Source: Dehalococcoidia bacterium
Lineage (GTDB): Bacteria; Chloroflexota; Dehalococcoidia; SM23-28-2; RBG-16-64-32
Assembly (NCBI GenBank): GCA_034408935.1
Contig: DAOUMV010000013.1
Coordinates: 50,759-114,758 of the forward strand
DNA length: 64,000 nt
Direction: 5' to 3'
Part shown: one piece after another, positions 1 through 64,000 of the stretch
Layout of the letters: each line of letters starts with the position of its first letter
Position numbering within the stretch: the stretch's first letter is position 1
The notes under the pieces: generated by a model
What the model was told of the DNA's origin: nothing
Databases searched by the model: none
The model's input: only the letters and a program-made list of their open reading frames with translations
Translations under genes and position numbers: made by a program

Positions 1-51
1 GCCGCGGACGCGGTGGTGCTTCTCATACAGGATGTCCTGAAAGTCGCTCAT
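1..51 (-). CDS. Partial hypothetical protein (N-terminal 17 codons, MSDFQDILYEKHHRVRG...), continues beyond window start
   Basis: ATG with GGAGAGG Shine-Dalgarno ~8 nt upstream on minus strand; open to window edge. Confidence 0.3.
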   Translation of the reverse strand, partial: MSDFQDILYEKHHRVRG

Positions 52-93
52 GTCCTCTCCTTAGTGGAATGACGAACCATGGTCGAGGGTATT

Positions 94-169
94 GGTGCCC
101 CCAGCGGGATTCGAACCCGCGATCTCCACCTTGAAAGGGTGGCGTCCTGGGCCACTAGACTATGGGGGC
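94..169 (-). tRNA. tRNA-Glu (anticodon UUC)
   Basis: Cloverleaf read by eye: acceptor GCCCCCA/UGGGGGC, GGTTCGAATCC T-loop, anticodon loop CUUUCAA, CCA encoded. Confidence 0.85.
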
Positions 170-279
170 ATCGCTCATCCGATGGGGCCCCTCCCCAGCC
201 CACACCGGGCGCGGGGGTTGGCCCGATGGCATTCTACGGGATAGCGAGCCCGACTGACAAACGAGACTGGTGCCGGTAG

Positions 280-2145
280 TTAGTCTTGGGAGACAGGCTC
301 CGGCTCCACCGGCGGCCCTGGGTCCAGGACGTTGGCGATGACCGCTCGCAGAGAACCCTCTTTATCCCGGCTGGCCCAGATGAACACGCGGCTTCCCTCC
401 TGGGGCTCCCCCACGACCACCGTCCGTTCATCCATCTGCACTGGGATCAGGCCGACTTGCCAGGTGCCGTCCTCGTCGATCGATCCGATCTGGCCGCGGA
501 GGAGCACGAAGCCCTCGCGCTCGGGAGCGAAGGTGGCCAGCACCGTCTCCGCCACCAGAGCATCACCCACACGACGCGCCTCAACACTGACCAGGCTGCC
601 CACCTCCGGAGCCGCAGCATCGGGGGGTGCCTCCATCTTCACACCGCTGACCGTCCAGATCTCTTCGTCCCCCGCCTCGAACACCCCTTCCACACGGATG
701 GTGTCGTCTTCTTCAAGCCCTTCCCCCACCTCTTCCCCCGAGTCACCGGCAAGAACTACGATCCTCTGGGCCACCAGCTCGCCGTCTTCGACCACTGCCT
801 CCACACGGGCACGGGCGTCCATGGCCAGAGCCCCGGCCTGCGCGTCCAGCTCCGTGTCAGGAGTGACCAGGAAGCGCTGGCCACCGACAAGCCAATCGCC
901 AGCGGCGTCCGCGGTGCTAATCTCCTCCCCGATGGTGCCTTCATAAGCGAGGAGAGCGGAGGCGTGCTCCGCCGGGTCACTCACGGGCCCCTGTTCCACG
1001 CTTGCGGCGACAGGCTGGCCGCCCTCCTTCTCCACCTCCACCGTGACTTCCACCTGCTGACCGCGCAGCGGCTTGCGCTTGAGCAGTGTCGTATCGGTGA
1101 TGGCGATGCTCTGGCCGCCAATGACCACCTCGTCGTCGCTCGCTTCCTCCACGATGCCTGACAGCACATACTGCTGCTGGGGCTGCTGGCGGTCAGCGAC
1201 GGTCGTGCTGAGGGCCAGCAGACGGCCGTTTGCGCCCCTGGCAGCGATGACCTGGACCGTCTGGCCAGGCTCAAGGTCGTCCGGCTCTCCCAGCGTCCCA
1301 GGGGCCAGCCGCACCTCCACGCCACCGAACAGCCACAGCCCATCAGCCGCAGGCTCAGCCTGCCCCGCGATGTTGATGACCCCGGCGGCCAGATCGTCCG
1401 GTGCGACGGATCCCGGCCTGCCGGTGGTTCTCAGTTGCGCGTTGTGCAGGGTGGCCACCGCCTCGGCGTAGTCACCGCGCGCGGACTCCGAGAGGTCGCC
1501 CCACAAGGCCAGCAGCAGGCGTTCTTGGGCCGCCGACTGCTGTTCGGCACGTCGCAGCGCCGGCTTGTCGGGGTGATCCTCCAGAATTCGTACCGCCCGT
1601 GCGTTGCGCTCGCGAAGGGCACGGAGAACGTTTCCGGGGACCGGCTTGTCGCTGCGAACCATCTCGACTATCTCGTCCGTGCGCTCATTCGACTGGTCGA
1701 GGAGCATCTCTGCCTTGTGGACATCGTCGAAGACGAACCACAGCCGCACCTCCTCAGTTGCCAGCTTCACGCGATACAGAGGGCTGTCCGGAAGGGCGTC
1801 CTGGGACGCGTAGACAGTGGCACCACCGGACACCAGTATCGCCAACACGACTGCGGCGGCAATGGCCAGCGGCCGCATCCAGGGGATGCTAATGCTAATG
1901 GAGAGGCGGGGCCTCCGTCCCAGTCGTATGTCCTCCGCCCGTGCGCGGAAGTGCTGCCAGGCGGCGCTTTGGGCACGCGGGCGGGGCTCGTGCCGCGGCG
2001 TCAGGCTCAGTCGCTGCGCCAGGAGGAGATGGGTACGTAGCTCCTGGGCGTGCTTTGGATAGCGGGACAGGCACGCCTCCAGGCTTTCGCCCCGGCTGAG
2101 GGCGGCCAGGCATTCGTCCAGGATGGAAGCCAAGCCCTGGGCCAT
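280..2145 (-). CDS. Putative anti-sigma factor, single TM helix, large extracytoplasmic domain (621 aa)
   Basis: N-terminal anti-sigma-like region, TM segment PLAIAAAVVLAILVSGG, start overlaps stop of upstream ECF sigma gene. Confidence 0.6.
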   Translation of the reverse strand: MAQGLASILDECLAALSRGESLEACLSRYPKHAQELRTHLLLAQRLSLTPRHEPRPRAQSAAWQHFRARAEDIRLGRRPRLSISISIPWMRPLAIAAAVVLAILVSGGATVYASQDALPDSPLYRVKLATEEVRLWFVFDDVHKAEMLLDQSNERTDEIVEMVRSDKPVPGNVLRALRERNARAVRILEDHPDKPALRRAEQQSAAQERLLLALWGDLSESARGDYAEAVATLHNAQLRTTGRPGSVAPDDLAAGVINIAGQAEPAADGLWLFGGVEVRLAPGTLGEPDDLEPGQTVQVIAARGANGRLLALSTTVADRQQPQQQYVLSGIVEEASDDEVVIGGQSIAITDTTLLKRKPLRGQQVEVTVEVEKEGGQPVAASVEQGPVSDPAEHASALLAYEGTIGEEISTADAAGDWLVGGQRFLVTPDTELDAQAGALAMDARARVEAVVEDGELVAQRIVVLAGDSGEEVGEGLEEDDTIRVEGVFEAGDEEIWTVSGVKMEAPPDAAAPEVGSLVSVEARRVGDALVAETVLATFAPEREGFVLLRGQIGSIDEDGTWQVGLIPVQMDERTVVVGEPQEGSRVFIWASRDKEGSLRAVIANVLDPGPPVEPEPVSQD

Positions 2146-2771
2146 CAGCGGCCCTCCCCCGACATGATGCGTCGCAGCGAGTTCAGCGCCCGGTGCTGGA
2201 GCGACTTAACCGCGCCCTCACTGCGGCGGAGGATGCGAGCGATGGAAGGATTGTCGAACCCCTCGATGAACTTGAGGACGATCACCTGCCTCTGCTCGTC
2301 CGTCAGGTACTTCAAGGCGAGATGGAGTTGTCCGCGATCAAGAGCCCGTTCAGCCAGGACCTCGGGGCTGATCTGCACGGAGGCCAGCGGCCCCGTCAGG
2401 TCCACCTCGCCACGCCGCTTGCGGCGACGGTGCAGGTCAATCAATCGGTTGCGAGCGATGCGGAACACCCACGCCGAGAAAGGCGTCCCTCTGAATCGGT
2501 AATTGCGGATGGACTCCAAGACCTTGAGCATGACTTCGGAGGCCAGATCCTCGGCAGCCTGAATGTCCCCCAATTGGAGGAAGGCGTAGTTGTAGATCTT
2601 GGGATAGTAGGTGGAGTACAGATCGGCAAGGGCGCTCTCTTGTAGGGCCTGAGCGCGCTGAACTAACTCCCACTCCCGCAGGATGTGGTCGCTGGCGGCC
2701 TCGGCGGCTGGCGCGTCAGCCGGCAGATCCCGGGGCTTTTCCACTAATCCAGACAAAGCCTCTGCATACAT
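2145..2771 (-). CDS. ECF-family RNA polymerase sigma-70 factor
   Basis: Sigma-70 region 2 (YYPKIYNYAFLQLGD, FSAWVFRIARNRLIDLHR) and region 4 HTH; translationally coupled to downstream anti-sigma. Confidence 0.85.
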   Translation of the reverse strand: MYAEALSGLVEKPRDLPADAPAAEAASDHILREWELVQRAQALQESALADLYSTYYPKIYNYAFLQLGDIQAAEDLASEVMLKVLESIRNYRFRGTPFSAWVFRIARNRLIDLHRRRKRRGEVDLTGPLASVQISPEVLAERALDRGQLHLALKYLTDEQRQVIVLKFIEGFDNPSIARILRRSEGAVKSLQHRALNSLRRIMSGEGR

Positions 2772-2845
2772 GGCCGCACAACCACTAGGAGAACGTGCGG
2801 CCGCTGGCTACGGATACGGGTTGGATTCACGAGCGGTTACCCTTC

Positions 2846-3118
2846 CTATGACAGTCCCAACAGCGTGAGGCGCGCGCGGTCGTAGCGCTCCTTTGCGCGT
2901 GCCTCGCGGTTGAGCAGCGCTTTAAGCTTCGGGGGCTCCCGTCGCTCTCCCTCAAGCAACACACGATGGACGGCCTGGAGCTGGACCTGCCAGGCCTCGT
3001 AGGCCTTCAAGTATTCCCGCTTGCGATCGTACATAACCTTGCCTGATGGGGCTCTGCCATAGTACCTGCTGGAGGTGGAAGCATGCAAGGAAAGGGTGGG
3101 CTTTCGCTGAGTCGACAC
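2846..3118 (-). CDS. Small basic hypothetical protein (possibly starts at internal Met ~3037)
   Basis: ORF upstream of sigma operon in lower-GC patch; coiled-coil-like basic sequence; no homolog recognised. Confidence 0.3.
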   Translation of the reverse strand: MSTQRKPTLSLHASTSSRYYGRAPSGKVMYDRKREYLKAYEAWQVQLQAVHRVLLEGERREPPKLKALLNREARAKERYDRARLTLLGLS

Positions 3119-3172
3119 AGTAGGTCTGGGTAAGGACGCGCATACCGTCCAAGCGCGCCAGCTAGATCGACG

Positions 3173-4855
3173 CTACAGCCAGCGGGAGCTGATGTCGCCG
3201 TCGATGACGATGTCCACCACCCGTGGCTCCTGCGCCGCCTGCGCTTCCCGAACTGCATCACCGATCTGGTCCGGGTGCTCGACGCGGACCCCTTCGACGC
3301 CGAAGGAGGCAGCGATGCGTGAGAAGTCCAGCGGCGGGTCTGTGAGGTCCATAGCGATAGAGCGACGGCCGGGAGCGTCTCCACCCAGGTACTCCAGCAT
3401 GTTGAGCTTGAGGATGCGATAGGACGCGTTGTTGGCGACGACCCAAGTGACCGGGACGCTGTGGTGGGCAGCCGTCCACAACGCCTGGATGGTGTACAGA
3501 GCGGCGCCGTCACCGATGACGGAGAGGACGGGCCGATCCGGGCGCGCTAGCTTGATTCCGATCGGGTTGGGCATGCCCGGGCCCAGCCCGCCGCCGGCGG
3601 CCCGGTAGTGCGTTCCCGGCTCCGACATACGCAGGTGGCGCATGACGAAGCCGCCCGTCGTTATGGACTCGTCAAACAGGACGGTGCCGGGGGCGATGGC
3701 GCCAGCCAGCTCCTTGGCCATCCGGGCGGGCGCTATGGGCACGCCGTCCCACTTGGCCTGCGCGGAGGAGTCCATAGCCTGCATCGTCTGGCGAACCATC
3801 TCCTGGATCGCCTGAGCGCGGCGCTGGGCCGCGTCACGGTAGTCGGGGGTCAGGTGCTTCTGAAGTGCGGCCAGCAAATCGGCCAAGGCCATCTTGGGAT
3901 CGGCCATGATGCCGTGCTGGACGGGCCAGTTCTTGGATATCTCCCACGGATTGAGATCGATATGGATTACGGGGGCCCGCGGTGGGAAGGGCGGCTCGGC
4001 GAAGGGGAAGAGGAGGGTGAGAATCGGGGTGCCCACGGCCAGGACGACATCAGCCCCGGAGAGCTGACTTCGTAAGGCGGGCTCCGAGATCACATTCAAC
4101 AGGCCAGCATACAGGGGATGGTCGGCGGGAAAGGGCATCTCCGCGGCGAAGGAGGAGTGCACGCGGGCGCCCAGCGTCTCTGCAAGCCGGACGAGCTCCG
4201 ATTGCGCGCCTGATGTGGCGACGCCCGCCCCGCAGACGATGACGGGCGTTTGCGCATCGATCAGAACCTGGGCGATCCGCTCGACCGCCTCCGGGTCAGG
4301 GCGGATACGGGTGTTGGTGTAGGCCGTGGGGACGGTGTCTACCTCCGCCTCTTCGTCCATGACGTTGGTGGGTATGGACAGAAAGACGGGTCCCCGCGGC
4401 GGCTCCATGGCCGCCTTGAACGCGCGACGCAGCAGCACAGGGATCTCGCCAGCGTCCTCGACATGAGCCGCCCACTTCGTCACGGGTTCCGCCATGCGCA
4501 CCAGATCGCCGAAGAGGATGGGCTCCTGAGAGCTCCCGTGCTGGGGGTGCTGGCCGGCATAGACCACCATGGGGGTCTGGGTACGGTAGGCGTTGTAGAG
4601 CATCCCCATAGCGTTGCCCAGGCCGGGGTTGATATGCAGTTGGACGAAGGAGGGCCGGTCCGTGGCCCGGGAGTAGCCGTCGGCGATGCCCACGGCCACG
4701 GACTCGTGCAGGGCCAGGATGTACTGGAGTTGGGGGTAGTCCTGTAGGGCATCGATGAACGCCTCCTCCGTGGTGCCGGGATTGCCGAAGATGTGGGTGA
4801 CGCCATCAGTCACCAACTGCTCCAAGAAAGCGTAGCGGCCGGTCAGCCTGGGCAT
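3173..4855 (-). CDS. Thiamine pyrophosphate-dependent enzyme (acetolactate synthase large subunit / benzoylformate decarboxylase family)
   Basis: TPP N-terminal, central and C-terminal domain motifs (GNPGTTEE..., GxGxxG-like, GDGA...N TPP-binding motif GDGAALYTIQALWTAAHHSVPVTWVVANN); start set at MPRLTG to avoid tRNA overlap. Confidence 0.8.
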   Translation of the reverse strand: MPRLTGRYAFLEQLVTDGVTHIFGNPGTTEEAFIDALQDYPQLQYILALHESVAVGIADGYSRATDRPSFVQLHINPGLGNAMGMLYNAYRTQTPMVVYAGQHPQHGSSQEPILFGDLVRMAEPVTKWAAHVEDAGEIPVLLRRAFKAAMEPPRGPVFLSIPTNVMDEEAEVDTVPTAYTNTRIRPDPEAVERIAQVLIDAQTPVIVCGAGVATSGAQSELVRLAETLGARVHSSFAAEMPFPADHPLYAGLLNVISEPALRSQLSGADVVLAVGTPILTLLFPFAEPPFPPRAPVIHIDLNPWEISKNWPVQHGIMADPKMALADLLAALQKHLTPDYRDAAQRRAQAIQEMVRQTMQAMDSSAQAKWDGVPIAPARMAKELAGAIAPGTVLFDESITTGGFVMRHLRMSEPGTHYRAAGGGLGPGMPNPIGIKLARPDRPVLSVIGDGAALYTIQALWTAAHHSVPVTWVVANNASYRILKLNMLEYLGGDAPGRRSIAMDLTDPPLDFSRIAASFGVEGVRVEHPDQIGDAVREAQAAQEPRVVDIVIDGDISSRWL

Positions 4856-4943
4856 GGCAGGCGCTCCTTTCGAGGGATAATGCGGGCAGACGGCAGGGCG
4901 ATAGGGCGAGGCGACAGGCGCCTCGCCCCAATTTGTGGCTGTC

Positions 4944-5020
4944 TGGTGGCGCATGCGGGATTCGAACCCGCGATCTCCGCCTTGAGAGGGCGGTGTCCTG
5001 GGCCACTAGACGAATGCGCC
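4944..5020 (-). tRNA. tRNA-Glu (anticodon CUC)
   Basis: Acceptor GGCGCAU/AUGCGCC, T-loop GGTTCGAATCC, anticodon loop CUCUCAA, CCA encoded. Confidence 0.8.
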
Positions 5021-5025
5021 GCAAC

Positions 5026-5099
5026 TGGCTGCGGGACTAGGATTCGAACCTAGACTAACTGATCCAGAGTCAGTCGTGCTACCGTTACACAATCCCGCA
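5026..5099 (-). tRNA. tRNA-Gln (anticodon CUG)
   Basis: Acceptor UGCGGGA/UCCCGCA, anticodon stem ACUGA/UCAGU with loop CUCUGGA, T-loop GGTTCGAATCC. Confidence 0.8.
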
Positions 5100-5110
5100 A
5101 CGTCACGGCG

Positions 5111-5116
5111 ATTGTA
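5111..5116 (-). promoter_or_regulatory. -10 element (TACAAT) of tRNA-Gln/Glu operon promoter
   Basis: TACAAT ~11 nt upstream of tRNA-Gln 5' end on minus strand with TTGTGT-like -35 at 17-nt spacing. Confidence 0.45.
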
Positions 5117-5164
5117 TCAAAGGGCTAGAGCGGACACAAACAGGAGGGAGGGGAACGCCCAGCG

Positions 5165-5194
5165 GTTGACAAATGTGGTGATTGTGGTATATGT
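5165..5194 (+). promoter_or_regulatory. TetR gene promoter (TTGACA -35, TATATG/TATGTA -10)
   Basis: Consensus TTGACA with 17-18 nt spacer to AT-rich -10, immediately upstream of palindromic operator. Confidence 0.55.
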
Positions 5195-5212
5195 ATAGCG
5201 AGCGCTCGCTAT
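5195..5212. promoter_or_regulatory. Perfect 18-bp palindromic operator ATAGCGAGCGCTCGCTAT
   Basis: Perfect inverted repeat overlapping TSS region 18 nt upstream of TetR start codon: classic TetR autoregulatory operator. Confidence 0.7.
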
Positions 5213-5229
5213 GACGCGCGGGGCCCAAA

Positions 5230-5898
5230 ATGCCAAAACTCAAGCCGGAAGAGGTGGAGCGCCGGCGGCAGGAGATTATTGACGCCGCCCGCTGCTGCTT
5301 CCTGCGCAACGGCTTCCACCAGACCACGACCGACGAGATCTGCCACGAGGCGGCTATCACCCCTGGCGGCCTCTACCACTACTTCGGTAGCAAGGAAGAG
5401 ATCATCAGCGCCGTCATCGAGGACACGGCGCGAGCCACCGTCGAAAACCTGAGGTCAACTGCGGAAGCGTCAGGTGACGTGCGCTCGGCAATTCAGGCTC
5501 TGGCCTCGGAGTTCTTCGAGCGAGCACGCGACCCTCAGATCGAGAACACGACCCAACTGGACCTGGAGATCTGGGCTGAGGCACTGCGAAATGAGAAGCT
5601 CGCGAAGATCACGCGGGGAGGCCGGGCGCTGCGGCGGCAGTGGCTAGAGTCCCTGATCCGCAACGGGAAATCACAGGGACCCTACACCAACCAGGTCGAC
5701 CCCAAGGGATTCGCCGATCTAATCATGGCGATCTTCGACGGGTTGCGCCTGGGCAGGTTACTGTGGCGGGACGACTTCGACCTGGAGGGTGCTCTCCAGT
5801 CGCTAGTCCTGATGTACACTGGCCGCCTCACCAACGGGACGGACATCGCCCGGGCACCGGAGGTAGCACGCTCGAGCAGAGGCCGCAGATCAGGCTAG
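5230..5898 (+). CDS. TetR/AcrR family transcriptional regulator
   Basis: N-terminal TetR HTH (RRRQEIIDAARCCFLRNGFHQTTTDEICHEAAITPGGLYHYFGSKEEI). Confidence 0.9.
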   Translation: MPKLKPEEVERRRQEIIDAARCCFLRNGFHQTTTDEICHEAAITPGGLYHYFGSKEEIISAVIEDTARATVENLRSTAEASGDVRSAIQALASEFFERARDPQIENTTQLDLEIWAEALRNEKLAKITRGGRALRRQWLESLIRNGKSQGPYTNQVDPKGFADLIMAIFDGLRLGRLLWRDDFDLEGALQSLVLMYTGRLTNGTDIARAPEVARSSRGRRSG

Positions 5899-6009
5899 CG
5901 TTTAGAAAGGGGTCGCCCGGGTCGCGCGATCCTCCCTTTGGGCCATGGCGACCCGGGCGCCAAGTCGAGGCCGCCGTGGGAACAGCCACGGCGGCCTCTG
6001 AACGTCTCT

Positions 6010-6049
6010 GGGGCTGGGGTAAGCCCCTGGGGGTGCGGCAACCCCTTTT
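6010..6049 (+). terminator. Rho-independent terminator (two tandem GC hairpins followed by TTTT)
   Basis: GGGGCT-ggggta-AGCCCC then GGGGT-gcggca-ACCCC followed by TTTTG. Confidence 0.5.
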
Positions 6050-6208
6050 GCGAGACGCCTAAGTTAGGGCCAGCCCCGGCCGCCAGGACAGCCAAGACGC
6101 GCGAGGCCAAGACAGGCGGGACCGGGGACCACTTGACGGCCGAGGCTGGAACTTGCTTACGCGTTCTCAAAATCTCTCCATCCATATCATGTAATCGGAA
6201 TCATGAGT

Positions 6209-6236
6209 ATTGTAAGGCACCAGCGGCACGAGTCAA
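6209..6236 (-). promoter_or_regulatory. Strong sigma-70-like promoter on minus strand (TTGACT-N16-TACAAT) firing toward lower coordinates
   Basis: Near-consensus hexamers with 16-nt spacer in AT-rich segment just downstream of gltX stop. Confidence 0.5.
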
Positions 6237-6264
6237 GAGGTTTGAGAGGAAAAGAGAGAATTAT

Positions 6265-6302
6265 ATAGCGAGCGCTCATAATACCGAGAAAGCGCTCGCT
6301 AT
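6265..6302. promoter_or_regulatory. Second, split copy of the TetR-type operator (ATAGCGAGCGCTC ...13 nt... AGCGCTCGCTAT)
   Basis: Both half-sites of the 5195-5212 palindrome recur with a 13-nt insertion; overlaps gltX stop codon. Confidence 0.45.
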
Positions 6303-7807
6303 GTACCTCCTGACGTCGCCTCCGTGCCCAGCCGCCGTAGGGCGGATTCAAGCCGCTCCAGGGTCCGCTCGCGGCCCAGGAGCTCCATCGTCTCGAACAG
6401 GGGCGGCGCCGCTTTCCTGCCCGTCACGGCTACGCGGATGAGGCCGAACAGGTCTCCCGTTTTCAGCGCAAGCTCCTCGGCCAGGGGGCGGATGGCGCCC
6501 TCGAGCGGCTCGTGGTCCCAAGGCTGGACATCGCTGCTGCGCCGCAACACCGTCTCCAGCGCACGGCTAGCAGACGCGGGGTCGTGGGCGAACTTCTTGC
6601 CCAGCAACATCTCTGTCTCGTAATTCAGCTCCCCCTCGACGAAGAAGAAGCCCGCCATCGCGTCGGCCTCGGTCAGCAGCTTGATGCGCTCGCGGATGAG
6701 GGGTACGACGCGCCGCAGCAAGTCGGGATCCACCTGCCTCCCCGGGGCCTGCTCCAAGAAGGGCGCTGTACGCTCCGCCAGCTCCTCTGCCGGCAGCTCT
6801 CGGATGTACACACCGTTCATCCAGGTGAGCTTGTCGAAGTTGAACACCGCCGGGTTGGCGAGGACCCGGTCCAGGGTGAAGTGGTGGACAAACGTCTTGC
6901 GGTCGATGATCTCGGTGTGGTCGTCCAGCGACCAGCCGAGGAGACCCAGGAAGTTGAACAGCGCCTCGGGCAGGAAACCGCCCTCGCGGAACTCCCGGAT
7001 GGAGGTATCGCCGTGACGCTTGGAGAGCTTGGCGCGGTCCGGGCCCAGAATCATGGGCAGGTGGGCGAAGGTGGGCGGCTCCCAGCCGAACGCCTTGTAG
7101 AGGAGGACGTGGCGGGGCGTGCTGGACAGCCACTCGTCGCCGCGCAGGACGTGGGTGATGCTCATCAGATGATCGTCGACGACGTTGGCCAGGTGGTAGA
7201 CGGGGAACCCATCCGACTTCAGCAGAACGAAGTCGTCCAGGGTATCGTTCTCGAATGCGATGTCGCCGCGGATGAGGTCATGGAAGACGGTCCGCCCGGA
7301 AAGGGGCGTCCTGAAGCGTACGACGGCAGGCAGCCCCTCTGACTCGAGCCTCCGCCGTTCGGCCTCCGGGAGGTCGCGGCAGTGGCGGTCGTACTTGGGG
7401 GGCCGCTTGCGCCGCTGGAGGTCCTTGCGCACGGTCTCCAACCGCTCCGCCGTGCAGTAGCAACGATAGGCCTGTCCGGCCTCCACGAGCTGGGCGACGT
7501 GACGCTCGTATATCTCCAGACGACGGGACTGGACGTACGGCCCCCGGTCGCCGATGTCGCGACCGGGGTCGGAGGGGTCCGGCCCTTCGTCGAAGTCCAG
7601 GCCCAGCCAGGCCAGCGACTCGAATATGGCCTGCTCGGCTCCCTCGACGTACCGTGCGCGGTCGGTGTCCTCCAGGCGGACGATGAAGGCGCCGCCCTCG
7701 TGGCGGGCGAACAGCCAGTTGAAGAGGGCGGTACGGATGTTGCCCACGTGGGGCTCGCCGGTGGGCGCTGGGGCGAAGCGGACGCGAACGAACATGGCGG
7801 GGCTCAT
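6299..7807 (-). CDS. gltX: Glutamyl-tRNA synthetase
   Basis: HIGH motif (PTGEPHVGNIRTAL), KMSKS-like KLSKRHG, class I aaRS catalytic domain; alternative start at MFVRV (7795). Confidence 0.92.
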   Translation of the reverse strand: MSPAMFVRVRFAPAPTGEPHVGNIRTALFNWLFARHEGGAFIVRLEDTDRARYVEGAEQAIFESLAWLGLDFDEGPDPSDPGRDIGDRGPYVQSRRLEIYERHVAQLVEAGQAYRCYCTAERLETVRKDLQRRKRPPKYDRHCRDLPEAERRRLESEGLPAVVRFRTPLSGRTVFHDLIRGDIAFENDTLDDFVLLKSDGFPVYHLANVVDDHLMSITHVLRGDEWLSSTPRHVLLYKAFGWEPPTFAHLPMILGPDRAKLSKRHGDTSIREFREGGFLPEALFNFLGLLGWSLDDHTEIIDRKTFVHHFTLDRVLANPAVFNFDKLTWMNGVYIRELPAEELAERTAPFLEQAPGRQVDPDLLRRVVPLIRERIKLLTEADAMAGFFFVEGELNYETEMLLGKKFAHDPASASRALETVLRRSSDVQPWDHEPLEGAIRPLAEELALKTGDLFGLIRVAVTGRKAAPPLFETMELLGRERTLERLESALRRLGTEATSGGT

Positions 7808-7895
7808 TCTAGCAAGAATGGCAGGCTGGTCACAGCGTCGGCGGGGTCAGGACGCCTTGAACCAGAGGCCAGGAGTCGCTACCTTGACTCTCGAC

Positions 7896-8186
7896 ATGCA
7901 GGGCGTGATCGAGGTCGACCCTGAGCGCATCGAGACGCTGTACGCCGGCGGCATGGAGCTGCCGTACGTACAGTTCGGGCAGGTGGAGCCGGCGTTGAAG
8001 CTCGTGTACGGCGGCGAGGACTACTGGTACGTGCGCACCCTCCCCCTGAAGGGCTACGGCGCGGTGATGGCTCGGCACATCAGCGAGCTGCAAACTGACA
8101 GCAAGAAGCCGATCCTCGCCCGCTTCCACGACCGCATCTACATCTACGCCACAGGGGTCACGCCTATCGGCGCCGCCAGGAAGTAG
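7896..8186 (+). CDS. Hypothetical protein (96 aa)
   Basis: ORF with high GC3 coding bias starting at ATG after gltX; no recognised domain. Confidence 0.45.
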   Translation: MQGVIEVDPERIETLYAGGMELPYVQFGQVEPALKLVYGGEDYWYVRTLPLKGYGAVMARHISELQTDSKKPILARFHDRIYIYATGVTPIGAARK

Positions 8187-8197
8187 CGGCCCGGGCG

Positions 8198-9094
8198 CTA
8201 GCCGCGCAGGCTGCGCAGCGCCGCTCGCAAGTCCGCTGGCAGCGGCGACTCGAACTCCACCAGGCGGCCGCTAGACGGCAGCTCGAAGGCCAGCCGCCAG
8301 GCGTGCAAGAACTGCCGCCCCACCAGCGGCGAGCGCCTCCCGTAGACGCCGTCGCCGACCACCGGGTGACCGATGGCGGCCAGATGAACACGTACCTGGT
8401 GAGTTCGCCCCGTTACCGGCTCCACCTCCAGGAGGGCGAACCGGTCCAGCGCCTCGCGTACGCGGTACTTCGTCTCCGCCTCGCGACCGCCGGCCACCAC
8501 CGCCATCTTCTTGCGGTTCCGGGGGTGTCGGCCGATGGGCGCTTCGATTGTGCCCTCAGGCGGCTGAGGCGACCCCTGCACCAGCGCAAGGTAAGTCTTG
8601 TGCACCTCTCGTTCCTTGAGCTGATGGGTCAGGCTGGCCCGGGCGCGCTCGCTCCTGGCGACGACCAACAGCCCCGAGGTGTCCCTGTCCAGACGATGGA
8701 CGATCCCCGGCCGCATCGCCTCTCGCGCCTCCGCCAACTCCGGCGCGATGGCCAGCAGGGCGTTCACCAGCGTGCCGCTGGGGTGCCCCGGCGCCGGGTG
8801 TACGGTGAGCCCCGCCGGCTTGTCCACGACGATGACGTCTTCGTCCTGGTAGATGACTGTGAGCGGGATGGGTTCCGCCGCCGGTTTCGCCTCCTCCACG
8901 GGGGGCAGGGTCGCCTCGACGCGCGCGCCGGAGACGAGGTTGTGGGAGGGGCGCTCCCGCCTGCCGTCCACTGTCACCAGCCCCTCGTCGATGAGGCGAC
9001 GAGCGTGGCTGCGGGACAGGCCGTCCACGCGGCGGGCCAGGAAGACGTCCAGCCTCTCGCCCGGCCTATCCGCCGCCAGTTCCAGCGTCTTCAT
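8198..9094 (-). CDS. rluD: RluA-family 23S rRNA pseudouridine synthase (RluD-like) with S4 domain
   Basis: S4 RNA-binding N-terminus, catalytic HRLDRDTSGLLVVAR motif. Confidence 0.88.
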   Translation of the reverse strand: MKTLELAADRPGERLDVFLARRVDGLSRSHARRLIDEGLVTVDGRRERPSHNLVSGARVEATLPPVEEAKPAAEPIPLTVIYQDEDVIVVDKPAGLTVHPAPGHPSGTLVNALLAIAPELAEAREAMRPGIVHRLDRDTSGLLVVARSERARASLTHQLKEREVHKTYLALVQGSPQPPEGTIEAPIGRHPRNRKKMAVVAGGREAETKYRVREALDRFALLEVEPVTGRTHQVRVHLAAIGHPVVGDGVYGRRSPLVGRQFLHAWRLAFELPSSGRLVEFESPLPADLRAALRSLRG

Positions 9095-9572
9095 TCTCGG
9101 CTCCAGGCGGCGGAGGCTTGGCGAAGATCGAATATCCCAGCAGCAGGACAGCGATGCCTATGACGATGGAGGAGTCGGCCACGTTGAAGGCTGGCCAGAA
9201 CGGGAAGTCGATGAAGTCGGTGACTCTCCCCAGGCGCAGCCGATCCACCAAGTTGCCGATGGCGCCCCCCAGCATCATCCCGATGGCGGCGGGCGCCACC
9301 AGATGCTCGAAGGGCGGGTACCGATAGTACAGGTAGATGGCGGCCAAGCCGATTACCGTGGTAACGATGAGAAACCCGGTCTGATCCTTAAGTATCCCGA
9401 AGGCAGCGCCAGTATTAGTGACATAATGCAGGCGCACAGGCCAGCCGTCCGGCCACGCGTCCCCGCGGTCCATAAGCGTCCGTACCAGTTCCTTGCTGGC
9501 CTGGTCCAGGGCCAGGACGACGAGGGCAGCACCGATGAATAGGAAGCGGCGCAAGCGGGACGTAGTGGGCAT
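9066..9572 (-). CDS. lspA: Lipoprotein signal peptidase II
   Basis: Four TM helices; conserved NTGAAFG and FNVADS motifs; start chosen at MPTTSRL. Confidence 0.85.
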   Translation of the reverse strand: MPTTSRLRRFLFIGAALVVLALDQASKELVRTLMDRGDAWPDGWPVRLHYVTNTGAAFGILKDQTGFLIVTTVIGLAAIYLYYRYPPFEHLVAPAAIGMMLGGAIGNLVDRLRLGRVTDFIDFPFWPAFNVADSSIVIGIAVLLLGYSIFAKPPPPGAENEDAGTGGG

Positions 9573-9770
9573 GGGGATGACGGAGTTCGTCGCCTCGACT
9601 GTGGGCATCGCTTTCGATGATAGCACGGGCGAAGAGGGGACTGATGCCCAATGCGAGCGGCCAGGGGATGGGACAGCGGTTCGCCCGAGATACACCCAGG
9701 TTTGACGCCAGCTATGGGCGGTTGCTATCCTCAAGTCGACGCTTGCCGCGCGTTAGAAAGGCCACCGCTC

Positions 9771-10373
9771 TTGACTTTCGACCTCCTGTCCCGTCGCTCC
9801 AGAGACCGTGAGAGATACGGCGACCGCCTGCCCCCCGGCCAGAAGGTGGTGGAGGACTGGCCCGTCTTCACCTACGCGGGCACGCCGCAGATCGACACGG
9901 AAGAATGGCGGCTGCGCATTTACGGCGCCGTCGAGCGAGAAGTGCAGTTCACGTGGGAGGAGTTCCGAGCCCTACCTACCGCCACCGTCACCTGCGACAT
10001 CCACTGCGTGACCTCATGGAGCCGCATGGACAACCGGTTCGAGGGCGTCCTCTTCCGAGCGCTGCTGGAGCACTTCCGGCCCCTGCCGTCGGCCGAGGGC
10101 GTCATGGTCCACTGCTACGGCGGTTACACCACCAACGTCCCCCTGGCCGACCTCATGCAGGAGAACGTGCTCTTGGCCTACAAGCACGACGGTAAGGAGC
10201 TGACGCCGCCCCACGGCTGGCCCCTGCGGCTGGTGATACCTCATCTCTACTTCTGGAAGAGCGCCAAGTGGGTGCGCGCTCTGGAGTTCATAGAGAGAGA
10301 CGAGCCTGGCTTCTGGGAGAGGTACGGCTATCATATGCGTGGCGACCCCTGGAAAGAGGAGCGCTATTCGTGA
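9771..10373 (+). CDS. Sulfite oxidase-like molybdopterin-binding oxidoreductase (YuiH/MsrP-like catalytic domain)
   Basis: Moco-binding domain motifs (LPPGQ, CVTSWS, HGWPLRLVIPHLYFWKSAKWV); TTG start with GAAAGG RBS. Confidence 0.7.
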   Translation: MTFDLLSRRSRDRERYGDRLPPGQKVVEDWPVFTYAGTPQIDTEEWRLRIYGAVEREVQFTWEEFRALPTATVTCDIHCVTSWSRMDNRFEGVLFRALLEHFRPLPSAEGVMVHCYGGYTTNVPLADLMQENVLLAYKHDGKELTPPHGWPLRLVIPHLYFWKSAKWVRALEFIERDEPGFWERYGYHMRGDPWKEERYS

Positions 10374-11353
10374 CCGCCGGCTCCGCTATCGACGCTATCG
10401 ACCGGCGGCTGCTGACCCTGATCCAGAAGAACTTCCCTCTCGTGGTGCGCCCCTTCGCGGTCATCGGCGAACAGCTCGGCATCAGCGAGGAGGATGCCCT
10501 GGCACGAACCCGACACCTGAAGGGGGCCGGGATCATCCGCCAAATCAGCGCCATCTTCGATAGCCGACGCCTGGGATACTCCAGCACCCTCGTCGCCATG
10601 GACATCCCGGAGGAGCACATCGACGAGTCGGCCAATCGCATCTCGGAGCACCCCGGCGTTAGCCACAACTACAAGCGCGATCACTCCTTCAACCTCTGGT
10701 TCACCTTGACCCTGCCGCCCGGCACCGACCTGGAGGCGGAGGTGGCCCAACTGTCAGCGGGGGCGGAAGCACGGCGGGCGCGCATCCTCCCCGCGCTGCG
10801 TCTGTTCAAGATCGGAGTGGAGCTGGATGTGGAGCGGGGTGCCAACGTGGCCGAAGAGAGGCAGCCCAGCAAGGAGTCGCCCCGGAGCTTGACGGAAGAT
10901 GATCTGGACTACGTGCGCGTCCTCCAGCAGGACCTGCCCCTGGAGCCCACCCCCTTCCAGGGCTGGGCGGAAAGCCTGGGCGTCCCCCAGAACGAGATGT
11001 TCGCCAGGGCCAAAGACTTCGAAGCGTCCGGTGTAATGCGACGCTTCGCCGCCGTCCTCCGACACCAGAAGGCGGGCTTCGTGGCCAACGGAATGATCTG
11101 CTGGCGCATCCCTGAGGAGCAGCTCCCCGATCTCGGCTATCGCCTCGCCTCCTATCCGCAGGTGAGCCACTGCCTCCAGCGCCCCCTCTATCCTGACTGG
11201 CCCTACAACGTCTACTCCATGGTGCACGCTCGTAGCCGCAGAGGGTGCAAGGAGATCGCCCGGCGGATGTCTCAGGAGATCGGCGTCGACGACTACGTCA
11301 TCCTGTATAGCACCAAGGAGTATAGAAAAAAGCGGGTCCGGTACTACGTCTAG
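10370..11353 (+). CDS. Fused tandem Lrp/AsnC-type protein, siroheme decarboxylase (NirDL/AhbAB)-like
   Basis: Two HTH + ligand-binding repeats; HPGVSHNYKR and YPQVSHCLQR motifs typical of NirD/AhbA family; GTG start overlaps upstream stop (GTGA). Confidence 0.55.
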   Translation: MTAGSAIDAIDRRLLTLIQKNFPLVVRPFAVIGEQLGISEEDALARTRHLKGAGIIRQISAIFDSRRLGYSSTLVAMDIPEEHIDESANRISEHPGVSHNYKRDHSFNLWFTLTLPPGTDLEAEVAQLSAGAEARRARILPALRLFKIGVELDVERGANVAEERQPSKESPRSLTEDDLDYVRVLQQDLPLEPTPFQGWAESLGVPQNEMFARAKDFEASGVMRRFAAVLRHQKAGFVANGMICWRIPEEQLPDLGYRLASYPQVSHCLQRPLYPDWPYNVYSMVHARSRRGCKEIARRMSQEIGVDDYVILYSTKEYRKKRVRYYV

Positions 11354-11441
11354 CGAGATGAGCCGCTGGCGCTGCGCGGGCGCGCCGACGCCCGCACCGG
11401 TGTTTGACCCCCGCTGACGGCCCTCGGTAGAATCTGCCTGT

Positions 11442-11879
11442 ATGGACGACTACGGGCTCGATCTGGACGAGGTGGCGCGCGTCATTGACGGCGCCGCCGT
11501 TCTGGTGATCCGCTTCGCCATCCTGGACAAGCGTCTGCTCATCGACGCCCGCACGAGCGAGGACGAGGGCCCGCTCATCGCCATCGTCTCCAAGGCCAGC
11601 TCCGTGGAGGAGCGCTTTAAGTCCCTGAAGAAGATGCGCCCCCGCCTTCCCCTGCCTGACAAGATCATGTCCTTCATGTGGCCGCGGCAGATGGAGACGT
11701 TCCGTGCCTCCGGGTTGTGGGACAAGATCGAAGCCCGAATGGTGAGCCTGGGCGGCGAGGAGATGGTCAAGATCTGCCAGTCCGTGTTTGAGGAGCTAGA
11801 GCGGGAGGAGAAGGCGGAGGTGATGACCGCCATCCGTGGCGGTGAGACCTACCAGTCCCTGTGGGAGCGCTCCCGCTAG
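11442..11879 (+). CDS. Hypothetical protein (145 aa)
   Basis: Clean ORF with coding bias; no recognised domain. Confidence 0.45.
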   Translation: MDDYGLDLDEVARVIDGAAVLVIRFAILDKRLLIDARTSEDEGPLIAIVSKASSVEERFKSLKKMRPRLPLPDKIMSFMWPRQMETFRASGLWDKIEARMVSLGGEEMVKICQSVFEELEREEKAEVMTAIRGGETYQSLWERSR

Positions 11880-11957
11880 CGGGGGCCGATCTTGAGCGCA
11901 GGCCTGCCCGCCTGTGGCGGGGCCGCCGCATCAGGTCGGGGCCCTTTTTGTTGAGCG

Positions 11958-12989
11958 ATGAAGACGATTGACCTGAGGAGTGACACCGTCACCCTGCCGT
12001 CGCCGGAGATGCGGCAGGCGATCGCTGAGGCTGAGCTGGGAGACGACGTGTTTGGGGATGACCCCACCGTCAACCGTCTGCAGACGATGGCGGCGGAGGT
12101 CCTGGGCAAGGAGGCCGCCCTCCTCACCACCAGCGGCACCCAGAGCAACCTGGCGGCGATGCTGGCCCACTGCCAGCGCGGCGACGAGGTCATCGTCGGC
12201 GACGAGGCGCACATCCTGCACTACGAGGTAGGGGGCGCCTTCGCCCTGGGCGGACTCGGCCTGCGGCCCGTCGGCAACGACGACCAGGGACGGCTGAACC
12301 TGGAGGAGGTGCGGAGCGCCATCCGCGGCCGCGACGTCCACTTCCCTCCCACCGGGCTCATCTGCGTGGAGAACACGCACAACCGCTGCGGTGGCGCCGT
12401 CCTTGGCGAGGACGACCTGGCCGCCGTACACCACCTGGCCGATGAGTACAGCCTACCGGTGCACATGGATGGGGCACGGGTGTTCAACGCTGCCGTGGCC
12501 CTGGGGGTGGCCGCGTCCCGCCTAGCGCGCTACGCGGACTCCGTGGCCTTCAGCCTGTGCAAGGGGCTCGCCTGTCCCGTGGGGTCCGTCCTCTGTGGCA
12601 GCGAAGAGTTCATCGCCCGGGCGCGGCGCTTCCGCAAGATGCTCGGGGGCGGCATGCGCCAGGCGGGGATCATCGCCGCCGCCGGCGTCTACGCTCTCGA
12701 GAATATGGTGGACCGCCTGGCCGAGGACCATGACAACGCCCGCCTTCTGGCGGAAGGCCTGTCCAGCATCCCCGGCATCAGCCTGACGCCGCCGCCGCAG
12801 AGCGACCTGGTCTTCTTCATCGCCGAGGGGTGGGACCTGGGGGAACTGGTTCGCCGCCTGGGCGAGCGGGGCGTCCTCTGCCTGGACGAAGGCGGCCGCA
12901 TCCGCATGGTCACTCACTACGGCATCGAGCGCCGCGACGTTGAGGAAGTGCTGGTTCGAGTACGGGAGCTGATGGCAGCAGGAGCGTGA
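11958..12989 (+). CDS. ltaE: Low-specificity L-threonine aldolase (PLP-dependent)
   Basis: Threonine aldolase family signature (LRSDTVT, TSGTQSNLAA, PLP-lysine region). Confidence 0.85.
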   Translation: MKTIDLRSDTVTLPSPEMRQAIAEAELGDDVFGDDPTVNRLQTMAAEVLGKEAALLTTSGTQSNLAAMLAHCQRGDEVIVGDEAHILHYEVGGAFALGGLGLRPVGNDDQGRLNLEEVRSAIRGRDVHFPPTGLICVENTHNRCGGAVLGEDDLAAVHHLADEYSLPVHMDGARVFNAAVALGVAASRLARYADSVAFSLCKGLACPVGSVLCGSEEFIARARRFRKMLGGGMRQAGIIAAAGVYALENMVDRLAEDHDNARLLAEGLSSIPGISLTPPPQSDLVFFIAEGWDLGELVRRLGERGVLCLDEGGRIRMVTHYGIERRDVEEVLVRVRELMAAGA

Positions 12990-13729
12990 CCGTGCTGCCC
13001 AGACGGGCTTGTCGCGCCAGGCTGCTCCTGGCGGCCCTCTCCTTCGCGATCCTGACGATGGCGGCATGCCACGGGGAGACATCCATCCTGTCCGGCGAAG
13101 AGATCGTGTCGAACATCCCTTGGCGGGCACCGGAAGAGGCCCGCTACCGCCTGCTGGACGGCGAAGAGGAGAAGGGCAACGGCATGCTCCGTATCGAATC
13201 CACAGATGGGGAGACGACCTTCAGCCAGGAGTTCGAAAGCGAGAAGTTCCGCGATGAGGTAGTGGCGGTCGCGGACGCCCAGACGTTGCGGCCCAGGTCC
13301 GTTCAACGGGTGATCGAGGGGCCCGAAGGGCCGCGGCGCTGGGAGGTGGAGTACCAGGACAGCACCGCGCTGGTTATCCAGCGTAGCGAAGACGATGAGC
13401 GCCGCGACGAGGTCTCCGTCCCCGCCCACTCCTACGATAGCTGGACCGACATCTTCCTCTGGCGCACCATAGACTTTCACGAGGGGTACGAAGCCACGTA
13501 TACGGATGTGCTCTCCGCCACCCTCGCCGAGCCGCAAGTCATCTCTCAGACGCTGCAGGTGACCGGCAGGGAGACCGTGGAAGTGCCCGCGGGGACGTTT
13601 CAGGCCTGGCGGCTGGAGATCCGCACCTCCGCCGGTAGGCAGAAAGCGTGGTTCGCCGACGATGAGGCGCGGACCTTGGTCCGCTACGACAACGGGGACC
13701 TCATGTTCGAGCTGCTATCAGTCGAGTGA
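12986..13729 (+). CDS. Putative lipoprotein of unknown function
   Basis: Signal peptide with lipobox LTMAAC; start overlaps ltaE stop. Confidence 0.55.
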   Translation: MTVLPRRACRARLLLAALSFAILTMAACHGETSILSGEEIVSNIPWRAPEEARYRLLDGEEEKGNGMLRIESTDGETTFSQEFESEKFRDEVVAVADAQTLRPRSVQRVIEGPEGPRRWEVEYQDSTALVIQRSEDDERRDEVSVPAHSYDSWTDIFLWRTIDFHEGYEATYTDVLSATLAEPQVISQTLQVTGRETVEVPAGTFQAWRLEIRTSAGRQKAWFADDEARTLVRYDNGDLMFELLSVE

Positions 13730-13969
13730 GGGGGCCAGCGGGGTCACCAGCGGGCCTGGAGTCAGATGGGGTGAGCCCACCGGGCTGGGCTCGGACTCCT
13801 CGGCGGGCGAAGGCGAGGCCGTGGGCAAGGGCTGGACCGGCGGCGACGAGTGGGGCTCAGAGTTGCCGCCCACATCGGCGATGAACTCGAAGAAGATAAC
13901 AAAGGCCGCCAGCAGCAGCAGAATCGGCCAAAGCAGACGAACCTGAAGAATTCGCAGTAGCCTGGACAT
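13718..13969 (-). CDS. Small membrane protein with Pro-rich tail (83 aa)
   Basis: Hydrophobic helix LLWPILLLLAAFVIFFEFI; internal Met start; weak. Confidence 0.25.
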   Translation of the reverse strand: MSRLLRILQVRLLWPILLLLAAFVIFFEFIADVGGNSEPHSSPPVQPLPTASPSPAEESEPSPVGSPHLTPGPLVTPLAPSLD

Positions 13970-13985
13970 GGAGGCTCCCTTGCCT

Positions 13986-14008
13986 AACCGCTTTTGCTGC
14001 ATATAATA
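13986..14008 (+). promoter_or_regulatory. Putative promoter of orphan response regulator (TTGCCT-N17-TATAAT)
   Basis: Consensus -10 TATAAT 22 nt upstream of ATG. Confidence 0.4.
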
Positions 14009-14030
14009 GGCTAGTTGACCCGTCAAAGCT

Positions 14031-14708
14031 ATGCCTTGCGTACTGCTCGTCACTCGCGATCCTAGTACGGAGACGCTGGCCGAGCGTGCCCTCTCTGCCA
14101 GCGGGCACGAGGTCATTGCCGTGCGCACCAGTGAGGCCGCCATCCGCAGGCTGTCCAACGTCCACATTGACGCCGCGGTAGTGGACAGCGCCATCGGCCA
14201 ACGGGGGGTGAAGGAGTTCTGCAGCTGGCTCCGCAGCGGCAAGGACAGCTCCCCGATCGTGCTTCTCACATCCGCTGGGACCCGCTGGCTGACAGACCTG
14301 TTCCCCGTCGATCCGGGCCGCGATCAGACCGTGACCAAGCCGTGCGAAGGGAAGGAGATCCGCCGCGCTGTAGAGAAGACGCTGGCCGCCGCCGGAGGGG
14401 CACGGCCGGAGGTGATCAGTATCGGCAACCTAGCTCTGGACCGGAACTCCCACGAGCTACGCGGCGATGGCGTGACCGCGCAGTTGACGCCCACGGAGTT
14501 CCGCTTGATGTGCTACCTGGTGCAGCAGCGCGGCAGCGTCGTCTCCGCGGAGGAGTTGCTGGAGAAGGTCTGGGAGTTCTTCCCCGGCACCGGCTCGTCA
14601 GAGCTGGTGCGGTCTCACGTGCGCAACCTGCGGATCAAGCTCCGGATCGTGAACGGCACAGCGGATCTGGTGCAAACGGTACCGCGGAGAGGTTACCGTT
14701 TGGCCTGA
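14031..14708 (+). CDS. OmpR-family response regulator (atypical receiver, orphan)
   Basis: Winged-helix C-terminus (LTPTEFRLMCYLVQQRG...VPRRGYRL); receiver with D~52, T, K present but acidic pocket partly degenerate (RD). Confidence 0.75.
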   Translation: MPCVLLVTRDPSTETLAERALSASGHEVIAVRTSEAAIRRLSNVHIDAAVVDSAIGQRGVKEFCSWLRSGKDSSPIVLLTSAGTRWLTDLFPVDPGRDQTVTKPCEGKEIRRAVEKTLAAAGGARPEVISIGNLALDRNSHELRGDGVTAQLTPTEFRLMCYLVQQRGSVVSAEELLEKVWEFFPGTGSSELVRSHVRNLRIKLRIVNGTADLVQTVPRRGYRLA

Positions 14709-14737
14709 TCCGCCGCAGGATATAATGGTGTGGTTGG

Positions 14738-14811
14738 GCGGGCGTAGCTCAGTGGTAGAGCTCCTGCCTTCCAAGCAGGTCACACGGGTTCGATTCCCGT
14801 CGCCCGCTCCA
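14738..14811 (+). tRNA. tRNA-Gly (anticodon UCC)
   Basis: GCGGGCGUAGCUCAGUGGUAGAGC..., anticodon loop CUUCCAA, T-loop GGTTCGATTCC, CCA encoded. Confidence 0.85.
14767..14811 (+). repeat. attL (45-bp, 3' half of tRNA-Gly)
   Basis: CCTTCCAAGCAGGTCACACGGGTTCGATTCCCGTCGCCCGCTCCA identical to 18900-18944. Confidence 0.8.
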
Positions 14812-14868
14812 TTTGACAATTAGCCGCTCATCTGCGAATCTAAAAGTGCCAAGTTTCGGAGGTGAGCG

Positions 14869-15822
14869 ATGACCAAGCAAGACACCACCCTGCACCGGAA
14901 AGCGCCTAATGTTACCCTGCCCGACGAACCCCTTGTGACCGGCTGGGAGCTTGCCATGAGGGCGTCGGGGCGGGCCGACAAGACGTTGACGACCTACCTT
15001 GACACCCTGAATGCCCTGCGCCGCTTCCTGGCCGAGCGGGGGATGCCGGGGCTGACGGAGGTGACGACGGAGCACCTGCGCGAGTGGTTCAACGATCTGT
15101 ACCAGCGCGGGAACAAGCCCGCTACCGTCAGCGTCAGGTATCGGGCCATGCAGCAGTTCTTCAAGTGGCTCGTGACGGAGGGGGAGCGCAAGGACAATCC
15201 CCTAGAGCGAGTGGCCCCGCCCAAGGTGCCGGAGGAGCTTCAGCCCGACTATAAGCCGGAAGACATCGAGGCGATCCTCGCGGCGATCCCCGCCAACAGC
15301 AAGGACCCGCTCCTGTTGCGGGATCGGGCGATCCTTCTCACTCTGTATGACACCGGCCTGCGGGGGGCGGAGCTATGCGGCGTCATGGTCGATGATCTCG
15401 ATTGGCGCGAGTTGACGATCACCGTGCGACAAGGCAAAGCGGGCAAGCAGCGGGTCGTCAGCATCGGCCCCGTCGCGGCTCAGGCCATCGAACGCTACCT
15501 CCGGCGTCGGGGCATCGATGTTCCTTATCTCTTTGCTACGCGAGAGCAAGGCCCGATGACGCCCAACGCCATCAGGCAGATTCTAGGTCGGTTGTTCAAG
15601 CGGGCGGGCGTAGAGTTCAGGGGCACCCACGGCTTCCGGCGATCTTTCGCCCTGCAATTCCTGAACAACGGCGGCGACCCCTCCGACCTGCGGGCGATCT
15701 GTGGCTGGTCAAGCTATGCTATGCTTCGACGGTACACTGCCGCACAGGAGACGGAGCGGGCGATCCGCGCTCACCGCAAATACTCCCCTGCGTCGCATCT
15801 CAGGTTGAAGGGAAAGCGCTGA
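14869..15822 (+). CDS. int: Tyrosine-type site-specific integrase
   Basis: N-terminal SAM-like domain; catalytic R..HxxR..Y region (LRDRAILLTLYDTGLRGAEL, HGFRRSFA, LRRYT). Confidence 0.88.
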   Translation: MTKQDTTLHRKAPNVTLPDEPLVTGWELAMRASGRADKTLTTYLDTLNALRRFLAERGMPGLTEVTTEHLREWFNDLYQRGNKPATVSVRYRAMQQFFKWLVTEGERKDNPLERVAPPKVPEELQPDYKPEDIEAILAAIPANSKDPLLLRDRAILLTLYDTGLRGAELCGVMVDDLDWRELTITVRQGKAGKQRVVSIGPVAAQAIERYLRRRGIDVPYLFATREQGPMTPNAIRQILGRLFKRAGVEFRGTHGFRRSFALQFLNNGGDPSDLRAICGWSSYAMLRRYTAAQETERAIRAHRKYSPASHLRLKGKR

Positions 15823-15990
15823 GAGAGCCACGAGAACGTTAGGCCAGACGACCGGCTGGCACACCCGCTGGCCGGTCGTTCGTATCTGGGGCTGACTGTC
15901 AAGCGTGCTCCCTGAGTCGCCCTGACGCCCTGAGAAGCACGAGAAGGGCCGTGTATTCGAGGGGGCGCAGCCGAGGTCACACTTGGGCCG

Positions 15991-16422
15991 CTAGCCGCCC
16001 TCGCGGTGCCATTCCGCGATGCGACGCTGGAAAGCCTCTAGCTCGCTCTCCTCCGGCTCGTCTAGATAGATATAGATCGTGCCATCCGGCCCGACTTCCA
16101 CATCCCTTTCGGGGCGACGCACGCGACGGTTGAAGCGTTGGATCGCTACTCTCATTCGGTCGGGAGCGTTGGCATCATCGGGAGGATCGGCCACCCTGGA
16201 GCAGAGTTCGTCCCAGATTTCCTCTGCGCTCTTCTTGCGGTAGGGAGGCAGGCAAGCCGTCAACTGCTGGTGGAGCCAAGCTTGGGCATCGCGTGTGGTG
16301 TTCTTACGGGGACGGCCACGCTTGCGCCGCTCCCGTTTGGGCCGACCTACGGGAGCTTCCCACACAGTCTCCCATCTGCGCCCGTCGCGGTCGTGTCTAA
16401 CCAGTGGCCTATGCCGCCCCAT
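15991..16422 (-). CDS. Element-encoded basic protein with AT-hook-like GRP motifs
   Basis: VGRPKRERRKRGRPRKN; possibly leaderless (TAAAAT 6 nt upstream of ATG). Confidence 0.4.
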   Translation of the reverse strand: MGRHRPLVRHDRDGRRWETVWEAPVGRPKRERRKRGRPRKNTTRDAQAWLHQQLTACLPPYRKKSAEEIWDELCSRVADPPDDANAPDRMRVAIQRFNRRVRRPERDVEVGPDGTIYIYLDEPEESELEAFQRRIAEWHREGG

Positions 16423-16788
16423 ATGTCAATTTTAGCATGGGTTTCTGTTCGTGACTCCTAGGGGGAGAGCGTGCAGACTGGAGGCATGAACGCCGACGAT
16501 CCGCTGGATGCCAAGCTACGGGAGGAGCGAAATAGGCGGGCCAACCTCCGCCGCAGGCTCGCGGCCCTGGCCCAACACCGCGCAGCCCGACTGCCCGACG
16601 GCAGGTCGGCTATCGCCGTCAAGGGTGGGCTGATCGGAGGCAGGCGTCGAGCGGAGCAACACCCTGGCGGGCCGAAGGGACTAGGCACCGAGCTAGCCGC
16701 CCGGAGGTGGCATCCCAGCCTCTTCAGACACGACGGCGGCACAGGAGTTGCAGATCGTCGTGGTCAACGACCTACCCGCCGTGCCGTA

Positions 16789-16837
16789 AAAAACCGACAA
16801 GAAAACCCTCTAAGGACAGGGGCATCGTCGGTTTTTA
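16789..16837 (+). terminator. Terminator-like hairpin (AAAACCGAC...GTCGGTTTTT)
   Basis: 10-bp outer stem with inner 4-bp stem, followed by T-run; lies inside six-frame ORF 16471..16899, arguing that ORF is not coding. Confidence 0.35.
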
Positions 16838-16916
16838 AGGGCGGACAACCGAATACGCAGAGGATGGTGGCGCTAGGCGGGAGCGCCCTGCACCTGTGAC
16901 ACCGAGAGGAGGTTCA

Positions 16917-17429
16917 ATGATGAAGCCAATCGAGGTCAAGTTGACCAACGCCGAGATCGCTGCGGCGAAAGCGGAAGCGAGAATCATCCGAAAGGGGGCG
17001 GAACGGCGAGACCTGCCGACCGAGTTCTTAGGCGAGGCATGGGTGTTCATGATACACTGGGCCTTTCTCAAATACGTCGCGTTGCACACAGACCTGACCG
17101 TTGCAGGCGGCCTTCCCTACATCGGCCCGGCTGAACGCTTCCCGGTTCATTTTGTGCTCCATCGCGGGGATGAGCGGATTGAGGTAGACCTTCGCCCTGT
17201 GAGCGAGAAGCAACTCGCCAGCTACCCCTTTGTGGATTGGTCAGAGTGGAGACGCCAGCACATTCGACAATTCACAGTGATCGCCGTGGTGAGGGACAGC
17301 CATGTCACCTTTCGAGGAGCGGCAAAGGCAGAGGACTTGCTTGCAGCGATGGAACCTCACCCTGAAAGCGACTATCGGACGCGGCTCAACGTATTCCGTC
17401 TCGAAACGCTTCACGAGTTGCTACGCTAG
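16917..17429 (+). CDS. Element-encoded hypothetical protein (170 aa)
   Basis: Strong RBS GAGAGGAGG 6 nt upstream of ATG; no recognised domain. Confidence 0.5.
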   Translation: MMKPIEVKLTNAEIAAAKAEARIIRKGAERRDLPTEFLGEAWVFMIHWAFLKYVALHTDLTVAGGLPYIGPAERFPVHFVLHRGDERIEVDLRPVSEKQLASYPFVDWSEWRRQHIRQFTVIAVVRDSHVTFRGAAKAEDLLAAMEPHPESDYRTRLNVFRLETLHELLR

Positions 17430-18047
17430 CGCCTTTGACGACGTTCGACCCCTTTAGCTCCTCAGTCCGCTCCCTTACGATGTTGCGGGCTGCCCCCTGT
17501 CGATTCGGCCTTCGGCCTCTTCGACAGGCATTTCGTTGGCTGGGGCGTGTTAGTCCTGTGAGAGCGACTAGCCCAAGGTTAGCCCGCCCTGACATCACCA
17601 TGAACGCCTAATTGAGCCGTGCCGGAGGCCCGATCTGGCCCCGATTCGTATCTACGGCGGGTAGGCAGACGACCCCCTAACTGCCCAGCAGGTAGCCGTA
17701 GGGCTGTGCCATTCGGCGTGTGTGAAAGACCTTCCGGTAAGGTGGGGGTGCCCAAAAGGAAGATCGCTGAGGCCGTGCGAGCCTCTGCTGTGCAACCCGA
17801 CGCTCTTGCCGAACGCCCTCCGCCGAAATGCGTTAGTGCGGCTAGGACTAGAGGGAATTGGGAAGTAATGTTCTAGCGCAGGTCGCGGGTTCGAGTCCTG
17901 CCGCAGCGCCCCGTTGACATCTTCCCAGAACGGGCGCACAATCGGGCCAGCGGGCGGGCGTTAGGCACGGTCTTGCGTTGCGAGGCCGGAGGTTTGTCCG
18001 CCGCTGTGCAATTGGGACGCGCGGGCGCTGATCAAAGGGGGTCGGAC

Positions 18048-18542
18048 GTGCGTATCGCCGGATTGTCAATCCTGCTTTCAGCCCTGCTGACCGTGGCGTG
18101 TACCGGCGGCGGCACCAGTGATGGGCAATCACCGACTGTTGACCCTACACAACCACCGATGCAAACGATACGGGGCACGCTGACACTTACTGAGGGATTC
18201 TACCCACCGCGCTATCAACCATGGGGTGAAACGCTCTACTTCGACGGAGACCTATGCTATGGGAAAGGCGGCTATGACGATATCAAGGAGGGAGCGCAAG
18301 TGACAATTCGGGACGAGACGGATACCGTCATCGCGGCTGGACGCCTGTCGGAGGGCCAGATTAAGACAACAGAACTAGGTCTCGACCTCGTGTCTGCCGA
18401 CTGCATCTTTCTATTTGAAGTGACCGACGTTCCTTCAGCCAACTTCTACACGGTCGAAGTGAGCCACCGTGGGGGTCTCACCTATTCCCTTGATGAGATG
18501 GACGCCCTCGACTGGGAAGTCTCCCTCTCATTGGGAGACTAA
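18048..18542 (+). CDS. Element-encoded putative lipoprotein
   Basis: GTG start with AAAGGGGG RBS; signal peptide + lipobox LTVAC; Cys-rich mature domain. Confidence 0.5.
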   Translation: MRIAGLSILLSALLTVACTGGGTSDGQSPTVDPTQPPMQTIRGTLTLTEGFYPPRYQPWGETLYFDGDLCYGKGGYDDIKEGAQVTIRDETDTVIAAGRLSEGQIKTTELGLDLVSADCIFLFEVTDVPSANFYTVEVSHRGGLTYSLDEMDALDWEVSLSLGD

Positions 18543-18899
18543 GCCAACCGGCCCCACCACGCCTGCCACGGCGATGTCGAGTGAAGATGGCGGCGATAGA
18601 GGGGCATTGAAACCCGCCTAGCCCTGGCACACAATACCAGCACCATGAGATGATGGGCCGTCTGGATCACCGCAGTCGTAATCCTGGCCCTGCTCAACGG
18701 CATCGTGTGGACGCTAGTGGTAGCGCGGTAATGCAGCATGCCAGTCGGCATGATGACTTGGGAACCGTGGCCCCCGCCATGCTGTACAATGGGGTGAGAA
18801 TATCCTCCCAGTGCGCCTAACTGTCACCAGTTTGCAGATACAACAGGGGCGAAAACAAGAGAAAAACTGCGACTGATCAGCGCGCATGCGAGGAAATAC

Positions 18900-18944
18900 C
18901 TTCCAAGCAGGTCACACGGGTTCGATTCCCGTCGCCCGCTCCAG
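18900..18944 (+). repeat. attR (45-bp copy of tRNA-Gly 3' half)
   Basis: Exact copy of 14767-14811 without the 5' half of the tRNA. Confidence 0.8.
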
Positions 18945-19134
18945 GCTCAATCCCAACGATGCCGTGTCCACGGGACTCGTGGCAGCGTGGAGATCGGCGC
19001 TCGGTTCCCTGAGTCGGCGGCAGCGGCCCCGATCGCGGTGGCGCTGGACAGACCATCGCCGAGCGCATATCATTAGCCACCGCCACGTGAAACCTGTGCG
19101 GCTCAAGTCTCCCCGCGATCAGGAGGTCTGAGGG

Positions 19135-20700
19135 ATGCGACTCCACGATTACCTCGACTATCACGCGCGCGAGCACGCGGACATCGAGTTCGCGGTGCTC
19201 GGCGACCGAAGCGTCACATACGCCGAGGCCCTCGCCGAGGCGAATCGCCTGGCGAACGCGTTCGTCAGCGCCGGGCTCGAAGCGGGTGATCGGGTCGCGT
19301 TCCTCTCCAAGAACAGCATCGAGTACCCCCTGCTGTTCTACGCGGCGGCCAAGGCGGGCGTGGTTCCGGTTCCCCTCAACTACCGAATGGCGGCTCCGGA
19401 GTGGGTTTACGTGATGAACGACTCCCAGGCAAAGATGCTCGTGGCGTCCGCGGCCTACGTTGGCGTCGTGGACGGGTTCCGCAGCGAACTCAAGGGCGTC
19501 CAGAGGTACGTCGCCATCGATGCCGGCGTGACCGAAGGCTGGGATGACTACCGCCAGTCAGTCGCCGATCAGCCTCCGACCCCTCCGGATCGGGTCATCA
19601 CCGACGACGATGATGTGTACCAGATGTACACCAGCGGCACGACGGGCCACCCCAAGGGCGCGGTGCTGACTCACCGCGCGGTGACCTCCCAGATCGCTCA
19701 GATCGCCGTGGTGTACTCCGGGACGCCGGGTGACCGCATGCTGATCGTCGCGCCCCTCTACCACGCCGCTGCGGCCATCACCGCCTTCGCGACGGTATGC
19801 CTGGGCGGCACCATGTACATCCAGGAGGACTTCAACCCCCTGGAGGTGGTCAGAGCCCTGAGCGAAGAACGCATCGTCCGCACCACACTCGTGCCAGCGA
19901 TGATCCAGGCCTGCCTGGTCTTCATCCCCGACATCGGGGAGCGGCGCTACGATGACCTGGAGCGCATCTCGTACGGCGCCGCCCCCATCGCTGAGGAGAC
20001 CCTGCGCCGTGCCGCGCAGGCATTCAAGTGCGAGTTCGTGCAGGCCTACGGCATGACGGAGACGACCGCGATACTAACCTACCTGCTGGCTTCCGACCAC
20101 GAGCGGGCGCTCAAGGACGAGCCGAACCTGCTGCTCTCAGCCGGGCGACCTCTCCTCGGCACGGAGATACGCATTGTGGACGAGGATGACAACCCGGTGC
20201 CCAACGGAACCATCGGCGAGATCATCGCCCGCGGCCCCCAGATCATGCGCGGCTACTGGAACATACCGGACGAGACAGCGGAGGCGCTGCGGGGCGGCTG
20301 GCTGCACACCGGCGACGCCGGCACCATGGATGATGAAGGCTACGTGTACGTCCAGGACCGGGTGAAGGACATGATCGTGTCCGGCGGCGAGAACGTCTAC
20401 CCCCGCGTGGTGGAGGACGTGCTGTTCCAGCACCCCGCGGTGGCCGACGCCGCCGTCATCGGCGTACCCGATAAGCAGTGGGGGGAGACGGTGAAGGCGA
20501 TCGTGGTTCTGCGGGCAGAGGCCACCGCCACCGAGGAAGAGATAATGGACTTCTGTCGGGGCAAGCTCGGTGGCTACGAGCGTCCCCGCTCGGTTGACTT
20601 CGTCTCCACGCTGCCACGCAATCCCAGCGGCAAGGTTCTGAAGCGCCAACTGCGCGAGCCCTACTGGGCCGGTCACAAGCGGCGAGTCGCCGGGGCGTAG
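19135..20700 (+). CDS. Long-chain acyl-CoA synthetase (AMP-dependent synthetase/ligase)
   Basis: AMP-binding motif YTSGTTGHPKGAV, GYGMTETT, C-terminal KxxK region. Confidence 0.88.
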   Translation: MRLHDYLDYHAREHADIEFAVLGDRSVTYAEALAEANRLANAFVSAGLEAGDRVAFLSKNSIEYPLLFYAAAKAGVVPVPLNYRMAAPEWVYVMNDSQAKMLVASAAYVGVVDGFRSELKGVQRYVAIDAGVTEGWDDYRQSVADQPPTPPDRVITDDDDVYQMYTSGTTGHPKGAVLTHRAVTSQIAQIAVVYSGTPGDRMLIVAPLYHAAAAITAFATVCLGGTMYIQEDFNPLEVVRALSEERIVRTTLVPAMIQACLVFIPDIGERRYDDLERISYGAAPIAEETLRRAAQAFKCEFVQAYGMTETTAILTYLLASDHERALKDEPNLLLSAGRPLLGTEIRIVDEDDNPVPNGTIGEIIARGPQIMRGYWNIPDETAEALRGGWLHTGDAGTMDDEGYVYVQDRVKDMIVSGGENVYPRVVEDVLFQHPAVADAAVIGVPDKQWGETVKAIVVLRAEATATEEEIMDFCRGKLGGYERPRSVDFVSTLPRNPSGKVLKRQLREPYWAGHKRRVAGA

Positions 20701-20750
20701 CGGGCCCCGGCGAGCCATAGCGGCACTGCCGTCCACCGGAGGAGGTACCG

Positions 20751-21551
20751 ATGTCTGACTACACGGAGCTGTTGTACGAGGCGGCGGACGGGATCGCCAC
20801 TATCACCCTCAACCGGCCGGAGCGCCTCAACGCCATCACGCTGCCGATGCTCGAGTCCCTGAGCGCGGCCCTGCGAGACGCCGACCTGGACCGCGAGGTT
20901 CGAGTGATCGTCCTCACCGGCGCCGGCCGCGGATTCTGCGCAGGCCTGGACATCAAGGACGTGGCCGCCGGCGCCGGCATCGGAGTCGACGGCGGGGGCC
21001 TCGCCACCGCCCGCTTCGACCTGGCCGGGAGCCCGCCCGTGGTCCTGCATACCACTGACAAGCCCGTGGTGTGCGCCGTCAACGGCGGCGCCGCCGGCTA
21101 CGGCCTGGATCTCGCCCTGGGCTGCGATATCCGCGTCGCCTCCAGCGAGGCTAAACTGGCAGCTGTGTTCACCAAGCGCGCCATCCTGCCGGAGAGCGGC
21201 GGCAGTTGGCTCCTGCCTCGGCTCATCGGTTGGGCTAAGGCCGCCGAGATAGCGTTCCGCGGGATGACCCTCGGTGCCCAGGAGGCGCTGGAGTTGGGCC
21301 TGGTGAACCACGTCGTGGAGCCGGAGCGGCTGATGCCCTTCACTCGGGAGATCGCTGCCGAGATCGCGTCCAACGCGCCCCTGGCCGTCCAGGCCACCAA
21401 GCGGATGATGCGCTTGGGCCTGGAGGAGACGTTCGAGGCCAATGTCCACCACGTCTTCCTTCAGCTCTTGCCGCTATTCCAGACGGAGGACTTCAAGGAA
21501 GGCATGATGTCCTACCTGCAAAAGCGCCCCCCGCGCTTTCAGGGCAGGTAG
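20751..21551 (+). CDS. Enoyl-CoA hydratase/isomerase family protein
   Basis: Crotonase fold motifs (ITLNRPERLNAI, TGAGRGFCAGLDI). Confidence 0.85.
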   Translation: MSDYTELLYEAADGIATITLNRPERLNAITLPMLESLSAALRDADLDREVRVIVLTGAGRGFCAGLDIKDVAAGAGIGVDGGGLATARFDLAGSPPVVLHTTDKPVVCAVNGGAAGYGLDLALGCDIRVASSEAKLAAVFTKRAILPESGGSWLLPRLIGWAKAAEIAFRGMTLGAQEALELGLVNHVVEPERLMPFTREIAAEIASNAPLAVQATKRMMRLGLEETFEANVHHVFLQLLPLFQTEDFKEGMMSYLQKRPPRFQGR

Positions 21552-21707
21552 GGCCTGCCGGGCTCAGCGCTTCATCGCCTGAGGGCGACAATGCTCACGC
21601 CGCCCGACGTTCGCGTTGACAGAAGAGGCGGCCATTGTATACTCAGGCTAGCCAACAGCCGTAGCTCAAATATGGCCCGCCGACAGGCAGGTGTTGGGTA
21701 GGAGAGT

Positions 21708-22151
21708 ATGACTGCACAGGAAGCTCCAACAGAGAAGCGGATGGTGCCACTGCGAGAGGGTATCTTCAGGCTGCCGTCCAGCCCGGACGAAGAGCCCGCC
21801 CTTATCGGCAGCCGCTGCCAGAAGTGCGGCGACCACTTCTTCCCCAAGCGACACATCTGCCTGAGCTGTGGCCAGGAGGACATCGAGGAGACAACGCTTG
21901 GCCCACGGGGCAAGATCTGGACTTATACCGTAGCCCGCCAGACGCCGCCGGGCTCGCTGATGCAAGCCCCCTATGTCATCGTTGTCGTACAGTTGGCGGA
22001 GGGTGCGATGGTGCAGGCGGTGCTGAGCGACTACGATCCAGAAACGGTGCAAGTCGGCATGGAAGTGGAGATGGTGGTGGAGAAGATGGGCACCAGCGCC
22101 GAAGGCGACGATCTCATGGCCTTCAAGTTCAAGCCAGTGCAGGACGGCTAA
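21708..22151 (+). CDS. DUF35 OB-fold/zinc-ribbon protein (thiolase partner)
   Basis: CxxC...CxxC zinc ribbon (CQKCGDHFFPKRHICLSCG) followed by OB fold; immediately upstream of thiolase-like gene. Confidence 0.75.
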   Translation: MTAQEAPTEKRMVPLREGIFRLPSSPDEEPALIGSRCQKCGDHFFPKRHICLSCGQEDIEETTLGPRGKIWTYTVARQTPPGSLMQAPYVIVVVQLAEGAMVQAVLSDYDPETVQVGMEVEMVVEKMGTSAEGDDLMAFKFKPVQDG

Positions 22152-22182
22152 ACGTTTCCGTTACGGAAAGGGGACACGTTCG

Positions 22183-23301
22183 ATGGCGGCTAGAGACGTA
22201 GTGGTTCTAGGTGTGGGTCTGCACAGGTTCGGTCGCTTTCCGGAGAAGCGCCTGGAGGACATGGCCCGCGAGGCGGCCCTGATGGCCCTCAAGGACGCCG
22301 GCGTCGACTACAAGGAGATCGAGGCCGGCTTCTGCGGCCACGTGTTGCCGGGGACAGCGGTTGGCCTGCGGGTCTTCAGCGAGCTGGGGATGACGGGGAT
22401 CCCCGTCACCAACGTCGAGCTGGCCTGCGCCAGCAGCTCCCGCGCGGTCATGCTGGCTGCCGATGCCATCGCCGGCGGCATCTATGATCTCGCGCTGATC
22501 ATCGGAGCGGAGAAGATGCAGCGAGGTCTCCTCGCCGGCGGATTCGAGGCCAGCTATCAGTCCCTCATGGGCCTGTTCATCATGCCTGGCGCCTACGCCC
22601 TCATGGCCCGCCGTCACATGCACGAACACGGCACCAAGCCGGAGCACTTCGCCAAGGTCTCCGAGAAGTCTCATCGCAATGGCGCTCTCAACCCCTATGC
22701 TCAGTATCAGGAACCGCTGAGCCTGGAAGAGATCATGAACTCTCGCATGATCGCCGAACCCATCACCCTGTATCAATGCTCGCCAACCACCGACGGCGCC
22801 TCGGCGGTTGTAGTGGCTTCGGCGGAGAAGGCCCGGCAGTACACCGGTAAGCCGGTCTACCTGAAGGCGTGGGCAGGCGCCACGCCGATCTATCACAGGG
22901 ATGAGCCGGAACTGTCGGAAGGCCCCACCGACATCATCGCCCGCAAGTGCTACGAGAAGTCAGGAGCGGGACCCGAGGACATCGATGTCGTCCAGGTGCA
23001 CGACGCCTTCACCCCCGGCGAGATCCTCAGCATCGAACACCTCGGGCTGGTCCCGGAGGGCGAAGGTGGCCCCTTCGTCTGGGAAGGCGGCACAGAGATA
23101 ACGGGCAAGATGCCCGTCAACACCGACGGCGGCCTGTTGAGCCGGGGCCATCCCCTGGGAGCAACCGGCGGGGCGATGATCACCGAACTGACGCGGCAGC
23201 TACGCGGCGAGGCCGGCCCTCGTCAGGTGGAGGAGGCCAAAACAGCGCTCCTCCACAACGCCGGCCTCGGCGGCGTCAACGTGATGATCCTCCAGAGCTG
23301 A
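22183..23301 (+). CDS. Thiolase-like protein (SCP-x/lipid-transfer type, nondecarboxylating thiolase)
   Basis: Thiolase N/C domains, active-site Cys region LACASSSRAV, C-terminal GHPLGATG. Confidence 0.8.
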   Translation: MAARDVVVLGVGLHRFGRFPEKRLEDMAREAALMALKDAGVDYKEIEAGFCGHVLPGTAVGLRVFSELGMTGIPVTNVELACASSSRAVMLAADAIAGGIYDLALIIGAEKMQRGLLAGGFEASYQSLMGLFIMPGAYALMARRHMHEHGTKPEHFAKVSEKSHRNGALNPYAQYQEPLSLEEIMNSRMIAEPITLYQCSPTTDGASAVVVASAEKARQYTGKPVYLKAWAGATPIYHRDEPELSEGPTDIIARKCYEKSGAGPEDIDVVQVHDAFTPGEILSIEHLGLVPEGEGGPFVWEGGTEITGKMPVNTDGGLLSRGHPLGATGGAMITELTRQLRGEAGPRQVEEAKTALLHNAGLGGVNVMILQS

Positions 23302-23331
23302 CGCAGCGCCCTCAGAGGAGCTGCTCGTCTA

Positions 23332-24165
23332 CTATGCCCGCTGGCCTGTCTCGCGGTCGATCGCGTACCACTCACCGCGACTGACGGTTAGGCCACCGGG
23401 GTCGATCTGCGCCCGAATGATGGTGAGCTGCTCGTCAGTTGGCGGCTCCATTCGCTCCACCTTGTCAGCGATAAGGGGCTCGAACTCCATCTTGCTGAGG
23501 ACTTGCTCCACCGTCATCCACGGCATCATGGCGATGAGCCGCATTTGACGCGTCTCCTCATCGAAGTCGAAGAGAGCCTCCTGCGTGATGATCTTGTAGG
23601 GCCCCGTGTTGGCCGGCATACCAGCCCGCTCGCGAGCGCCTGGCGTGCCGTCCAGATAGCCGGGTGAGGACATGAAGTCAAGCTTGTTGACGAACTTGCG
23701 ACGCTCAAGCTTGGTCATGAGCAGGGTGCGCCAGCATTGGCTGGCGATCTCGGGAGCGCCTCCGGGGCCGCCGAAGCGCCGCTCAGGTTGCTCGTAGGTG
23801 CCGCCGATGAAAGTGGAATTGAAGTTGCCGAACTTGTCCACCTGCAGGCAAGCAAGCAGGCCGTAGTCCATGAAGCCCAAGGCGGCATGAGAATCCGCTA
23901 TGTTCATGCCGTACCAGCCCACGGCGCGGTGGTGCGAACGGCTGGCGCCCAGCATCATGCGAGGGAGGGGGAAGCTGGGGCTGGGGGTCACGGCACCCTC
24001 CTCCACCACATAGCCCACGTCCGGCGTCCGCATGTACTTGGCCAGGAGGATGGCCATCAGCGGGGCACCGGCCATCTGCACGAAATACAGTTTGTCTTCC
24101 TCGATCAGATTGGCGATGGTGCAGATGTTGGCCTCGACGTCTGTGAAGGTCAGCTGATCACTCAT
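23332..24165 (-). CDS. CoA-transferase subunit B (glutaconate/3-oxoacid CoA-transferase family)
   Basis: Family I CoA-transferase beta subunit motifs (catalytic Glu region ...GAVTPSPSFPLP..., GMNIADS); start at MSDQLTF overlapping subunit A stop (ATGA). Confidence 0.75.
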   Translation of the reverse strand: MSDQLTFTDVEANICTIANLIEEDKLYFVQMAGAPLMAILLAKYMRTPDVGYVVEEGAVTPSPSFPLPRMMLGASRSHHRAVGWYGMNIADSHAALGFMDYGLLACLQVDKFGNFNSTFIGGTYEQPERRFGGPGGAPEIASQCWRTLLMTKLERRKFVNKLDFMSSPGYLDGTPGARERAGMPANTGPYKIITQEALFDFDEETRQMRLIAMMPWMTVEQVLSKMEFEPLIADKVERMEPPTDEQLTIIRAQIDPGGLTVSRGEWYAIDRETGQRA

Positions 24166-25133
24166 TCGTAGTAGCCCTCCTTGACGGTCTCGGCCGCCTT
24201 CAGGGAGTCCAGTTTCTCCTGGCCAACGCGCTTCTCCAGCATCTCCTGGTGGGAGGCGACGCTGAACACCCACTTCTCCAGGTACTCGTCGGTCTTGCCC
24301 TGCATCTCAGCCGCCATGAACTCCAACCAGTGCTCGATATCGCCGGCGTAGAGCCCCGGCGTGCTACCCGGGTAGCAGCCGAAAGGTGCCTCCACCACGG
24401 CATCGACGAAGTAGTAGGGGATCGTCGTCCTCTGCGGCTGGCGACGGATGTCTTCCGTGTCGATGATCTCCTCGGTGGAAACGATCAGCTTCTTGCTGGA
24501 CATGGCGATCTCCATGGGGGCCACCCCGGCACCCATCACACGAGCGTTGCCATAGACGTCGCACTGATGCACATGGATGACCGCCACATCGGGGTAGAGA
24601 GCAGGCACGAGACAGACTCGCTGCCCCGTGTAGGGATCCTCGGTGATTCTGGCGCCCGACTGGGTGAAGGTATCGGTCCCACCGAGATAGCGCATCGGCA
24701 GAAAGGGAACCCCCAGGGAGCCGGCCAGATGGCGGTGGGCAAGGGCGCCATTGCTCCACTCGATGAGCTTGACCTTCCCCTCCCGGATGGCCGTGTTGAT
24801 GACCTTGCCAGCCGACATCCAGCCCACATCGACCTTGCTGACGCAACCGCCGGCCACCAAGAGGCTGGCGTCCGTCCAGGTGAACTTGGCCGTGATCCAG
24901 AGGTCTTTCTTGCGCTGGCGGATGATCTCGCGAAAGAGCGAAGTGGGGCCTCGGACGGCCACGTTCTGGTCGTAGGCCAGATAGTCCCCGTCTTCAACGA
25001 AGCGGGAAACGGCCTCCTGCTCGCTCACGACTTTGTTGACGAGGCGCCTCTCCTTGTGGGTGCGCACGTATTCCCGGAACCCGTCAGGGTCGGGCATGCG
25101 GAACTCGCCGATTCCGGACTCTAGAACCTCCAT
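24162..25133 (-). CDS. CoA-transferase subunit A
   Basis: Alpha-subunit fold (LVAGGCVSKVDVGWMSAG...), translationally coupled to subunit B. Confidence 0.75.
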   Translation of the reverse strand: MEVLESGIGEFRMPDPDGFREYVRTHKERRLVNKVVSEQEAVSRFVEDGDYLAYDQNVAVRGPTSLFREIIRQRKKDLWITAKFTWTDASLLVAGGCVSKVDVGWMSAGKVINTAIREGKVKLIEWSNGALAHRHLAGSLGVPFLPMRYLGGTDTFTQSGARITEDPYTGQRVCLVPALYPDVAVIHVHQCDVYGNARVMGAGVAPMEIAMSSKKLIVSTEEIIDTEDIRRQPQRTTIPYYFVDAVVEAPFGCYPGSTPGLYAGDIEHWLEFMAAEMQGKTDEYLEKWVFSVASHQEMLEKRVGQEKLDSLKAAETVKEGYYE

Positions 25134-25155
25134 CTGTACCCTCTTTCCTGGTCGC

Positions 25156-25983
25156 CTATGGGCTGGGCGGCTGCTGGAAGCCCATGACCTGCCTCCCCTC
25201 CTCGATGCCCAGGCCGCGGACCACGTACTCCAGTTCCGCATCGCGCCAGGGCAGGGGAGCGGGCTCCTGAATCAGTTTGGCTTGCTTCATCTCCTCCACC
25301 ACCTGGGGATCCTCCTTCATGGGCCTGCCATACTCCATCTCGGAGAAGAGAGCCTCGAAGGGGGCCTTGCCGGTCTGGCCGCCCGCCTCCCAGGACTCGG
25401 CCGGATACCCCAAAGCCTGGACGCAAACGAGGGTGGCGGTCTCCGGAAGCTTCAGGAGCTTGTTCAGTTTGTCGACCATCGTGGGGCTGCTCATGCAGCA
25501 GGTGCCGAGACCTTCATCGTAGGCCACCGCAGTGGCCTGAGCCACAGCCTGGCCCACGTCCATGAACGCCAGCGGCGCCACGGCCGCCTGCTGCCACATG
25601 GCCCCGAACACCGGCTTCAGTGCGCGGTCTACGAGGGCCTTGGTCTCCTCTGGATTCGTACCGATGCGCCGCTGGTCGGCCAGGTCCTTGATGTCGTCGA
25701 TCCACTTGTTGACCTCATAGGCCGCCGCGTCCGAGTACCAGATGAGGAAGCAGGGGGCCGTCTGCATCTGCTGGTAGCCCAGGGGAGGCGTGAGGGCCTG
25801 GATCAGCTCAGGCGATGCCTGATCCTTCCAGACGACGATGGCCCGCGTGTTGTTGACGTTGCCCACGCAGGAGGCGCGACGGGCCGCCTCCAGCATCTTC
25901 TGCACCTTGCCCCGCTCCACGGGGCGAAAGGGGAGGAAGAATCGGATGGTCCGCCTCCGGCCTAACACCTCTTTCAGTTCCAT
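25156..25983 (-). CDS. Nitroreductase-family protein
   Basis: Nitroreductase fold signature (RRTIRFF..., conserved C-terminal helix region). Confidence 0.65.
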   Translation of the reverse strand: MELKEVLGRRRTIRFFLPFRPVERGKVQKMLEAARRASCVGNVNNTRAIVVWKDQASPELIQALTPPLGYQQMQTAPCFLIWYSDAAAYEVNKWIDDIKDLADQRRIGTNPEETKALVDRALKPVFGAMWQQAAVAPLAFMDVGQAVAQATAVAYDEGLGTCCMSSPTMVDKLNKLLKLPETATLVCVQALGYPAESWEAGGQTGKAPFEALFSEMEYGRPMKEDPQVVEEMKQAKLIQEPAPLPWRDAELEYVVRGLGIEEGRQVMGFQQPPSP

Positions 25984-26210
25984 CGATGCCCTCCTTCCAG
26001 CTCAGCGAGTCAACGCTACTTTAGGACAGCCGAAGCAGGCCGTCAAACGAGAGGGGATGCCGTTTGGCAAGAGCATTCTATATTGGGGCGAGGCCGTCAA
26101 TCAGGCATCACCCAGAGTCTGGCGTGGGGCTTTCCCTGACACGTCCCCACCGACGCCAAGCGCTTGTGCTACCATCCTCTCAGGCGAGGCCAGGCGGAAG
26201 CGAGGTTGAC

Positions 26211-26885
26211 ATGTCAGAGCCGCAAGCAAGTGAACTGATGGTGCGGGGCATAGTCGTGGGCGTCTTCGCCGAGAACTGCTGGATCATCGGCTCCCAGCGC
26301 ACAGGGGAGGCCATCGCCATCGACCCGGGGGACCAGGCGGAAGACATCCTGCACCTGGCAGAAGACATGGGGCTGAAGATCAAGGTCATCGCCAACACCC
26401 ACGCGCACATCGATCACATCCTGGGGGTGCGCGGCGTCCAGGAAGCCACCGGCGCCAAGTTCCTCCTCCACGCCGACGAAGTGCAGATCGCCCGTGGCTC
26501 TGTCCAGGCGGCCGCCCACATGCTGGGCAAGGCGGTGGAGCCGCCACCGGAGCCCGACGCCCTCCTAGCCGAAGGCGACGAGGTGGAGGTAGAGGGTGTC
26601 AAGCTGAAGGTGATCCATACCCCTGGCCACACCCCCGGCGGCGTCTCCTTCTACACCAACGGCGTCGTCTTCAGCGGCGACACCCTTTTCTGCGGCTCCA
26701 TCGGGCGCACGGACATGCCGGGCGGTGACTACCGCCAGGAGATGTCCAGCATCGTCGACCGTCTACTCGAACTGCCCGACGACACGATCGTCCTGCCGGG
26801 CCACATGCAACAGACGAAGATCGGCATAGAGCGCCAAACCAACCCATTTATCCTGGAAGAGCTGGCTCACCGCCGCGGTGACTGA
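26211..26885 (+). CDS. MBL-fold metallo-hydrolase (hydroxyacylglutathione hydrolase-like)
   Basis: HxHxDH motif (THAHIDHILG), downstream His/Asp ligands (HTPGHTPG, GDTLF). Confidence 0.85.
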   Translation: MSEPQASELMVRGIVVGVFAENCWIIGSQRTGEAIAIDPGDQAEDILHLAEDMGLKIKVIANTHAHIDHILGVRGVQEATGAKFLLHADEVQIARGSVQAAAHMLGKAVEPPPEPDALLAEGDEVEVEGVKLKVIHTPGHTPGGVSFYTNGVVFSGDTLFCGSIGRTDMPGGDYRQEMSSIVDRLLELPDDTIVLPGHMQQTKIGIERQTNPFILEELAHRRGD

Positions 26886-26983
26886 GGCCAGCCACTTGAC
26901 GCCGGGTTTATGGCGATAGTTTGGGGAGAGTTTCCTGGCATACTGGCACCAGGAGATCAGAGGTGTGGGGAAAGGAGGAAGCT

Positions 26984-27169
26984 ATGATCTCCAGAATTAG
27001 CTCCGCCGTGTCGGCATTGGTCGTCCACTTGGAGCACGAATCTGGTCAGACTCTGGCGGAATATGGCCTGATCCTGGTGTTCATCGCCGCGGCCTGCATC
27101 ATCGCCCTGGGGACTCTCGGTCTGGCCGTCTCCGGCCAATTGGACGTCATCGCAACGGCAATCCCGTAA
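26984..27169 (+). CDS. flp: Flp/Fap-family type IVb pilin (61 aa)
   Basis: Consensus SD AAAGGAGG 6 nt upstream; Flp motif ...GQTLAEYGLILVFIAAACIIALG... Confidence 0.7.
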   Translation: MISRISSAVSALVVHLEHESGQTLAEYGLILVFIAAACIIALGTLGLAVSGQLDVIATAIP

Positions 27170-27199
27170 CGACGCCGCCGGGGACCGCGAGAGCGCTCT

Positions 27200-28342
27200 T
27201 CAGCGACCCACGTCCATGAACCGCACGGCCTGAGCCAGCGCCTCCTCGAACACCGTCTCGCGGCCTTGCTTCTCCAGCTCCTCGCTGAGAAGGGCAGCTT
27301 CCGACGGCATGCCGATGCGCACCACCCGCGAGTGGCCGCCTTCGGGCATCTCGACCGTGACGGTGACGCACGTCTCGTCGTCAGGCACGCGGGTGACGGC
27401 AAGAGTGGCACGGCCCGCCGCCTCCAACCAGATGGAGTGCAGTCCCTCCCCCCGATAGGTCGACTCCGGCCTCAGCTCTACCGCCACCGCTCCGGCGGTG
27501 CCCTTGAGGCCGAAGGCCATGGCCCCCGTGCGAAACCGGCGGCCGTCTTCCAGAGCCCAACCCAAGCGCGACGCTAGCCAGCCCACCGTAAGCAGACCCT
27601 CAGCGATGTCCGGCTCACGACCGTGACGAGAGGCGATCCGCACCTCCACCCGGTCCAGCTTGTCCAGATACTGGCGGCCGGGGGGAGCATCGAAGCACTG
27701 CGCCACCAGCTCCCGCCAATGGCTGAGCCGTGACCAGTTGAGATCGCTCACGGCGACGCCGCCCTCCTCGACCAGTTGTTGGAGGCCAACGAGCGTGGAG
27801 GTCGCACGCTCAGTTTCAAAGCCCGCGCTGTCCACGACCACCCGGTCGCAGGTTTCCAGCAGCTCCCGAAACAGGTGGCCCGTCAGGGGCGGCTCGTCAT
27901 GCCACCAGAGGAAAACGGGCAGGTCGGGCACCAGCAGCGGCAGTACCGTGCCGTGGAGTTCGTCCACCGCAGGGCCGGAGGCGCGAAGGGTGATTTGCTC
28001 GCTGCATACCCGCTTGCCGCCCTCGGGGGCGATCTGACAGTGGGCGGAGATGGAGGCCTGCAGCCGGGCCGACCGCGCGCCGTGCTCAGCCACCATGATG
28101 ATGGAGCGGCTAGGGTGCCGCCCGGACACCTGCGAGATCACCTCGTTGATACGACCGGCGACATCCTGGCTTGGGGCATAGGCTATCAGGTTGAGCACAC
28201 AGGCCCGGACCACGGGCTGACCCCCCAGCGTGTCCTCAGCAGCGGCCTTCCAGAGCTGTGTGATCTCGTGTTCGATAGCGGCGATGTCCACTCGCCGCGT
28301 CTGGCCTCCCAGAACTGCCCGATAGCGATTGGAGGTGGTCAT
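27200..28342 (-). CDS. opcA: Glucose-6-phosphate dehydrogenase assembly protein OpcA
   Basis: OpcA family signature; immediately downstream of zwf with 4-nt gap. Confidence 0.8.
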   Translation of the reverse strand: MTTSNRYRAVLGGQTRRVDIAAIEHEITQLWKAAAEDTLGGQPVVRACVLNLIAYAPSQDVAGRINEVISQVSGRHPSRSIIMVAEHGARSARLQASISAHCQIAPEGGKRVCSEQITLRASGPAVDELHGTVLPLLVPDLPVFLWWHDEPPLTGHLFRELLETCDRVVVDSAGFETERATSTLVGLQQLVEEGGVAVSDLNWSRLSHWRELVAQCFDAPPGRQYLDKLDRVEVRIASRHGREPDIAEGLLTVGWLASRLGWALEDGRRFRTGAMAFGLKGTAGAVAVELRPESTYRGEGLHSIWLEAAGRATLAVTRVPDDETCVTVTVEMPEGGHSRVVRIGMPSEAALLSEELEKQGRETVFEEALAQAVRFMDVGR

Positions 28343-28346
28343 ACCC

Positions 28347-29891
28347 CTAGAGCCTCCGCCACCTGCGGCCGTCGTGCTCCATGAAATCGTCGGCCTCGTC
28401 CGGGCCCCAGGTACCCGCCTCATAGTTGGGGAACTGCGGCGCCTGCGACCGGGCCCAGCCTTCGATGATGGACGTGACGAAGGCCCACGCCGCCTCCACC
28501 TCGTCGCGGCGAGTGAAGAGGGTGGCGTCCCCCAGCATGGCGTCCAGCAGCAGGCGCTCATAGGCGTCTGGAGCGGCGAAACCGAAGGAGGTGCCGTAGC
28601 GGAAGTCCATCTCCACCGGCCGGATGCGAAGGTCCGCCTGGGGCTCCGGCACTTTGGAACCGAACTTCAGAGAGATACCCTCGTCCGGCTGGATGGTGAT
28701 GCTGAGCACGTTGGGCTCAAGACGGCTGAAATCCACGGTTGGGAAGAGGGCCAGAGGCGGCTGCCTAAACACAATGGCGATCTCCGTCACCCGCTTGGGC
28801 AGGCGCTTGCCGGCACGGATGTAGAAGGGCACACCAGCCCAACGCCAGTTGTCCACGAACAGCTTCAGCGCCATGTAGGTCTCCGCGCCCGAGTCCGCAG
28901 CCACGTTCTTTTCCTCTCGATAGCCGATCACGGACTGACCGGAGATGACGCCGGACCGGTACTGGCCACGCACCGTGAACTCTCCAGTCTCCTCGGGCCG
29001 CATAGGGCGCACGGCGCGCAGGACTTTCACCTTCTCGTCGCGGACTGCATTCGGCTCGAAGGTGGCCGGGGGCTCCATCGCCGCCAGTGAGAGGAGCTGC
29101 ATGGCGTGGTTCTGGATGATGTCCCGCACGACCCCGGCCTGCTCGTAGTAGCCGCCGCGGCTCTCAACGCCGATGCTCTCGGCCGCCGTGATCTGCACAT
29201 GGTCGATGTATCGGCGGTTCCATATCGGCTCGAAGATGCCGTTGGCAAAGCGGAACACGAGGATGTTCTGCACGGTCTCTTTCCCTAGGTAGTGGTCGAT
29301 GCGGTATATCTGGTCCTCGTCGAACACGCCGTGGAGGATCCGGTTCAGCTCCACGGCGCTGTCCAGGTCGCGGCCGAACGGCTTCTCGACTATGATGCGC
29401 GTCCAGCCGCCTTCACTGCGGGCCAGACCCGCGTCGCCGAGGCGCTGAGCGATCTCGGCGTAGTAGCTGGGGGGCGTGGCCAGGTAGTACAGGCGGTTGC
29501 GAGACCCAGTCTTGCTCTCGATCTTTTCCAGTCTCTTGGCCAGATCCCGGTAACCCTCCGGGTCACTGAATTCGGACCGGCAGTAGTAGAGACGAGAGGC
29601 GAAGCCGTCCCAGACCGGCCTTCGCAGAGGCTGCGTGCGGGAGTGCTCCGCCGCCGCCCTTCGAAGCTCTGAGCGGAAGTGGTAGTGGGCTTTGGGCCGA
29701 CGGGCGAACCCCACCGCCGAGAACTCCCCGGGCAGCAGGCCCTCCAGCGCCAGGTTGTATAGGGCAGGGACCAGCTTGCGCTGCGTCAGGTCACCAGTGG
29801 CGCCGAAGATGACCAGGGTATTCGGCTCCGGCGTCCGTGGGCTGCGCATGCCCACCCGCAGCGGGTTCTCTTCCATCTTCCGAACCATCAC
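28347..29891 (-). CDS. zwf: Glucose-6-phosphate 1-dehydrogenase
   Basis: NADP-binding GATGDL, active-site RIDHYLGKE motif. Confidence 0.93.
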   Translation of the reverse strand: MMVRKMEENPLRVGMRSPRTPEPNTLVIFGATGDLTQRKLVPALYNLALEGLLPGEFSAVGFARRPKAHYHFRSELRRAAAEHSRTQPLRRPVWDGFASRLYYCRSEFSDPEGYRDLAKRLEKIESKTGSRNRLYYLATPPSYYAEIAQRLGDAGLARSEGGWTRIIVEKPFGRDLDSAVELNRILHGVFDEDQIYRIDHYLGKETVQNILVFRFANGIFEPIWNRRYIDHVQITAAESIGVESRGGYYEQAGVVRDIIQNHAMQLLSLAAMEPPATFEPNAVRDEKVKVLRAVRPMRPEETGEFTVRGQYRSGVISGQSVIGYREEKNVAADSGAETYMALKLFVDNWRWAGVPFYIRAGKRLPKRVTEIAIVFRQPPLALFPTVDFSRLEPNVLSITIQPDEGISLKFGSKVPEPQADLRIRPVEMDFRYGTSFGFAAPDAYERLLLDAMLGDATLFTRRDEVEAAWAFVTSIIEGWARSQAPQFPNYEAGTWGPDEADDFMEHDGRRWRRL

Positions 29892-29946
29892 ATCGCGCTC
29901 ATGTCGTATGAATGGCGGACAAGCGTCGCCTCAGGCCAATCGCCTA

Positions 29947-32793
29947 TCATCCCACTGCAGCCACCGAGGCCACCGCCGACCGGAGCGCCTGGGCCACTCT
30001 GTCCAGCCCGGCTTCTGCAACGTCCGACAGGTGGAGACGGACGACCCGACGCCCCCGCCGTTGCAGGGCCTCCATGTCCCCTAACGCCTGCGCCCGCTTC
30101 AGCGTGCCGAAGGTGTACGGCTGGCCAGGGACCTCCAGATCCTTGGCGTCGTCGGCGGTCAGCATGATGAACAGGCCGTGGTCATCGCCGCCCTTGTGGA
30201 GCTGGCCGGTGGAGTGCAGGTAGCGTGGGCCGTACCCCAGGGTGGTCGCCGCCCGCGTCCCATCGCGGATCGCCAGCCGCATGGACCGAAGAGCAGCCTC
30301 CGTCGCGGGCGTACGCGTGAGGTAGGCGGCCAGGGCGATGTAGTCGCCGGGCCGGACTTGACGCAGGAAGGAGGTTAGCGCCTCCACCAGGCCGCCGTCG
30401 GTCTTCTCTCCAAACAAGACGACCCCATCCTCCTGAAGGGCAGGCGAGCCCTCAGCGAGAGTCCCCTGCGAGCGGTACGCCTCCAGCAGGCGCTTAGTGT
30501 TCCCCTTGCTCTCGGCGACGTTGGGCTCGTCGAAGGGGTTGATGTCGAGCATAGCCCCCGCGGCGGCGGTGGCCAGCTCCCAGCGAAAGAACTCGCCGCC
30601 CAGGTCGTAGGCGTCCCTCAGGTGCAGGGTGACCACAGGCTGTCCCGCCGCTGCCAGCTTGCCGACGGCCTCGTCGAGGGAGTCGCCGCCGTCCAGGCGC
30701 AGGTGGACGAACAGACGGTCATCGCCGTAGGCGGAAGGGCCGCCCAGGGTCTCGCCGTCGACGGGGAGGATGCCCTTGCCCTCCTTGCCCGTGCTCTCGG
30801 CGATGAGTTGCTCCACCCAGGCACCGAAGGAGGCCACCGCCGGGGAGACGGCCAGGGTGAGCTTGTCGCGGCCAGCCAGGGCCAGCTCGCCGAGGAGGGC
30901 GCCCAACCAGAGGCCAGGGTTCTCAGGCGCGGCCACGCAGGAAGCGCTCGCCTCGGCCATGGTCAGGCCTCGGTCCAGAAGCTTCGCCACGTCGGCGCCG
31001 GTAAGGGCCGCCGGGACGAGACCGAAGTAGGACAGGGCAGAGTAGCGGCCGCCGATGTCGGAAGGGTTAGTGAAGACGCGGCGAAACCGGTGCCGACGCG
31101 CCAGCTCCTGCAGCGGCGTGCCATCATCGGTGATGGCGACGAAGTTCTCCCCTGCGGCGTCGCCCTTGGCAGCCTTCACCCGCTCCATGAAGTAGGCGAA
31201 CAGGGAGAGCACCTCCACTGTGGTGCCCGACTTGCTGGCGACCAAGAACAGGGCCTTCGCGGGGTCCAGCGCGTTGTCCACCGCTCGGATTGAGGCCGGG
31301 TCGGTGGTGTCCAGCACCACGAGGTCCGGGTAGCCGTCGCCCACGCCGAGGGTCGAGCGCAGAACCTCCGGCGCCAGGCTGGAGCCGCCCATACCCAGAA
31401 GGACGACATACCGGTAGCCGGCGGCCCGGATCTGGTCAGCAAAGGAGGTCAGGCTGTCGCAGACGTCGGTCATCTTCTCCGCCACGGTCAGCCAGCCCAG
31501 GCGGTTCTTAATCGCCTGCTGGATCGTGGCGTCAGCGGACCAGAGGGAGGCATCCCTGGCGTGGAGTCTGGCTGCGAAGCCATCCCTCTCCAGCCGCTGC
31601 AACCTGTCGCTGACGCGCCGCTGGTGCTCCCCCAGAGCGGCGGCCTGGCGTTCCTGTACGCCGGAGAGGATAGCCGTGCGCTGGGCGGAGATACAGTCCG
31701 TGAGCTGGTGGAACGAATCGGCGAAGAGCTTGACCCCGTCCTCCAAGAGCTGCGCCGTGATCTCGTCCATGTCGATGCCGAACCTGGCCAGAGCTGCCAG
31801 GCTGGCCTCGGCCTCCTCCAGACCCTCCTCGAGCGAGGGCCGCACGACCCCGTGGTCGCGGAAGGCGTCCAGGGTGGCCGGGGGCATGGTGTTGACGGTG
31901 TCGGGGCCGATGAGTGGCTCCACGTACATGACGTCGCTGTAGCTGGGGCTCTTGGTGCCGGTGCTGGCCCACAGGGGCCGCTGGACGCGGGCGCCCTTCT
32001 CCCTCAGGGCCTGGAAGCGTTGGCTGCCGAAGATCGTCTTGAAGCGAGCGTAAGCCAGCTTGGCGTTGGCGATGGCCGCCTTGCCCAGGAGCGCCTCTTC
32101 CCCCGCCCTGCGTGCGTCGTCCTCCGTCTCCCGGATAAGCGCCTCCAGCCTGTGGTCCACCAGCGTGTCCACGCGGCTAAGGAAGAAGCTGGCCACCGAG
32201 GCGACCCGCGTCACGTCGCCGCCGGCCGCGGCGAGTCTCTCCAGGCCAGCGACGTAGGCGTTGGCGGCCTGCTCGTAGGCGCTCAGGGAGAAGAGCAGGG
32301 TGACGTTGACGTTGACTCCTTCGCCGATGAGTTGCTCGATGGCGGGCATGCCCTCGGGCGTGCCGGGGACTTTGATCATCACGTTGGGTCGGTCAACGGC
32401 GGCGAACAGCCGACGCGCCTCCTCGACCGTCGCCTGCGTGTCATAGGCCAGATCCGGGGAGACTTCGAGGCTGACGAAGCCGTCGGCGCCGTCCAGCGAA
32501 TCGTAAACGGGGCGAAAGAGGTCGGCCGCGGCCTGGATGTCCTCCACGGCCAGCGCCTCGTAGATCTCGCCCGTGCTTCTCCCTTCCTGAGCGAGCGCTC
32601 GCAGCGCGTCGTCGTAGTCGTGACTGCCGGAGATCGCCTTCTCGAAGTAGGTGGGGTTGGATGTCTGACCGCGCAGCCCATCCTCCTCGATAAGCCTTTT
32701 CAGCTCACCGGAGAGCGTCTGGTTCCGGCGGATGTAGTCCTGCCAGACGCTCTGGCCCTGCCTCTCAAGCTCTCGCAACGGGTTCGCAGCCAT
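29947..32793 (-). CDS. tal-pgi: Bifunctional transaldolase / glucose-6-phosphate isomerase fusion
   Basis: N-terminal transaldolase (GQTSNPT, active-site Lys region) and C-terminal PGI (LLGMGGSSLAPE SIS domains). Confidence 0.88.
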   Translation of the reverse strand: MAANPLRELERQGQSVWQDYIRRNQTLSGELKRLIEEDGLRGQTSNPTYFEKAISGSHDYDDALRALAQEGRSTGEIYEALAVEDIQAAADLFRPVYDSLDGADGFVSLEVSPDLAYDTQATVEEARRLFAAVDRPNVMIKVPGTPEGMPAIEQLIGEGVNVNVTLLFSLSAYEQAANAYVAGLERLAAAGGDVTRVASVASFFLSRVDTLVDHRLEALIRETEDDARRAGEEALLGKAAIANAKLAYARFKTIFGSQRFQALREKGARVQRPLWASTGTKSPSYSDVMYVEPLIGPDTVNTMPPATLDAFRDHGVVRPSLEEGLEEAEASLAALARFGIDMDEITAQLLEDGVKLFADSFHQLTDCISAQRTAILSGVQERQAAALGEHQRRVSDRLQRLERDGFAARLHARDASLWSADATIQQAIKNRLGWLTVAEKMTDVCDSLTSFADQIRAAGYRYVVLLGMGGSSLAPEVLRSTLGVGDGYPDLVVLDTTDPASIRAVDNALDPAKALFLVASKSGTTVEVLSLFAYFMERVKAAKGDAAGENFVAITDDGTPLQELARRHRFRRVFTNPSDIGGRYSALSYFGLVPAALTGADVAKLLDRGLTMAEASASCVAAPENPGLWLGALLGELALAGRDKLTLAVSPAVASFGAWVEQLIAESTGKEGKGILPVDGETLGGPSAYGDDRLFVHLRLDGGDSLDEAVGKLAAAGQPVVTLHLRDAYDLGGEFFRWELATAAAGAMLDINPFDEPNVAESKGNTKRLLEAYRSQGTLAEGSPALQEDGVVLFGEKTDGGLVEALTSFLRQVRPGDYIALAAYLTRTPATEAALRSMRLAIRDGTRAATTLGYGPRYLHSTGQLHKGGDDHGLFIMLTADDAKDLEVPGQPYTFGTLKRAQALGDMEALQRRGRRVVRLHLSDVAEAGLDRVAQALRSAVASVAAVG

Positions 32794-32908
32794 CTCTGTC
32801 TCCCTCTAGCGCCGCAGTGCAGGCGTTTCGCGTTCCAATTGAAGCCAGGGGACTCAGACGAGCGCTGCGGTCACACTATTATACGGTGGCCGGCAGCCTG
32901 TCGTCCGA

Positions 32909-34120
32909 TCAGGCAGCAGCGGTCTTGGCGGGCACGTCTCCCAGCTTCTGGAGGTGCTGGCGCGCCATCAGCAGGGCGGTCACGCCCTCGCCGACGGCGC
33001 TGGCGAGCTGCTTGGTGCTCCCCCGACGGACGTCGCCGGCAGCGAACACCCCCGGGACGGAGGTCTCAAACGTCTCGTCGGTGACGATGAAGCCGTACTT
33101 GTCGGTCTCCACGGCGTCCTTGAGGAAGCCGGTGTTAGGGGTGAGGCCGATGAACACGAAGGCGGCAGCGGGATGGAGCTCCACCGTCTCCCCCGTCTCG
33201 CGGTTCCTGGCCAGGACGGCGCTGAGCTTTCCTTTGCCCCGGAACTCTATCACCTCGGTATTGGTGAGGATGTTGAACTTGGGGTCGGAGCGAATCTTCT
33301 CCTGGAGGAGCCCGCTGGCGGCAAGCTCCGGCGTGAACTCCACCAGCGTCAGGCGGTCAGTGAACTGGGAGAGGAAGAGGCCTTCCTCAACACCGGAGTT
33401 GCCACCGCCGATGACCATCAGCTCCTCGGAGTCCTTGTAGAAGGGGCCGTCGCAGGTGGCGCAGAAGTGGATGCCGGCGCCGATGAGGTCCTCCTCTCCC
33501 GGCACACCCAGCCGCCGGTAGGTGGAGCCCGTGACCACTATCGCCGCGCGGGAGCCGTACTCCTCGCCCGTCTCGGTAGTGACGCAGATGTATGGATCAT
33601 CTCGTCGCAGCGACTTGGCGCCCACGGCGGAGAGGAGCTCCACTCCGTAGCGCTGCGCCTGCTTCACCATGCGATCGGCCAGCTCGGCGCCGCCGATGCC
33701 CTCGGGGAAGCCGGGGTAGTTGTCGATGCGCTCGGTGGTGCCGGCCTGGCCCCCCAGGGCGCTCTTCTCGATGACCAGGGTATCGATGCCCTCGCGGGCG
33801 CCGTAGATCGCCGCCGTCAGGCCAGCCGGGCCGCCGCCGACGATGATCAGGTCGTAGAACGAGCGCTCCGCCTTGAGGCTGAGTCCCAGCTTCTGGGCTA
33901 GCTCGTCGTTGCTCGGCTCCGCCAGGAATGAGCCATCCGGGAAGATGATGGTGGGGATGATCTGCTTGCCGTCGTTCTTCTCGCGGACGAAGGCGGCGGC
34001 CCTCTCGTCCTGATCGATGTCGATCCACTCGTAGGGGATGCGCATCTCACCGAGGAACTGCTTGGAGCGGCGGCAATCGGGGCACCAGGGAGCCCCGTAT
34101 ACCTTGATCTTCTCACTCAT
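32909..34120 (-). CDS. trxB: Thioredoxin-disulfide reductase with N-terminal glutaredoxin-like domain (Grx-TrxR fusion)
   Basis: N-terminal CPDC redox motif in Grx/NrdH fold; C-terminal FAD GGGPAG, redox CATC, NADPH GGGNSG motifs. Confidence 0.8.
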   Translation of the reverse strand: MSEKIKVYGAPWCPDCRRSKQFLGEMRIPYEWIDIDQDERAAAFVREKNDGKQIIPTIIFPDGSFLAEPSNDELAQKLGLSLKAERSFYDLIIVGGGPAGLTAAIYGAREGIDTLVIEKSALGGQAGTTERIDNYPGFPEGIGGAELADRMVKQAQRYGVELLSAVGAKSLRRDDPYICVTTETGEEYGSRAAIVVTGSTYRRLGVPGEEDLIGAGIHFCATCDGPFYKDSEELMVIGGGNSGVEEGLFLSQFTDRLTLVEFTPELAASGLLQEKIRSDPKFNILTNTEVIEFRGKGKLSAVLARNRETGETVELHPAAAFVFIGLTPNTGFLKDAVETDKYGFIVTDETFETSVPGVFAAGDVRRGSTKQLASAVGEGVTALLMARQHLQKLGDVPAKTAAA

Positions 34121-34279
34121 CGTCTCCTCCTGCGCGGCAAGCTCCTGCGCTTCAACGTGGAATCCTCCACGAATGATCCCGCCGCTGTCATGCTCGGCGT
34201 ACCCTATGGGGGTATACGGCCGCCGGTGGATATCGGTTTGCCGGAGGAGCCCACCGGGCGGCAGCGAGTCGCCTTGTGG

Positions 34280-35656
34280 CTACCAGCCGGCGAACCGTCG
34301 CACACAGGCGATGGAGCAATCGCGTCCATGGACTCGCTCTGCCTCCGCGATCGCCTCTTCCACGGAGGCGGTGGGGATGAAGCCGACGTGGCGTGGCACA
34401 GCCGGATCCACGGCCCCGGCCACGAAGACCCGCCCGGCGTGCTTCAGGCGCTTGAGGGGGTGGGTGGCCAGGATGGCGTGCACCGGGTGGAACGCCACGC
34501 CGAAGCGATAGCGCTCGATGAAACCGGCGTGCTTGGCGTACTCTTCGCCGAAGCGCTCGCTGATCTCGTAGGGATCGCGTGACTGCGGCAGCACGCGCCG
34601 CCAGACGTCCTCATGGGCGGGATGGTGCTCCAGGTCCCAGTCATCAGGGCAAGGCGTAGCCATGATCACGGAGCAGCCGGGCTTTCCCAGCGCCTCTATG
34701 TAGCCACCCAGATAGCCCAGCCCGGAGGAGACCAGGGTGAGCAGCGGGTTCATTCGGGCGTAGGTGGCGTATGGGCTCCAGGCCAGCACGCCGTAGACGA
34801 CGATGTCCGCCGACTCAGCCTCGCTGCGCCGGGGCTTGTGCAGCGAGGTCTGCACCTCCAGGGCGGCGGCTCGTGTCTCCGTCACACCCCCCGCCCAGAT
34901 CCGCCCGATGGTGGCAGGGTTGGCCAGGAGCGTCTCCACCTTGAACACGCGTCGCCCCAGGCGAGACTCGATCAGCGCACCCATCTCATCCAGCACCTTG
35001 TGCATGCGGTTCTCTCGCACGGACATCGTCATACCGTCCGGGGTATGCGTCCAGCGGATGGAGCGCCAGGTGGAGAGACCGATGCAGACGGACTTCCAGC
35101 CGCCGTTGAATCCAAGCTGACAGCCCGCGTTGACGTAGATGGCGAGGTCGGAGTCCACCACCAGGCGGTGGACCTCCACATCGTAGCCGCTGGGCGTGGT
35201 GCCCAGGTAGGTCAGGTTCTCCGGGTCCTCTGCGTCGTGGCAGGCCAGGCGCTGACCGAACCGCTGCACCAAGTCTGGCCCCAGGATGGACGCCAGCTCT
35301 GTGGACGTCCACTTCCGGTGGAGAGCGTTGGCGCAAACCAGATTCACGTTCTCCTCAGGCACGCCTGCTTCGGCCAACTCCCCCAGAATCGCCTCGATAG
35401 CCAGGCGGCGCACGGGGCCGAAGGAGGGCACTGTGGGGTCATCGAAGGCGATGAGAACTCGAGCGCCAGGACGCACCAGCTCGCGGATGCGAGGGAGGCC
35501 AAGCGGTCGGGCCAGGGCCTCGCGCACAGCGGCATCCTGGTTGGCGACCGGCTGCAGGCGGGGCCTGTCTGAGGCGCCATCTCCGCCGATGAGCTGCGTG
35601 CGCTCGGGAAGGTTGACGTTGACGGTGCTGTCGCCAAACAGAAGCGTCGCTTCCAT
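34280..35656 (-). CDS. LarA-like (nickel-pincer lactate racemase family, DUF2088) protein
   Basis: Length and N-terminal domain pattern of LarA family; no larBCE nearby. Confidence 0.5.
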   Translation of the reverse strand: MEATLLFGDSTVNVNLPERTQLIGGDGASDRPRLQPVANQDAAVREALARPLGLPRIRELVRPGARVLIAFDDPTVPSFGPVRRLAIEAILGELAEAGVPEENVNLVCANALHRKWTSTELASILGPDLVQRFGQRLACHDAEDPENLTYLGTTPSGYDVEVHRLVVDSDLAIYVNAGCQLGFNGGWKSVCIGLSTWRSIRWTHTPDGMTMSVRENRMHKVLDEMGALIESRLGRRVFKVETLLANPATIGRIWAGGVTETRAAALEVQTSLHKPRRSEAESADIVVYGVLAWSPYATYARMNPLLTLVSSGLGYLGGYIEALGKPGCSVIMATPCPDDWDLEHHPAHEDVWRRVLPQSRDPYEISERFGEEYAKHAGFIERYRFGVAFHPVHAILATHPLKRLKHAGRVFVAGAVDPAVPRHVGFIPTASVEEAIAEAERVHGRDCSIACVRRFAGW

Positions 35657-35673
35657 CGCTGTGACCTCCTTGT

Positions 35674-36615
35674 CTAGAGCCCGCCTGCCAGGAATCGGCG
35701 TGGGTTGTCCACGGTCATCTTGCGGATAGTGGCCTCGTCCACACCATCGGCGCGCAGGGCGGGCAGCGCTGTGGTCGAGAGGAACAGGTAGCGCGTGGGC
35801 CGCTCCGGCTCGGGCCCTGATCCGTCCGCGAGGTAGGCGCCAGGTGCGTAGTCATGTCCCACCATCAGGCGGTCCGCCCAGCCGCGTTCGATGAGCGCCT
35901 TGACGGTGGTGTTCCGCTCTCGCCAGTCGGGCATCCCCGGTCGGGCGGGATAGCGGTCCATGCAGAGGTAGACGCCCTGCTTGAGCAGGCCCTCTAGGTA
36001 TTCCACATCCGTCGTGTCGGCGCTGTGGCCGATGCAGACGCGGCTGGTATCCACCCCCTCGTCAAGGAACACTTCCAGTTGCCGACGACCGATCTCATCG
36101 GGCGCCCACTGGTGGGTGGTGATGGGCACGCCGGTGGCTTTGCAGGCCCGAGCCGCCGCCCGCAGCACCAACTCAGCCGGAGGAGTGATACCCTCCTGAT
36201 CGTTGGCCACCTTGATGACTCCGGCCCTGATCCGCTTCGGCCCCATGCCCTCCTGTATCTCATGAATGAACACGTCAGCGATGAAGTCGGGGTCACGCTC
36301 CCAGAAGAAACGGGGGATGTCCCGCCACAGACCGGTGGCTACCACCACCTGCACGCCACTGGCCCGCGATACATCGGCCACGAAGTCCACGTCGCGTGAC
36401 AGGTCCATGGCCGTGGCGTCGATGATGGTGTCCACGCCTCCAGCCTTGGCCTCGGACAGTTCCCTGATGACGCGGTCGCGTGTGCGTGGTATGTCGAACA
36501 GGAAGGGGTACGTCTCGCGCACGCCCGCGGAGCCGACGATGATGTGCTCATGGCTTAGGGTGAAGCCCAGCCTGTCTTCGTCAACGGGCCCGGTGGCGGT
36601 CTGGACGATTGCCAT
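35674..36615 (-). CDS. Phosphotriesterase-family protein (amidohydrolase superfamily)
   Basis: Metal-binding HxH (TLSHEHI), downstream His/Asp ligands. Confidence 0.75.
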   Translation of the reverse strand: MAIVQTATGPVDEDRLGFTLSHEHIIVGSAGVRETYPFLFDIPRTRDRVIRELSEAKAGGVDTIIDATAMDLSRDVDFVADVSRASGVQVVVATGLWRDIPRFFWERDPDFIADVFIHEIQEGMGPKRIRAGVIKVANDQEGITPPAELVLRAAARACKATGVPITTHQWAPDEIGRRQLEVFLDEGVDTSRVCIGHSADTTDVEYLEGLLKQGVYLCMDRYPARPGMPDWRERNTTVKALIERGWADRLMVGHDYAPGAYLADGSGPEPERPTRYLFLSTTALPALRADGVDEATIRKMTVDNPRRFLAGGL

Positions 36616-36714
36616 AGCTGCCTCCCCCGTCGCCTACACTGCCTTCTTCAACTGCTCTGAGGCCTCGCCCTTGTCATGGGGTCGATTATAGCGCTAGGGG
36701 GAGGCAATTCTCTT

Positions 36715-37866
36715 TCATCGGGCGCCGGATGCCATGTCCCGACTGCCCCCCAGTTCGCTGCGGACCTGCATCAGGCGCAACACGTCCGCCCTGGTGACGA
36801 ACCCGACGAAACTACCGAACTCCAAGACCGGGAGCTGATTGACGTTCTCTCCGGCCATGATCTCCAGTGCCGCCGCTATGTCCTCTCGGGCGTCCACCTG
36901 GTGTAGCTTTTCCCGCGGTGTCATGGCCCTGAAGGCGCTGGTGCTCTCCCACTCCTCACGCGGCACTCGCTTGAGGTCCCGCATCGTCACCAGGCCCAGC
37001 AGCTCTGCGGCAACCACTATAGGGACACAGCGCTGGCCGCCGGCGAGCATGTATTCGTTGGCCAGCGTACTGAGGCTAACGTCCGGAGGCGCGGCCTCGA
37101 AGCTGCGGTTGACCAGGTCGGCCACCTTGGTGCCCCCCAGAGTGCTGCGCGACAGCAGTTGCTGGTAGGAGGCCTCCGAGACGTTGCGCAGGAACCAGCC
37201 GATGACGATGAACCAGGCGCCGCCAATGAAGTTCCCGGCCAGGATGGAAACGACACCGATGGCGATGAGCCCGAAGGCGATGAACGTTCCCGCTATTGAG
37301 GCTCTCCGCGTCGCAGTGAGCAGGTTCCGTCCCCGCGCCCAGAGCCCAGCCCGCAGCACCCGTCCCCCATCTAGCGGGTATCCTGGCAGCATGTTGAATA
37401 TGCCAACGGCGAAGTTGATGAACGCCAGGTAGAGGGCAACGGCAGCGGGCGGGCTGTCCCCCACATCGCTGAGGATGGCCACCACCGCAATGATGCCGAA
37501 GATGGCACCCAGAATGAAGCTGACCAGCGGCCCGACGATGGCCACGCGGAACTCCTGGCCGGGCGTCCGCGGTTCACCGCCCAGGGCGGAGACGCCGCCA
37601 AAGATGAACAGGGTGATGCTCTTGACAGGCAACCCCTCCCACCTGGCCACCAGGGAATGGGCCAGCTCATGCAGGAGGATCGAGGCGAAGAAGGCCAGGG
37701 CGGCGGCCACCGATGCCCCCCAGCGCTGGCTGGTAGTCCAGTCCCCATACTCGTCCTTGAAGAAGCCCTGCGCCAGCCACCAAGTTAGGAGGGCGAAGAT
37801 GGCCAGCCAGCTCCAGTGGACGAGGACGTCGATGCCGAAGACGCGCAGCAGCCGGTAGGAGCCCAT
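36715..37866 (-). CDS. Site-2 protease (M50) family membrane metalloprotease with C-terminal CBS pair
   Basis: HELAH zinc motif in TM helix, LDG motif (NMLPGYPLDGG), tandem CBS domains. Confidence 0.82.
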   Translation of the reverse strand: MGSYRLLRVFGIDVLVHWSWLAIFALLTWWLAQGFFKDEYGDWTTSQRWGASVAAALAFFASILLHELAHSLVARWEGLPVKSITLFIFGGVSALGGEPRTPGQEFRVAIVGPLVSFILGAIFGIIAVVAILSDVGDSPPAAVALYLAFINFAVGIFNMLPGYPLDGGRVLRAGLWARGRNLLTATRRASIAGTFIAFGLIAIGVVSILAGNFIGGAWFIVIGWFLRNVSEASYQQLLSRSTLGGTKVADLVNRSFEAAPPDVSLSTLANEYMLAGGQRCVPIVVAAELLGLVTMRDLKRVPREEWESTSAFRAMTPREKLHQVDAREDIAAALEIMAGENVNQLPVLEFGSFVGFVTRADVLRLMQVRSELGGSRDMASGAR

Positions 37867-37883
37867 TTGCCTCTATCATCTCA

Positions 37884-38156
37884 TTATCGCCACTGACTGT
37901 CATCGAGCCTCGCTCGCAGCTCCTCTTCGCCGAGGCCTTCCACCTCCACCAGTTTGTCCCGCGACGTCGCCCCGCGCACGATGGTGAGGTTCGCCGGGGC
38001 CACGCCGAGCCCGCGGGCGAGCAGCCGGAGGACGGCCTCATTGGCGCGGCCCTTCTCCGGCCGCGCCCGCACCTTGACTCGCAGCGAGCCGGCGCGCCAG
38101 CCGGCGATCTCATCTTGCTTGGCGCCAGGGGTCACATGCACCCTCAATATGGCCAT
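37884..38156 (-). CDS. DUF167 (YggU) family protein
   Basis: Characteristic VHVTPGAKQDEI...LRVKVRARPEKGRAN sequence. Confidence 0.75.
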   Translation of the reverse strand: MAILRVHVTPGAKQDEIAGWRAGSLRVKVRARPEKGRANEAVLRLLARGLGVAPANLTIVRGATSRDKLVEVEGLGEEELRARLDDSQWR

Positions 38157-38269
38157 CTGTCGACGCTCCAACGGCACCTGCATGGCAGGGGAAGGGGGTT
38201 CCTGCTATTATAGCCGCACCATGCCGGAACAGCCCGACCAGCTAAGACCCACGGCCTTAGGCGTCCACC

Positions 38270-38857
38270 TTACTCACTAGTTCTCGGCTGTTGCCTGGCG
38301 TCACCAGTGACGAGGTACTCGACAACCGCGGCTACTGATTCTTCGAAGTTCTCGCCCATGTCGAAAAAGGCGATTCCCAGGACTCCACAATCCCGCTTGT
38401 ATTCCTCGCTGACTGTGCGTATCGTTCTCACAATCTCCTTGTAGGTCTCCGAGGGCTTCTCGGCCAACCAGTCGCCGTGAGCCTCTGAGTAAGCCCTAAG
38501 CATACGCAGTTTCTGTTGGGGGGGAACGGTCAGTTCGCCCACAAAGCAGGCCCTCACAGCGCCGACGAACTCGTCCCGTGCTTGGGCTGCGTGTCGCGGC
38601 GATATGCCCGCTCCCTCGATGAGCAGCGGCTCATCCCTATCCAGCCGAATTGATATCAGGGCGCGGAGGAAGGGCCAGAGGGTCTCGCACTCCTCTGGGA
38701 TAGTCATCTCAAACCTCATCCCCAGTTGAGGAGCTCCGTCCAGCAACACGTGGATAATGTCGTCCGTGGAGATGACTGAGATGCTCGCGCGTTCGCGAAA
38801 TCGCCGTGCAATAAGAGACTTGCCAACGCGCATTGGGCCGCCGAGAAGGTATATCAT
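38270..38857 (-). CDS. P-loop NTPase/kinase-like protein in low-GC patch
   Basis: Walker A GGPMRVGKS; local GC visibly below background. Confidence 0.55.
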   Translation of the reverse strand: MIYLLGGPMRVGKSLIARRFRERASISVISTDDIIHVLLDGAPQLGMRFEMTIPEECETLWPFLRALISIRLDRDEPLLIEGAGISPRHAAQARDEFVGAVRACFVGELTVPPQQKLRMLRAYSEAHGDWLAEKPSETYKEIVRTIRTVSEEYKRDCGVLGIAFFDMGENFEESVAAVVEYLVTGDARQQPRTSE

Positions 38858-39019
38858 GGGCCGTCACGAATCATGGCTCACCCCACAAGCTCGTTCAAGT
38901 GAATGCCAGCCAGGCAGGTGCTCTGGCTGCTCAACGCTTCCGCCACGGCCGCTGGCCCTGGTATCCTATGCCCCGCTAGTCAGGACTCCGCTGTACTCAA
39001 CTGAAATCGTGCAACGAGG

Positions 39020-39510
39020 GTGACCATGCCAGACATGCTTGTAAGGTTGTACGGCCTACCTGACGCCTCAAACGACTACCGCCGCGTCCAGGAGGCGGGA
39101 GTGCTGATCCGCAGGGCCGATCCCTGGGACCGCGAGCGCTATCGCCGGTTCGCGGAGGAGACGTTCGGGGCACTGTGGGCAGTGGAAGCCGACCTCGCCT
39201 ACCGCCAGTCGCCCATTAGCGCCTTCCTGGCCGAGAGAGAGGAGAAGATCGTGGGGTTCGCGGCCTATGAGTGCACCCGCCGCGGCTTCTTCGGCCCCAC
39301 CGGGGTGCAGCAGAGCGAGCGTCGCCGCGGCATCGGTGCGGCGCTCCTCTTCCGTTGCCTCGAATCGATGAGGGAGATGGGCTACGCCTACGCCGTCATC
39401 GGCGGCGTTGGCCCCGCGGAGTACTACGAGAAGGTCTGCGACGCCTTCGTTATCCCCGGCAGCGACGTGGGCGTGTACGGCTCGCTCCATCGGCTCCTGG
39501 GACAGGGGAG

Positions 39511-39514
<4 letters not shown>
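39020..39514 (+). CDS. GNAT-family N-acetyltransferase
   Basis: Acetyl-CoA binding motif (QSERRRGIGAALL). Confidence 0.8.
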
Positions 39515-40368
<854 letters not shown>

Positions 40369-40423
40369 GCCGCGTCGCAGGAGTGACGTGCGTCGAGTCG
40401 GCGATGCGCGGGCGCAACCAGGC

Positions 40424-41287
40424 CTAACCAGAACGTCGAAATGGCGGCGGGATGTTCACAGGTTGCCCCTCGCCATCCGCATCCGCTTCGGCTTCAGCCT
40501 TCATCTCCACCTGGCGGAACATGGCGTCCACGCTTTCTCCGCCCCAGGGATAGCCACAAACGCCGAAGGAAACCGTGACCGCGGTGCTCAGCCCTCTCTC
40601 TTCCAGCAACGGCTGCGTGGCCAGGCGCTGGCTCAGGCGCTCCACCATCGCGTGCGCCCCCCGCCGGGAGGTGTCCGGCAGGATGATGCCGAACCCGTTG
40701 CCGCTCATCCGGGTGGGCACATCGGCGGCACGAGTGAACTCGAGCAAGAATCTGCCAAAGGCGGCCAAGAGCTGGTCGCCCGCGGCATATCCGTATGTAT
40801 GGTTGACGTGGTCAAGAGATGTGACCTCGACGGTGATCAAAGCGAGGGGACGTTGGAATCCCCTGGCGGTCTGGAGCTCCCGTTCCAGCCTCTCGAACAG
40901 GTAACGACGGTTAAACAGCTGCGTGAGCTCGTCCCGTGCAGCCACGTTCTCCAGCTCCATGTTGTGGACGAGCAGGCGGAGCCGATGTCGCTTCTCCTCC
41001 CTGACGGCCTCTTTTCGGAAGACAGCGGCCACAGCGAACGCAAAGACGACCGCGGCCAGGAACACCACAGTGTCCACGAAGAACATCGTCTCGCCGAGGT
41101 CGTCCAGGCTGATCGCCAGCCAGCCCAGGAGCAGCACGAGTGCGCCCGCGGGCCGCAGCAGCCAGCGAGTCCACAGCGATCCCTTTGGGCTCTCGCTACT
41201 CTTGACCTCTAGGGCCTCGGATGGGCTGAAGTCGTTCGGCTTCGTCATTGCGTTAGACGCGGGATCTGCGGCATGGAATCCCTCCAA
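40424..41287 (-). CDS. Membrane-anchored degenerate GGDEF-domain protein (A-site SGNGF, intact RxxD I-site)
   Basis: Two N-terminal TM helices; GGDEF fold with RAAD...RMSGNGF instead of RxxD...GG(D/E)EF. Confidence 0.75.
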   Translation of the reverse strand: MEGFHAADPASNAMTKPNDFSPSEALEVKSSESPKGSLWTRWLLRPAGALVLLLGWLAISLDDLGETMFFVDTVVFLAAVVFAFAVAAVFRKEAVREEKRHRLRLLVHNMELENVAARDELTQLFNRRYLFERLERELQTARGFQRPLALITVEVTSLDHVNHTYGYAAGDQLLAAFGRFLLEFTRAADVPTRMSGNGFGIILPDTSRRGAHAMVERLSQRLATQPLLEERGLSTAVTVSFGVCGYPWGGESVDAMFRQVEMKAEAEADADGEGQPVNIPPPFRRSG

Positions 41288-41405
41288 AGGCTCAGTGATT
41301 CAGACGCGACCCAGAAACGTGCCGTTACACGAGTCCTAGTTCAACCGTAGCGGCAGTCAGCCGCTGTTGAAGGGCCCCACCGGCGGGTATACAATTCACG
41401 ATGGC

Positions 41406-41480
41406 GGGCCCGTAGCTCAAGGGCAGAGCGACCGGCTCATAACCGGTTGGTTGGAGGTTCGAATCCTCCCGGGCCCACCA
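41406..41480 (+). tRNA. tRNA-Met (anticodon CAU; elongator or Ile2-type)
   Basis: GGGCCCGUAGCUCAAGGGCAGAGC..., anticodon loop CUCAUAA, T-loop GGTTCGAATCC, CCA encoded. Confidence 0.8.
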
Positions 41481-41594
41481 TTCTCGTGACATCATGTGAC
41501 GGCGCGAGCGCATCAGGATTTTCGAGCAGCTTGTGATCGAGCCGCATGCGCCAACCCGATTGACGGCCTCGGCCGACGGCGTAGGCGCCAACTG

Positions 41595-42701
41595 ATGGCT
41601 GAAGGACCACCAAAGCCAAGGCTGCTCTCCGATCCTTCAGCGGCGGACGGCCGCTGGTTCACCGAGGTGCTTCAGTACGCCGGTGTGCTGGATGACGCAG
41701 TGGTGACGCGGGTCGAGCGCCAGCGGATCGGCACGGGGTTGGTCGGGCAGAACGTCGCGTTCTCGCTCACCTACGACAGACCCGCGCCGGATGCCCCTGC
41801 GAGTGTGGTGGGCAAGTTCCCTTCGCCGGAGCCGCAGAGCCGAGCGACCGCGAAGGCGTTGCGCCTGTTCGAACGCGAAGTTGGCTTTTACCGAGAGATC
41901 GCCGAGACGGTGGATATCCGAGTCCCTACCTGCTACCTCGCCGACATCGATCTGGATACGCACGACTTCGTCTTGCTTCTCGAGGACCTTCGCCCCGCAG
42001 TACAGGGTGACCAGCTCGCTGGATGTACCATCGACCAGGCGATGCTGGCGATGGATGAGCTTGCAGGTCTACACGCGCCCCGTTGGGGCGACCCGATGCT
42101 GGCGAAGATTGAGTGGCTGGGCCAGTATGACGACGCACAATCGCACGAGACGATCCAAAGCATGTACCAGGCCCTATGGCCGGGCTTCGCCGCGAAGTAC
42201 GACTCCTCACTCACCCCCGATGCGCTGGCGCTCGGCGACGCGTTTGGCGCCTCGCTCAGCGATTGGCGGCGGTCATGGACACCGCCCTGCTGTGTCACGC
42301 ATGGGGACTACCGTTTGGACAACATGATGTTCGGCACTGAGGAGGGCGGCTACCCGCTAACAACAGTCGACTGGCAAACCGTCGGCCACGGGCCGGGAAT
42401 CTTGGATGCAGCATACTTCATCGGCAACGGACTCCGCGTGCCCGACCGCCGCGCACATGAGATGGACTTGCTGAAACGGTATCACGATGGCCTGAGCGCT
42501 CGGGGCGTAGACGGCTACGAATGGAACCAGTGCCTCGCGGACTACAGGCGTGCGACGCTGTCAGGCGTCCTCATGACGGTCGTCGCCTCGCAGGTCGTCG
42601 CGTCCGACGATCGCGGGGACGCGATGTTTGCGGCCATGGCGGAGCGCCACTTCGCGCACGCCGCCGATCATCATGCCGGTGACACCCTGACCCGCCCGTA
42701 G
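41595..42701 (+). CDS. Phosphotransferase-family (APH/ecdysteroid-kinase-like) protein
   Basis: Brenner motif HGDYRLDN and DWQ motif. Confidence 0.7.
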   Translation: MAEGPPKPRLLSDPSAADGRWFTEVLQYAGVLDDAVVTRVERQRIGTGLVGQNVAFSLTYDRPAPDAPASVVGKFPSPEPQSRATAKALRLFEREVGFYREIAETVDIRVPTCYLADIDLDTHDFVLLLEDLRPAVQGDQLAGCTIDQAMLAMDELAGLHAPRWGDPMLAKIEWLGQYDDAQSHETIQSMYQALWPGFAAKYDSSLTPDALALGDAFGASLSDWRRSWTPPCCVTHGDYRLDNMMFGTEEGGYPLTTVDWQTVGHGPGILDAAYFIGNGLRVPDRRAHEMDLLKRYHDGLSARGVDGYEWNQCLADYRRATLSGVLMTVVASQVVASDDRGDAMFAAMAERHFAHAADHHAGDTLTRP

Positions 42702-42770
42702 GGGCACGCCGCGCCACGGGGCACTAGCCGGGCCGCTCGCCACCGTTTCGTGGTAATATCATCCTGAACC

Positions 42771-43343
42771 ATGGTTGCGGACGAATGGTTAGAACGCACC
42801 CGCCAGGCCCTGGCGGAGTACATTCCTCATCGCTTGGACCACGCTGGCGCGACGCCTGCCGCCATCCTGATCCTGGTCTACGATTTGGACAGCGAGGCGC
42901 ACATCCTATTCACCGAGCGCACCCACCAGGTTGAGCACCACAAGGGCCAGATATCCTTCCCCGGCGGCGCCTGCGATGAATCTGACGACTGCACGGAGAC
43001 CACAGCCCTGCGCGAGACCGCCGAGGAGATCGGCGTGCAGCCCGAGGACGTGGAGATCATCGGCCAACTGGACGACATGATGACCATCAGCAACTTCCTC
43101 GTCACCCCCTACGTGGGTATCCTCAAGATGAACTCCGAGTGCCCCTTCGTCATCAACCACCACGAGGTGGTCGAGGTGGTCCAGGTGCCTCTTTCCCACC
43201 TGCTGGACGACCGCAACATGGAGCTCGAGGTGCGCCAGCATAAGGGTAAGCAGGTGCTCGTCCCCGCCTACACCTACGAGGGCCATCGCATTTGGGGGGC
43301 CACGGCCCGCATGCTGCACCAGCTCCTGGAACTGCTCGCCTGA
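42771..43343 (+). CDS. NUDIX hydrolase (CoA pyrophosphatase-like)
   Basis: Nudix box GGxxxxxExxxxxALRETAEEIG. Confidence 0.82.
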   Translation: MVADEWLERTRQALAEYIPHRLDHAGATPAAILILVYDLDSEAHILFTERTHQVEHHKGQISFPGGACDESDDCTETTALRETAEEIGVQPEDVEIIGQLDDMMTISNFLVTPYVGILKMNSECPFVINHHEVVEVVQVPLSHLLDDRNMELEVRQHKGKQVLVPAYTYEGHRIWGATARMLHQLLELLA

Positions 43344-43420
43344 CGGTGACCACCGGAGAAGGCGTTTCCCGCCCCAACCTCCAGCAGGGTCTCTTCCCAT
43401 AGCCCAGCGCTGGGGTCAAC

Positions 43421-44050
43421 ATGCGCCTCCTGCTGATCCGCCACGCGGAGTCCACAGGGAACCGCCAGCGGCGGCTCCAGGGCCGCACCGACTTCCCCCT
43501 GACGAAGCACGGCCGACGCCAGGCCGAAGAGTTGGCGGCGGCCCTCGCGCGGCTGCCTGTGACCGGTGTGTGCAGCAGCCCAATCAGACGGGCTCTGCAA
43601 ACGGCGGAGGCCATCGCCGGCCCTCAGGGGCTGAGGGTAGAGGTTCAGCCGGCGCTCCAGGAATACGACTTCGGGGAGCTGTCCGGCCTGACCTGGCCCG
43701 AGATCCGAGAGCGACGCCCTCAGCTTATCGAGCAACTGCTGAGCGATAGCGCGGACTTCCCTCACTACCCGGGGGAGGAGGGACGAGAAGCGTTCCGGGA
43801 ACGGGTATGCGGAGCGCTATGGGCGATCGCCGACAGGTTCGTGGGGGAGCAGTCCGTGGCCGTCGTGACCCACGCGGGGCCCATCGCCGTGTTCCTGCTG
43901 GACGTTCTCCAGCGCGGCTATCAGCGGCCGATCCCCTTCACGCTGGACAACGCCTCCGTGACCACGGTGGAGATCGCTGAGCCCCAGCCGTTCCGGCCAC
44001 GGGCCGTGCTGGTGGGGCTGAACGATACGTGCCACCTCACGGAAGGCTAG
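43421..44050 (+). CDS. Histidine phosphatase (phosphoglycerate mutase family)
   Basis: RHG catalytic motif LIRHAESTGN. Confidence 0.82.
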   Translation: MRLLLIRHAESTGNRQRRLQGRTDFPLTKHGRRQAEELAAALARLPVTGVCSSPIRRALQTAEAIAGPQGLRVEVQPALQEYDFGELSGLTWPEIRERRPQLIEQLLSDSADFPHYPGEEGREAFRERVCGALWAIADRFVGEQSVAVVTHAGPIAVFLLDVLQRGYQRPIPFTLDNASVTTVEIAEPQPFRPRAVLVGLNDTCHLTEG

Positions 44051-44444
44051 CCTACGCCGCGGCAGATACGGCTGTTTGGTCGGTTTAGGGCGGGCGGCAG
44101 GAGCGAAGGGAAACGGAGGAACTAGGCGGTCATCAAGCCTTGGCATCGCCGGCGGGCGGACCGCAGAGGCGTGGCGGTCTGCAGAGGGGCTCCGACATCC
44201 GAAAGGATACTCAAGGGAGAATCGAGTGGTTATGCGCCAACGTGGTCGCGCTGCCTCTGCGGCCGGCTCGCAAGTGATGAATCGTTCCTGGGACGAGATT
44301 GCGTATCGCTCCTTCGCTCCCTCGACCCATCCTCATGTTACGGGACGCACCTCCTTTCAGTTCAGATCGCTGTCGCCAGCCAGCTCTCGAGCAGGACCTC
44401 CCGGCTCGGATTCCACTATGTAGTTGCCTCTGCGGCGCCCTTCG

Positions 44445-45881
44445 TCACTCATCCCGCACTACCTCCTCCGCGGGCTTGACGCGGCCCGCGTACCAGGCCG
44501 GGACTATGCTCGCCAGAACCGCCAGTCCAACGGCGATAGCGAAGGCGTAGAGGAACACTTCCGGCGAGACGACGACGTCGACGTCCCCCAGGAAGCTACC
44601 GGCTCCCTGGAGTTGCGCCGCCGCTTGCTGCCCAGCGCCAGGGCCCGCTGGCGCCGCAGAATCCGAGACCAGCGCATTGGCAACGGTCTGCGCGAGAGGG
44701 AACGTGGCGAGGGCGCCGAGCAGCGCTGCTGCCACGCTCACCACCGCCGTTTCGATGGCGAACTGGGCGGTGACGTGCCAGTTGGAGGCGCCGCTAGCCT
44801 TAAGGATGCCGATCTCCTTGACGCGTCGTCGGGCCACCAGCCCGACCGAGACCAGGATCACGACAGCGCACGCCACGAGGCCAGCGATCATGCCGATCTG
44901 GCTGCTGTCTTCGGCATCGGCGATGGGGGCACTGATGCTCTCGAACCGGCTGGCTTCGTTTGTGACGTCTACAGTGTCCTCTCCCAGCGTGTTGCGGATA
45001 GTGTCGGCGACCGCCTCGGCATGATCGACGGTATCAACCTTCACGCTAGCGGCGCTGATCTCGCCTTCGCTGTCGAACAGGCTCTGCAGCGCCTTGAGGG
45101 GAATGAAGATGCTGTTGTCGCCGAACTGCGTGTCGGAGGAGTAGATACCGATGACCTTGATGCTCTCGCCCTGCAGTTCGAAGGTATCGCCCAACAGCAG
45201 ATCGTTCGTCTCCGCGAGGTCGGCGCCCAAGACGGCGACGTTCGCGTCGGTTTCGTCCTCCGCGAAAGTGCGTCCGGAGGTGATTTCTGCATCCTGGACG
45301 CCGGTCACCGAAAGAGAGTTGGGGTCATCTATGCCGGTGACCATAACTGAGGCGCGGAGCCCGCCAGGGGAGGCGCCGCTCGGAGCACCCTCGGGAGGCA
45401 TGGGGAGATTTCCGTCCTCAGGCATGTTTTCACCGGTAAACGGGTTTTCGCCCTCAGGCAGGTTTTCGCCGTTGAACGGAAGGTCGCCCTCAGGCGGGTT
45501 CCCCGCCGGGGGAGTGCCGCCCGCGAAGCGGTCTTCCAGATCGTCCGGGTTGATGGCCGACTCGAGTTCTTCGCCGGTGTATTGCATCGATAGTGTTGCC
45601 TGCACGCTTTCGACGTGCTCGAGCGAGGCGAGGTTCTCGATCTCTTCTTCGGAGAGAAGGTCGCCGTCGCCGCCGGCGAAGCCGCGGGAGCTGCCTGCGG
45701 GGCTGATGGCAATGTTCGTGCCCACCCCGGCTCTGATCTCGTCCAGCCGCTCTCCGAACGCTTGGTTCACAGTGATCATGATCAGGGTCAACCCCATGCT
45801 GACCGCGAGCACGGCAACGAGCAGGCCCGTGCGCAGCGGATTGCGGACGATCGTCCGGAGCGCCCGTCTGATAGTCCTCAT
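44445..45881 (-). CDS. ABC transporter permease (FtsX/MacB-type) with repeat-rich periplasmic insert
   Basis: N-terminal TM + large periplasmic domain + 3 C-terminal TM (FtsX fold); G-E-N-x-P-E-G tandem peptide repeats. Confidence 0.8.
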   Translation of the reverse strand: MRTIRRALRTIVRNPLRTGLLVAVLAVSMGLTLIMITVNQAFGERLDEIRAGVGTNIAISPAGSSRGFAGGDGDLLSEEEIENLASLEHVESVQATLSMQYTGEELESAINPDDLEDRFAGGTPPAGNPPEGDLPFNGENLPEGENPFTGENMPEDGNLPMPPEGAPSGASPGGLRASVMVTGIDDPNSLSVTGVQDAEITSGRTFAEDETDANVAVLGADLAETNDLLLGDTFELQGESIKVIGIYSSDTQFGDNSIFIPLKALQSLFDSEGEISAASVKVDTVDHAEAVADTIRNTLGEDTVDVTNEASRFESISAPIADAEDSSQIGMIAGLVACAVVILVSVGLVARRRVKEIGILKASGASNWHVTAQFAIETAVVSVAAALLGALATFPLAQTVANALVSDSAAPAGPGAGQQAAAQLQGAGSFLGDVDVVVSPEVFLYAFAIAVGLAVLASIVPAWYAGRVKPAEEVVRDE

Positions 45882-45909
45882 ACACTACCCCCTGTGAATC
45901 CTCATCGGG

Positions 45910-47157
45910 TCATTCCGCCCGCAGAGCCTCGATGGGGTCGAGGCGGGATGCTCGGAACGCGGGATAGATGCCAAAGAAGAGCCCGATCATGGCCGAGACG
46001 CCGACCGCGGCGGCGATGCTCCAGAGAGTAACCGTCGTCGTTACGGATGATCCGGTGCCGAAGTCCTGGCCGTCGGCGGCCTTCGCGATGAGCACGCCCG
46101 TGAGCACGCCGATCGCTCCACTGACGAGGGTAACGATGATCGCCTCGATGATGAACTGGAGAAGGATGTCGCCCCTGCTGGCGCCGACTGCTTTCCGGAT
46201 GCCTATCTCGCGCGTTCGTTCCGTCACCGATACCAGCATGATGTTCATGATCCCTATTCCGCCGACCACCAGCGAGATGCCGGCGATGGCACCGAGCAGG
46301 ATCGTCAGCGTACGGCTCACTTCTTTGGCTGTGGAGAGGAGATCGTCCTGGGTCTGGACCGTGAAGTCCTCGACGTAGTCGTGACGCTCAAGCAGAAGCT
46401 GTAGGACGTCGTCCTTCGTCTCGTCAACTTGATTGCCCTCAGTTACCTTGACGACGATCTGCTGAACGTTGGACTCGCCGCTTGGGTTGCGTCCGAACGG
46501 CACCCTGGTCTGGAAGGTGGTGAGCGGTATGATGATCTGGGTGTCCTCGTCGCCGCTTCCCCCCGCGCCCCTCGCCTCCATCACGCCTATCACGGTGAGA
46601 TTCAAAGAGAACGGTCCGAAGCTTTCACGTACCTCCTGGCCTATCGCATTCTCCGGTGTGTCGAAGAGCTCTTCGGCGACCGTCGCGCCGAGGACGACGT
46701 TGGTGGTCTTTCGACGCGCGTCCTCATCGTTGATGAACCTGCCGGTCGCGACCTGCCAGCTTCTCACGTACTCGAAGTCCGGCTCGGTGGCGGTTATCGC
46801 CCCTGAGGTACTGAGCCCGTTGCCGGTGATATCGTTCTCCAGATCAAGGTCGTACTGGGAGACCACCGCCTCTACAGACGAGATATCTTTGATCGCGTCG
46901 GCGTCGTCGGTGGTGAGCGTGACCGCACCGACGCCGGTCCGGTCGGCCTGCTCAGTCTCCCCCGCCTCGACAAAGACCAGGTTGCTGCCGAGTCCCCGGA
47001 CCTCCTTGGTCACGCCCTTTTGAGCACCCTGGCCGACGGCTATGAGGGCGATCACCGCTCCCACACCGATAACGATGCCCAGCATGGTGAGGCCGGTACG
47101 GAGCTTGTTCGAGGTGAGCTCCATGAGGGCCGTCCGGATCGTGTCTATGATGATCAT
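45910..47157 (-). CDS. ABC transporter permease (FtsX/MacB-type)
   Basis: Same architecture as neighbour. Confidence 0.82.
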   Translation of the reverse strand: MIIIDTIRTALMELTSNKLRTGLTMLGIVIGVGAVIALIAVGQGAQKGVTKEVRGLGSNLVFVEAGETEQADRTGVGAVTLTTDDADAIKDISSVEAVVSQYDLDLENDITGNGLSTSGAITATEPDFEYVRSWQVATGRFINDEDARRKTTNVVLGATVAEELFDTPENAIGQEVRESFGPFSLNLTVIGVMEARGAGGSGDEDTQIIIPLTTFQTRVPFGRNPSGESNVQQIVVKVTEGNQVDETKDDVLQLLLERHDYVEDFTVQTQDDLLSTAKEVSRTLTILLGAIAGISLVVGGIGIMNIMLVSVTERTREIGIRKAVGASRGDILLQFIIEAIIVTLVSGAIGVLTGVLIAKAADGQDFGTGSSVTTTVTLWSIAAAVGVSAMIGLFFGIYPAFRASRLDPIEALRAE

Positions 47158-47882
47158 TCCGGCTCCCCCTTATGGCCGTCGGGAGGCAGTGCCGCCAGGA
47201 CACGATTGCCCTCCGGCGGCGCGTCCGAGACGATGCGACCGTCGCGGAGTTGGATGACACGGCGCGTATAGGCCGCAAGGTCCATCTCGTGAGTAACGAG
47301 GGCGATTGTGATGCCGCGTTCGCTGTTGAGACGCTCGAACATCTTCATCAAGTCCAGCGAGGTCTTGGTATCGAGGGCGCCCGTCGGCTCATCGGCGAGG
47401 ATCAACGCGGGATTCGCCACCAGCGCGCGAGCGATGGCGACGCGTTGCTGCTCGCCGCCCGATAGCTGCGTCGGCCGGTGGTGGGCGCGCTCTCGCAGGC
47501 CGACCTCCGCCAGGGCACGCATCGCCCGTCTGTGGCGGTGGTTCGCGCCCCGGTAGATGAGTGGCAGCTCGACTTGGGCGATCGCGGGCAGGCGCGAGAG
47601 GAGATTGAATGACTGGAAGACGAAGCCGATGCGCCGACCGCGGATCCTGGCGAGCTGGGCCTCGCTCATGCGGCGCACGTCGCGCCCCTCCAGTTCGTAG
47701 ATGCCGCGCGTGGGCCTGTCGAGACAGCCGAGGATATGCATAAGGGTCGACTTACCAGACCCGGAGGGCCCCACGATGGCCAGGAACTCGCCGCGTTCGA
47801 TGTCGAGGTCGATGCCCCGCAGCGCGGGCACGGGCACGTCGCCGGCGCGATAGATCTTGGTGATGCCGCGCAGGCGTATCAC
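47154..47882 (-). CDS. ABC transporter ATP-binding protein (MacB/LolD type)
   Basis: Walker [10 protein letters not shown], signature [15 protein letters not shown], Walker [12 protein letters not shown]. Confidence 0.9.
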
Positions 47883-49999
47883 GGCATTCCTCCCGGGGCA
47901 GCGCCGCCGGGGAAGCCCTGTCCTTGTCCGGGGGAGAACCCGTCGGGGAAGCCGGGCTCGCCGCCTTCCTGCTCCGTAGTAGACGACGTCGACGTTGATG
48001 AGCGGCTGGGGAGCAGAATCGTCTGACCCTCCTCAAGCCCCCTTACGATCTCCGTGTTCGTTCCATCGCTGAGCCCTGCCTCAACCTCGACGCTCTGGGT
48101 CGATCCGTCCTCCATCAGGACATCGACGTAGCTTCCGCCTCTCATGGTCTGGACGGCCGACGTGGAAACCATGAGGACGTCCTGAGCCTGATCCACAGTG
48201 ATGGTCACAGAGGTGTTCATGCCGGGCAGAAGCTCCGCGACCGATTCGGAGAAATCAGGCATCACGCCGGCGCCGCCAGCCGGAGTCGCCTCCGCATCTG
48301 GAATATCAGCCGACGTCGGTGCTCCGCCAGCGCCAGCCAGTGCACCCGCTAGGTTCCCTCCCAGCGCCTCTAACTCGTCGGCGCTCATGATGGTCGCGTG
48401 TACGGCGTACGTCACCACTCCCTGAGTGGTGGTCGGATTCGTTTCGACGGAGTCGACCACGACGGGCAACCGCGTGTCCTCAAGAGCGTCGAATGTGGCG
48501 ATACCCGTCTGGCCGGACTCAATGTCAGGCACATCGGATTCGGTGACGGTGAGATCGAGACTCACCGCATCGGGAGTGTTGAGGACAATCGCTGCCTCTG
48601 TGCTTGTCTCTCCGGTTCCACCGGCCGATTCCCCTACCTCGATATTGAGCGCCGCCACGGTGCCGTCAAACGGCGCTACGAGCTTCGCTTCCTCCAGGTC
48701 CTCTTCCGCCTTCTCCAAAGAGAGCTCAGCAAGGCGTACCTGGTTTTGCTGGAGCTCGATCTCCTCTATGTCGGCGCCGTCCAACAGGTCGTTGAGCTGT
48801 GCCTGCGCCGTGACGAGTGCCGCAGCGGCTGTGTCAACGTTACCCTGCGCCTCCGCCAGTTCGTCCTCTGTCGGTTTCTCGCTGAGTTCCGCTAGCTGCT
48901 CGATCGCAAGGTCGAGCGCCTCCTGCGCCGACACAACGGCGGCGTCCACCGAGGCTATCTCTTCATCGCTGGGACCGGCCTGTGCGTCCTCGAGATCGTC
49001 CTTGGCCTCTTGCAGATCCTCTTCCGCTGTCTCAACCGCATCGTCGGCGCTGTCCTTCGACGCCACGGCGTTCTCATAGGACGTGTTGGCGGTCAAAACC
49101 TCTGAGGCCTGCTTTGCGACTTCCTTCGAGCCGGTGACCGTGGCCTCCATCAGAACAGCCTCATCTGCAGAGGAGATCGGCGCCGCTCGCTTCGTGCAGA
49201 ACGAGGGAGCACCATCAACGGCGCAATAGCCCGTTTCCACGCTCTTCAACGACGACTCGGCCGACTGAAGGCTACGTGCGGCGTCCTCGGCCTCGCCCTC
49301 GCTGTCCTCCAGCGCGTCCTCCGCCATCCTCACGGCTTCTTCGGCGGCGTCGATCGCTTCCCCGCTTGCCTCGTAGAGGTTTTCGCGAGACTCTTCCGCC
49401 TGGGCCACCTGTCCTTCCGCTGATGTTACCGATTGCTCCGCTGAGAGGGTCTCAACTTCGGTGGGCCCGTCCAGCGTTTCGTCGAGCGCACGCTGCGCCT
49501 GATCCAAGCTGACCTGCGCTTGCGCCACGCTCTGCTCGGCCGAGGCTATTTCGGCCTCGTCGGGGTCCTTCAAGAGCTGGCTCAGATTGACCTGGGCTGA
49601 AGCAAGGTTCACCTCCGCTTCTGTCGTGGCTCGCTTCAGCTCGTCTGACTCAAGCTTGGCAAGCACGTCTCCCTTCTTGACTTCCTGCCCGATGCTGACC
49701 TTCACAGCCGATACGGTCCCGGACTGGCTGAACGATATCTCCGCCGTTGACTGTGAGACGACGACGCCGCTCGTGCTGACCGTCGTAGTGATGGAGCCCC
49801 GCTCCACCGTCGCCGTCTGGGTTTCCTCCGCTGTGGAGCTGCCGCCAGCCAGCGCCAGCGACCAGAGCGCGTAGGCGCCCGCGGCGATCAGGGCTGCGAG
49901 CACCGCGAGGCCAATCAAGCGGCCACGCCAGCGGTGCCCGCCGCCATCCAGCAGATCGTCGTATTCGTCTATCTCATCGAGGACGGGCGAGTCACTCAT
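47879..49999 (-). CDS. Periplasmic adaptor (MacA/HlyD family) with unusually long coiled coil (706 aa)
   Basis: N-terminal TM anchor, beta-barrel/lipoyl segments flanking a very long Glu/Ala-rich coiled coil; Gly/Pro-rich C-terminal tail. Confidence 0.75.
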   Translation of the reverse strand: MSDSPVLDEIDEYDDLLDGGGHRWRGRLIGLAVLAALIAAGAYALWSLALAGGSSTAEETQTATVERGSITTTVSTSGVVVSQSTAEISFSQSGTVSAVKVSIGQEVKKGDVLAKLESDELKRATTEAEVNLASAQVNLSQLLKDPDEAEIASAEQSVAQAQVSLDQAQRALDETLDGPTEVETLSAEQSVTSAEGQVAQAEESRENLYEASGEAIDAAEEAVRMAEDALEDSEGEAEDAARSLQSAESSLKSVETGYCAVDGAPSFCTKRAAPISSADEAVLMEATVTGSKEVAKQASEVLTANTSYENAVASKDSADDAVETAEEDLQEAKDDLEDAQAGPSDEEIASVDAAVVSAQEALDLAIEQLAELSEKPTEDELAEAQGNVDTAAAALVTAQAQLNDLLDGADIEEIELQQNQVRLAELSLEKAEEDLEEAKLVAPFDGTVAALNIEVGESAGGTGETSTEAAIVLNTPDAVSLDLTVTESDVPDIESGQTGIATFDALEDTRLPVVVDSVETNPTTTQGVVTYAVHATIMSADELEALGGNLAGALAGAGGAPTSADIPDAEATPAGGAGVMPDFSESVAELLPGMNTSVTITVDQAQDVLMVSTSAVQTMRGGSYVDVLMEDGSTQSVEVEAGLSDGTNTEIVRGLEEGQTILLPSRSSTSTSSTTEQEGGEPGFPDGFSPGQGQGFPGGAAPGGMP

Positions 50000-50026
50000 C
50001 TCATAGCCCCCTATGTGGCTTTTTGT

Positions 50027-50095
50027 AGCTGATATTTCCAGCGTACTCTGCTGTCGTTAAGGAGGAGTTGGAGAAGGATTAGAGTTCCCTAATCC
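50027..50095 (-). promoter_or_regulatory. Conserved cis-element copy 1 (upstream of adaptor/ABC efflux operon)
   Basis: TTAGGGAACTCTAAT inverted repeat + CCAAC + TTAACGACAG block, 30-95 nt upstream of start codon. Confidence 0.55.
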
Positions 50096-50146
50096 GCGAG
50101 CGCCGCGAGACGGCTTTCTTTCATCGGCGAGTCGAGAGGTTGTGCG

Positions 50147-50365
50147 TCAAGGCGTCGCGCCCGCAAACGAGGTCTGCCGTGGCCTCGCCGGCGAAGGCGC
50201 TATCCTTGCCGCTGCAGGCTCAGTCGCCGCCTCCACGGGAACGATGCGCGCGCATTGGAGGCAGCGCCACTCCGGCTCGTCGCTGAGGTCGAGGTAGGCG
50301 TCGCCACCGCATCTGAGGCAGCAGCGAAGACGAAACGCCCGGTTCGATCCAGTTACCATCCCCAC
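50147..50365 (-). CDS. Small zinc-ribbon protein (72 aa)
   Basis: CxxC-x15-CxxC; GGAGGA RBS; directly downstream of htrA. Confidence 0.4.
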   Translation of the reverse strand: MGMVTGSNRAFRLRCCLRCGGDAYLDLSDEPEWRCLQCARIVPVEAATEPAAARIAPSPARPRQTSFAGATP

Positions 50366-50386
50366 CGCTCCTCCGGCCCCGGCAGC

Positions 50387-51505
50387 TCATCCCCTGTAGT
50401 CGCTTGGGAACGCGGCCAGAGTAGCCGACAGCTCCAGGGTGTCCTCTCCACGAACCACGGTCAGCGTCACGTCGTCTCCCGCCTTTTTGCCGTTCAGGAA
50501 GCTGATCAGGTCCTCGATGCTTTCAACCGGCTCTCCGTCGACGGCGGTGATGACGTCCCCACCTGCGTCGGGTTCCCCCTGAAACGTAGTGCCACCGCCC
50601 CGGAGCCCGGCGTCATCGGCCGGACTTCCGGAGACGACATCCAACACGTATGCTCCCCGGTCGACCGTGAGGTCTAGGGCTTCCGCCATCTCGCCGGTGA
50701 GGGTCGTGCCGCCGATCCCCAGCCAAGGGCGTTCAACCGTGCTCCCTTCCGTCAGGCGGGACAGGACTCCCTTGGCGGTATCGATTGGGACAGCGAAGCC
50801 CACTCCGTCCGCTGACTGACTTTCGATGGCGGTGTTGACGCCGATGACCTCCCCGTCAGAGTCGAGTAAGGGCCCGCCGGAGTTGCCGGGGTTGAGAGCG
50901 GCATCGGTCTGGATGACGCCGGTGATGGGGCGGCCGTCGTCACCGGTCAGGCTCCGGTCGAGGCCGCTGACGACGCCGACGGTTATCGTGCCCTCAAGCT
51001 CGTAGGGGCTGCCGAGGGCGATGGCCATCTGGCCCGGCTGCAGGTCGGTGGAGTCCCCCAAAGTGAGGGGCGTGATGTCCGAGACCTCAGAAGCGTCAAC
51101 CTCCACCAGGGCGAGGTCGTCCGCGGAATCGACCCCGAGCACCTCACCATCGAGCTCTGTGTCGTCGCTGAGGGTCACGGTCACGCTGGATGCGTCGTCC
51201 ACTACGTGACTGTTGGTGAGGATGTGCCCCGCGTCATCGATGAGAAACCCTGATCCGGTGCCTACGCCCACGCTAATCTGGACCACGGCTGGGATCGCCT
51301 CATCGTAGATGTCAACTACCTGCTGCTCTTCGACCAACGCTGGCCCCGTTGCCACGGGCTCCGCCTGGACCGACTCCTCTGCAGCAGTGTCCGCGGCAGA
51401 GGTGCCCGACTCAGAGCCGGAGTCAAGGCTCAGGGCCACGAGCGAGATGGCAAGCGCAGCGATGGCCATAAGGGCCGTCACTCCCAACGCGAGCTTCGTC
51501 TTCAT
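50387..51505 (-). CDS. htrA: HtrA/DegP-family serine protease with PDZ domain
   Basis: Catalytic triad context (TNSHVV, DLALV, GNSGGPL), C-terminal PDZ; signal/TM N-terminus. Confidence 0.9.
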
Positions 51506-51537
51506 CGCCTTCCTCCCTCTTCACTTCCCGAGTGACT

Positions 51538-51600
51538 TCTGAATCCAAGGTAAGTCCCTGACGTTAAAACGGTATTGGCGGAAGATTAGATTTCTCTAGT
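51538..51600 (-). promoter_or_regulatory. Conserved cis-element copy 2 (upstream of htrA)
   Basis: CTAGAGAAATCTAAT + CCAAT + TTTAACGTCAG + TGGATTCAGA. Confidence 0.55.
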
Positions 51601-51703
51601 GTGACGCGATCTGTTTGGCGCAGCTCGATGGGGTGCACAAGCGAAAAGGGGGGAGGCCAGGCAAGCACCTGGCCTCCGTCCATGCGCGTTTGCGAGGCAG
51701 CCT

Positions 51704-52381
51704 CTAGGCCGTCACATCGGACGTTTCGGTGGTCTCGGACTCCTCATCGTGATCGGAGAAGGGGGCGAACCACATTCCGCCGAAACCGCGCGGACCGCCC
51801 CGCATGCTGCCGAAAGCGTGGAAACACCCCTCGGCGTTGACGATTCCGTCGATCATGCCTTCGGTGTGCTGGTAGAAGTCGTCGGCCTGGTCCTGGGTGA
51901 GATCGCCGTCGGAAACCATCTCATCGAGCTGCGCCTTGATCTTGTCAAGGAGCGCCGCCTTGAAGTCGTCCACGCTCATCCCCTGAGCCTCGGCCAGCTC
52001 GGCAAGGGAGTTGCCGTCCGCGAGTTGCTCCATCAGGTCGGCGCGGGTCATGCCCAGCACGTCGGCGGCGTTCTTCATCACGTCGAAGTGGGCGCGCCAT
52101 ATTCCACCGTGGAGCCCGCGGAAGAAGAAGTTGCCTTCCCGCAGCCGCTCTCCCTGCTCCTCCGTAAGGCGCCCCTCGTCCACCGCCTCGTCGATGGTCT
52201 CGTCTCTTGCCTCGTCGATGGCGGTCTTGAGCTCGTCCTCGCTGACACCCAGCTTCTCGGCGACCTTGGCGAGGAACGACCCAACGAGCCCATCGTCCTC
52301 ATCGGCCGCCGCCCCGCTGATGGCCACGACGCCCAGGGCCAGGACGGCGACCGCCACCGCTATCATCAGCAGCCTCTTCAC
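51704..52381 (-). CDS. LTXXQ-motif (CpxP/Spy-like) secreted protein, paralog 1
   Basis: Signal peptide; LTEEQ and LTQDQ motifs; GTG start with GAGGAGG RBS (aligned to paralog 2 MKRLMIIAV). Confidence 0.7.
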   Translation of the reverse strand: MKRLLMIAVAVAVLALGVVAISGAAADEDDGLVGSFLAKVAEKLGVSEDELKTAIDEARDETIDEAVDEGRLTEEQGERLREGNFFFRGLHGGIWRAHFDVMKNAADVLGMTRADLMEQLADGNSLAELAEAQGMSVDDFKAALLDKIKAQLDEMVSDGDLTQDQADDFYQHTEGMIDGIVNAEGCFHAFGSMRGGPRGFGGMWFAPFSDHDEESETTETSDVTA

Positions 52382-52431
52382 CTCTGCACCTCCTCGCATT
52401 GCCTCTTCATGGCGTTAGTTCTCCCAAGGCA

Positions 52432-52494
52432 TCTGAATCCAAGATAGGTGGCTGTCGTTAAACGGGCATTGGAAAGAGATTAGAATTCTCTAAT
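52432..52494 (-). promoter_or_regulatory. Conserved cis-element copy 3 (upstream of LTXXQ paralog 1)
   Basis: TTAGAGAATTCTAAT + CCAAT + TTTAACGACAG + TGGATTCAGA. Confidence 0.55.
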
Positions 52495-52573
52495 GTGGGC
52501 GGTGACTTGCCCGAACGGGCGGAGGTCGGGTTCATACCCGACCCCCGCCCTGTCCGGTTCGCGGCCGCTGCGC

Positions 52574-53239
52574 CTAGGCCGTCACATCGGACGTCTCCGT
52601 GGTTTCGGACTGGTCATCGGGAGGGGAACCGAACTGCGGCCCGCCGAAACCACCTGGGCCGGGCCTCATGCCGCCGAAACCGGGGCCACAGCCCGTGCCG
52701 GCCACGATGTCGTCGATGTTGTCCTGGGTGCGCTGGAGCATCTCGTCGGCCTGGTCCTGAGTAAGGTCGCCTGCGGCAACCGATTCATCGAGCTGGGTCT
52801 TGACCTGATCCAGGAGCGCGGCCTTGAAGTCGTCTTCGCTCATGCCCTGAGCCTCGGCCACGTCGGCCAGCGAGTTGCCGTCCTGCAGTTGTTCCATGAG
52901 GTCGTCCTTGGTCATGCCCAGCACCTCAGCGGCAGCGGTCCTGATGTGCACGCGCTCATGCCCCATTCGCCCACCGCCGAAGGGGAAGTCACTCTCCTGC
53001 AGCCGGTCAGCCTGTTCCTCGGTGAGGCTACCATCAGCCACGGCCTCATCCAGCGTCTCGCTCCGGGCCTCGTCGATGGCGGTCTGAAGTTCATCCTCGC
53101 TCACGCCCAGCTTCTCGGCGACCCTGGCGAGGAACGACCCGACGAGCCCGTCGTCTTCCTGGGCGGCCGCCCCGCCAATGGCCACGACGCCCAGGGCCAG
53201 GACGGCCGCCGCCACTGCTATTATCATCAGTCTCTTCAT
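52574..53239 (-). CDS. LTXXQ-motif (CpxP/Spy-like) secreted protein, paralog 2
   Basis: ~70% identical to paralog 1 including identical C-terminal ...SETTETSDVTA. Confidence 0.75.
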   Translation of the reverse strand: MKRLMIIAVAAAVLALGVVAIGGAAAQEDDGLVGSFLARVAEKLGVSEDELQTAIDEARSETLDEAVADGSLTEEQADRLQESDFPFGGGRMGHERVHIRTAAAEVLGMTKDDLMEQLQDGNSLADVAEAQGMSEDDFKAALLDQVKTQLDESVAAGDLTQDQADEMLQRTQDNIDDIVAGTGCGPGFGGMRPGPGGFGGPQFGSPPDDQSETTETSDVTA

Positions 53240-53342
53240 CTGTCACCTCCTTGTCGTGTTGTGATCTTGTCAGCGATTCCGGCGTGGTCGGCTACGTCAT
53301 TCTCTTCATCTGCACACCTCCTTGTGTGACCTCCTGTGTGAC

Positions 53343-53407
53343 TGCTGAATCCAGCGTAGAGCGCTGTTGTTAGGGAGGCGTTGAAGCAGGACTAAAATTT
53401 TCTAATG
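53343..53407 (-). promoter_or_regulatory. Conserved cis-element copy 4 (upstream of LTXXQ paralog 2, divergent from two-component operon)
   Basis: TTAGAAAATTTTAGT + TCAAC + CTAACAACAG + TGGATTCAGC. Confidence 0.5.
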
Positions 53408-53478
53408 CAGCTAGCCTTGTTCTCTAATGATCTCTTAATCTTGGCGCCCTACAATGTGTCGTAAGGAGGAGCTTTCGG

Positions 53479-54150
53479 GTGTATGTCCTAATAGTGGAAG
53501 ACGAGCGGCGGCTGGCCCAGGTGGTAAGCAAGGTCCTGGAGGAGGAGGGCCACACGGTCGACGTCTCCTACGACGGGGAGGAGGGGCTGGCGATGGGAAT
53601 GGAGGGCTCCCACGACGTCATCGTTCTGGACATCCTGCTGCCCGTCATGGACGGACTGGAGGTGTGCCGCGCCCTCCGCGCCAACCGGGTCGATACCCCC
53701 GTGCTCCTCCTGACAGCCCTGGACGCGGTCGAGGACCGCGTGCGCGGGCTGGACGCCGGCGCCGACGATTACCTGCCTAAGCCGTTCGCCTTCCAAGAAC
53801 TGCTGGCCCGCCTGCGCGCATTGGGTCGCCGGCGCGTGCAGGTCCGTGAGCCCGATCGACTTCGCGCGGCAGATCTCATGCTGGACCTGCGACGGCGCCG
53901 CGCAGAGCGCAACGGCAAGACCATCGAGCTCAGCCCTAAGGAGTTCGCCCTGCTGGAGTTCCTCATGCGCAACGAGGGCCGCGTCGTCACACGCACCCAG
54001 ATCCTGGATCACGTGTGGGGGTACGAGTACTCGCCGGACTCCAACCTGGTGGACGTGTACGTGACATACCTGCGGCGCAAGGTGGATCGAGGCCACGACC
54101 GCAGCCTCATCCGCACCGTGCGCGGCACCGGCTACGCTCTGGAGGAGTAA
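53479..54150 (+). CDS. OmpR-family response regulator
   Basis: Receiver (VEDE...DILLP, T, K) + winged helix (LSPKEFALLEFLMRNEGRV...VRGTGYAL); GTG start with AAGGAGG RBS. Confidence 0.9.
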   Translation: MYVLIVEDERRLAQVVSKVLEEEGHTVDVSYDGEEGLAMGMEGSHDVIVLDILLPVMDGLEVCRALRANRVDTPVLLLTALDAVEDRVRGLDAGADDYLPKPFAFQELLARLRALGRRRVQVREPDRLRAADLMLDLRRRRAERNGKTIELSPKEFALLEFLMRNEGRVVTRTQILDHVWGYEYSPDSNLVDVYVTYLRRKVDRGHDRSLIRTVRGTGYALEE

Positions 54151-54151
54151 C

Positions 54152-55426
54152 ATGTTCGGCGCGGCACGCTGGCGTCTCACGCTCTGGTTCGCCCTGGCGT
54201 TCGGGGCCATCCTGCTGGTCATCGGCGCGGCGGTGTACCTCACCACCCGCGCCGTCCTCTTCGACCAGGTGAATGACGACCTCGAGTCGCGGGCGGGGCG
54301 GGAGGAGCGCGTGCTCACGCCGCGGCTGCCGGGGCGCGGTCCCGGCGGTCCTGTGCGCGACATCGTCATCGGGCCGACGTTCACGACTGCGGGCTACTTC
54401 TACGCCCTGGTCGACTCCACAGGCGAACTCCTGGCCGGGACCGCCAACGTCGACCCTGCCGGCCTGGTCAGTGAGGACGCCCTCCAAAAAGCGCTCGCCG
54501 ACGGCGTCGCCTTCGCGGACACCAAGTCGTCTGAGGGGGACTCGCTGCGGGTCTACGTGGTGAGCCTGGGGACATCAGAAGATGATGAACTGCTGATGGA
54601 GGTGGGGCGGAGCACGGAGCCGGAGGAGCAGGCGCTTCAACGGCTGCTGCTGGTGCTGATCGGCGGCGGCGGCGCCGGCCTGGGCCTGGCCCTCGTCGGC
54701 GGCTACGCCCTCGCCGGTCGAGCCCTGCGCCCCATCCGATCGGCGATGGACTCCCAGCGGGCCTTCATCGCCGACGCCTCCCACGAGCTGCGGACACCGC
54801 TATCGGTGATCCGCGCCAACGCGGAGCTGATGAAGCGTCACTCCAGGGAGCCCGTCCGCACCAACGGAGAGGCGGTGGACGACATCATCGGCGAGTCGGA
54901 CAGGCTGGCGAGGCTGGTGGGCCAGATGATGACGCTGGCCCGGATCGACGCCGGCCAGGCATCGTTGTCCCTGTCCGAGGTGGCGCTGGACGAACTGGCG
55001 GAGGAGGTTGCGCGCGGCATGCGCCTGCTGGCCGAACGTCGCGGCGTCGCGTTCGAGGCCGCTGTGGACGGCCCCCTGCCCGTACGGGGGGATAAGGACC
55101 GCCTGCGGGAGCTGATCGTGATCCTGAGCGATAACGCCATCAAGTACACGGACGCGGGCGGCCGGGTGCGACTGGAGGTGCGCCGCGCCTCCGGCGGGAA
55201 GACCACGGTGCGGGTCACGGATACGGGGCACGGGATACCCCCGGAGGCGCTGCCCCACATCTTCGACCGGTTCTACCGCGTGGACAAGGCGCGGTCGCGG
55301 CAGGCGGGTGGCACGGGGCTGGGGCTGGCGATCGCGAAGTGGATCTCGGAGGCGCACGGGGGCTCCATCCGGGCGGAGAGCGCCCCCGGTGTGGGGAGCT
55401 CGTTCACGGTAGAGCTGCCGGCGTAG
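54152..55426 (+). CDS. Sensor histidine kinase
   Basis: Two TM helices, HAMP, H-box ASHELRTPL, HATPase N/G boxes. Confidence 0.9.
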   Translation: MFGAARWRLTLWFALAFGAILLVIGAAVYLTTRAVLFDQVNDDLESRAGREERVLTPRLPGRGPGGPVRDIVIGPTFTTAGYFYALVDSTGELLAGTANVDPAGLVSEDALQKALADGVAFADTKSSEGDSLRVYVVSLGTSEDDELLMEVGRSTEPEEQALQRLLLVLIGGGGAGLGLALVGGYALAGRALRPIRSAMDSQRAFIADASHELRTPLSVIRANAELMKRHSREPVRTNGEAVDDIIGESDRLARLVGQMMTLARIDAGQASLSLSEVALDELAEEVARGMRLLAERRGVAFEAAVDGPLPVRGDKDRLRELIVILSDNAIKYTDAGGRVRLEVRRASGGKTTVRVTDTGHGIPPEALPHIFDRFYRVDKARSRQAGGTGLGLAIAKWISEAHGGSIRAESAPGVGSSFTVELPA

Positions 55427-55537
55427 CGGGGCGGCCGCCCTGCATCAGACCGCCCCAAGAGGAGAGACGCAGCCGGACTTGACATCAGCAAGTGCACATG
55501 GTGTCTACTACCTGCAGACTAATCGAGGAGGATCATC

Positions 55538-55819
55538 ATGCTGTTCGTCGTCACTCACGAGCACACGCCCGAGCTCTGCCCAACGGACGACCCGGCGCCG
55601 GTGCACAAGCTGACCGACAAGAACCACATCAAGGAGTCGGGGGTGAAGGTGGTGGGGAGCTATATAGCGTCCCTCGAGCACGTCCTCTTCTTCGTGCTGG
55701 AGGCGGACGACTACGCCCAGGTGGTGCGGTACTTGCGACCGATCATGAAGATCGGCACGCCGGACATCGTGCCGGCTCAGACGCTGTCCAGGGGCCTCGG
55801 CCCCTTCTACAAGGGATAG
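55538..55819 (+). CDS. Small conserved hypothetical protein (93 aa), paralog A
   Basis: RBS GAGGAGG; MLFVVTHEHTPELCP... ; 75-80% identical to 56073-56354. Confidence 0.6.
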   Translation: MLFVVTHEHTPELCPTDDPAPVHKLTDKNHIKESGVKVVGSYIASLEHVLFFVLEADDYAQVVRYLRPIMKIGTPDIVPAQTLSRGLGPFYKG

Positions 55820-55845
55820 ACGGCCAGGCGTCCTTCCGCCACTAG

Positions 55846-55929
55846 GGCGACGGAGGCTCCGGGGGCTCCATCCGGGCGGAGAGCGCCCCCGGCGTGGGGA
55901 GCTCGTCTACGGTAGAGCCGCCGGCGTAG
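55846..55929 (+). pseudogene. Duplicated fragment of histidine-kinase 3' end (last ~21 codons + stop)
   Basis: ~82 bp 95% identical to 55362-55443; in-frame remnant GGSIRAESAPGVGSSSTVEPPA*. Confidence 0.7.
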
Positions 55930-56072
55930 CGGGGCGGCCGCCAGGGCGAGGCTGCAGGCGGGCCTTCTACAGGCTCCCTTGACGGGCAGGCAGGACGAAC
56001 GGCGTCAACATCCGGGGGCGCTGGTCGTGTCGTATCCCGATAGTACCCGCTGACGAATCAAGGAGAGAAACT

Positions 56073-56354
56073 ATGCTGTTCGTTGTTACTCATGAGCACA
56101 CGCCGGAGCTCTGTCCGTCGGACGATCCGACGCCGGCACATAAGCTGGCGGACGAGAAGCACATCAAGGAGTCGGGGGTGAAGGTGGTGGGGGCGTGGGT
56201 GGCGCCGCCGGAGCACACCTTCTACCTGGTGCTGGAGGCGGACGAGTACGGCCACGTGGTGAGGTACCTGCGGCCGATGATGAAGATCGGGACGCCGGAC
56301 ATCGTGCCGGTGCAGGAGCTGAGCGACACGCTGAACCACTTCCCGAAGCGGTAG
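56073..56354 (+). CDS. Small conserved hypothetical protein (93 aa), paralog B
   Basis: RBS AAGGAGAG; tandem duplicate of 55538-55819. Confidence 0.6.
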   Translation: MLFVVTHEHTPELCPSDDPTPAHKLADEKHIKESGVKVVGAWVAPPEHTFYLVLEADEYGHVVRYLRPMMKIGTPDIVPVQELSDTLNHFPKR

Positions 56355-56456
56355 GGTGCCGGGGGCGCTGCGCTGCCCCGCCCCGATGTTGTCCGTCCCG
56401 CCCAGCCACCTCCGAAGGGATTCAGGCTTCGCCCCACCACCCCATGCCGTGGGCCG

Positions 56457-56651
56457 GGGAATAGAATACCGCCGACTGAAGTGCGCGGGAATGGATTCCC
56501 TGCTAGCGTAGCGGCTCAGCCCGGGCCGAGGGTGAAAGGGGAATAGAACACCGCCGACTGAAGTCGGCGGCATGAGAGAGAGCCGCGCACTTCAGTGCGC
56601 GGGAACGGATTCCCTGCCAGCGTAGCAGCTCACGCCGGGCCGAGGGTGAAG
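56457..56651. repeat. Tandem direct repeat (83-bp unit, second copy carries 31-bp hairpin-forming insertion)
   Basis: GGAATAGAA(T/C)ACCGCCGACTGAAGT...GCGCGGGAA(T/C)GGATTCCCTGC...CCGGGCCGAGGGTGAA; palindromes GCCGACTGAAGTCGGC and CGCGCACTTCAGTGCGCG; overlaps 3' end of convergent gene. Confidence 0.65.
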
Positions 56652-56992
56652 GCGTCGTCGATGACGTAGAGCCAGGTGCCGTCGGGCTGACGGCGGGCGA
56701 CCTCGACGGCGCGGCCGGACATGGCCTGCGGGCTGGCGATGCTCCAGCGGGAGTAGGAGAGGGCGATGTCGCCAGCGAGAATCACCTTGTCGGTCTCCAC
56801 GGTGATGTCGGGCTTCATGGCGACGCGGGGGGCCATGTCCTGGCGGATGGCGTCGGTACCGGTGCGGACTTCGCCCTGCTGGTTGGGCTTGCTGGCGCCG
56901 GGCTCGAAGATGGCGAGGAGGGCGTCGAGGTCCCCGTCCTTCATCGCCTGGGAGAAGAGCTGGCCGAGGTCTTCGGGCTTCTGCGCGGGCAT
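56630..56992 (-). CDS. SnoaL-like/NTF2-fold protein (DUF4440-like)
   Basis: Size and pattern (DLDALLAIFEPGA...WLYVIDDAF) typical of NTF2-like superfamily. Confidence 0.55.
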   Translation of the reverse strand: MPAQKPEDLGQLFSQAMKDGDLDALLAIFEPGASKPNQQGEVRTGTDAIRQDMAPRVAMKPDITVETDKVILAGDIALSYSRWSIASPQAMSGRAVEVARRQPDGTWLYVIDDAFTLGPA

Positions 56993-57155
56993 GAGGGGGC
57001 TCCTTCCGGATGCGGATCGTTGGGGTGAATGGTATGGGCGGCGCGGGCCGCCGGTCAAGGGTAGGGGTGGCCACCCCACCCCAATGTTGTTGGTCCCGCC
57101 CGGCCCGCCCCTGAACTCCGTTCAGGGTTGGCCCCACCCCGGGGCTACGAGCGGC

Positions 57156-58223
57156 TCAAGGGGTGGAAGGCGATGCGGATGACGCCGCCTCAACTCTGAA
57201 CGTTCGCACTTCTTCGTACGTCGCGTCATCACGGAGTTCCTCCGCAAGGAACTCAACCCAATCATCCGTATACAGATAGTCGCCGTGTGGCTCGTCGTAC
57301 TGGCAGTACTTGGTCTGGCAGTCAACTGGGTCTTGGGCACCGACAGGCGGGCGTACCTCCCAGTGCTTCCATGCCCGTGTGTGCGTGTCCATGTTGAACG
57401 CCTTTGGTGCTATCTTCGCGGCTACCAGCGGCACGACGTGAGAGGGCTTGAGCTTGCCCTTGCTCACTACAGCCACTGTTCGCGGCTTAATAAGAGCCAC
57501 CGTCTTGTCGTATTCTCGCGTGTGGTCAGGATCATAGTGCACGAACTCTACCGCTAGGGCGTCCTTTGAACGATGGCCTGCAAGCATAGGGATGAGGAAG
57601 ACCTTGTAACTGTAAGCCATATCACCCAGAACGTCTGGGCTCAGGGAACTCCGAAAGTCGGCCACGTAGGTCTTGATGTCAGCATTGGCAGGTGCAGATA
57701 GCAAGCGCCGCATCGCTTCTCGAGCCTTCGGGTCTCGCGCTCTGGAAAACTGCAGTGAGAAGGCGAGATTCGTGTCAAGCGCAAGGCGATCACTAAACTC
57801 CTGCACGAGGAAGTCTTCGAAGTTGATCAAGAGGGCCTGACACTCTCCAAAGATGTCAAGATCGATTTCGGGCGCATCAGCGTGTTCAATCAAGTTCCGC
57901 AGGCCGATGAAGAACCGCAGATTCTGCCTAGTCGCGTCGTCTTTTTGGCCCCAGTGCTGGCGAACGCATTCACTCAGATCCCAGGTCTTCGGTCTGCCGT
58001 CAATCCGCTCGAAGTGGATAGAGTTTGGCCTTCGGTACCAGGGTTTGATTCCGCGTTTCCAGAAGACTGCGTGGAAGAGGGCGGCCCAGGCCAGGTGCAT
58101 CGGAACTACGTACGTGCCCGATTTGAACGTGGTCAACGGATTGTTGTAGGCACCGACAGCGTGAAGCGCTTGTTGCCGCGCCTTGGCTACCAGTTGTCGC
58201 GCCCTAGATACGCCTCTTGGCAT
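57156..58223 (-). CDS. Low-GC hypothetical protein with Rx4H (HEPN-like) motif; possible Abi-type defence protein
   Basis: Local GC ~52-55% vs ~68% background; motif LRNLIEH; 355 aa. Confidence 0.5.
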   Translation of the reverse strand: MPRGVSRARQLVAKARQQALHAVGAYNNPLTTFKSGTYVVPMHLAWAALFHAVFWKRGIKPWYRRPNSIHFERIDGRPKTWDLSECVRQHWGQKDDATRQNLRFFIGLRNLIEHADAPEIDLDIFGECQALLINFEDFLVQEFSDRLALDTNLAFSLQFSRARDPKAREAMRRLLSAPANADIKTYVADFRSSLSPDVLGDMAYSYKVFLIPMLAGHRSKDALAVEFVHYDPDHTREYDKTVALIKPRTVAVVSKGKLKPSHVVPLVAAKIAPKAFNMDTHTRAWKHWEVRPPVGAQDPVDCQTKYCQYDEPHGDYLYTDDWVEFLAEELRDDATYEEVRTFRVEAASSASPSTP

Positions 58224-58241
58224 GGCCTGCCCCCTTCGGCA

Positions 58242-59621
58242 CTACTGGCCTCTCTTCTTGACCTCCTGATCTGGCTGCCTCCCTCGCAGTCGCTCCATGT
58301 GCTCCGCTATTCGCTTCTCCCAGCCGATGTCGCCGGGGACGTAGTAGCGGCGGCCGGAGAGCTTCTTCGGCAGGTGCTCCTGGCCGGAGTGGTGCTCCGG
58401 GAAGTAGTGGTCGTACTTGTAATCGCGGCCGTAGCCCAGCTCCTTCATCGTGTCGGTGACGGGGTTGCGCAGGTGGAGGGGGACAGGCTCGTTGCGGGTG
58501 GCCTTGGCGTCCTTGAGGGCGCGCATGTACGCCGAGCCAACGGAGTTCGACTTGGGGGCGGTGGCGAGGTAGATGGTGGCCTCGGCCAGGGGGTAGAAGC
58601 CCTCCGGCATGCCGACGAAGTGGACGGACTGCTGGGCGGCGACGGCGACCTGGATGGCGTGGGGGTCTGCCAGGCCCACGTCCTCGGAGGCGAGGATGAC
58701 GAGCCGGCGGGCGACGAAGAGGGGGTCCTCGCCGCCCTCGATCATGCGGGCGAGCCAGTAGAGGGCGGCGTCGGGGTCGGAGCCGCGGAGGGACTTGATG
58801 AAGGCGGAGATGATGTCGTAGTGCCAGTCGCCGGCGCGGTCGTAGAGGGCGGCGCGGTGCTGCAGCGCCTCCTCGATGTCGGCCAGGGCGACCGTGCGCA
58901 CGCCCTTCCCATCCGCCTGAGCGGACTGGGCGGCGAGCTCGAGGGCGTTGAGGGCGATGCGGGCGTCCCCGGCGGCGGCCTGGGCCAGCCCGGCGACGGT
59001 GTCGTCGGCGATCTCTATGCGCATGGGGGCCAGCCCGCGCTCCTCGTCGCCGAGGGCGCGGCGGAGGATGACCTCGACCTGCTCCGGGGTCAGCGCCTCG
59101 AGGGTGAACACGCGGCAGCGGGAGAGCAGCGGCGAGATCACCTCGAAGGAGGGGTTCTCCGTCGTGGCGCCGATGAGGGTGACGGTGCCATCCTCGACAT
59201 AAGGGAGGACGGCGTCCTGCTGGGCCTTGTTGAAGCGGTGGATCTCGTCGATGAAGAGGATGGTGCGCTGCTCGTGCATGCCGAGGCGGTCGCGGGCCTC
59301 GTCGACGATGCGGCGGAGGTCGGCGACGCCAGCGGCCACGGCGGAGATGGGCTCGAACTGGGACTGGGTCATGCCGGCGACGATGCGGGCGAGGGTGGTC
59401 TTGCCGGAGCCGGGCGGCCCCCAGAGGACGACGGAGGGGACCTCGTCGGCCTCGATCGCCTTGCGCAGGAGGCGACCCTCGCCCACGAGGTGCTCCTGGC
59501 CGACGAACTCTTCGAGGGTCTGGGGCCGCATACGAGCGGCGAGGGGGGCCTGGCGGGCGGCGCGACGGGCGCCGGCCTGGGCGAACATGTCGGGGGCTTT
59601 GGAACGCTTGTGGGCCCGCAT
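58242..59621 (-). CDS. rarA: Replication-associated recombination protein A (AAA+ ATPase)
   Basis: Walker A GPPGSGKTT, Walker B ILFIDEIHRF, MgsA C-terminal domain. Confidence 0.9.
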   Translation of the reverse strand: MRAHKRSKAPDMFAQAGARRAARQAPLAARMRPQTLEEFVGQEHLVGEGRLLRKAIEADEVPSVVLWGPPGSGKTTLARIVAGMTQSQFEPISAVAAGVADLRRIVDEARDRLGMHEQRTILFIDEIHRFNKAQQDAVLPYVEDGTVTLIGATTENPSFEVISPLLSRCRVFTLEALTPEQVEVILRRALGDEERGLAPMRIEIADDTVAGLAQAAAGDARIALNALELAAQSAQADGKGVRTVALADIEEALQHRAALYDRAGDWHYDIISAFIKSLRGSDPDAALYWLARMIEGGEDPLFVARRLVILASEDVGLADPHAIQVAVAAQQSVHFVGMPEGFYPLAEATIYLATAPKSNSVGSAYMRALKDAKATRNEPVPLHLRNPVTDTMKELGYGRDYKYDHYFPEHHSGQEHLPKKLSGRRYYVPGDIGWEKRIAEHMERLRGRQPDQEVKKRGQ

Positions 59622-59642
59622 ATCGCCAGTATTATCGCACGT

Positions 59643-59669
59643 TTGTGCTGAGACGACCAGAGTTATAAT
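59643..59669 (+). promoter_or_regulatory. Promoter with consensus TATAAT 8 nt upstream of ATG (leaderless-type)
   Basis: TTTGTG-N16-TATAAT then ATG at 59677 with no SD. Confidence 0.45.
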
Positions 59670-59676
59670 ACTGGCC

Positions 59677-60501
59677 ATGCAGCCGCAGGAACTGCGCAAG
59701 ATCGCCGAGGGCCGTGAGGCGGAGATGTTCGCTTTGGAGCCCGGCACGATCTTGAGGCTGTACCGGGACCCCGAGCGCCAGAGCGCGGCGCAGTGGGAGG
59801 CGGCAGCGCTGAAGGCGGCGGCGGACCGCGGGGTGCGAGTGCCCGCCGTTCACGAGCTGACGACGGTGATGGGACGGCCGGGGCTGATCATGGAGCGCAT
59901 CGAGGGGCCGGACCTGCTGACGCTGATGGGACGGCGCCCCTGGACGGTGTTCCAGGCGGGCCGCATCTGCGGCGAGGTGCACGCTCGGCTGCACGCCGCA
60001 GAGGCGCCCAGGAGGATGCCCGCCGTCCGGGACACTCTCCGACAGTGGATGGCGTCATCCTACCGGCTGCCCAAACACCTCGCGGAGTTCGCTCTGGACA
60101 TCTTGAAAGGTTTGCCAGACGGCGAAAGCCTGTGCCACGGCGACTTCCATCCGGGGAACATCTTGATGTCGGGGGAGACACCCGTGGTGATCGACTGGAC
60201 GAACGCCAGGCGGGGTGACCCGGCAGCGGATGTCGGCCGCAGCCTGGTGTTGTTCCGCGTCGGGGAGCCCCTGCCGGGAATGCCCGCCTTAGTACGTTAC
60301 CTGCATGTGCTGGGCAGCAAGATCGTGACGTGGGGCTATCTTCGGGCCTACCGTCGGGTGCGGCCCCTCGATATGGCCGTCGTCGAGCGGTGGGTGGTGG
60401 CACACGCCGCGGCACGGCTGGCCTTCGAGCACATCCCGGAGGAAGAGGGAGCGCTGCGAAGGCTGCTCGAGCGGCGCTACGCCAGGCCTGACACTCCCTA
60501 G
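59677..60501 (+). CDS. Aminoglycoside/phosphotransferase-family kinase
   Basis: Brenner motif CHGDFHPGNIL and IDW motif. Confidence 0.75.
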   Translation: MQPQELRKIAEGREAEMFALEPGTILRLYRDPERQSAAQWEAAALKAAADRGVRVPAVHELTTVMGRPGLIMERIEGPDLLTLMGRRPWTVFQAGRICGEVHARLHAAEAPRRMPAVRDTLRQWMASSYRLPKHLAEFALDILKGLPDGESLCHGDFHPGNILMSGETPVVIDWTNARRGDPAADVGRSLVLFRVGEPLPGMPALVRYLHVLGSKIVTWGYLRAYRRVRPLDMAVVERWVVAHAAARLAFEHIPEEEGALRRLLERRYARPDTP

Positions 60502-60522
60502 AGGCGTCGTACGGGCGATCGC

Positions 60523-61134
60523 TCAGCGCTGGGGGGCCTGGCCCCACTTCTCCCAGAAGACGATGTTCTCTGTCGGCATACGCATGGTAGGGCCGAACTT
60601 GCCGCGGGGCCAGCCGATGGGGATGAGGGCCATCGTTTCGACGCCATCCGGTATGCCCAGGAGCTGCTTCACCTCCGCCTCGTGGGTGCGGTAGACGGTG
60701 GTGAGGGTGGCACCGAGGCCGAGGGCGCGGGCGGCCAGCATGAGGTTCTGGACAGCGGGGTAGATGGAGGCGCCCGGCGGGGAGACGGGAGCGACCATAG
60801 AGTGGTTAACGGTGGCGATGATGAGGACGGGCACCTCCGCCAGGTGGTTAGCCAGATGGTCGGCGGAGCCGTAGGTCTTGGCGAGGGCGGGGCTAGCCAT
60901 GGCCGCTTCCCTGAAGGGGCCGTACGCCGTGTTCCAGCCATCGAGATACCACTCGGCGATCCTGGCCTTAGTGTCTGGATCCCGCACGACAATGAAGTTC
61001 CAGGGCTGGCGATTGCCGCCGCTGGGAGCCTTGACAGCAGCGTCCAGCAGCTGCCAGATGAGCTCGTCGGGGACGGGGTCGGGCTTGAGGCGGCGCATGG
61101 CGCGCTGGGTGTTGATTGCCTCGAAGATATCCAT
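60523..61134 (-). CDS. Nitroreductase-family protein (203 aa)
   Basis: Nitroreductase N-terminal RAMRRLKPDPVPDE...NRQPWNFIVV; true start at MDIF, upstream 213 codons of six-frame ORF are non-coding overlap. Confidence 0.8.
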   Translation of the reverse strand: MDIFEAINTQRAMRRLKPDPVPDELIWQLLDAAVKAPSGGNRQPWNFIVVRDPDTKARIAEWYLDGWNTAYGPFREAAMASPALAKTYGSADHLANHLAEVPVLIIATVNHSMVAPVSPPGASIYPAVQNLMLAARALGLGATLTTVYRTHEAEVKQLLGIPDGVETMALIPIGWPRGKFGPTMRMPTENIVFWEKWGQAPQR

Positions 61135-61213
61135 GGGGCAACCTCCTTGTGGGGCACAGGTTAGCACAGGCGGCCGAGATCCGCTGCGTCCCAGGCTGTG
61201 GGCGGTAGAGAGT

Positions 61214-62032
61214 CTAGAGAGAAACCTCTCGTAGGAAGGCGATAAGCGCCTCGTTGAACGCCTGCGGCTGCTCCAGCGGCGCGACGTGGCCGCAGTCCGG
61301 GAGCACCGCCTTGCGGGCGTGGGACAGGTTCTCGGCCAGAACGTCGGCCACGAGATGGAAATCGGGGATGTCCATCTCGCCGACGAGGACGAGCGTGAGC
61401 GCTCCGATCTCGTGCAGCCGCTCAATGACAGTGGGGGAGTAGGCCGGAGGCACCGCGTCCTCGCGGTAGTCGGCAGCCGGGAAGGCCAGCACCATCTCCC
61501 GCACCCGCTGGAAACGGTCGGGGAAGCGGCGCAGGCCGTCGAACAGGGGGTGGGTGAGCCACAGCCGCTCGAACGCTGCGCGCGGCCCGTCCGCTCGGAC
61601 AGCGGCCACCAGTTCCTCGATTTGAACGGAGAACTCATCGGAGTAGGCGAAGCCGGGAAGGGCGGAATCGACCAGGGTGAGGGAGAGGACGCGGGCGGGA
61701 AAGTCCAGGGCGAACTGAAGGGCGATGCCGCCGCCCATAGAGAGACCAACGACGTGGGAGGCGTCCACGCCAAGGCCCTCCATCAGGTCGCGCAGGTCGG
61801 CGGCGTAGTTCTCCCAGGTGTAGCCTGTGGGCGGCGCCGTGCTGCGCCCGTGGCCGCGGACGTCGTAGCGAATCACGCGGTAGCCGGCGGCGGTCAGCGC
61901 CGGCACCTGCTCGTCCCACAGGCGCAGGTCAGCCGAGTGCCCGTGGATGAGGACGACGGGCGGGCCTGAGACCCCAACGAGGGCGGAATCCTCGAAGTAG
62001 ATCTCGATGCCGTTGGCGTTCAGTTGGGGCAC
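61214..62032 (-). CDS. Alpha/beta hydrolase
   Basis: HGHS oxyanion region, GLSMGG nucleophile elbow, C-terminal CGH. Confidence 0.82.
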   Translation of the reverse strand: MPQLNANGIEIYFEDSALVGVSGPPVVLIHGHSADLRLWDEQVPALTAAGYRVIRYDVRGHGRSTAPPTGYTWENYAADLRDLMEGLGVDASHVVGLSMGGGIALQFALDFPARVLSLTLVDSALPGFAYSDEFSVQIEELVAAVRADGPRAAFERLWLTHPLFDGLRRFPDRFQRVREMVLAFPAADYREDAVPPAYSPTVIERLHEIGALTLVLVGEMDIPDFHLVADVLAENLSHARKAVLPDCGHVAPLEQPQAFNEALIAFLREVSL

Positions 62033-62048
62033 TGGCAGAACCTACAGC

Positions 62049-62693
62049 TTAGCGCTCCAGGAGGAAGTCACCGGTGCCAATAGCGGGCCGGGGCGGCGGC
62101 AGGGAGCCCTCGGCGGGGTAGCCCAGGAGGACCAAGAACACGGGCTCCCAGCGGGACGGCAGGTCTAGGCCCTCCGTCACCGCCGACTGGCAGAAGAGGG
62201 GAGCCCCCTTCAGATAGCCGCCGAGGCCGCGGGCGTGGGCGGCCAACAGCAGGTTCTGGAGGGCAGCGCCGAGGCTTTGCACGTACATATCGCGCTCGGC
62301 GCGGCGGCGCCGACGATCCGGCCAGCGGCGGGCGCGGTCCAACTCTAGGCAGGCAAGGAGGAGCATCGGCGCCTCCGTGAGCTGCCGACGCGAACGGGCC
62401 AGCGATCTCTCGACGGCTTCCGGCGGCTGGCGATCGGCCTCGAAGTCGGCACGCCAGGCGGCCGCCATTGCCTCAACGAGGCGGGGGCGCGAATCGGGCG
62501 TGATCTCGACGAAGCGCCAGGGGCGGCTGTGGTGGGGGGCGGGGGCGGCGCAGGCGGCCGCGACGAGCTCTCGCAGGAGATCGCGCGGCACCTCGCGGCG
62601 TGCGAAGCGGCGGACGGAACGTCGACCGGCGATCGCCTCCGAGACGTCCATCGCGTCAGGCGGTGCGGCCAGCGCCTGCCTGCCGGTAGGCAT
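62049..62693 (-). CDS. Standalone nitroreductase-like protein, FbiB C-terminal-domain-like (putative dehydro-F420-0 reductase)
   Basis: Nitroreductase fold (RRSVRRF...); immediately downstream of and overlapping cofC/cofD. Confidence 0.5.
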   Translation of the reverse strand: MPTGRQALAAPPDAMDVSEAIAGRRSVRRFARREVPRDLLRELVAAACAAPAPHHSRPWRFVEITPDSRPRLVEAMAAAWRADFEADRQPPEAVERSLARSRRQLTEAPMLLLACLELDRARRWPDRRRRRAERDMYVQSLGAALQNLLLAAHARGLGGYLKGAPLFCQSAVTEGLDLPSRWEPVFLVLLGYPAEGSLPPPRPAIGTGDFLLER

Positions 62694-63339
62694 GACTCAG
62701 CCGCTCGGCGATACGGAGTTGGGCCAGCAATCGGTGGGTGGCGGTCTCGGCGGGACGGGCCAGCAGGTCGGCCAGGTCGTCCGGCTCGTCCACGTCGCGG
62801 GAGAGCGACGCCAGGTGAAGGACGCGGGCGGGCAGGCCGCGGGCGACGGCCTCCCGCTTGTGGGACGCGGACGACCGGCGTCCGAAGCGGAAGGGGATGG
62901 CGTCCGGCGGGCGCAGGGCGATGGCACCGGTGCCTCGATCGTCGGTGGGGACGTGGGCGATGCCGCGTTCGGGGAGGGCATCCAGAAGCGCCTCGATCTC
63001 CGGGGGTGAGACGGCGGGGAGGTCAGCGGCGACGACCAGGAGGGCATCGGCGCCCCCGTCTGACAGGACAGCCGAGGCGTGGGCCAGGGCCTGATTCACG
63101 CCCCGACAGAGGGGCGGCTCGTTGAGGGGATCGGCACCCAGCTTCTCGGCGCGAGCCAGCACTTCGGCGTCGGGGCTGACCACAGCCATGTGCTCGACAC
63201 TAGGCACGCCCTGTAGGGCCCGCAGCACGTCCTCCAGCATCGCCAGGGCGAGGCGTCGCCGCTCGTCCTGCGTGAGCAGGGCGGCCAGGCGCCCCTTGGC
63301 CTCGCCGAGCGCCTTCACGGGGACGAGGGCGGCGATCAC
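62656..63339 (-). CDS. cofC: 2-phospho-L-lactate (or PEP) guanylyltransferase, F420 biosynthesis
   Basis: MIAALVPVKALGEAKGRL N-terminus and nucleotidyltransferase fold typical of CofC/FbiD. Confidence 0.8.
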   Translation of the reverse strand: MIAALVPVKALGEAKGRLAALLTQDERRRLALAMLEDVLRALQGVPSVEHMAVVSPDAEVLARAEKLGADPLNEPPLCRGVNQALAHASAVLSDGGADALLVVAADLPAVSPPEIEALLDALPERGIAHVPTDDRGTGAIALRPPDAIPFRFGRRSSASHKREAVARGLPARVLHLASLSRDVDEPDDLADLLARPAETATHRLLAQLRIAERLSHAYRQAGAGRTA

Positions 63340-64000
63340 GATGCGATTCCGGCGGCGCGCAGGGACGCGCGGGCGAGCGCGGCCTTCTTCTCCATCGAGT
63401 CCATTATGGTGTCGGTGACAGTCACCGCCAAGCCCATCGCCTCGATCTCCGGCGCGAGCTCCGCGTCCACGTTATCAATCACGATAGCGTCCAGAAAGTC
63501 GACATAAAGGCGCGCAACGGCGCTCGCGCTCGCGTCGAGCCCCTGGTCGCGAAGCATCTTAGCGGCAGGTCCCTTGATCGTCGCCCCGCCGACGATTGGG
63601 CTCACGGCGACAACCTCCGCCGCCGTCTGGCAGAGCGCGTCGTGGAGGCCGGGGACCGCGAGGATAGGGCCGATTGAAACGAAGGGGTTGGAGGGCGTGA
63701 GGATGACAGCATCGGCGTCGGCGATAGCCTCGACTACGCCGGGGGCAGGGCGGGCCTCCTCCGCGCCATCGAACAGAACCTCTCGCACGGGGTCAGCAGC
63801 GCCACGACGCACGAACCACTCCTGGAACTCGAGAACGCCGTCGCCGGTGCGGACTTTGGTGCGCAGGAAGTCGTCGGTCCCGGGGAGGACACGGGCGGGC
63901 ACGCCCAGGGCGCGGGCGATCTCGGCGGTGGCCTCGGACAGGGTACGGCCGCGCCGGAGGAGGTCGGTGCGGGTGACGCAGGTGGCGAGGTCAAGGTCGC
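63336..64000 (-). CDS. cofD: LPPG:FO 2-phospho-L-lactate transferase, partial (N-terminus beyond window)
   Basis: CofD C-terminal motifs (VLPGTDD, FQEWFV, ILTPSNPFVSIGPIL); frame open to window edge. Confidence 0.8.
   Translation of the reverse strand, partial: DLDLATCVTRTDLLRRGRTLSEATAEIARALGVPARVLPGTDDFLRTKVRTGDGVLEFQEWFVRRGAADPVREVLFDGAEEARPAPGVVEAIADADAVILTPSNPFVSIGPILAVPGLHDALCQTAAEVVAVSPIVGGATIKGPAAKMLRDQGLDASASAVARLYVDFLDAIVIDNVDAELAPEIEAMGLAVTVTDTIMDSMEKKAALARASLRAAGIAS

Follow-up and report, generated by a model that had tools for sequence, protein, structure and literature searches.

The window, by which the whole analysed stretch of 64,000 nucleotides from a Dehalococcoidia bacterium is meant, carries two adjacent minus-strand genes for similar secreted proteins, and upstream of one of them a ribosome-binding site with its start codon is present twice. 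This raises the question of what the proteins are, how their genes are controlled, and whether the repeated start is a regulatory device or a trace of duplication. A sequence-only reading had labelled the proteins CpxP/Spy-like LTXXQ paralogs and had seen an evolving leader or translational control on stress genes upstream of both and of htrA. The two genes are as follows:

52574..53239, minus strand: paralog 2, ATG at 53239; DUF2680-like, helical, secreted, 221 aa; divergent to the response-regulator gene
51704..52381, minus strand: paralog 1, GTG at 52381; DUF2680-like, 225 aa

Both genes encode secreted, all-helical proteins of the DUF2680 type and stand in tandem as paralogs. Their adjacency had been recognized correctly; the identity, given before as ~70%, was 66% by alignment (148/225 identities). 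Two LTxxQ motifs per paralog (LTEEQ and LTQDQ) and the common C-terminus SETTETSDVTA were both found as described. The N-terminus of paralog 2, consisting of MKR, a hydrophobic stretch and AAA/Q, resembles a signal peptide, and both proteins were predicted to be all-helical. In related loci (handles starting with L), the orthologous start of paralog 1 has the same position and is GTG in L081, L082, L091 and L100 and ATG in L001 and L092. For paralog 2, 444 homologs were obtained, most of them in Dehalococcoidia MAGs. In the profile search, DUF2680 (PF10925) was matched by paralog 1 with 27.7 bits, above the gathering cutoff of 25, and by paralog 2 with 23.0 bits, slightly below it; 76 of 79 family members matched at E<=0.01 (best 1.9e-9). 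Like members of the DUF2680/YckD family, the window proteins are secreted and helical with repeated LTxEQ-type motifs, but they are roughly four times as long as the Pfam domain (57 residues); two modules, a His-rich loop, a disordered tail rich in Gly, Met and His, and a conserved VTA at the C-terminus also set them apart. A sequence search of the PDB gave a best E of 0.038, which is not meaningful, and a literature search on DUF2680, YckD or a Dehalococcoidia HtrA regulon returned nothing relevant and no function for DUF2680.

A 56-nt block was found upstream of both paralogs and of two neighbouring transcription units, and the four copies in the window are mutually alignable. The blocks, the genes concerned and their surroundings are as follows:

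53351..53406, minus strand: putative promoter/operator block of paralog 2, repeats ATTAGA/TTTAGT/TTCAAC/CCTAAC, -10 TACGCT at 53353-53358; PWM 68.0 bits
52439..52494, minus strand: putative promoter/operator block of paralog 1, ATTAGAGAATTCTAATC..TCCAATG..TTTAACG, -10 TATCTT at 52441-52446; PWM 75.8 bits
51545..51600, minus strand: putative promoter/operator block of htrA; PWM 54.8 bits
50038..50093, minus strand: putative promoter/operator block of the MacA-like/ABC/FtsX-like operon; PWM 70.6 bits
50387..51505, minus strand: HtrA/DegP-family serine protease (Trypsin_2 7e-34, PDZ_2 2e-15)
44445..49999, minus strand: exporter operon with HlyD/MacA-like adaptor (47879-49999) and ABC ATPase (47154-47882)
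45910-47157 and 44445-45881, minus strand: the two FtsX/MacB-type permeases of the exporter operon
53479..55426, plus strand: two-component system, OmpR/PhoB-type response regulator (53479-54150) and sensor histidine kinase (54152-55426)
53401..53455, plus strand: putative autoregulated regulator promoter, TCTAAT 53401, TCTAAT 53423, TCTCTTAAT 53431, -10 TACAAT 53450-53455
52511..52557, minus strand: strong terminator-like stem-loop 3′ of paralog 2, without U-run; fold of 52500-52575 = -49.6 kcal/mol
51644..51677, minus strand: terminator-like stem-loop and CCCCUUUU 3′ of paralog 1

The block contains three to four T(C/T)(C/T)AA(T/C) boxes in 10-11-bp phase followed by a TAnnnT -10. The last box ends ~9-10 nt 5′ of this -10, and a recognisable -35 is absent. 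Fifty-one distinct blocks from related loci gave the consensus ATTAa.gAA.TcTAaTCtt.cTcCAA.gc..cttTAAcgaC.Gc.gccTA..CT. A PWM derived from 46 blocks of loci other than the window was used to scan the 64 kb and found exactly the four listed sites; these score 55-76 bits, with -25 as the 99.99th percentile over all positions. In relatives, the genes 3′ of the block are DUF2680-like, HtrA, MacA or FtsX genes. The synteny HK-RR <-> DUF2680-like - HtrA - MacAB is recurrent, and among 61 more distant loci 33 have an HtrA homolog within 6 kb. Judged by these shared blocks, paralog 2, paralog 1, htrA and the MacAB-like exporter operon probably constitute a four-promoter regulon, each unit with its own 56-nt block. 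A sigma-70 consensus scan found no full promoter and a terminator consensus scan yielded nothing useful either; the terminator-like hairpins listed above were obtained by folding.

The layout of the block suggests a promoter that an OmpR/PhoB-type regulator would bind and activate. The candidates are the regulator (receiver and winged-helix domains) and the kinase (HisKA and HATPase_c, both by profile search) that are encoded divergently beside paralog 2, with a putative promoter of their own that carries the same boxes. Among syntenic Dehalococcoidia loci the regulator is 79-91% identical, and in L010 and L019 the layout upstream of its gene is the same as that of the putative autoregulated promoter in the window. 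CopR/CusR membership (TIGR01387/TIGR01386) was rejected, the scores of the regulator (243 vs cutoff 279.2) and of the kinase (184 vs cutoff 292.6) both lying under the NCBIfam cutoffs. Transcription is predicted to start ~7 nt past the TAnnnT box, within GGATTCAG, the -10 and the TSS being assigned on consensus only. Two-component control of HtrA-like proteases is known in monoderms from CssRS-HtrA/HtrB of Bacillus subtilis and MprAB-PepD of Mycobacterium. As in these systems, a two-component system here adjoins, and presumably controls, a membrane-anchored HtrA-family protease, and the theme of secretion/envelope stress is common to all; unlike here, no DUF2680-type partner is described there, and the TCTAAT-type operator repeats are not those reported for them.

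Within the leader of paralog 2, the duplicated block CAAGGAGGTG..CAGATGAAGAGA was present with a spacing of 70 nt, in agreement with the ~70 bp given before. Module 1 reads CAAGGAGGTG-TGCAG-ATGAAGAGA (SD 53315-53323, ATG 53309, minus strand) and module 2 reads CAAGGAGGTG-ACAG-ATGAAGAGA (SD 53244-53252, ATG 53239, minus strand). The modules belong to longer units, and the first of them opens the 5-codon uORF that had been pointed out:

53286..53357, minus strand: duplication unit 1, with the -10 box end, TSS region, leader, SD1, ATG1 and decayed first codons
53216..53285, minus strand: duplication unit 2, with a decayed TSS-region copy (ACGCCGGAATC), leader, SD2 and ATG2, the functional start
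53292..53309, minus strand: uORF MKRMT-stop (ancestral start codon), ATG AAG AGA ATG ACG TAG; SD1 AAGGAGGTG at 53315-53323

The repeat is far beyond chance. When unit 1 was aligned with unit 2, scores of 46-59 were obtained in 4 of 5 genomes, shuffles giving 13 +/- 4.5; the score of 32 in L001 lies inside its own shuffle range (max 37). BLAST of the spacer against the window and 80 loci matched the L001 ortholog only, and the origin of the spacer was settled by this alignment instead. The leader of paralog 2 contains a 70-72-nt tandem duplication that begins at the end of the -10 box and reaches approximately codon 8, covering the 5′ UTR and the first codons. It is carried by nine distinct relatives from independent assemblies. 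In the single-module relatives L002, L007, L008, L084, L091 and L099, the real start is at the position of module 1. The ancestral start has become the start of a uORF and the second copy is the working start. As 70 is not divisible by 3 and a further 3-4 nt were deleted, the ancestral start now opens a uORF of 2-5 codons. The duplication is dispensable, since L084, L091 and L099 lack it although their protein identity is similar to that of the carriers. A general 'double SD' in leaders of the family (53% vs 30% in shuffles) is inflated by the duplication clade and is not claimed.

The uORF with its SD, start and in-frame stop would lie inside the paralog-2 transcript leader, the boundary of which is drawn from the -10 alone. 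In the window, the computed binding to the anti-SD was -13.9 kcal/mol for SD1 and -14.1 for SD2. Comparison of the nine phylogenetically related leaders, with the neighbouring leader columns assumed to be unconstrained and used as neutral reference, showed that SD1 (7/7 columns), ATG1+5 (8/8) and the stop (3/3) are invariant, that is 18/18 versus 30/75 other leader columns (Fisher p=1e-6). Of the SD2 columns only 5/7 are invariant, and in L095 and L098 this site is weakened to -11.7 and -10.0 kcal/mol versus -14.3 for SD1. The part of the earlier suggestion that concerned paralog 2 was thereby upheld: this leader is evolving, and SD, ATG and stop were kept in 9/9 carriers. SD1, ATG1 and the stop are better conserved than other parts of the leader and, in two lineages, than the functional SD, so that the upstream copy may have been retained as a 5′-proximal ribosome-loading site. 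Ribosomes loaded there could protect the 5′ end of the mRNA, or could act by standby or re-initiation. In hbs mRNA of B. subtilis, RNase J1 is reported to be blocked by ribosomes bound to a strong 5′ SD (PMC5737220). As in this STAB-SD, a strong SD and start codon are here located well before the main start, ~30-40 nt into the predicted transcript, and the element is conserved independently of the encoded peptide. It differs in its origin, the gene's own start having been duplicated in tandem recently, and stabilisation is putative here.

The resemblances of paralog 1 and htrA to this leader did not hold up as control elements. Upstream of paralog 1 the following uORF is present as described:

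52378..52410, minus strand: uORF MKRQCEEVQR-stop before paralog 1, ATG 52410; TGA 52380-52378 overlaps GTG 52381

An ATG at this position was found in 0/6 relatives (L001, L081, L082, L091, L092 and L100); the relatives have an SD-like purine box where the window has the uORF, which is window-specific and incidental. The GTGA overlap, read before as a translational-coupling geometry, is no evidence of coupling, since overlap of a TGA with the start is automatic for any start codon followed by AAG. Upstream of htrA, GTGAAGAGG (51524, minus strand) lies 19 nt before ATG 51505. It is part of the purine-rich ribosome-binding site itself and not the similar arrangement that had been claimed; the upstream GTG has no SD of its own and is absent in L006, and the htrA uORF is incidental. 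In both cases the likeness to the duplicated block consists of 8-9-mers in purine-rich, SD-like sequence, neither being conserved as an ORF.

Other readings of the paralog-2 leader were weighed against this evidence. The upstream module might be a neutral scar, a tolerated and functionless slippage product of the CACACA-rich leader, with SD and ATG conserved because the clade is young. We regard this as possible yet rather unlikely. Other small CACAC-type repeat duplications in the leaders of L092 and L094 fit such an origin, as do the close relatives without the duplication and the unconserved peptide. The same holds for RNA structure: the MFE z was 0.30, a consensus fold of four sequences reached -9.2 kcal/mol with no convincing covariation, and the per-genome MFE folds disagreed, so that structure was rejected. 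The invariance of 18 columns against 40% of the others is hard to reconcile with a scar, however, as is the decay of functional SD2 but not of SD1 in two lineages, and pairwise leader identity goes down to 74%, which allows time for decay. Gene conversion between the modules could mimic purifying selection by keeping module 1 equal to the selected module 2, and 22-23 nt are indeed common to the modules, with GAGGAGG in both modules of L001 and GGTA in both of L081. Yet the SD contexts of the modules differ in L092, L093, L094, L095 and L098, module 1 shows less variation than module 2, and the tract is very short between flanks diverged to ~60% identity, which makes conversion highly improbable. 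A regulatory leader peptide or attenuator would adjust stress-gene expression through translation of, or stalling on, the micro-uORFs; paralog 1 would be coupled by its stop/start overlap, and htrA would have a comparable device. Such a reading would account for the strong, conserved SD and ATG and for the GTGA overlap. Against it, the peptide varies among the nine carriers (MKRMT, MKRMR, MKRVR, MKRV, MT) down to 2 codons, the uORF stop lies 39 nt from SD2 without overlap, neither an alternative or conserved structure nor an anti-SD was found in the leader, Rfam gave no family match (chance-level E=0.48 only), and the paralog-1 and htrA features failed as set out above. We consider it very unlikely, and the paralog-2 uORF appears not to be a peptide-dependent or structure-dependent attenuator. 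The reading that we favour, and hold to be fairly probable, combines the predicted four-promoter regulon with the leader duplication and with the upstream copy as a putative ribosome-loading site.

For the proteins themselves, the alternative is that they are true CpxP/Spy (LTXXQ) homologs that serve as chaperones in the periplasm or as kinase inhibitors. In favour of this, each protein has a secretion signal, an all-helical prediction and two LTxxQ motifs, the gene is divergent to an RR-HK operon, like cpxP to cpxRA, and HtrA is co-regulated with it. LTxxQ, however, is a common and generic helix N-cap and for this reason not diagnostic of CpxP/Spy, although present in both paralogs; it also gives weak matches to SHOCT, tape-measure and SPP1 families. 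PF07813 (LTXXQ/CpxP-Spy) was matched by neither paralog at E<=0.1 in the profile search, and in a scan of all 79 members at E<=0.01 it was not one of the 25 families matched most often. With hhalign, E. coli Spy, its sequence entered by hand, gave a probability of 0.2%, the 15-residue motif alone being aligned. We therefore dropped the CpxP/Spy-like label and consider such homology improbable.

The genomic context remains Cpx-like. In E. coli, cpxP is divergent to cpxRA and DegP belongs to the Cpx regulon. Here too, the gene of a small helical protein that is secreted and has two LTxxQ motifs points away from an OmpR-type RR-HK operon; the promoter motif recurs before an HtrA/DegP protease gene, and the regulator promoter is apparently autoregulated. 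In the window, however, the protein belongs to DUF2680 and not to PF07813 and is encoded by two gene copies, the best-scoring models for the regulator and the kinase are of the CopR/CusR/RppAB type and not CpxRA, the predicted regulon includes a MacAB-type exporter, and the host phylum is Chloroflexota. This context makes a functional analogy to CpxP possible, but not homology. CpxP is an accessory inhibitor of CpxA in E. coli (PMC4160245). As a doubtful extension, DUF2680-type proteins might be the independently evolved CpxP-equivalent of a Cpx-like envelope-stress circuit common to Chloroflexota and Actinomycetota. They would be secreted accessories reporting to the divergent kinase; the co-regulated HtrA would remove them via the nearly invariant C-terminal ...VTA as PDZ ligand, and the conserved mini-uORF on one paralog would set two-copy dosage via 5′-end ribosome loading.

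Current ideas are not overturned by these results, the main yield of which is annotation and hypotheses. The conserved regulon is ordinary in kind and new for this lineage. It would provide a two-component system of uncultured Dehalococcoidia (Chloroflexota) with a concrete set of targets, namely an operator consensus, four predicted target promoters and a putatively autoregulated regulator gene. The uncharacterised DUF2680 family is linked to HtrA and envelope/secretion stress across two phyla. Finally, the leader of paralog 2 is a clean natural example of a short tandem duplication by which a gene's own start becomes a retained upstream mini-ORF.

The same 56-nt block was found 5′ of four genes, namely paralog 2, paralog 1, htrA and a HlyD/MacA-like adaptor gene, the first of an ABC/FtsX exporter operon. 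These and the other features concerned are as follows.

50038-50093, minus strand: block of the exporter operon (alignment and weight matrix)
50147-50365, minus strand: 72-aa CxxC ORF (ORF)
51545-51600, minus strand: block of htrA (alignment and weight matrix)
51704-52381, minus strand: paralog 1, GTG at 52381 (best start by orthologous position)
51704-51830 (paralog 1) and 52574-52700 (paralog 2), minus strand: C-terminal coding parts, VTA end and tail
52080-52130 (paralog 1) and 52930-52990 (paralog 2), minus strand: His-rich inter-module loop
52439-52494, minus strand: block of paralog 1 (alignment and weight matrix)
52574-53239, minus strand: paralog 2, ATG at 53239 (sequence)
53351-53406, minus strand: block of paralog 2 (alignment and weight matrix)
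53479-55426, plus strand: divergent OmpR-type regulator and histidine kinase genes (Pfam domains)
55538-55819 and 56073-56354, plus strand: DUF3303 pair (ORFs, family match)

The consensus of 51 distinct blocks from related loci was ATTAa.gAA.TcTAaTCtt.cTcCAA.gc..cttTAAcgaC.Gc.gccTA..CT. A weight matrix made from blocks of other loci only recovered these four sites, and no others, in the 64-kb window (55-76 bits; 99.99th percentile of all window positions, -25), and the promoter block is both shared and specific. Three to four boxes of the form T(C/T)(C/T)AA(T/C), phased at 10-11 bp, can be read in the block, and the first pair makes a palindrome. A TAnnnT -10 begins 9-10 nt after the last box, with no -35, and a conserved GGATTCAG sits at the expected start site. 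The regulator-side intergenic region carries TCTAAT, TCTAAT and TCTCTTAAT, then TACAAT, as it does in the related loci L010 and L019. A strong stem-loop follows each paralog, which are therefore separate transcription units. No literature on this regulon was found. In Actinomycetota relatives (Gaiellaceae loci L034, L048, L050, L059 and L076), a variant operator of CTAAG/GTAAG repeats with ~11-bp spacing precedes the genes for the regulator and HtrA, so the module extends over two phyla.

Synteny is conserved: a kinase-regulator pair facing one or two DUF2680-like genes, HtrA and MacAB-like genes, in this order, recurs in Dehalococcoidia loci, with the regulator 79-91% identical across them. 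Within 6 kb of 61 more distant loci, an HtrA homolog was present in 33 and a kinase homolog in 29. A second tandem paralog pair (DUF3303, 93 aa each) lies directly 3′ of the kinase gene, and the gap from the htrA stop to the exporter block holds a zinc-ribbon-like 72-aa ORF (CxxC...CxxC) without a Pfam match.

The paralogs share 148 of 225 residues (66%, slightly below the ~70% first estimated). LTEEQ and LTQDQ occur in each, and the C-terminus is SETTETSDVTA in both, as had been read from the sequence. The start of paralog 1 was placed at GTG 52381, where six relatives have GTG or ATG; ATG 52399 (ORF lister) and ATG 52366 (database) are less likely. The N-terminus looks like a Sec signal (MKR, a hydrophobic stretch, AAA|Q), and the C-terminal VTA suggests a recognition motif, which may be, for example, a PDZ ligand for the co-regulated HtrA. 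A homolog search gave 444 matches, mainly from Dehalococcoidia/Chloroflexota MAGs, with remoter members in Gaiellaceae, Thermoleophilia and Acidimicrobiia. Pfam DUF2680 (PF10925) was matched by paralog 1 (27.7 bits), by paralog 2 (23.0 bits; cutoff 25) and by 76 of 79 homologs. The label CpxP/Spy-like had to be dropped: neither paralog matched the LTXXQ/CpxP-Spy family in the Pfam search, PF07813 was absent among the 25 most-matched families of the 79 homologs scanned, and the family profile reached 0.2% probability against E. coli Spy (in an approximate sequence), with only a 15-residue motif aligned. These results make CpxP/Spy homology of the partner protein unlikely. For DUF2680/YckD, no literature on function was found. 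Among 79 family members, the C-terminal (S/T)(D/E)VTA is near-invariant (T220 and A221 at ≥90%); a ~40-residue Gly/Met/His-rich tail, predicted to be disordered and containing GGMRHG-type repeats, precedes it. The loop joining the two helical modules is rich in His, with MGHERVH and HGGIWRAH in the window and HGPGHGPGH in relatives.

In the Cpx system, CpxP is accessory to CpxA, cpxP is divergent to cpxRA, and DegP belongs to the regulon (PMC4160245). The present locus is alike in its divergent partner gene and HtrA/DegP-type protease, but its partner protein is probably no CpxP/Spy homolog. Control of HtrA proteases by CssRS and MprAB is also similar. CopR/CusR/RppAB models scored highest for regulator and kinase, under their cutoffs; given these scores and the paralog segments rich in His or in Met/His/Gly, the signal may as well be a metal as protein-folding stress.

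The observation behind the sequence-only reading, which proposed translational control by duplicated start modules and micro-uORFs, is real and partly meaningful, but most of the proposed control failed on comparison with relatives; only the paralog-2 leader kept its elements, in nine carriers. In the paralog-1 leader, ATG 52410 does open MKRQCEEVQR*, with a TGA overlapping GTG 52381. Six relatives show an SD-like purine box here but no ATG (AAGGAGAAG, AAGGAGAGC, ATAGAGAGG, GAGAAAAAG or CAGGAGAGG), and ATGAAGAGG of the window is a point-mutated form of it, not a duplicated start. Nor is the overlap evidence of coupling, because any NTG-AAG start creates this TGA, and an upstream ORF in the frame of the TGA must end there. 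The similar htrA arrangement exists as GTGAAGAGG, 19 nt before the ATG at 51505; it lies within the purine-rich ribosome-binding site, an SD of its own is absent, and L082 has GTGAAAAGG instead, whereas L006 lacks it.

In the paralog-2 leader, CAAGGAGGTG..CAGATGAAGAGA indeed occurs twice on the minus strand, the ATGs at 53309 (ATG1) and 53239 lying 70 nt apart, and the upstream copy opens MKRMT*. Single-module relatives (L002, L007, L008, L084, L091 and L099) have their real start at the uORF position, so module 1 is the ancestral start. When the segment reaching from the -10 as far as the stop of the uORF was aligned with the segment after it, the whole unit proved to be duplicated; the spacer holds, in order, a decayed ACGCTGGATTC copy, leader, SD, ATG and GATAGC. 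Alignment scores were 46-59 in four of five genomes versus 13 ± 4.5 for shuffles, and 32 in L001, within its own shuffle range. It follows that 70-72 nt were duplicated in tandem and that TAG came in frame through a deletion of 3-4 nt; the uORF originated by tandem duplication. Nine distinct sequences carry the duplication (the window, L001, L081, L085, L092, L093, L094, L095 and L098; leaders 74-92% identical pairwise), with uORF peptides MKRMT, MKRMR, MKRVR, MKRV and MT.

The main rival is that this duplication is a neutral scar, in keeping with close relatives that do without it. Against this stands excess conservation in the nine carriers: SD1 (7/7 columns), ATG1 with the next five bases (8/8) and the uORF stop (3/3) are invariant, versus 30 of 75 remaining leader columns (Fisher p=1e-6). 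SD2, the functional one, is invariant in only 5/7 columns, being degraded to AAGGAGGGG in L095 and AAGGGGTG in L098, both with an intact uORF SD. This hints that main-ORF translation in these two might depend on upstream-loaded ribosomes. Folding analyses of the leader gave no significant or conserved RNA structure, and no Rfam family matched. In a more distant Dehalococcoidia clade (L010-L019), the leaders carry a conserved hairpin pairing an SD-like with an anti-SD-like arm (GGAGGAG..N..CTCCTCC), 5′ of the true SD and ~25-50 nt ahead of the start of the DUF2680-like gene, which would be a different 5′-leader device in the same gene family.

The regulator would activate the four block promoters and its own. 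With transcripts starting at GGATTCAG, the uORF would lie ~38 nt from the 5′ end, and the retained upstream site may act as a 5′-proximal ribosome-loading site. A precedent for such a site is the strong 5′ SD of B. subtilis hbs mRNA, where ribosomes block RNase J1 (PMC5737220). The locus combines a putative two-component stress regulon with a leader duplication that is specific to the lineage.

Follow-up and report, generated by a model that had tools for sequence, protein, structure and literature searches.

A probably recent copy of a histidine kinase gene end between two old DUF3303 paralogs in a Dehalococcoidia bacterium

In a 64,000-nt stretch of a Dehalococcoidia bacterium contig (hereafter the window), the 3' end of a sensor histidine kinase gene occurs a second time, between two similar 93-aa genes, A and B. 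How did this second copy arise, and did the two small genes arise together with it? A preliminary description of the sequence explained the arrangement by one segmental tandem duplication. Our analyses point to a different history. We consider it reasonably probable that the second copy, R2, is a recent local copy of the kinase 3' end that was joined to the 3' flank of gene A and to a truncated repeat element, E, and that A and B are old paralogs, likely metal-binding. The features around R2 are given below, and L numbers denote loci of relatives.

53479-54150 (+): OmpR-type response regulator, RR (Pfam Response_reg and Trans_reg_C).
54152-55426 (+): sensor histidine kinase, HK, intact (Pfam HisKA and HATPase_c).
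55357-55439 (+): R1, the source copy, comprising the last 67 coding nt of HK, its TAG stop and 13 nt downstream (repeat search).
55450-55537 (+): leader of gene A, TTGACA...GGTGTC...GAGGAGG, common to the relatives' DUF3303 units; homology with L008 begins here (alignments).
55538-55819 (+): gene A, DUF3303, 93 aa, A clade (Pfam PF11746, 23.5 bits; NJ tree).
55820-55859 (+): 3' flank of gene A, with a GC-rich hairpin, kept downstream of A orthologs (alignment with L002-L004 and L110; fold).
55860-55863 (+): junction microhomology CGGG, common to the A flank (...GGCTCCGGG/CAC in relatives) and HK (...CACGGGGGCTCC).
55860-55942 (+): R2, the dead copy of the HK 3' end (repeat search).
55943-56005 (+): 3' fragment of the repeated intergenic E element, ...CTTCTACAGGCTCCC...GGGCAGGCAGGACGAACGG (blastn to L001 1845-1888 and L108 2993-3064).
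56006-56072 (+): leader of gene B, with homology to those of other DUF3303 units.
56073-56354 (+): gene B, DUF3303, 93 aa, B clade (Pfam PF11746, 32.8 bits; NJ tree).

R1 and R2 form a direct repeat, with R1 503 nt upstream, and are identical at 79 of 83 nt. This similarity is beyond chance: a 31-mer from R1/R2 has exactly two occurrences in the window, and 100 shuffles produced none. The preliminary description had the kinase end reappear as ~82 bp at 55846-55929. That repeat is real, but its start was set ~14 nt too early because 55846-55859 is, according to the relatives, gene A's own 3' flank. The in-frame reading of the fragment was recovered as first written, and R2 translates as GDGGSGGSIRAESAPGVGSSSTVEPPA between two stops, one of them in frame just upstream, with no start codon. 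Both copies end in a 10-nt palindrome, GGCGGCCGCC.

Three of the four differences between the copies are specific to R2 (F to S and L to P), and the fourth is synonymous. The substitutions put Ser at position 16, occupied by F, V, M or L in 92 of 92 orthologs, and Pro at position 20, which is Leu in all 92. At the synonymous site, R2 has the state of L108, L110 and L112. These differences would fit a copy of the resident allele that decayed afterwards. A search with the repeat across 112 loci recovered intact kinase genes only, and no kinase fragment was found in relatives.

We compared the two small genes with each other and with their orthologs. They are identical at 220 of 282 nt (78%), close to the ~80% first reported, and at 66 of 92 aa (72%); a repeat of 281 nt (D1, 80%) starts 32 nt upstream of each ATG. 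Coding conservation of both ORFs is borne out by purifying selection, with dN/dS of 0.47 for A versus B, 0.29-0.37 for A versus its orthologs and 0.09 for B versus L001. The corresponding dN values are 0.21, 0.05-0.08 and 0.03. A and B belong to different clades of the family tree, and each has closer orthologs in other Dehalococcoidia (identity table, NJ tree). By these measures, A and B are anciently diverged paralogs, both of them predicted to be still functional. An exact look-up of the gene B product returned no record.

The kinase fragment is more conserved than the genes, as had been noticed (4 of 83 versus 62 of 282 differences, Fisher P = 1.5e-4; P = 1.5e-10 against the genes' synonymous rate). 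R2 is much younger than the A/B pair because it is absent from relatives, including the closest one, whereas the genes are old paralogs. The leaders had been called completely diverged. This holds for their distal parts, which differ because they derive from different sequences (a repeat-element fragment for B, 25 nt of kinase-downstream sequence for A), but over the proximal ~75 nt the leaders of the whole family are homologous. A DUF3303 unit is small and self-contained, comprising a conserved leader of ~75 nt, a gene of 93 codons and a hairpin at the 3' end. Gene B lacks the hairpin flank and is ~63 nt shorter there than L110 and L001 (flank comparison). The TTGACA of the leader is only a lead because a scan of 55.3-56.7 kb for sigma-70 promoters and intrinsic terminators gave no match.

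Synteny among relatives separates the history of R2 from that of the genes. Loci L111 and L001 overlap at 98-100% identity and together represent the closest relative, with 88% (kinase) and 95% (B) amino acid identity. Its order is RR-HK-E-orf72(-)-B-E-SnoaL(-)-E, with neither gene A nor a kinase fragment. L110 has a single DUF3303 gene between HK and RarA, while L008 reads NUDIX-HisPhos-A-E-defence genes-RarA without the whole 11.4-kb kinase block, and in L006 gene A lies on the far side of SnoaL. Gene A orthologs occur in at least four other contexts with no kinase. Relatives carry no or one DUF3303 unit in the HK-rarA region, and the present genome carries two (A and B). A pre-event state, either HK-A-flank-full E-B or a tandem (R-A)(R-A), was seen in no relative, and no relative was found in which HK is directly followed by gene A.

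The left junction is placed at 55860-55863 because the A flank reads ...GACGCAGGCTCCGGGCACGCTG in L002-L004 and ...GACGGAGGCTCCGGGGGCTCCATCC in the window. The CGGG lies within a 12-nt imperfect match, GGAGGC..CGGG. On the right, R2 runs straight into an E element that lacks its 5' part, and the R2/E junction showed no clear microhomology. The 8-9 nt after R2 (AGGGCGAGG) resemble the L111 sequence found 13 nt past the end of the kinase repeat; from this likeness, R2-E-B could be the original junction between kinase and B, and R1-A a later one. The 12 nt after R1 (CTGCATCAGACC) do not follow R2.

We infer the following course of events and mode of repair. The HK 3' end would have been copied from the resident gene 503 nt upstream, and the copy would have been joined to the gene A 3' flank at the 4-nt microhomology CGGG. 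The other end of R2 would have been joined inside the E element preceding gene B, with loss of the E 5' part. Two paths could lead to this arrangement. On one, kinase end, A and flank would have been duplicated in tandem (503 nt), and a later deletion would have removed the second A copy together with part of E; on the other, there would have been only one deletion, with a templated patch used in its repair. In our reading, R2 would be an ordinary recombination scar, a non-functional by-product of a recent local rearrangement. It matters only as a dated scar, a sign that the HK-rarA stretch may be actively rearranged by microhomology-mediated events.

Some weight, though on balance we find it unlikely, goes to recombination between locus variants HK-A and HK-(E)-B, on the cell's own chromosome or on DNA coming in from a close relative, with R2 as the end of a second kinase allele. 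One illegitimate crossover between the A 3' flank and the other copy's HK 3' end, anchored by homology at another place (homology-facilitated illegitimate recombination or unequal exchange), would cover both the tandem arrangement and R2, and the same CGGG microhomology would apply. HK-DUF3303 adjacency with different DUF3303 types in L108, L110 and L111+L001 agrees with such variants, as does the resemblance of the sequence after R2 to the L111 kinase-downstream sequence. However, R2 departs from the resident HK by one synonymous site and three degenerative changes only. The kinase genes of relatives are 12-16% divergent in DNA, so the other allele would have to be near-identical. The missing HK-A relative and the different sequences following R1 and R2 also speak against this exchange.

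A very unlikely account, in our judgement, is the preliminary description's own, in which kinase end, leader and DUF3303 gene were duplicated in tandem long ago and gene conversion from the intact HK kept R2 at 95%. R1-leader-A and R2-leader-B do resemble a unit repeated every 503-535 nt, and conversion between close direct repeats does occur. A single segmental duplication is nevertheless contradicted by A and B not being each other's closest kin and by the closest relative, which has neither A nor the fragment; no kinase fragment lies beside the orthologs of B (L001/L111) or of A (L002-L006, L008). Divergence along the supposed unit is uneven, at 95% identity in the kinase fragment, unrelated sequence next, and 78-80% in leader and gene. 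The A flank/kinase end junction fits an end-to-start join, and R2 has a second junction, with the truncated E. The sequence from R2 to the B leader is an E fragment rather than diverged A upstream sequence. R2 also carries unrepaired disabling changes. The tree and synteny have largely refuted this model. The suggested recent re-duplication came close, as the fragment is the younger part, whereas conversion is not needed because the A and B clades are separate, the closest relative has neither gene A nor R2, and A orthologs sit in other contexts. Very unlikely indeed is retention of R2 for a function, as a terminator or RNA element between A and B, a small regulatory RNA or decoy with a relation to the HK mRNA, or a translated peptide. 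R2 shows more conservation than the non-coding DNA on either side and ends in a palindrome, but its good conservation follows from its youth. R1, R2 and the A-flank-R2 junction fold no better than shuffles (z = -0.2 to +0.9), R2 has no Rfam match and no terminator-like or promoter-like sites, its reading frame has a stop and no start, and it is absent from all relatives (112 loci). Nothing relevant emerged when 53.3-58.3 kb of the window and loci L001, L003 and L008 were scanned against Rfam at E <= 1. That assembly created the arrangement, through a chimeric join or a wrongly assembled repeat in a contig from metagenome data, we regard as extremely improbable. The source is apparently an uncultured Dehalococcoidia, and short repeats can confuse assemblers; against this, the copies are non-identical (4 mismatches) and only 83 nt long, and both flanks of each are collinear with independent sequences in relatives.

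The recent local copying that we favour would have taken place in a hypervariable stretch. Between HK and rarA lie DUF3303 units, a SnoaL-like gene, small ORFs and defence genes, with modular E repeats between them. Downstream of gene B the window contains the following features.

56374-56446 (+): 5' module of an E element (nhmmer).
56435-56650 (+): second small duplication, two 102-nt copies 114 nt apart and 75% identical (repeat search).
56630-57079 (-): SnoaL-like/DUF4440 protein (Pfam).
57074-57168 (+): another E element, lying between the start of SnoaL and the stop of DUF3644 (nhmmer, 73 bits).
57156-58223 (-): DUF3644 protein, the PADLOC candidate defence protein PDC-S19 (Pfam; PADLOC 1.4e-118).
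58242-59747 (-): RarA-like ATPase, the conserved right anchor (tblastn/blastn to L008, L110, L112 and L006).

The B-E-SnoaL block is kept in L001. Copy 2 of the 102-nt duplication overlaps the 3' end of the SnoaL-like gene, and copy 1 contains a dead piece of this 3' end; this duplication lies 0.6 kb from R2 and is older. The slot adjoining RarA that is here occupied by the DUF3644 gene holds other genes in L006, L008, L110 and L112, and no PADLOC model matched A, B or the SnoaL-like protein. Scanning 267 kb (the window and related Dehalococcoidia loci) revealed 18 E copies, all in one orientation and nearly all in or beside the variable region adjoining rarA. E elements extend into the 3' ends of several unrelated genes on the minus strand. 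The locus can be described as a compact variable defence-gene slot in uncultured Dehalococcoidia, bordered by modular repeats.

We consider it quite improbable that the DUF3303 units and their neighbours are mobile self-expressed cassettes shuffled by recombination at E and that, separately, the DUF3303 proteins are new His-Cys-His metalloproteins tied to Zur/Fur-type metal homeostasis. If true, the E-shuffled cassettes would amount to a cassette system of Dehalococcoidia that works without an integrase or has so far escaped recognition. A Pfam scan of 42.7-59.7 kb found no recombinase genes. Another reading that we weighed makes the 11.4-kb kinase block a mobile island with att-like repeats, gained by insertion or lost by deletion. 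The block has ~20-nt imperfect direct repeats on both sides, its left-edge 38-mer follows the HK stop in L110, and its base composition is not distinctive.

The position of A and B directly downstream of a two-component system had led to the proposal that they are new members of its regulon. A protein-database search found the HK product as an identical protein, P0052, on a 351-kb NCBI contig, together with many orthologs at 70-88% identity; a metagenome scan with HK yielded distant kinases only (best 69% identity), none of them with DUF3303 downstream. Three of five close HK orthologs (L108, L110 and L111+L001) have a DUF3303 gene 0.3-0.9 kb downstream, and the remaining two (L109 and L112) have none. 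Many DUF3303 genes also occur with no two-component system nearby (L008, L010, L099-L107). Within the kinase block, an operator-like motif, GATTAGAnTTCTCTAATG, lies inside a 66-nt conserved region in four copies (50077, 51584, 52478 and 53390) upstream of the block's transcription units. No copy was found near gene A or gene B with up to three mismatches allowed. Regulon membership is unsupported because the motif is missing from both leaders and the linkage to HK is inconsistent among relatives. The neighbouring two-component system probably does not act on A and B directly, and the DUF3303 units probably have their own upstream control region. This calls for caution in reading gene adjacency in the HK-rarA stretch as co-regulation.

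The small proteins themselves had been credited with invariant HEH and Cys residues and a possible metal site. Across 110 representatives, His9, Cys14 and His48 are near-invariant; the first His of the HEH motif, H7, is present in 64 of 111 and E8 is not conserved, which refines the earlier motif. The AlphaFold model (pLDDT 85.2) has a b-a-b-b-a-b topology with ferredoxin-like matches in the PDB, and the three residues lie at the end of strand 1, in the next loop and at the start of strand 3. DUF3303 genes repeatedly adjoin metal and redox genes (Fur-ZnuABC, ferritin, AhpC). A metal site is thus plausible, and conservation, fold and context suggest that A and B are most likely small cytoplasmic ferredoxin-like proteins binding metal via H9, C14 and H48. 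The trio, the confident ferredoxin-like model and the metal/redox neighbours make a concrete, cheaply testable hypothesis.

To our knowledge, DUF3303 (PF11746) is an uncharacterised family of ~90-aa proteins. We found no paper mentioning the family and no solved structure, and a PDB sequence-profile search was empty below E 0.8; the His-Cys-His triad and the metal-related contexts come from this analysis and not from published annotation. A and B resemble the family in being ~93-aa single domains with a nearly full-length match (profile positions 1-80/86 of 92) above the gathering threshold of 21.2 bits, but their low scores mark the Dehalococcoidia/Chloroflexi subfamily as a divergent branch. 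In the predicted model they share the ferredoxin-like fold of a small stand-alone protein with SCO4226 (DUF4242) of Streptomyces coelicolor, an 82-aa nickel-binding protein (PDB 4oi3/4oi6; PMC4186839). No sequence-family relation between them was detectable (Pfam gives DUF3303 only at E <= 0.01), and the candidate ligands of A and B are the near-invariant His-Cys-His trio.

At the level of the locus, the HK-rarA stretch resembles integron cassette arrays in its small, often uncharacterised genes, in the ~70-190-nt related repeats between them and in content that varies among close relatives. The likeness is one of layout only, as the genes here lie in both orientations and the DUF3303 units have their own conserved leader. 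Identity of E elements with integron attC sites was dropped on inspection: reading the sequences revealed no GTTRRRY/RYYYAAC core sites.

R2 itself compares best with the gene-fragment relics of bacterial genomes, which arise from microhomology-mediated tandem duplication or from a deletion repaired with a templated patch. Like these, it is a short direct repeat of a gene end near the intact gene, with a 4-nt microhomology, no start codon and decaying conserved codons. It differs in lying not beside its source but beyond a complete gene unit, and in being fused to a truncated repeat element, and its formation would therefore have involved at least two breakpoints.

A repeat search of the window recovered an 83-nt direct repeat (R) whose copies agree at 79 of 83 positions. 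One copy ends a sensor histidine kinase gene (HK) and the other lies between two DUF3303 genes, A and B.

53479-54150, OmpR-type response regulator gene (RR)
54152-55426, HisKA/HATPase_c sensor kinase gene (HK)
55357-55439, R1, source copy of the direct repeat
55538-55819, gene A, 93 codons
55860-55942, R2, fragment copy of the direct repeat
56073-56354, gene B, 93 codons

R takes in the final 67 coding bases of the kinase gene, its TAG stop and the next 13 bases, which end in the palindrome GGCGGCCGCC. A 31-mer taken from it occurs exactly twice in 64 kb and never in shuffled sequence. The kinase 3'-end duplication reported in the preliminary description is confirmed, with the start of the fragment shifted by 14 nt. 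R2 translates as GDGGSGGSIRAESAPGVGSSSTVEPPA; it has no start codon, and a stop lies in frame immediately before it. RNA folding, Rfam, promoter and terminator scans gave no sign of R2 function, and searching R against all 112 loci from relatives matched intact kinase genes only. As had been claimed, the fragment is significantly better conserved than the genes (4/83 versus 62/282 differences, P = 1.5e-4; P = 1.5e-10 against the synonymous rate). Three of the four differences fall in R2, giving F-to-S and L-to-P at positions that are F/V/M/L and L in 92/92 kinase orthologs; at the fourth, a synonymous site, R2 agrees with three relatives (L108, L110 and L112). On this pattern R2 is best read as a copy of the resident allele in early decay, rather than as a diverged second allele or a conserved element.

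The junctions involve the E element, a modular, GC-rich repeat of ~185 nt, with a 5' module (CCCCACCCCnGTGTT..GTCCCGCCCGGCCCGCC..CTGAAC..GTTCAG..GGCCCCACCCC) and a 3' module (..CTTCGACAGGCTC..GGCGGGCAGGCAGGACGAACGG..GGGCTACGAGCGGCTCA). Eighteen copies were found in 267 kb (the 64-kb window plus related Dehalococcoidia loci), in a single orientation and clustered in the variable region bounded on the right by rarA. E has no Rfam match, and at its 3' end it runs into the stop and final codons of several minus-strand genes that are unrelated to one another.

Window 56374-56446 and 57074-57168, E copies; 55963-56005, E fragment
L001 17-199, 1045-1227 and 1688-1890, E copies
L003 445-669, E copy
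L008 6459-6541 and 9739-9816, E copies
L111 1841-2024, E copy

In L002-L004, the flank of A reads ...GACGCAGGCTCCGGGCACGCTGAGAG and then enters an E element. In the window, it reads ...GACGGAGGCTCCGGG and then GGCTCCATCC..., switching into kinase sequence (HK: ...GGAGGCGCACGGGGGCTCCATCC). The CGGG common to both sequences at 55860-63, within a 12-nt imperfect match, is the crossover point. R2 ends at the same base where R1/R2 similarity stops, and the 63 nt directly 3' of it correspond to the 3' portion of the E elements found in L001, L004 and L108; this E lacks its 5' part. The repeat is real but ordinary: R2 is a young pseudogene fragment that probably marks a microhomology-mediated rearrangement.

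A and B themselves are related by a 281-nt repeat (80% identity) that begins 32 nt upstream of both ATGs; between the genes, identity is 78% at the DNA level and 72% at the protein level. By identity counts and a neighbor-joining tree, A groups with P0028, P0024 and the L008 homolog, and B with P0001-P0005, adjoining P0009, P0012 and P0013. For each of the two, many sequences are closer than the other gene is, and dN is 0.21 between A and B versus 0.03-0.08 within clades. By these comparisons the two are long-separated paralogs rather than a pair newly formed in place. Both show purifying selection, with dN/dS of 0.09 between B and its ortholog and 0.29-0.37 between A and its orthologs. Their leaders, described earlier as completely diverged, share a conserved ~75 nt (TTGACATCCG...GGTGTCGTATCAGG...GAGGAGG-ATG) and therefore are not; the distal parts do differ, being different sequences. 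Most copies of the unit have a GC-rich hairpin after the stop. Gene B lacks this ~63-nt 3' flank (GCGTCCGTC...GACGGACGC in L110), which is present after other DUF3303 genes, including A and the L001 B ortholog (window 56355-56375 compared with L110 2735-2800 and L001 958-1040), and its stop is almost directly followed by an E element.

Of the loci compared, only the window has two DUF3303 genes. L111, with the closest kinase ortholog (88% aa), and L001, the contig whose B ortholog is closest (95% aa), overlap at 98-100% identity. Combined, they read RR-HK-E-orf72(-)-B-E-SnoaL(-)-E-orf96(-), with neither gene A nor the kinase fragment. Other kinase orthologs are followed by 340 nt, one DUF3303 gene, E, two pentapeptide genes and RarA (RR-HK order in L110, kinase 86% aa), by 525 nt and one DUF3303 gene (L108, 84%), by holA (L109, 84%) or by five small ORFs and RarA (L112, 84%). 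Orthologs of A (85-91% DNA identity) are flanked by E elements in L002 and L004, adjoin a methyltransferase in L003, and lie between SnoaL and a TIR gene beside RarA in L006. L008 (Dehalococcoidia W31_80), whose RarA, NUDIX and HisPhos are ~90% identical in amino acids to those of the window, reads NUDIX-HisPhos-A-E-GmrSD-like/HEPN-RarA. It lacks counterparts of window 55839-57073 and of an 11.4-kb block (44061-55464) that encodes two MacB-like permeases, an ABC ATPase, an HlyD-like protein and HtrA and also contains two DUF2680-like genes and the two-component system.

Compared with L008, this block forms a clean indel, bordered by imperfect direct repeats of ~20 nt (CGCCnCCAGAnnCGGC-like; edges compared at window 44058-44096 and 55450-55470, L008 5905-5945 and L110 2112-2150). 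The 38 nt after the window HisPhos stop match those after the L110 kinase stop at 34/38 positions, and TTTGGTCGTTTT occurs three times after the latter. In L112, an IS1595-family transposase (2128-3063) lies directly 5' of the response-regulator gene. The slot adjoining rarA is filled by different genes from one relative to the next and looks like a defence-gene hotspot; the window gene lies in a locally low-GC stretch (0.585).

Window 57156-58223, minus strand, DUF3644 protein gene (PADLOC candidate PDC-S19, E 1e-118)
L008 6745-8258, GmrSD/NsnA-like protein plus HEPN
L006 809-2197, TIR protein
L110 2907-5417, pentapeptide-repeat proteins
L112 5303-7384, five small ORFs

Elsewhere in the window, the last 45 nt of tRNA-Gly(TCC) (14738-14811) are repeated exactly at 18899-18943, 4.1 kb downstream. 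A tRNA 3' end repeated in this way typically marks an element that has integrated at the tRNA gene (attL/attR).

A recent event at this locus fits the data. It could have been a 503-nt tandem duplication (55360-55862) followed by loss of the second A copy and part of the next E, or a single deletion whose repair used a templated patch of 83 nt, copied from 503 nt upstream. In both cases the setting would be a region whose content of DUF3303 units, SnoaL, small ORFs and defence genes changes from relative to relative. An older duplication including the SnoaL 3' end (56435-56650) sits 0.6 kb away, so such duplications recur here. Its two 102-nt copies, 114 nt apart, share 75% identity. Copy 2 runs into the SnoaL-like gene (56630-57079, minus strand), taking in its last codons and stop, and copy 1 carries a dead fragment of that gene end. 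Two palindromes, CGCCGACTGAAGTCGGCG and GCGCACTTCAGTGCGC, lie within the unit; copy 1 resembles copy 2 after deletion of 32 nt between these palindromes.

The leading alternative is that two variants of the locus, HK-A and HK-E-B, underwent an illegitimate crossover. This would explain the tandem arrangement in one step and is supported to some degree by the bases after R2, which resemble sequence downstream of the L111 kinase gene. However, the second kinase allele would have to be nearly the same as the resident one, and the HK-A haplotype was not seen among the loci compared. The segmental tandem duplication of the preliminary description holds in part for the fragment and fails for the genes. 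Taken as an old duplication of the whole unit with conversion of the fragment, it conflicts with the placement of A and B in separate clades and with the absence of R2 in relatives.

A and B had also been put forward as candidate new members of the regulon of the two-component system. A 66-nt conserved region containing the inverted repeat GATTAGAnTTCTCTAATG, also found in L109 and L110, is probably the operator or promoter of this system's envelope-stress regulon.

50031-50096, upstream of the HlyD/MacB efflux operon
51538-51603, upstream of HtrA
52432-52497, upstream of DUF2680a
53344-53409, upstream of DUF2680b, between it and the divergent RR-HK operon

The region is not in the A or B leaders, and DUF3303-kinase adjacency is inconsistent among close kinase orthologs (seen in L108, L110 and L111+L001, not in L109 or L112), leaving regulon membership unsupported. 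A better explanation of the linkage is that the two border one and the same variable region. No terminator was found in the 111-nt kinase-A gap, and there may be read-through into A. The DUF2680-like pair (51704-52399 and 52574-53239, minus strand; secreted or membrane proteins of 231 and 221 aa), 74-81% identical in DNA including upstream regions, represents a true tandem duplication of a gene within the kinase block; two such genes are present in L112 as well, and only one was seen in L109.

Two results keep their value: a variable region punctuated by repeats has been described next to rarA, and DUF3303 has gained a testable metal-site hypothesis. A and B both match Pfam DUF3303 above its threshold, and no NCBIfam model matches either. 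Close homologs number about 50, nearly all of them 93 aa in length and from Dehalococcoidia or Chloroflexi metagenome bins, and an HMM search of 1.84 billion cluster representatives gave 379 clusters. In relatives further away, the genomic contexts have a metal or redox flavour: Fur-ZnuA-ABC-ABC3-DUF3303 with TldD/PmbA-family genes and AhpC after it; HtrA...DUF1059-DUF3303 adjoining ferritin, ABM, CMD, SnoaL and a cNMP-binding regulator; and NUDIX-HisPhos-metallo-beta-lactamase (MBL)-DUF3303, with NUDIX-HisPhos-(MBL)-DUF3303 likewise in more distant Dehalococcoidia.

Across 110 representatives plus B (n=111), H9 (106/111), C14 (109/111), H48 (110/111), P68 and P79 are near-invariant. Of the "invariant HEH and C" noted previously, H9 and C14 stand; H7 occurs in 64/111, and neither E8 nor H30 is conserved. 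The AlphaFold model is confident (pLDDT 85, pTM 0.72) and has a b-a-b-b-a-b ferredoxin-like fold, with H9 at the end of strand 1, C14 in the next loop and H48 at the start of strand 3. Since strands 1 and 3 are antiparallel neighbours in such a fold, these three residues should come together in the predicted structure. A known protein used for comparison is SCO4226 of Streptomyces coelicolor (PMC4186839), which is ferredoxin-like and binds nickel. The best PDB matches are the NikR metal-binding domain and the muconolactone-isomerase-like ClcF.

Follow-up and report, generated by a model that had tools for sequence, protein, structure and literature searches.

On the minus strand of the window, as the analysed stretch of 64,000 nucleotides is called here, a single gene of conspicuously low GC content is situated between rarA and a SnoaL gene, which raises the question of what this gene encodes and how it came to be kept at this site. 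The gene (57156-58223, minus strand) is a complete open reading frame (ORF) of 355 amino acids with an ATG start, located exactly where the preliminary description had placed it. Its N-terminus (MPRGVSRARQLV, MPRGVSR...) lines up with the N-termini of homologues and the start codon is therefore correct. Both proposed flanks are confirmed by Pfam and display native composition: upstream lies rarA/mgsA (58242-59747, minus strand; MgsA_C 3.4e-68, AAA_assoc_2; GC3 0.92) and downstream a SnoaL_2/DUF4440 gene (56630-57079, minus strand). The real start of the latter is probably the ATG at 56992, as judged from a gene call of 120 aa in L001 and from a sigma-70-like site preceding this position (57058-57029, minus strand).

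With a GC content of 0.565, the ORF represents the minimum among all 1,068-bp windows of the 64 kb; their mean is 0.652 with an sd of 0.027, which places the ORF about 3.2 sd lower. The direction of the bias described before thus holds, whereas the figures given for it (about 52-55% against about 68%) slightly overstated a difference of 56.5% versus a window mean of 65%. Six genes near the ORF have a GC content of 67-71%. Moreover, GC3 amounts to only 0.652, compared to 0.849-0.922 in six neighbouring genes, so that the anomaly resides in synonymous codon usage and not in amino-acid content.

The N-terminal part folds into a HEPN domain (aa 11-193; 57645-58193, minus strand), which consists of a helical core (aa 7-142) and a helical extension. 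A Pfam profile search identifies this domain as DUF3644 (PF12358), a HEPN family, with an E-value of 6.5e-44 and 150.2 bits, the curated gathering cut-off being 27.6 bits as a whole-protein score; the match covers profile positions 2-182 of 183. This is in line with the HEPN-like protein postulated earlier. The predicted catalytic Rx4H motif R109-N-L-I-E-H114 can be read directly from the sequence at 57882-57899 (minus strand), with the codons of R109 and H114 at 57897-57899 and 57882-57884, respectively, and the LRNLIEH string, previously recognised as Rx4H, is found at 57882-57902. Residues R109, E113 and H114 are invariant in 37 homologues with identities of 44-80%. The protein displays the all-alpha fold similar to solved HEPN domains that characterises the superfamily, and by fold and conserved motif it belongs to the HEPN superfamily. 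Kinship to Abi_2/AbiD/AbiF (PF07751) or Swt1, which had also been suggested, is not borne out, as the Pfam search reports only DUF3644 at E<=1. The closest solved folds to the HEPN domain include HepT toxins; HepT/HEPN-MNT as well as Csm6/AbiV/AbiA HEPN structures share 7-17% sequence identity with the window protein, which differs from HepT/Csm6/AbiA-type systems in lacking an MNT antitoxin, a CARF domain or a reverse-transcriptase partner. No HepT-like match was detected in the Pfam profile search, and a sequence search of the PDB with full-length and C-terminal profiles retrieved nothing.

Over nearly its full length (aa 2-339) the protein matches the 353-position PADLOC model PDLC04950 of the candidate family PDC-S19 with an E-value of 1.4e-118, in keeping with the defence candidate proposed before. 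Six more PDC-S19 models match, and similar PDC-S19 scores are obtained for the homologues P0074, P0088, P0012, P0057 and P0019. In length, single-gene organisation and full-length HMM match the window protein agrees with PDC-S19, and nothing in its sequence sets it apart from this family. The family is already catalogued, namely as Pfam DUF3644, as HEPN since 2013 and as PADLOC PDC-S19 since 2023-24. DUF3644 was identified as a new HEPN family by Anantharaman et al. in 2013 and overlaps with the 'EC042_2821' family, for which a conserved motif, fusions to wHTH, REase and Zn-ribbon domains and a location in R-M operons were described (PMC3710099). The strong PF12358 match, the conserved Rx4H motif and the presence of homologues in R-M operons connect the window protein to EC042_2821/DUF3644; however, an N-terminal wHTH and a CxxC zinc ribbon are missing. 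PDC-S19 itself emerged as a single-gene candidate in the 'guilt-by-embedding' study by Payne et al., whose PDC families comprise 145 candidates with defence not yet tested (bioRxiv 10.1101/2024.01.29.577857). According to a paper from 2026, validation does not extend to all PDCs, and no paper mentioning PDC-S19 was found in a literature search. NCBIfam provides no model for the window protein, and PHROGs gives only a weak match to a family of unknown function. The 90%-clustered collection contains 1,311 homologues, and 838 clusters at 50% identity carry the C-terminal module.

The HEPN domain is followed by a middle region (aa 196-255; 57459-57638, minus strand) with a beta-beta-alpha arrangement. 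In the homologue alignment S205, L210, P212, E226 and D231 are invariant and K246 is near-invariant, but the region is poorly modelled (pLDDT 34-65 in both models) and yields neither a Pfam nor a PDB sequence match. A PD-(D/E)xK site made up of E226/D231/K246 is conceivable, though the model is poor here and no profile supports it. The C-terminal module (aa 256-345; 57189-57458, minus strand) is predicted to adopt a MerR/excisionase-like winged helix (alpha-alpha-beta-beta-alpha-alpha) with the conserved cluster H281/C302/C307/D310/H313/D315/W322. The window protein contains only two conserved cysteines, and C302 is replaced by Ala or Thr in 3 of 37 sequences, which bears on any interpretation of H281/C302/C307/H313 as a Zn-site. 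The EC042_2821 C-terminal domain (PF18740) does not match the C-terminus of the window protein at E<=10, while sub-threshold matches are observed in 11 of 26 homologous C-termini (best E 0.0019). The region corresponding to these matches is modelled as a MerR-like winged helix rather than a restriction-endonuclease fold.

P0222, a metagenomic representative of 450 aa, joins a Schlafen/AlbA_2 domain (aa 130-255) to the final ~100 residues of the PDC-S19 C-terminal module, with a motif content nearly identical to that of P0057. The protein reflects either a true exchange of domains between two proteins associated with defence or a chimera created during assembly.

The homologues are found in many settings, among them defence-linked and plasmid contexts. 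At four loci (L088, L090-92) the gene is positioned between a SNF2/NOV_C helicase and a DUF1156 methylase with a DUF499 ATPase, which corresponds to the Hma layout, and a Schlafen gene or Septu-like ATPases lie beside these loci. Two further homologues (L084, L089) are located within operons that combine an MmeI/Eco57I-type methylase with a PLD-SNF2 helicase, followed in one of the two by two ThsB-TIR genes, and another one (L086) adjoins Ymh-HEPN, Schlafen and N6-methylase genes. A conjugative Rhodococcus plasmid carries the gene between a preceding DNA methyltransferase and a following recombinase, and on a Catenovulum plasmid it lies beside a transposase. In total, 27 plasmids but only 1 of 50,697 phage genome records carry a family homologue. 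An R-M operon location, present for homologues at L084, L089, L088, L090 and L103, is absent at the window. In contrast to the sampled homologues from Hma- or RM-like systems, which likewise belong to PDC-S19, the window gene is neither in nor near any defence system: the inspection of the neighbourhood with PADLOC, as recommended in the preliminary description, came out negative, with no match for any of ten neighbours in the window. The neighbourhood also holds a two-component system and an APH-like kinase, and a solo homologue among housekeeping genes, comparable to the window gene, is seen at L082.

With moderate confidence, we regard the window gene as a self-contained two-part HEPN immune effector of the DUF3644/EC042_2821 branch (PDC-S19). 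According to the proposed mechanism, the N-terminal HEPN domain would be a metal-independent RNase with R109 and H114 in its active site, which is probably shared between the two subunits of a homodimer, the arrangement seen in other HEPN enzymes. The conserved beta-rich linker and the winged helix with its His/Cys/Asp cluster, which make up the C-terminal half, most likely bind nucleic acid, or alternatively an invader protein, and would hold the RNase off, or target it, until a phage or plasmid cue is encountered. The activated enzyme would then cut cellular and/or invader RNA, resulting in growth arrest or invader clearance. The gene itself is a foreign acquisition of long standing, placed directly behind rarA and retained by selection. 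That the protein acts as an RNase, dimerises, senses through its C-terminal half and confers defence is inferred.

HEC-08 of E. coli ECOR52 (WP_001313577.1), a validated Hma-embedded HEPN defence protein described as DUF3644 plus zinc fingers, acts in the manner proposed here for the window gene; mutation of its motif histidine (H128) abolished defence (bioRxiv 10.1101/2024.01.29.577857). Precedent for activity that depends on the motif residues comes from such other HEPN families only. Like the window gene, HEC-08 is a single gene encoding an N-terminal HEPN domain with an Rx4H motif. However, no sequence similarity to the window family is detectable (hhalign probability 1.7%), and the string of CxxC zinc ribbons forming the HEC-08 C-terminus is absent from the window protein. 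HEC-08 matches the PADLOC models HEC-08, 'DUF3644' PDLC01688 and PDC-S64, whereas the window protein matches none of these; with the HEC-08 model, the window protein gives no match at E<=1 and HEC-08 itself scores 1.1e-173. Membership in HEC-08 was rejected on the basis of PADLOC, hhalign, Pfam and the missing CxxC array. The designation 'DUF3644' differs between resources: HEC-08, published under this name, matches PADLOC 'DUF3644' PDLC01688 (2.8e-71) but not the current Pfam PF12358 (E>0.1), and the window protein behaves in the reverse manner.

The Ishtar proteins (ist1/ist2) of Acinetobacter baumannii are single-gene HEPN anti-plasmid systems, which combine an N-terminal HEPN domain, reported as DUF4145 or DUF3644 and carrying an RNxxEH motif, with a C-terminal domain of alpha/beta type that is uncharacterised; they rid cells of RP4 at little cost to viability, and their genes stand alone, sometimes between core genes (bioRxiv 10.64898/2026.07.06.735840). 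In one alternative, the window protein would be primarily an anti-plasmid or anti-MGE incompatibility factor and not an anti-phage abortive-infection gene: by removing an RNA needed by the invader, for instance a replication primer, the HEPN RNase would bring about loss of the invader without cell death, as proposed for Ishtar. Ishtar's RNxxEH motif resembles RNLIEH of the window protein, and members of PDC-S19 are common on plasmids, some of them conjugative, for which exclusion of rivals would pay. On the other hand, sequence kinship to the Ishtar set is lacking. A profile of 14 sequences from its Table S3 aligns to the window family with an hhalign probability of 6.6%, the window-family motifs FGECQ, YNRP and YNNP are absent from this table, and the sampled Ishtar homologues gave no Pfam DUF3644 or PADLOC matches. 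Ishtar also differs in its C-terminus and in length (164-261 aa for the Table S3 homologues examined, compared to 355 aa), and it was embedding in Hma or RM systems that had led to the recovery of anti-phage genes. An incompatibility factor is an unlikely explanation. Membership in Ishtar was rejected on profile, motifs and Pfam/PADLOC. Since profile similarity is lacking for both, and the signature motifs are missing from the Ishtar table, HEC-08 and Ishtar are, as far as sequence comparison indicates, functional analogues of the window gene and not its family.

The rarA stop codon and the ATG of the DUF3644 gene are separated by merely 18 nt, which contain the Shine-Dalgarno-like sequence GAAGGGGG (58230-58237, minus strand), read from the sequence 6 nt before the ATG and of putative function. 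No promoter-like site was found upstream of the DUF3644 gene within the scanned region, and the gene is probably transcribed with rarA. A hairpin (57102-57134, minus strand; inverted repeat I14 with 15-nt arms and a 3-nt loop), located 22 nt past the DUF3644 stop, possibly marks the end of the rarA-DUF3644 transcript. Rfam reveals no RNA element at the locus. At two loci of embedded homologues, a tiny ORF directly upstream overlaps or abuts the DUF3644 gene (L084, 9829-9984, 51 aa; L090, 7870-8004, 44 aa); such an ORF is absent from the 18-nt gap of the window.

The position next to rarA recurs at two other loci. At L099, a rarA with 76% identity precedes a homologue of 64-65% identity, and at L093 an 80%-identical homologue lies between the C-terminal tail of RarA on its upstream side and a SnoaL-like fragment downstream. 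This fragment is a short ORF (1237-1302) starting 42 nt past the DUF3644 stop, which encodes ...QDGTWLYIIDY and resembles only the C-terminal end of the window SnoaL protein (QPDGTWLYVIDD). The downstream gene of L093 may be truncated or rearranged, and the contig ends soon after. Conversely, 70%-identical homologues follow a KTSC gene instead of rarA. Neither native GC nor core conservation, both named beforehand as observations that would speak against a defence gene, is seen in relatives: the GC content of the gene is 0.53-0.585 at every locus, whatever the GC of the flanks (0.53-0.69), and among 80 rarA loci from other species none has a DUF3644 gene within 6 kb. The SnoaL gene is likewise missing from all 80. 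The closest RarA proteins in the contig scan, from Dehalococcoidia MAGs, are 64-65% identical, and the GC-rich genome of the window probably belongs to the Chloroflexota; with nothing above this identity, the scan supplied no close relative without the gene for an empty-site comparison.

GC3 values of 0.63-0.65 are kept in all three rarA-linked loci, while the neighbours of the gene in the window and at L099 display a GC3 of 0.90-0.92. Compared with the 80%-identical orthologue (L093), dN/dS amounts to 0.087; the DUF3644 gene, foreign in its codon usage, is under purifying selection. The recurring site at rarA, the GC content and the dN/dS together indicate an old, selected resident instead of a recent arrival or a decaying remnant. 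Accordingly, the horizontal origin suggested by the preliminary description is supported by GC3 and GC, but dates back further than a recent transfer. Between the window and L099 (601-1647), the silent sites of DUF3644 are saturated, whereas dS of the adjacent rarA C-terminal fragment is 0.68. This contrast could be due to repeated allelic replacement at a hotspot or to a strong rarA codon bias compressing dS.

Alternatively, an old acquisition may have been domesticated as a host RNA-processing or regulatory protein, which is co-expressed with rarA and now has a housekeeping or stress role. The short gap without a promoter-like site, the adjacency to rarA at L099 and L093, the strong purifying selection and the lack of defence neighbours are all consistent with this explanation. 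However, the survey of rarA loci from other species argues against a general functional link, 70%-identical homologues occupy a different context, the foreign GC3 persists at all three rarA-linked loci, and the contexts of the family as a whole are defence systems and plasmids. Domestication appears quite improbable. Even less probable is that the gene brings the host no benefit, either as a selfish toxin or addiction-type element or as an inactive passenger. In its favour, toxin-antitoxin systems often employ HEPN domains as toxins, HepT is among the closest solved folds, and the composition is foreign. Yet, regarding the HEPN-MNT arrangement, no MNT antitoxin gene, antitoxin-sized gene or other small partner ORF adjoins the gene, its neighbours being rarA and SnoaL; the ORF is intact and contains every family-invariant residue, and a dN/dS of 0.09 argues against decay. 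Moreover, insertion scars in the form of flanking direct repeats, a tRNA, an integrase or a transposase were not detected at the locus, and the only tRNA-integrase pair in the window is about 40 kb away.

This pair consists of a tRNA gene (14738-14808, plus strand) and a tyrosine recombinase/phage-integrase ORF (14869-15822; Pfam Phage_integrase 4.8e-32). It is followed by a run of ORFs without Pfam match and with a GC content of 0.555-0.61 over about 16700-19000, and the region 14738-19000 is probably a small tRNA-integrated mobile element. A further low-GC patch (38270-38857, minus strand) contains a 195-aa ORF without Pfam match. Tandem paralogous genes of 93 aa (MLFVVTHEHTPELCP...) are located at 55538-55819 and 56073-56354 (plus strand), of which the first matches DUF3303 (E 6e-5) and the second was assigned by its near-identical N-terminus. 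Finally, a second copy of the 3' end of the SnoaL-like gene stands just past this gene as part of a 37-nt direct repeat with 89% identity (56500-56536 and 56614-56650, 114 nt apart) and may be a rearrangement remnant.

Returning to the proposed immune effector, a more specific and rather doubtful version can be formulated. PDC-S19 would be a HEPN RNase gated by a MerR/excisionase winged-helix sensor, which harbours a conserved His/Cys/Asp cluster, possibly metal-binding, in place of the REase fold that gave the related Pfam domain its name. In this Chloroflexota lineage it may in addition have been resident for a long time as an immune gene, passed on vertically as part of the rarA transcript, its composition having withstood amelioration across a divergence at which its silent sites are saturated.

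The window gene adds a Chloroflexota member to a widespread family that has been listed as a defence candidate but never tested, and its annotation can be improved from 'hypothetical protein' to 'DUF3644/HEPN-domain protein, PDC-S19 defence candidate'. That foreign codon usage has persisted at a syntenic site is of minor evolutionary note and does not amount to a new kind of system. If PDC-S19 were confirmed, it would add another compact one-gene HEPN immune effector, with the C-terminal module as a new type of sensor.

Follow-up and report, generated by a model that had tools for sequence, protein, structure and literature searches.

The genes cofD and cofC at the end of the window (the whole 64-kb stretch of DNA analysed here) are followed by a gene for a free-standing nitroreductase, termed NTR1 in this study. 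We consider it probable, at roughly 85%, that a Chloroflexota (Dehalococcoidia-type) lineage encodes here a module for the assembly of F420-0, in which CofC and CofD take the PEP route and NTR1 serves as a separate dehydro-F420-0 reductase. In the proposed pathway, CofC (FbiD-type) would convert PEP and GTP to enolpyruvyl-diphospho-guanosine, CofD (FbiA-type) would transfer enolpyruvyl phosphate onto the deazaflavin FO to form dehydro-F420-0, NTR1 would reduce the enol double bond of dehydro-F420-0 with FMNH2 to give F420-0, and a separate CofE, encoded elsewhere, would add glutamate to F420-0. The use of PEP instead of 2-phospho-L-lactate (2-PL) is a prediction, as is the dehydro-F420-0 reductase activity assigned to the NTR1 sequence, and we assume a complete F420 pathway, with cofE and FO synthase presumably located elsewhere in the genome. 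An initial annotation of this DNA had proposed the PEP/dehydro-F420-0 route with a separate reductase; the proposal is supported by the relatedness of NTR1 to FbiB's C-terminal domain (FbiB-C), by the presence of the residues corresponding to P289, R337 and M372 of FbiB, by synteny and by the type of CofC. The genes concerned, and the other nitroreductase genes of the window, are as follows.

63336 to 64000 and past the window end, minus strand: cofD / fbiA, 2-phospho-L-lactate transferase family (PF01933, TIGR01819)
62656 to 63339, minus strand: cofC / fbiD guanylyltransferase, 227 aa, GTG start (TIGR03552, PF01983)
62652 to 62693, minus strand: in-frame 14-codon upstream extension of the NTR1 ORF, within the 3' end of cofC (comparison of starts with homologues)
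62049 to 62651, minus strand: NTR1, stand-alone nitroreductase of the FbiB-C type that resembles FbiE, 200 aa, predicted to reduce dehydro-F420-0 (PF00881, TIGR03553, PDB)
61214 to 62032, minus strand: alpha/beta hydrolase of 272 aa, encoded 16 nt downstream of NTR1 (PF00561, E = 2e-32)
60523 to 61134, minus strand: NTR2, generic nitroreductase, 203 aa (PF00881)
25156 to 25983: NTR3, third nitroreductase (PF00881)

The cofD sequence matched PF01933 (E = 4e-36) and TIGR01819 (204 bits), the latter at profile positions 91-299 of 301 only, because the window end cuts the gene. The window holds the 3' two-thirds of cofD, which shares 53% identity with the cofD of Thermomicrobium roseum, and the complete gene (310 aa) is present on contig CAYQIW010000008.1 (L001, 2247-3179). 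CofC scored 163 bits against TIGR03552 (cutoff, 105) and also matched PF01983. The 4-nt overlap between the partial cofD and cofC, described in the initial annotation, was confirmed: the tetranucleotide GTGA at 63336-63339 contains both the TGA stop of cofD and the GTG start of cofC.

When CofC from the window was aligned to Mycobacterium tuberculosis FbiD (6BWG/6BWH), K17, D116, S166, D188 and D190 were found to be kept, and the alignment to 6BWG placed Gly at the position of G163 and Thr at that of T146. A Ser at the G163 position is diagnostic for the use of 3-PG (PMC8764529), and this Ser is found in the 3-PG-activating enzyme 7P97, at the position that carries Gly in the CofC of the window. 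An enzyme of the 2-PL/PEP type was defined by Gly and not Ser at the equivalent of M. tuberculosis FbiD G163, no His at the equivalent of Msmeg T152, and the Mg-binding aspartates; the CofC of the window showed all of these features, including D116 and D188/D190. Since Gly occupies the diagnostic position, this CofC is, as judged from its sequence, of the 2-PL/PEP type and not of the 3-PG type. The same residue rules out a CofC of the 3-PG type, with which the reductase would be needless. In vitro assays of CofC do not distinguish between 2-PL and PEP (PMC8764529), and for this reason the PEP route is predicted from the occurrence of the reductase.

The longest ORF of NTR1 extends over 62049-62693 on the minus strand, and it is the source of the length of 214 aa and of the 38-nt overlap with cofC that were given in the initial annotation; comparison with homologues revised both values. 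The 120 closest homologues have, with few exceptions, about 200 aa, and in 90 of the 108 that bear the RRSxR motif the motif begins at residue 10, pointing to a start at Met15 of the 214-aa ORF (ATG 62651). Among these 120, only NTR1 itself (P0001) and one other protein have the motif at residue 24, as the extension implies. With ATG 62651 the junction from cofC to NTR1 reads TGA-CGCG-ATG, that is, a 4-nt spacer replaces the overlap. The NTR1 gene is thus most likely 62049-62651, as judged from the starts of its homologues, and the 14-codon stretch at 62652-62693 is probably not translated as a part of NTR1. It appears unlikely that NTR1 is truly a 214-aa protein whose gene overlaps cofC by 38 nt, although ATG 62693 opens the longest ORF and is used both by the public gene call and by one 82%-identical homologue. 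Besides the predominance of the Met15 equivalent as the start in homologues, the first 14-16 residues are not aligned by any model or structure (alignments to the family models and to the FbiB structure begin at residue 17-19 of the 214-aa form), the extension falls inside the conserved 3' end of cofC, and in the relatives L031 and L035 the counterpart of NTR1 begins 3-4 nt past the cofC stop.

NTR1 covered the whole PF00881 profile (positions 1-167 of 167; E = 2.7e-29). Among the NCBIfam models, it matched TIGR03553, the model for FbiB's C-terminal domain, with 172.2 bits over the full profile (1-194), compared with 71 bits for BluB and 40 bits for NfsA, and it also matched PRK13294, the model of full-length FbiB, at positions 254-449 in its C-terminal half. 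In the PDB, the best matches were the C-terminal domain of M. tuberculosis FbiB (4XOM/4XOO/4XOQ; 135 bits, E = 2.4e-38), and the next nitroreductase had 63 bits. These scores (172 vs 71 bits and 135 vs 63 bits) agree with the earlier view that NTR1 is FbiB-C-like and set it apart from generic nitroreductases. The score of NTR1 is below the trusted cutoff of TIGR03553 (172.2 vs 249.55 bits), as are those of two controls, the nitroreductase in the T. roseum cluster (163.4 bits) and a genuine fused FbiB representative that passes PRK13294 (216.5 bits); therefore, the cutoff does not separate functions outside the actinobacterial seed. It is non-discriminating for non-actinobacterial members and mirrors how narrow that seed set is, not the function.

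When 1.84 billion cluster representatives (50% identity) were searched with NTR1, 60 proteins matched at E <= 1e-30, and among the best of them stand-alone proteins of about 200 aa were mixed with fused FbiB proteins of 390-506 aa that matched through their C-terminal part. A neighbour-joining tree built from 92 sequences placed NTR1 among the stand-alone and fused FbiB-C representatives. In 88 of 100 bootstraps, NTR1 grouped with FbiB-C from M. tuberculosis and the nitroreductase from T. roseum, to the exclusion of NTR2, NTR3 and PDB 4DN2.

Bashiri et al. (PMC6450877) modelled dehydro-F420-0 in FbiB, where P289 and M372 make up the pocket for the methylene and R337 binds the carboxylate. In our alignment, P39, R86 and M122 of NTR1 (numbered in the 200-aa form) correspond to P289, R337 and M372 of M. 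tuberculosis FbiB; the numbering of the latter was validated by the finding of the named residue types at all three predicted alignment positions. The motif APAPHH is identical in the two proteins, and within it H40 of NTR1 corresponds to H290, a residue present in 85 of the 86 representatives. Likewise, R10, R11, S12 and R14 of NTR1 align with R260, R261, S262 and R264, the RRSxR motif for the FMN phosphate. Over 183 residues, NTR1 and the M. tuberculosis FbiB C-domain show 41.5% identity, with P289, H290, R337, M372 and RRSxR common to both, and the same chemistry, FMNH2-dependent reduction of dehydro-F420-0, is predicted for them; however, M. tuberculosis FbiB is fused to a CofE-like glutamyl ligase and NTR1 is unfused. 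None of the four equivalents of P289, H290, R337 and M372 was found in NTR2, NTR3 or 4DN2 by alignment.

A system of this kind has been described in Thermomicrobia. According to Braga et al. (2020, Appl Environ Microbiol 86:e00457-20), as summarised in PMC8764529 and PMC8498797, T. roseum and related Thermomicrobia form F420 via dehydro-F420 (DF420), which is reduced by a stand-alone nitroreductase; Grinter and Greening (2021, PMC8498797) gave this stand-alone DF420 reductase the name FbiE. On the T. roseum megaplasmid (NC_011961.1), we found the order cofD, cofC, a DMT transporter gene and a nitroreductase gene (WP_012643075.1), and from its position in the cluster we infer that this nitroreductase is the enzyme assayed by Braga et al. 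NTR1 is 49% identical to WP_012643075.1 (E = 4e-45), and NTR2 only 31%. NTR1 and T. roseum FbiE are both single-domain proteins of the nitroreductase fold (about 200-225 aa) with no fused CofE domain, the gene of each lies downstream of cofD-cofC in the same orientation, and their TIGR03553 scores are alike (172 and 163 bits). They differ in that NTR1 directly follows cofC in the window whereas the transporter gene intervenes in T. roseum, and in that the position of FbiB R337 is occupied by Gly in the T. roseum protein but by Arg in NTR1, as in M. tuberculosis. The hosts and the settings of the loci also differ, a Dehalococcoidia-type MAG and a 108-kb MAG contig here versus Thermomicrobia and a megaplasmid. 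The locus in the window thus adds a new, uncharacterised member to the already-described FbiE-type system in a cofD-cofC operon; the kind of system is not new.

The stand-alone nature of NTR1 is evident from its ORF, whose limits are the cofC stop on the upstream side and its own stop at 62049. An identical protein was recorded in GCA_964417775.1 (contig CAYQIW010000008.1, 108 kb) and in the Logan assembly of SRR14802572. On the former contig, cofD is preceded by genes for a GNAT acetyltransferase and an enoyl-CoA hydratase, and the contig terminates 3.8 kb past the nitroreductase gene. The order cofD-cofC-NTR1 was found in all sufficiently long related Chloroflexota loci (L007, L008, L010, L011, L012, L031 and L035), with NTR1 identities of 54-81%. 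The earlier observation of a free-standing nitroreductase beside cofC and cofD is thereby borne out, the protein being unfused and the synteny being kept in related loci. The gene of a distant stand-alone homologue, in a cluster with a Thermoprotei archaeon protein, lies immediately upstream of cofD and overlaps it by 4 nt. A scan of the genome collection with NTR1 recovered only 7 close Chloroflexota loci and unrelated proteobacterial nitroreductases; T. roseum was not among the matches. No CofE-like sequence was detected in the window or within 10 kb in the related loci when four FbiB N-domains were used in tblastn. The promoter and terminator scan from cofD to NTR2 yielded no interpretable signal: a single weak promoter-like site was predicted within cofD, and no terminator on the coding strand was seen between the genes.

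NTR1 might instead be a generic NAD(P)H-dependent flavin/nitro reductase of the NfsA, NfsB or BluB kind that lies beside cofC by chance, a reading to which its membership of the large PF00881 superfamily, its score under the TIGR03553 trusted cutoff and the presence of two further generic nitroreductases in the window lend some weight. Generic nitroreductases (NfsA, NfsB, BluB and PDB 4DN2) indeed have the PF00881 fold and the N-terminal RRSxR in common with NTR1, but their matches do not exceed 71 bits on NCBIfam or 63 bits in the PDB, so that the FbiB-C model is 100 bits ahead of BluB and 130 bits ahead of NfsA, and the FbiB-C structure leads the next nitroreductase by 72 bits. They also have no equivalents of H290, R337 and M372, and the substrate-pocket residues are kept in NTR1 only. 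A chance position beside cofC is further opposed by the packing of cofC and NTR1 only 4 nt apart and by the adjacency to cofC/cofD, which holds from 81% to about 49% identity and extends to the archaeal homologue. We regard a generic role of NTR1 as highly improbable.

The CofC sequence cannot settle the substrate, because every CofC enzyme tested was most efficient with 2-PL in vitro (PMC8764529). The organism could, then, use 2-PL, the substrate proposed for archaea, and NTR1 could have another role related to F420, such as aiding the tail elongation by CofE or binding F420; the C-domain of FbiB was in fact reported to be needed for full activity of the glutamyl ligase at a time when its role as a reductase had yet to be discovered (PMC6450877). 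Against this, bacteria have no known enzyme that forms 2-PL (PMC6450877), the pathway of T. roseum with its homologous stand-alone nitroreductase is reported, in the accounts given by PMC8764529 and PMC8498797, to proceed via DF420, and both residues of the methylene pocket, P289 and M372, are kept in NTR1. With these points taken together, the use of 2-PL seems very unlikely, and the PEP route with NTR1 as the reductase of dehydro-F420-0 is preferred.

If this reading is right, the Dehalococcoidia-type Chloroflexota lineage joins the organisms predicted to make F420 via dehydro-F420 and a separate reductase, with cofD-cofC-fbiE as a compact conserved module that is tighter than that of T. roseum. 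The idea of the separate reductase was already published in 2020 as the T. roseum model, and the cofD-cofC-NTR1 locus leaves the understanding of the pathway unchanged. A gain is to be expected in annotation, as such genes now bear the label 'nitroreductase family protein' or the erroneous one 'F420-0:glutamate ligase', and small reductases of the NTR1 type may aid the choice of enzymes for heterologous F420 production.

Downstream of NTR1, the same strand carries the alpha/beta hydrolase gene after a gap of 16 nt and then the NTR2 gene after a gap of 79 nt, and the hydrolase gene is possibly co-transcribed with NTR1. The hydrolase scored under every NCBIfam cutoff. Its gene occupies the corresponding place in L006, L008, L009 and L010, and L012, L031 and L035 lack it; NTR2 is found downstream in L006, L009, L010, L012, L031 and L035. 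We give little credence to the idea that the hydrolase and NTR2 are dedicated accessories of the F420 module, with NTR2 acting, for example, as an NAD(P)H:FMN reductase that would feed FMNH2 to FbiE. We know of no physiological source of FMNH2 that has been identified. The co-occurrence of the hydrolase and NTR2 was observed only in fairly close relatives, which also share the unrelated neighbours APH and MgsA, and is absent from T. roseum and L008. In the in vitro reaction of FbiB, FMNH2 was supplied by E. coli Fre (PMC6450877).

The two further nitroreductase-family genes noted in the initial annotation, at 25156-25983 and 60523-61134, are present and both belong to PF00881, but neither is FbiB-like. 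NTR2 scored 43 bits against TIGR03553 and 90 bits against BluB (cutoff, 150) and is 27% identical to NTR1; NTR3 gave no match to TIGR03553. With these scores and with the pocket residues missing, both were rejected as candidates for the DF420 reductase. NTR3 adjoins CoA-transferase genes. In the Pfam families of the called genes, with near-complete coverage of the 64-kb window, we found no cofE, cofG, cofH or fbiC. The called genes likewise include no F420-dependent Fgd/LLM or FDOR families in Pfam, and the F420-rich redox repertoire suggested earlier finds no support in the window. The G6PD encoded in the window is of the ordinary PF00479 type and occurs with OpcA.

The trusted cutoff of TIGR03553, the NCBIfam model for FbiB's C-terminal domain, is 249.55 bits, and it was reached neither by a representative that is a genuine two-domain FbiB (216.5 bits) nor by the nitroreductase of the cofD-cofC-DMT transporter-nitroreductase cluster of Thermomicrobium roseum (163 bits). 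For this reason, FbiE proteins that stand alone are named only 'nitroreductase family protein'. Several of them carry the JGI label F420-0:glutamate ligase, which is wrong for a protein of 200 amino acid residues that lacks a CofE domain. P0190 (535 residues), a representative obtained by searching 50%-identity protein clusters with the FbiE-like protein, has a fusion order different from that of FbiB: the FbiB-C-like nitroreductase domain is N-terminal (residues 11-192) and is followed by about 330 more residues.

Downstream of the FbiE-like gene, the genes in the window include:

61214-62032, minus strand: PcaD-like alpha/beta hydrolase, scoring under every curated cutoff
60523-61134, minus strand: NTR2, a generic nitroreductase of 203 residues

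The hydrolase gene is separated from the FbiE-like gene by 16 nt, and among the related loci compared, an alpha/beta hydrolase occupies the same place in L006, L008, L009 and L010 and not in L012, L031 and L035. NTR2 lies downstream of the F420 module in seven related loci as well as in the window, whereas the T. roseum cluster does not have it. Across the related loci, NTR2 is better conserved (76-89% identity) than the FbiE-like gene (62-81%). NTR2 could be a flavin reductase partner, or the linkage could be mere conservation of gene order, because the neighbouring APH and MgsA genes are likewise common to the relatives.

Elsewhere in the window are:

29947-32793, minus strand: fused transaldolase/phosphoglucose isomerase, 948 residues
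57156-58223, minus strand: DUF3644 gene, immediately following the gene for the MgsA-type AAA ATPase
14869-15822, plus strand: tyrosine recombinase (phage-integrase family) with an N-terminal SAM-like domain

The fusion gene, together with the downstream genes for NADP-type G6PD and OpcA (about 27200-29891), forms an oxidative pentose-phosphate cluster, in which (about 27200-32793) no F420-dependent Fgd was found. In L031, L032 and L035, other genes replace DUF3644 after the MgsA-type ATPase gene, and this difference in gene content among relatives suggests that the position is a variable spot. The tyrosine recombinase is possibly XerC/D, or else the integrase of a mobile element.
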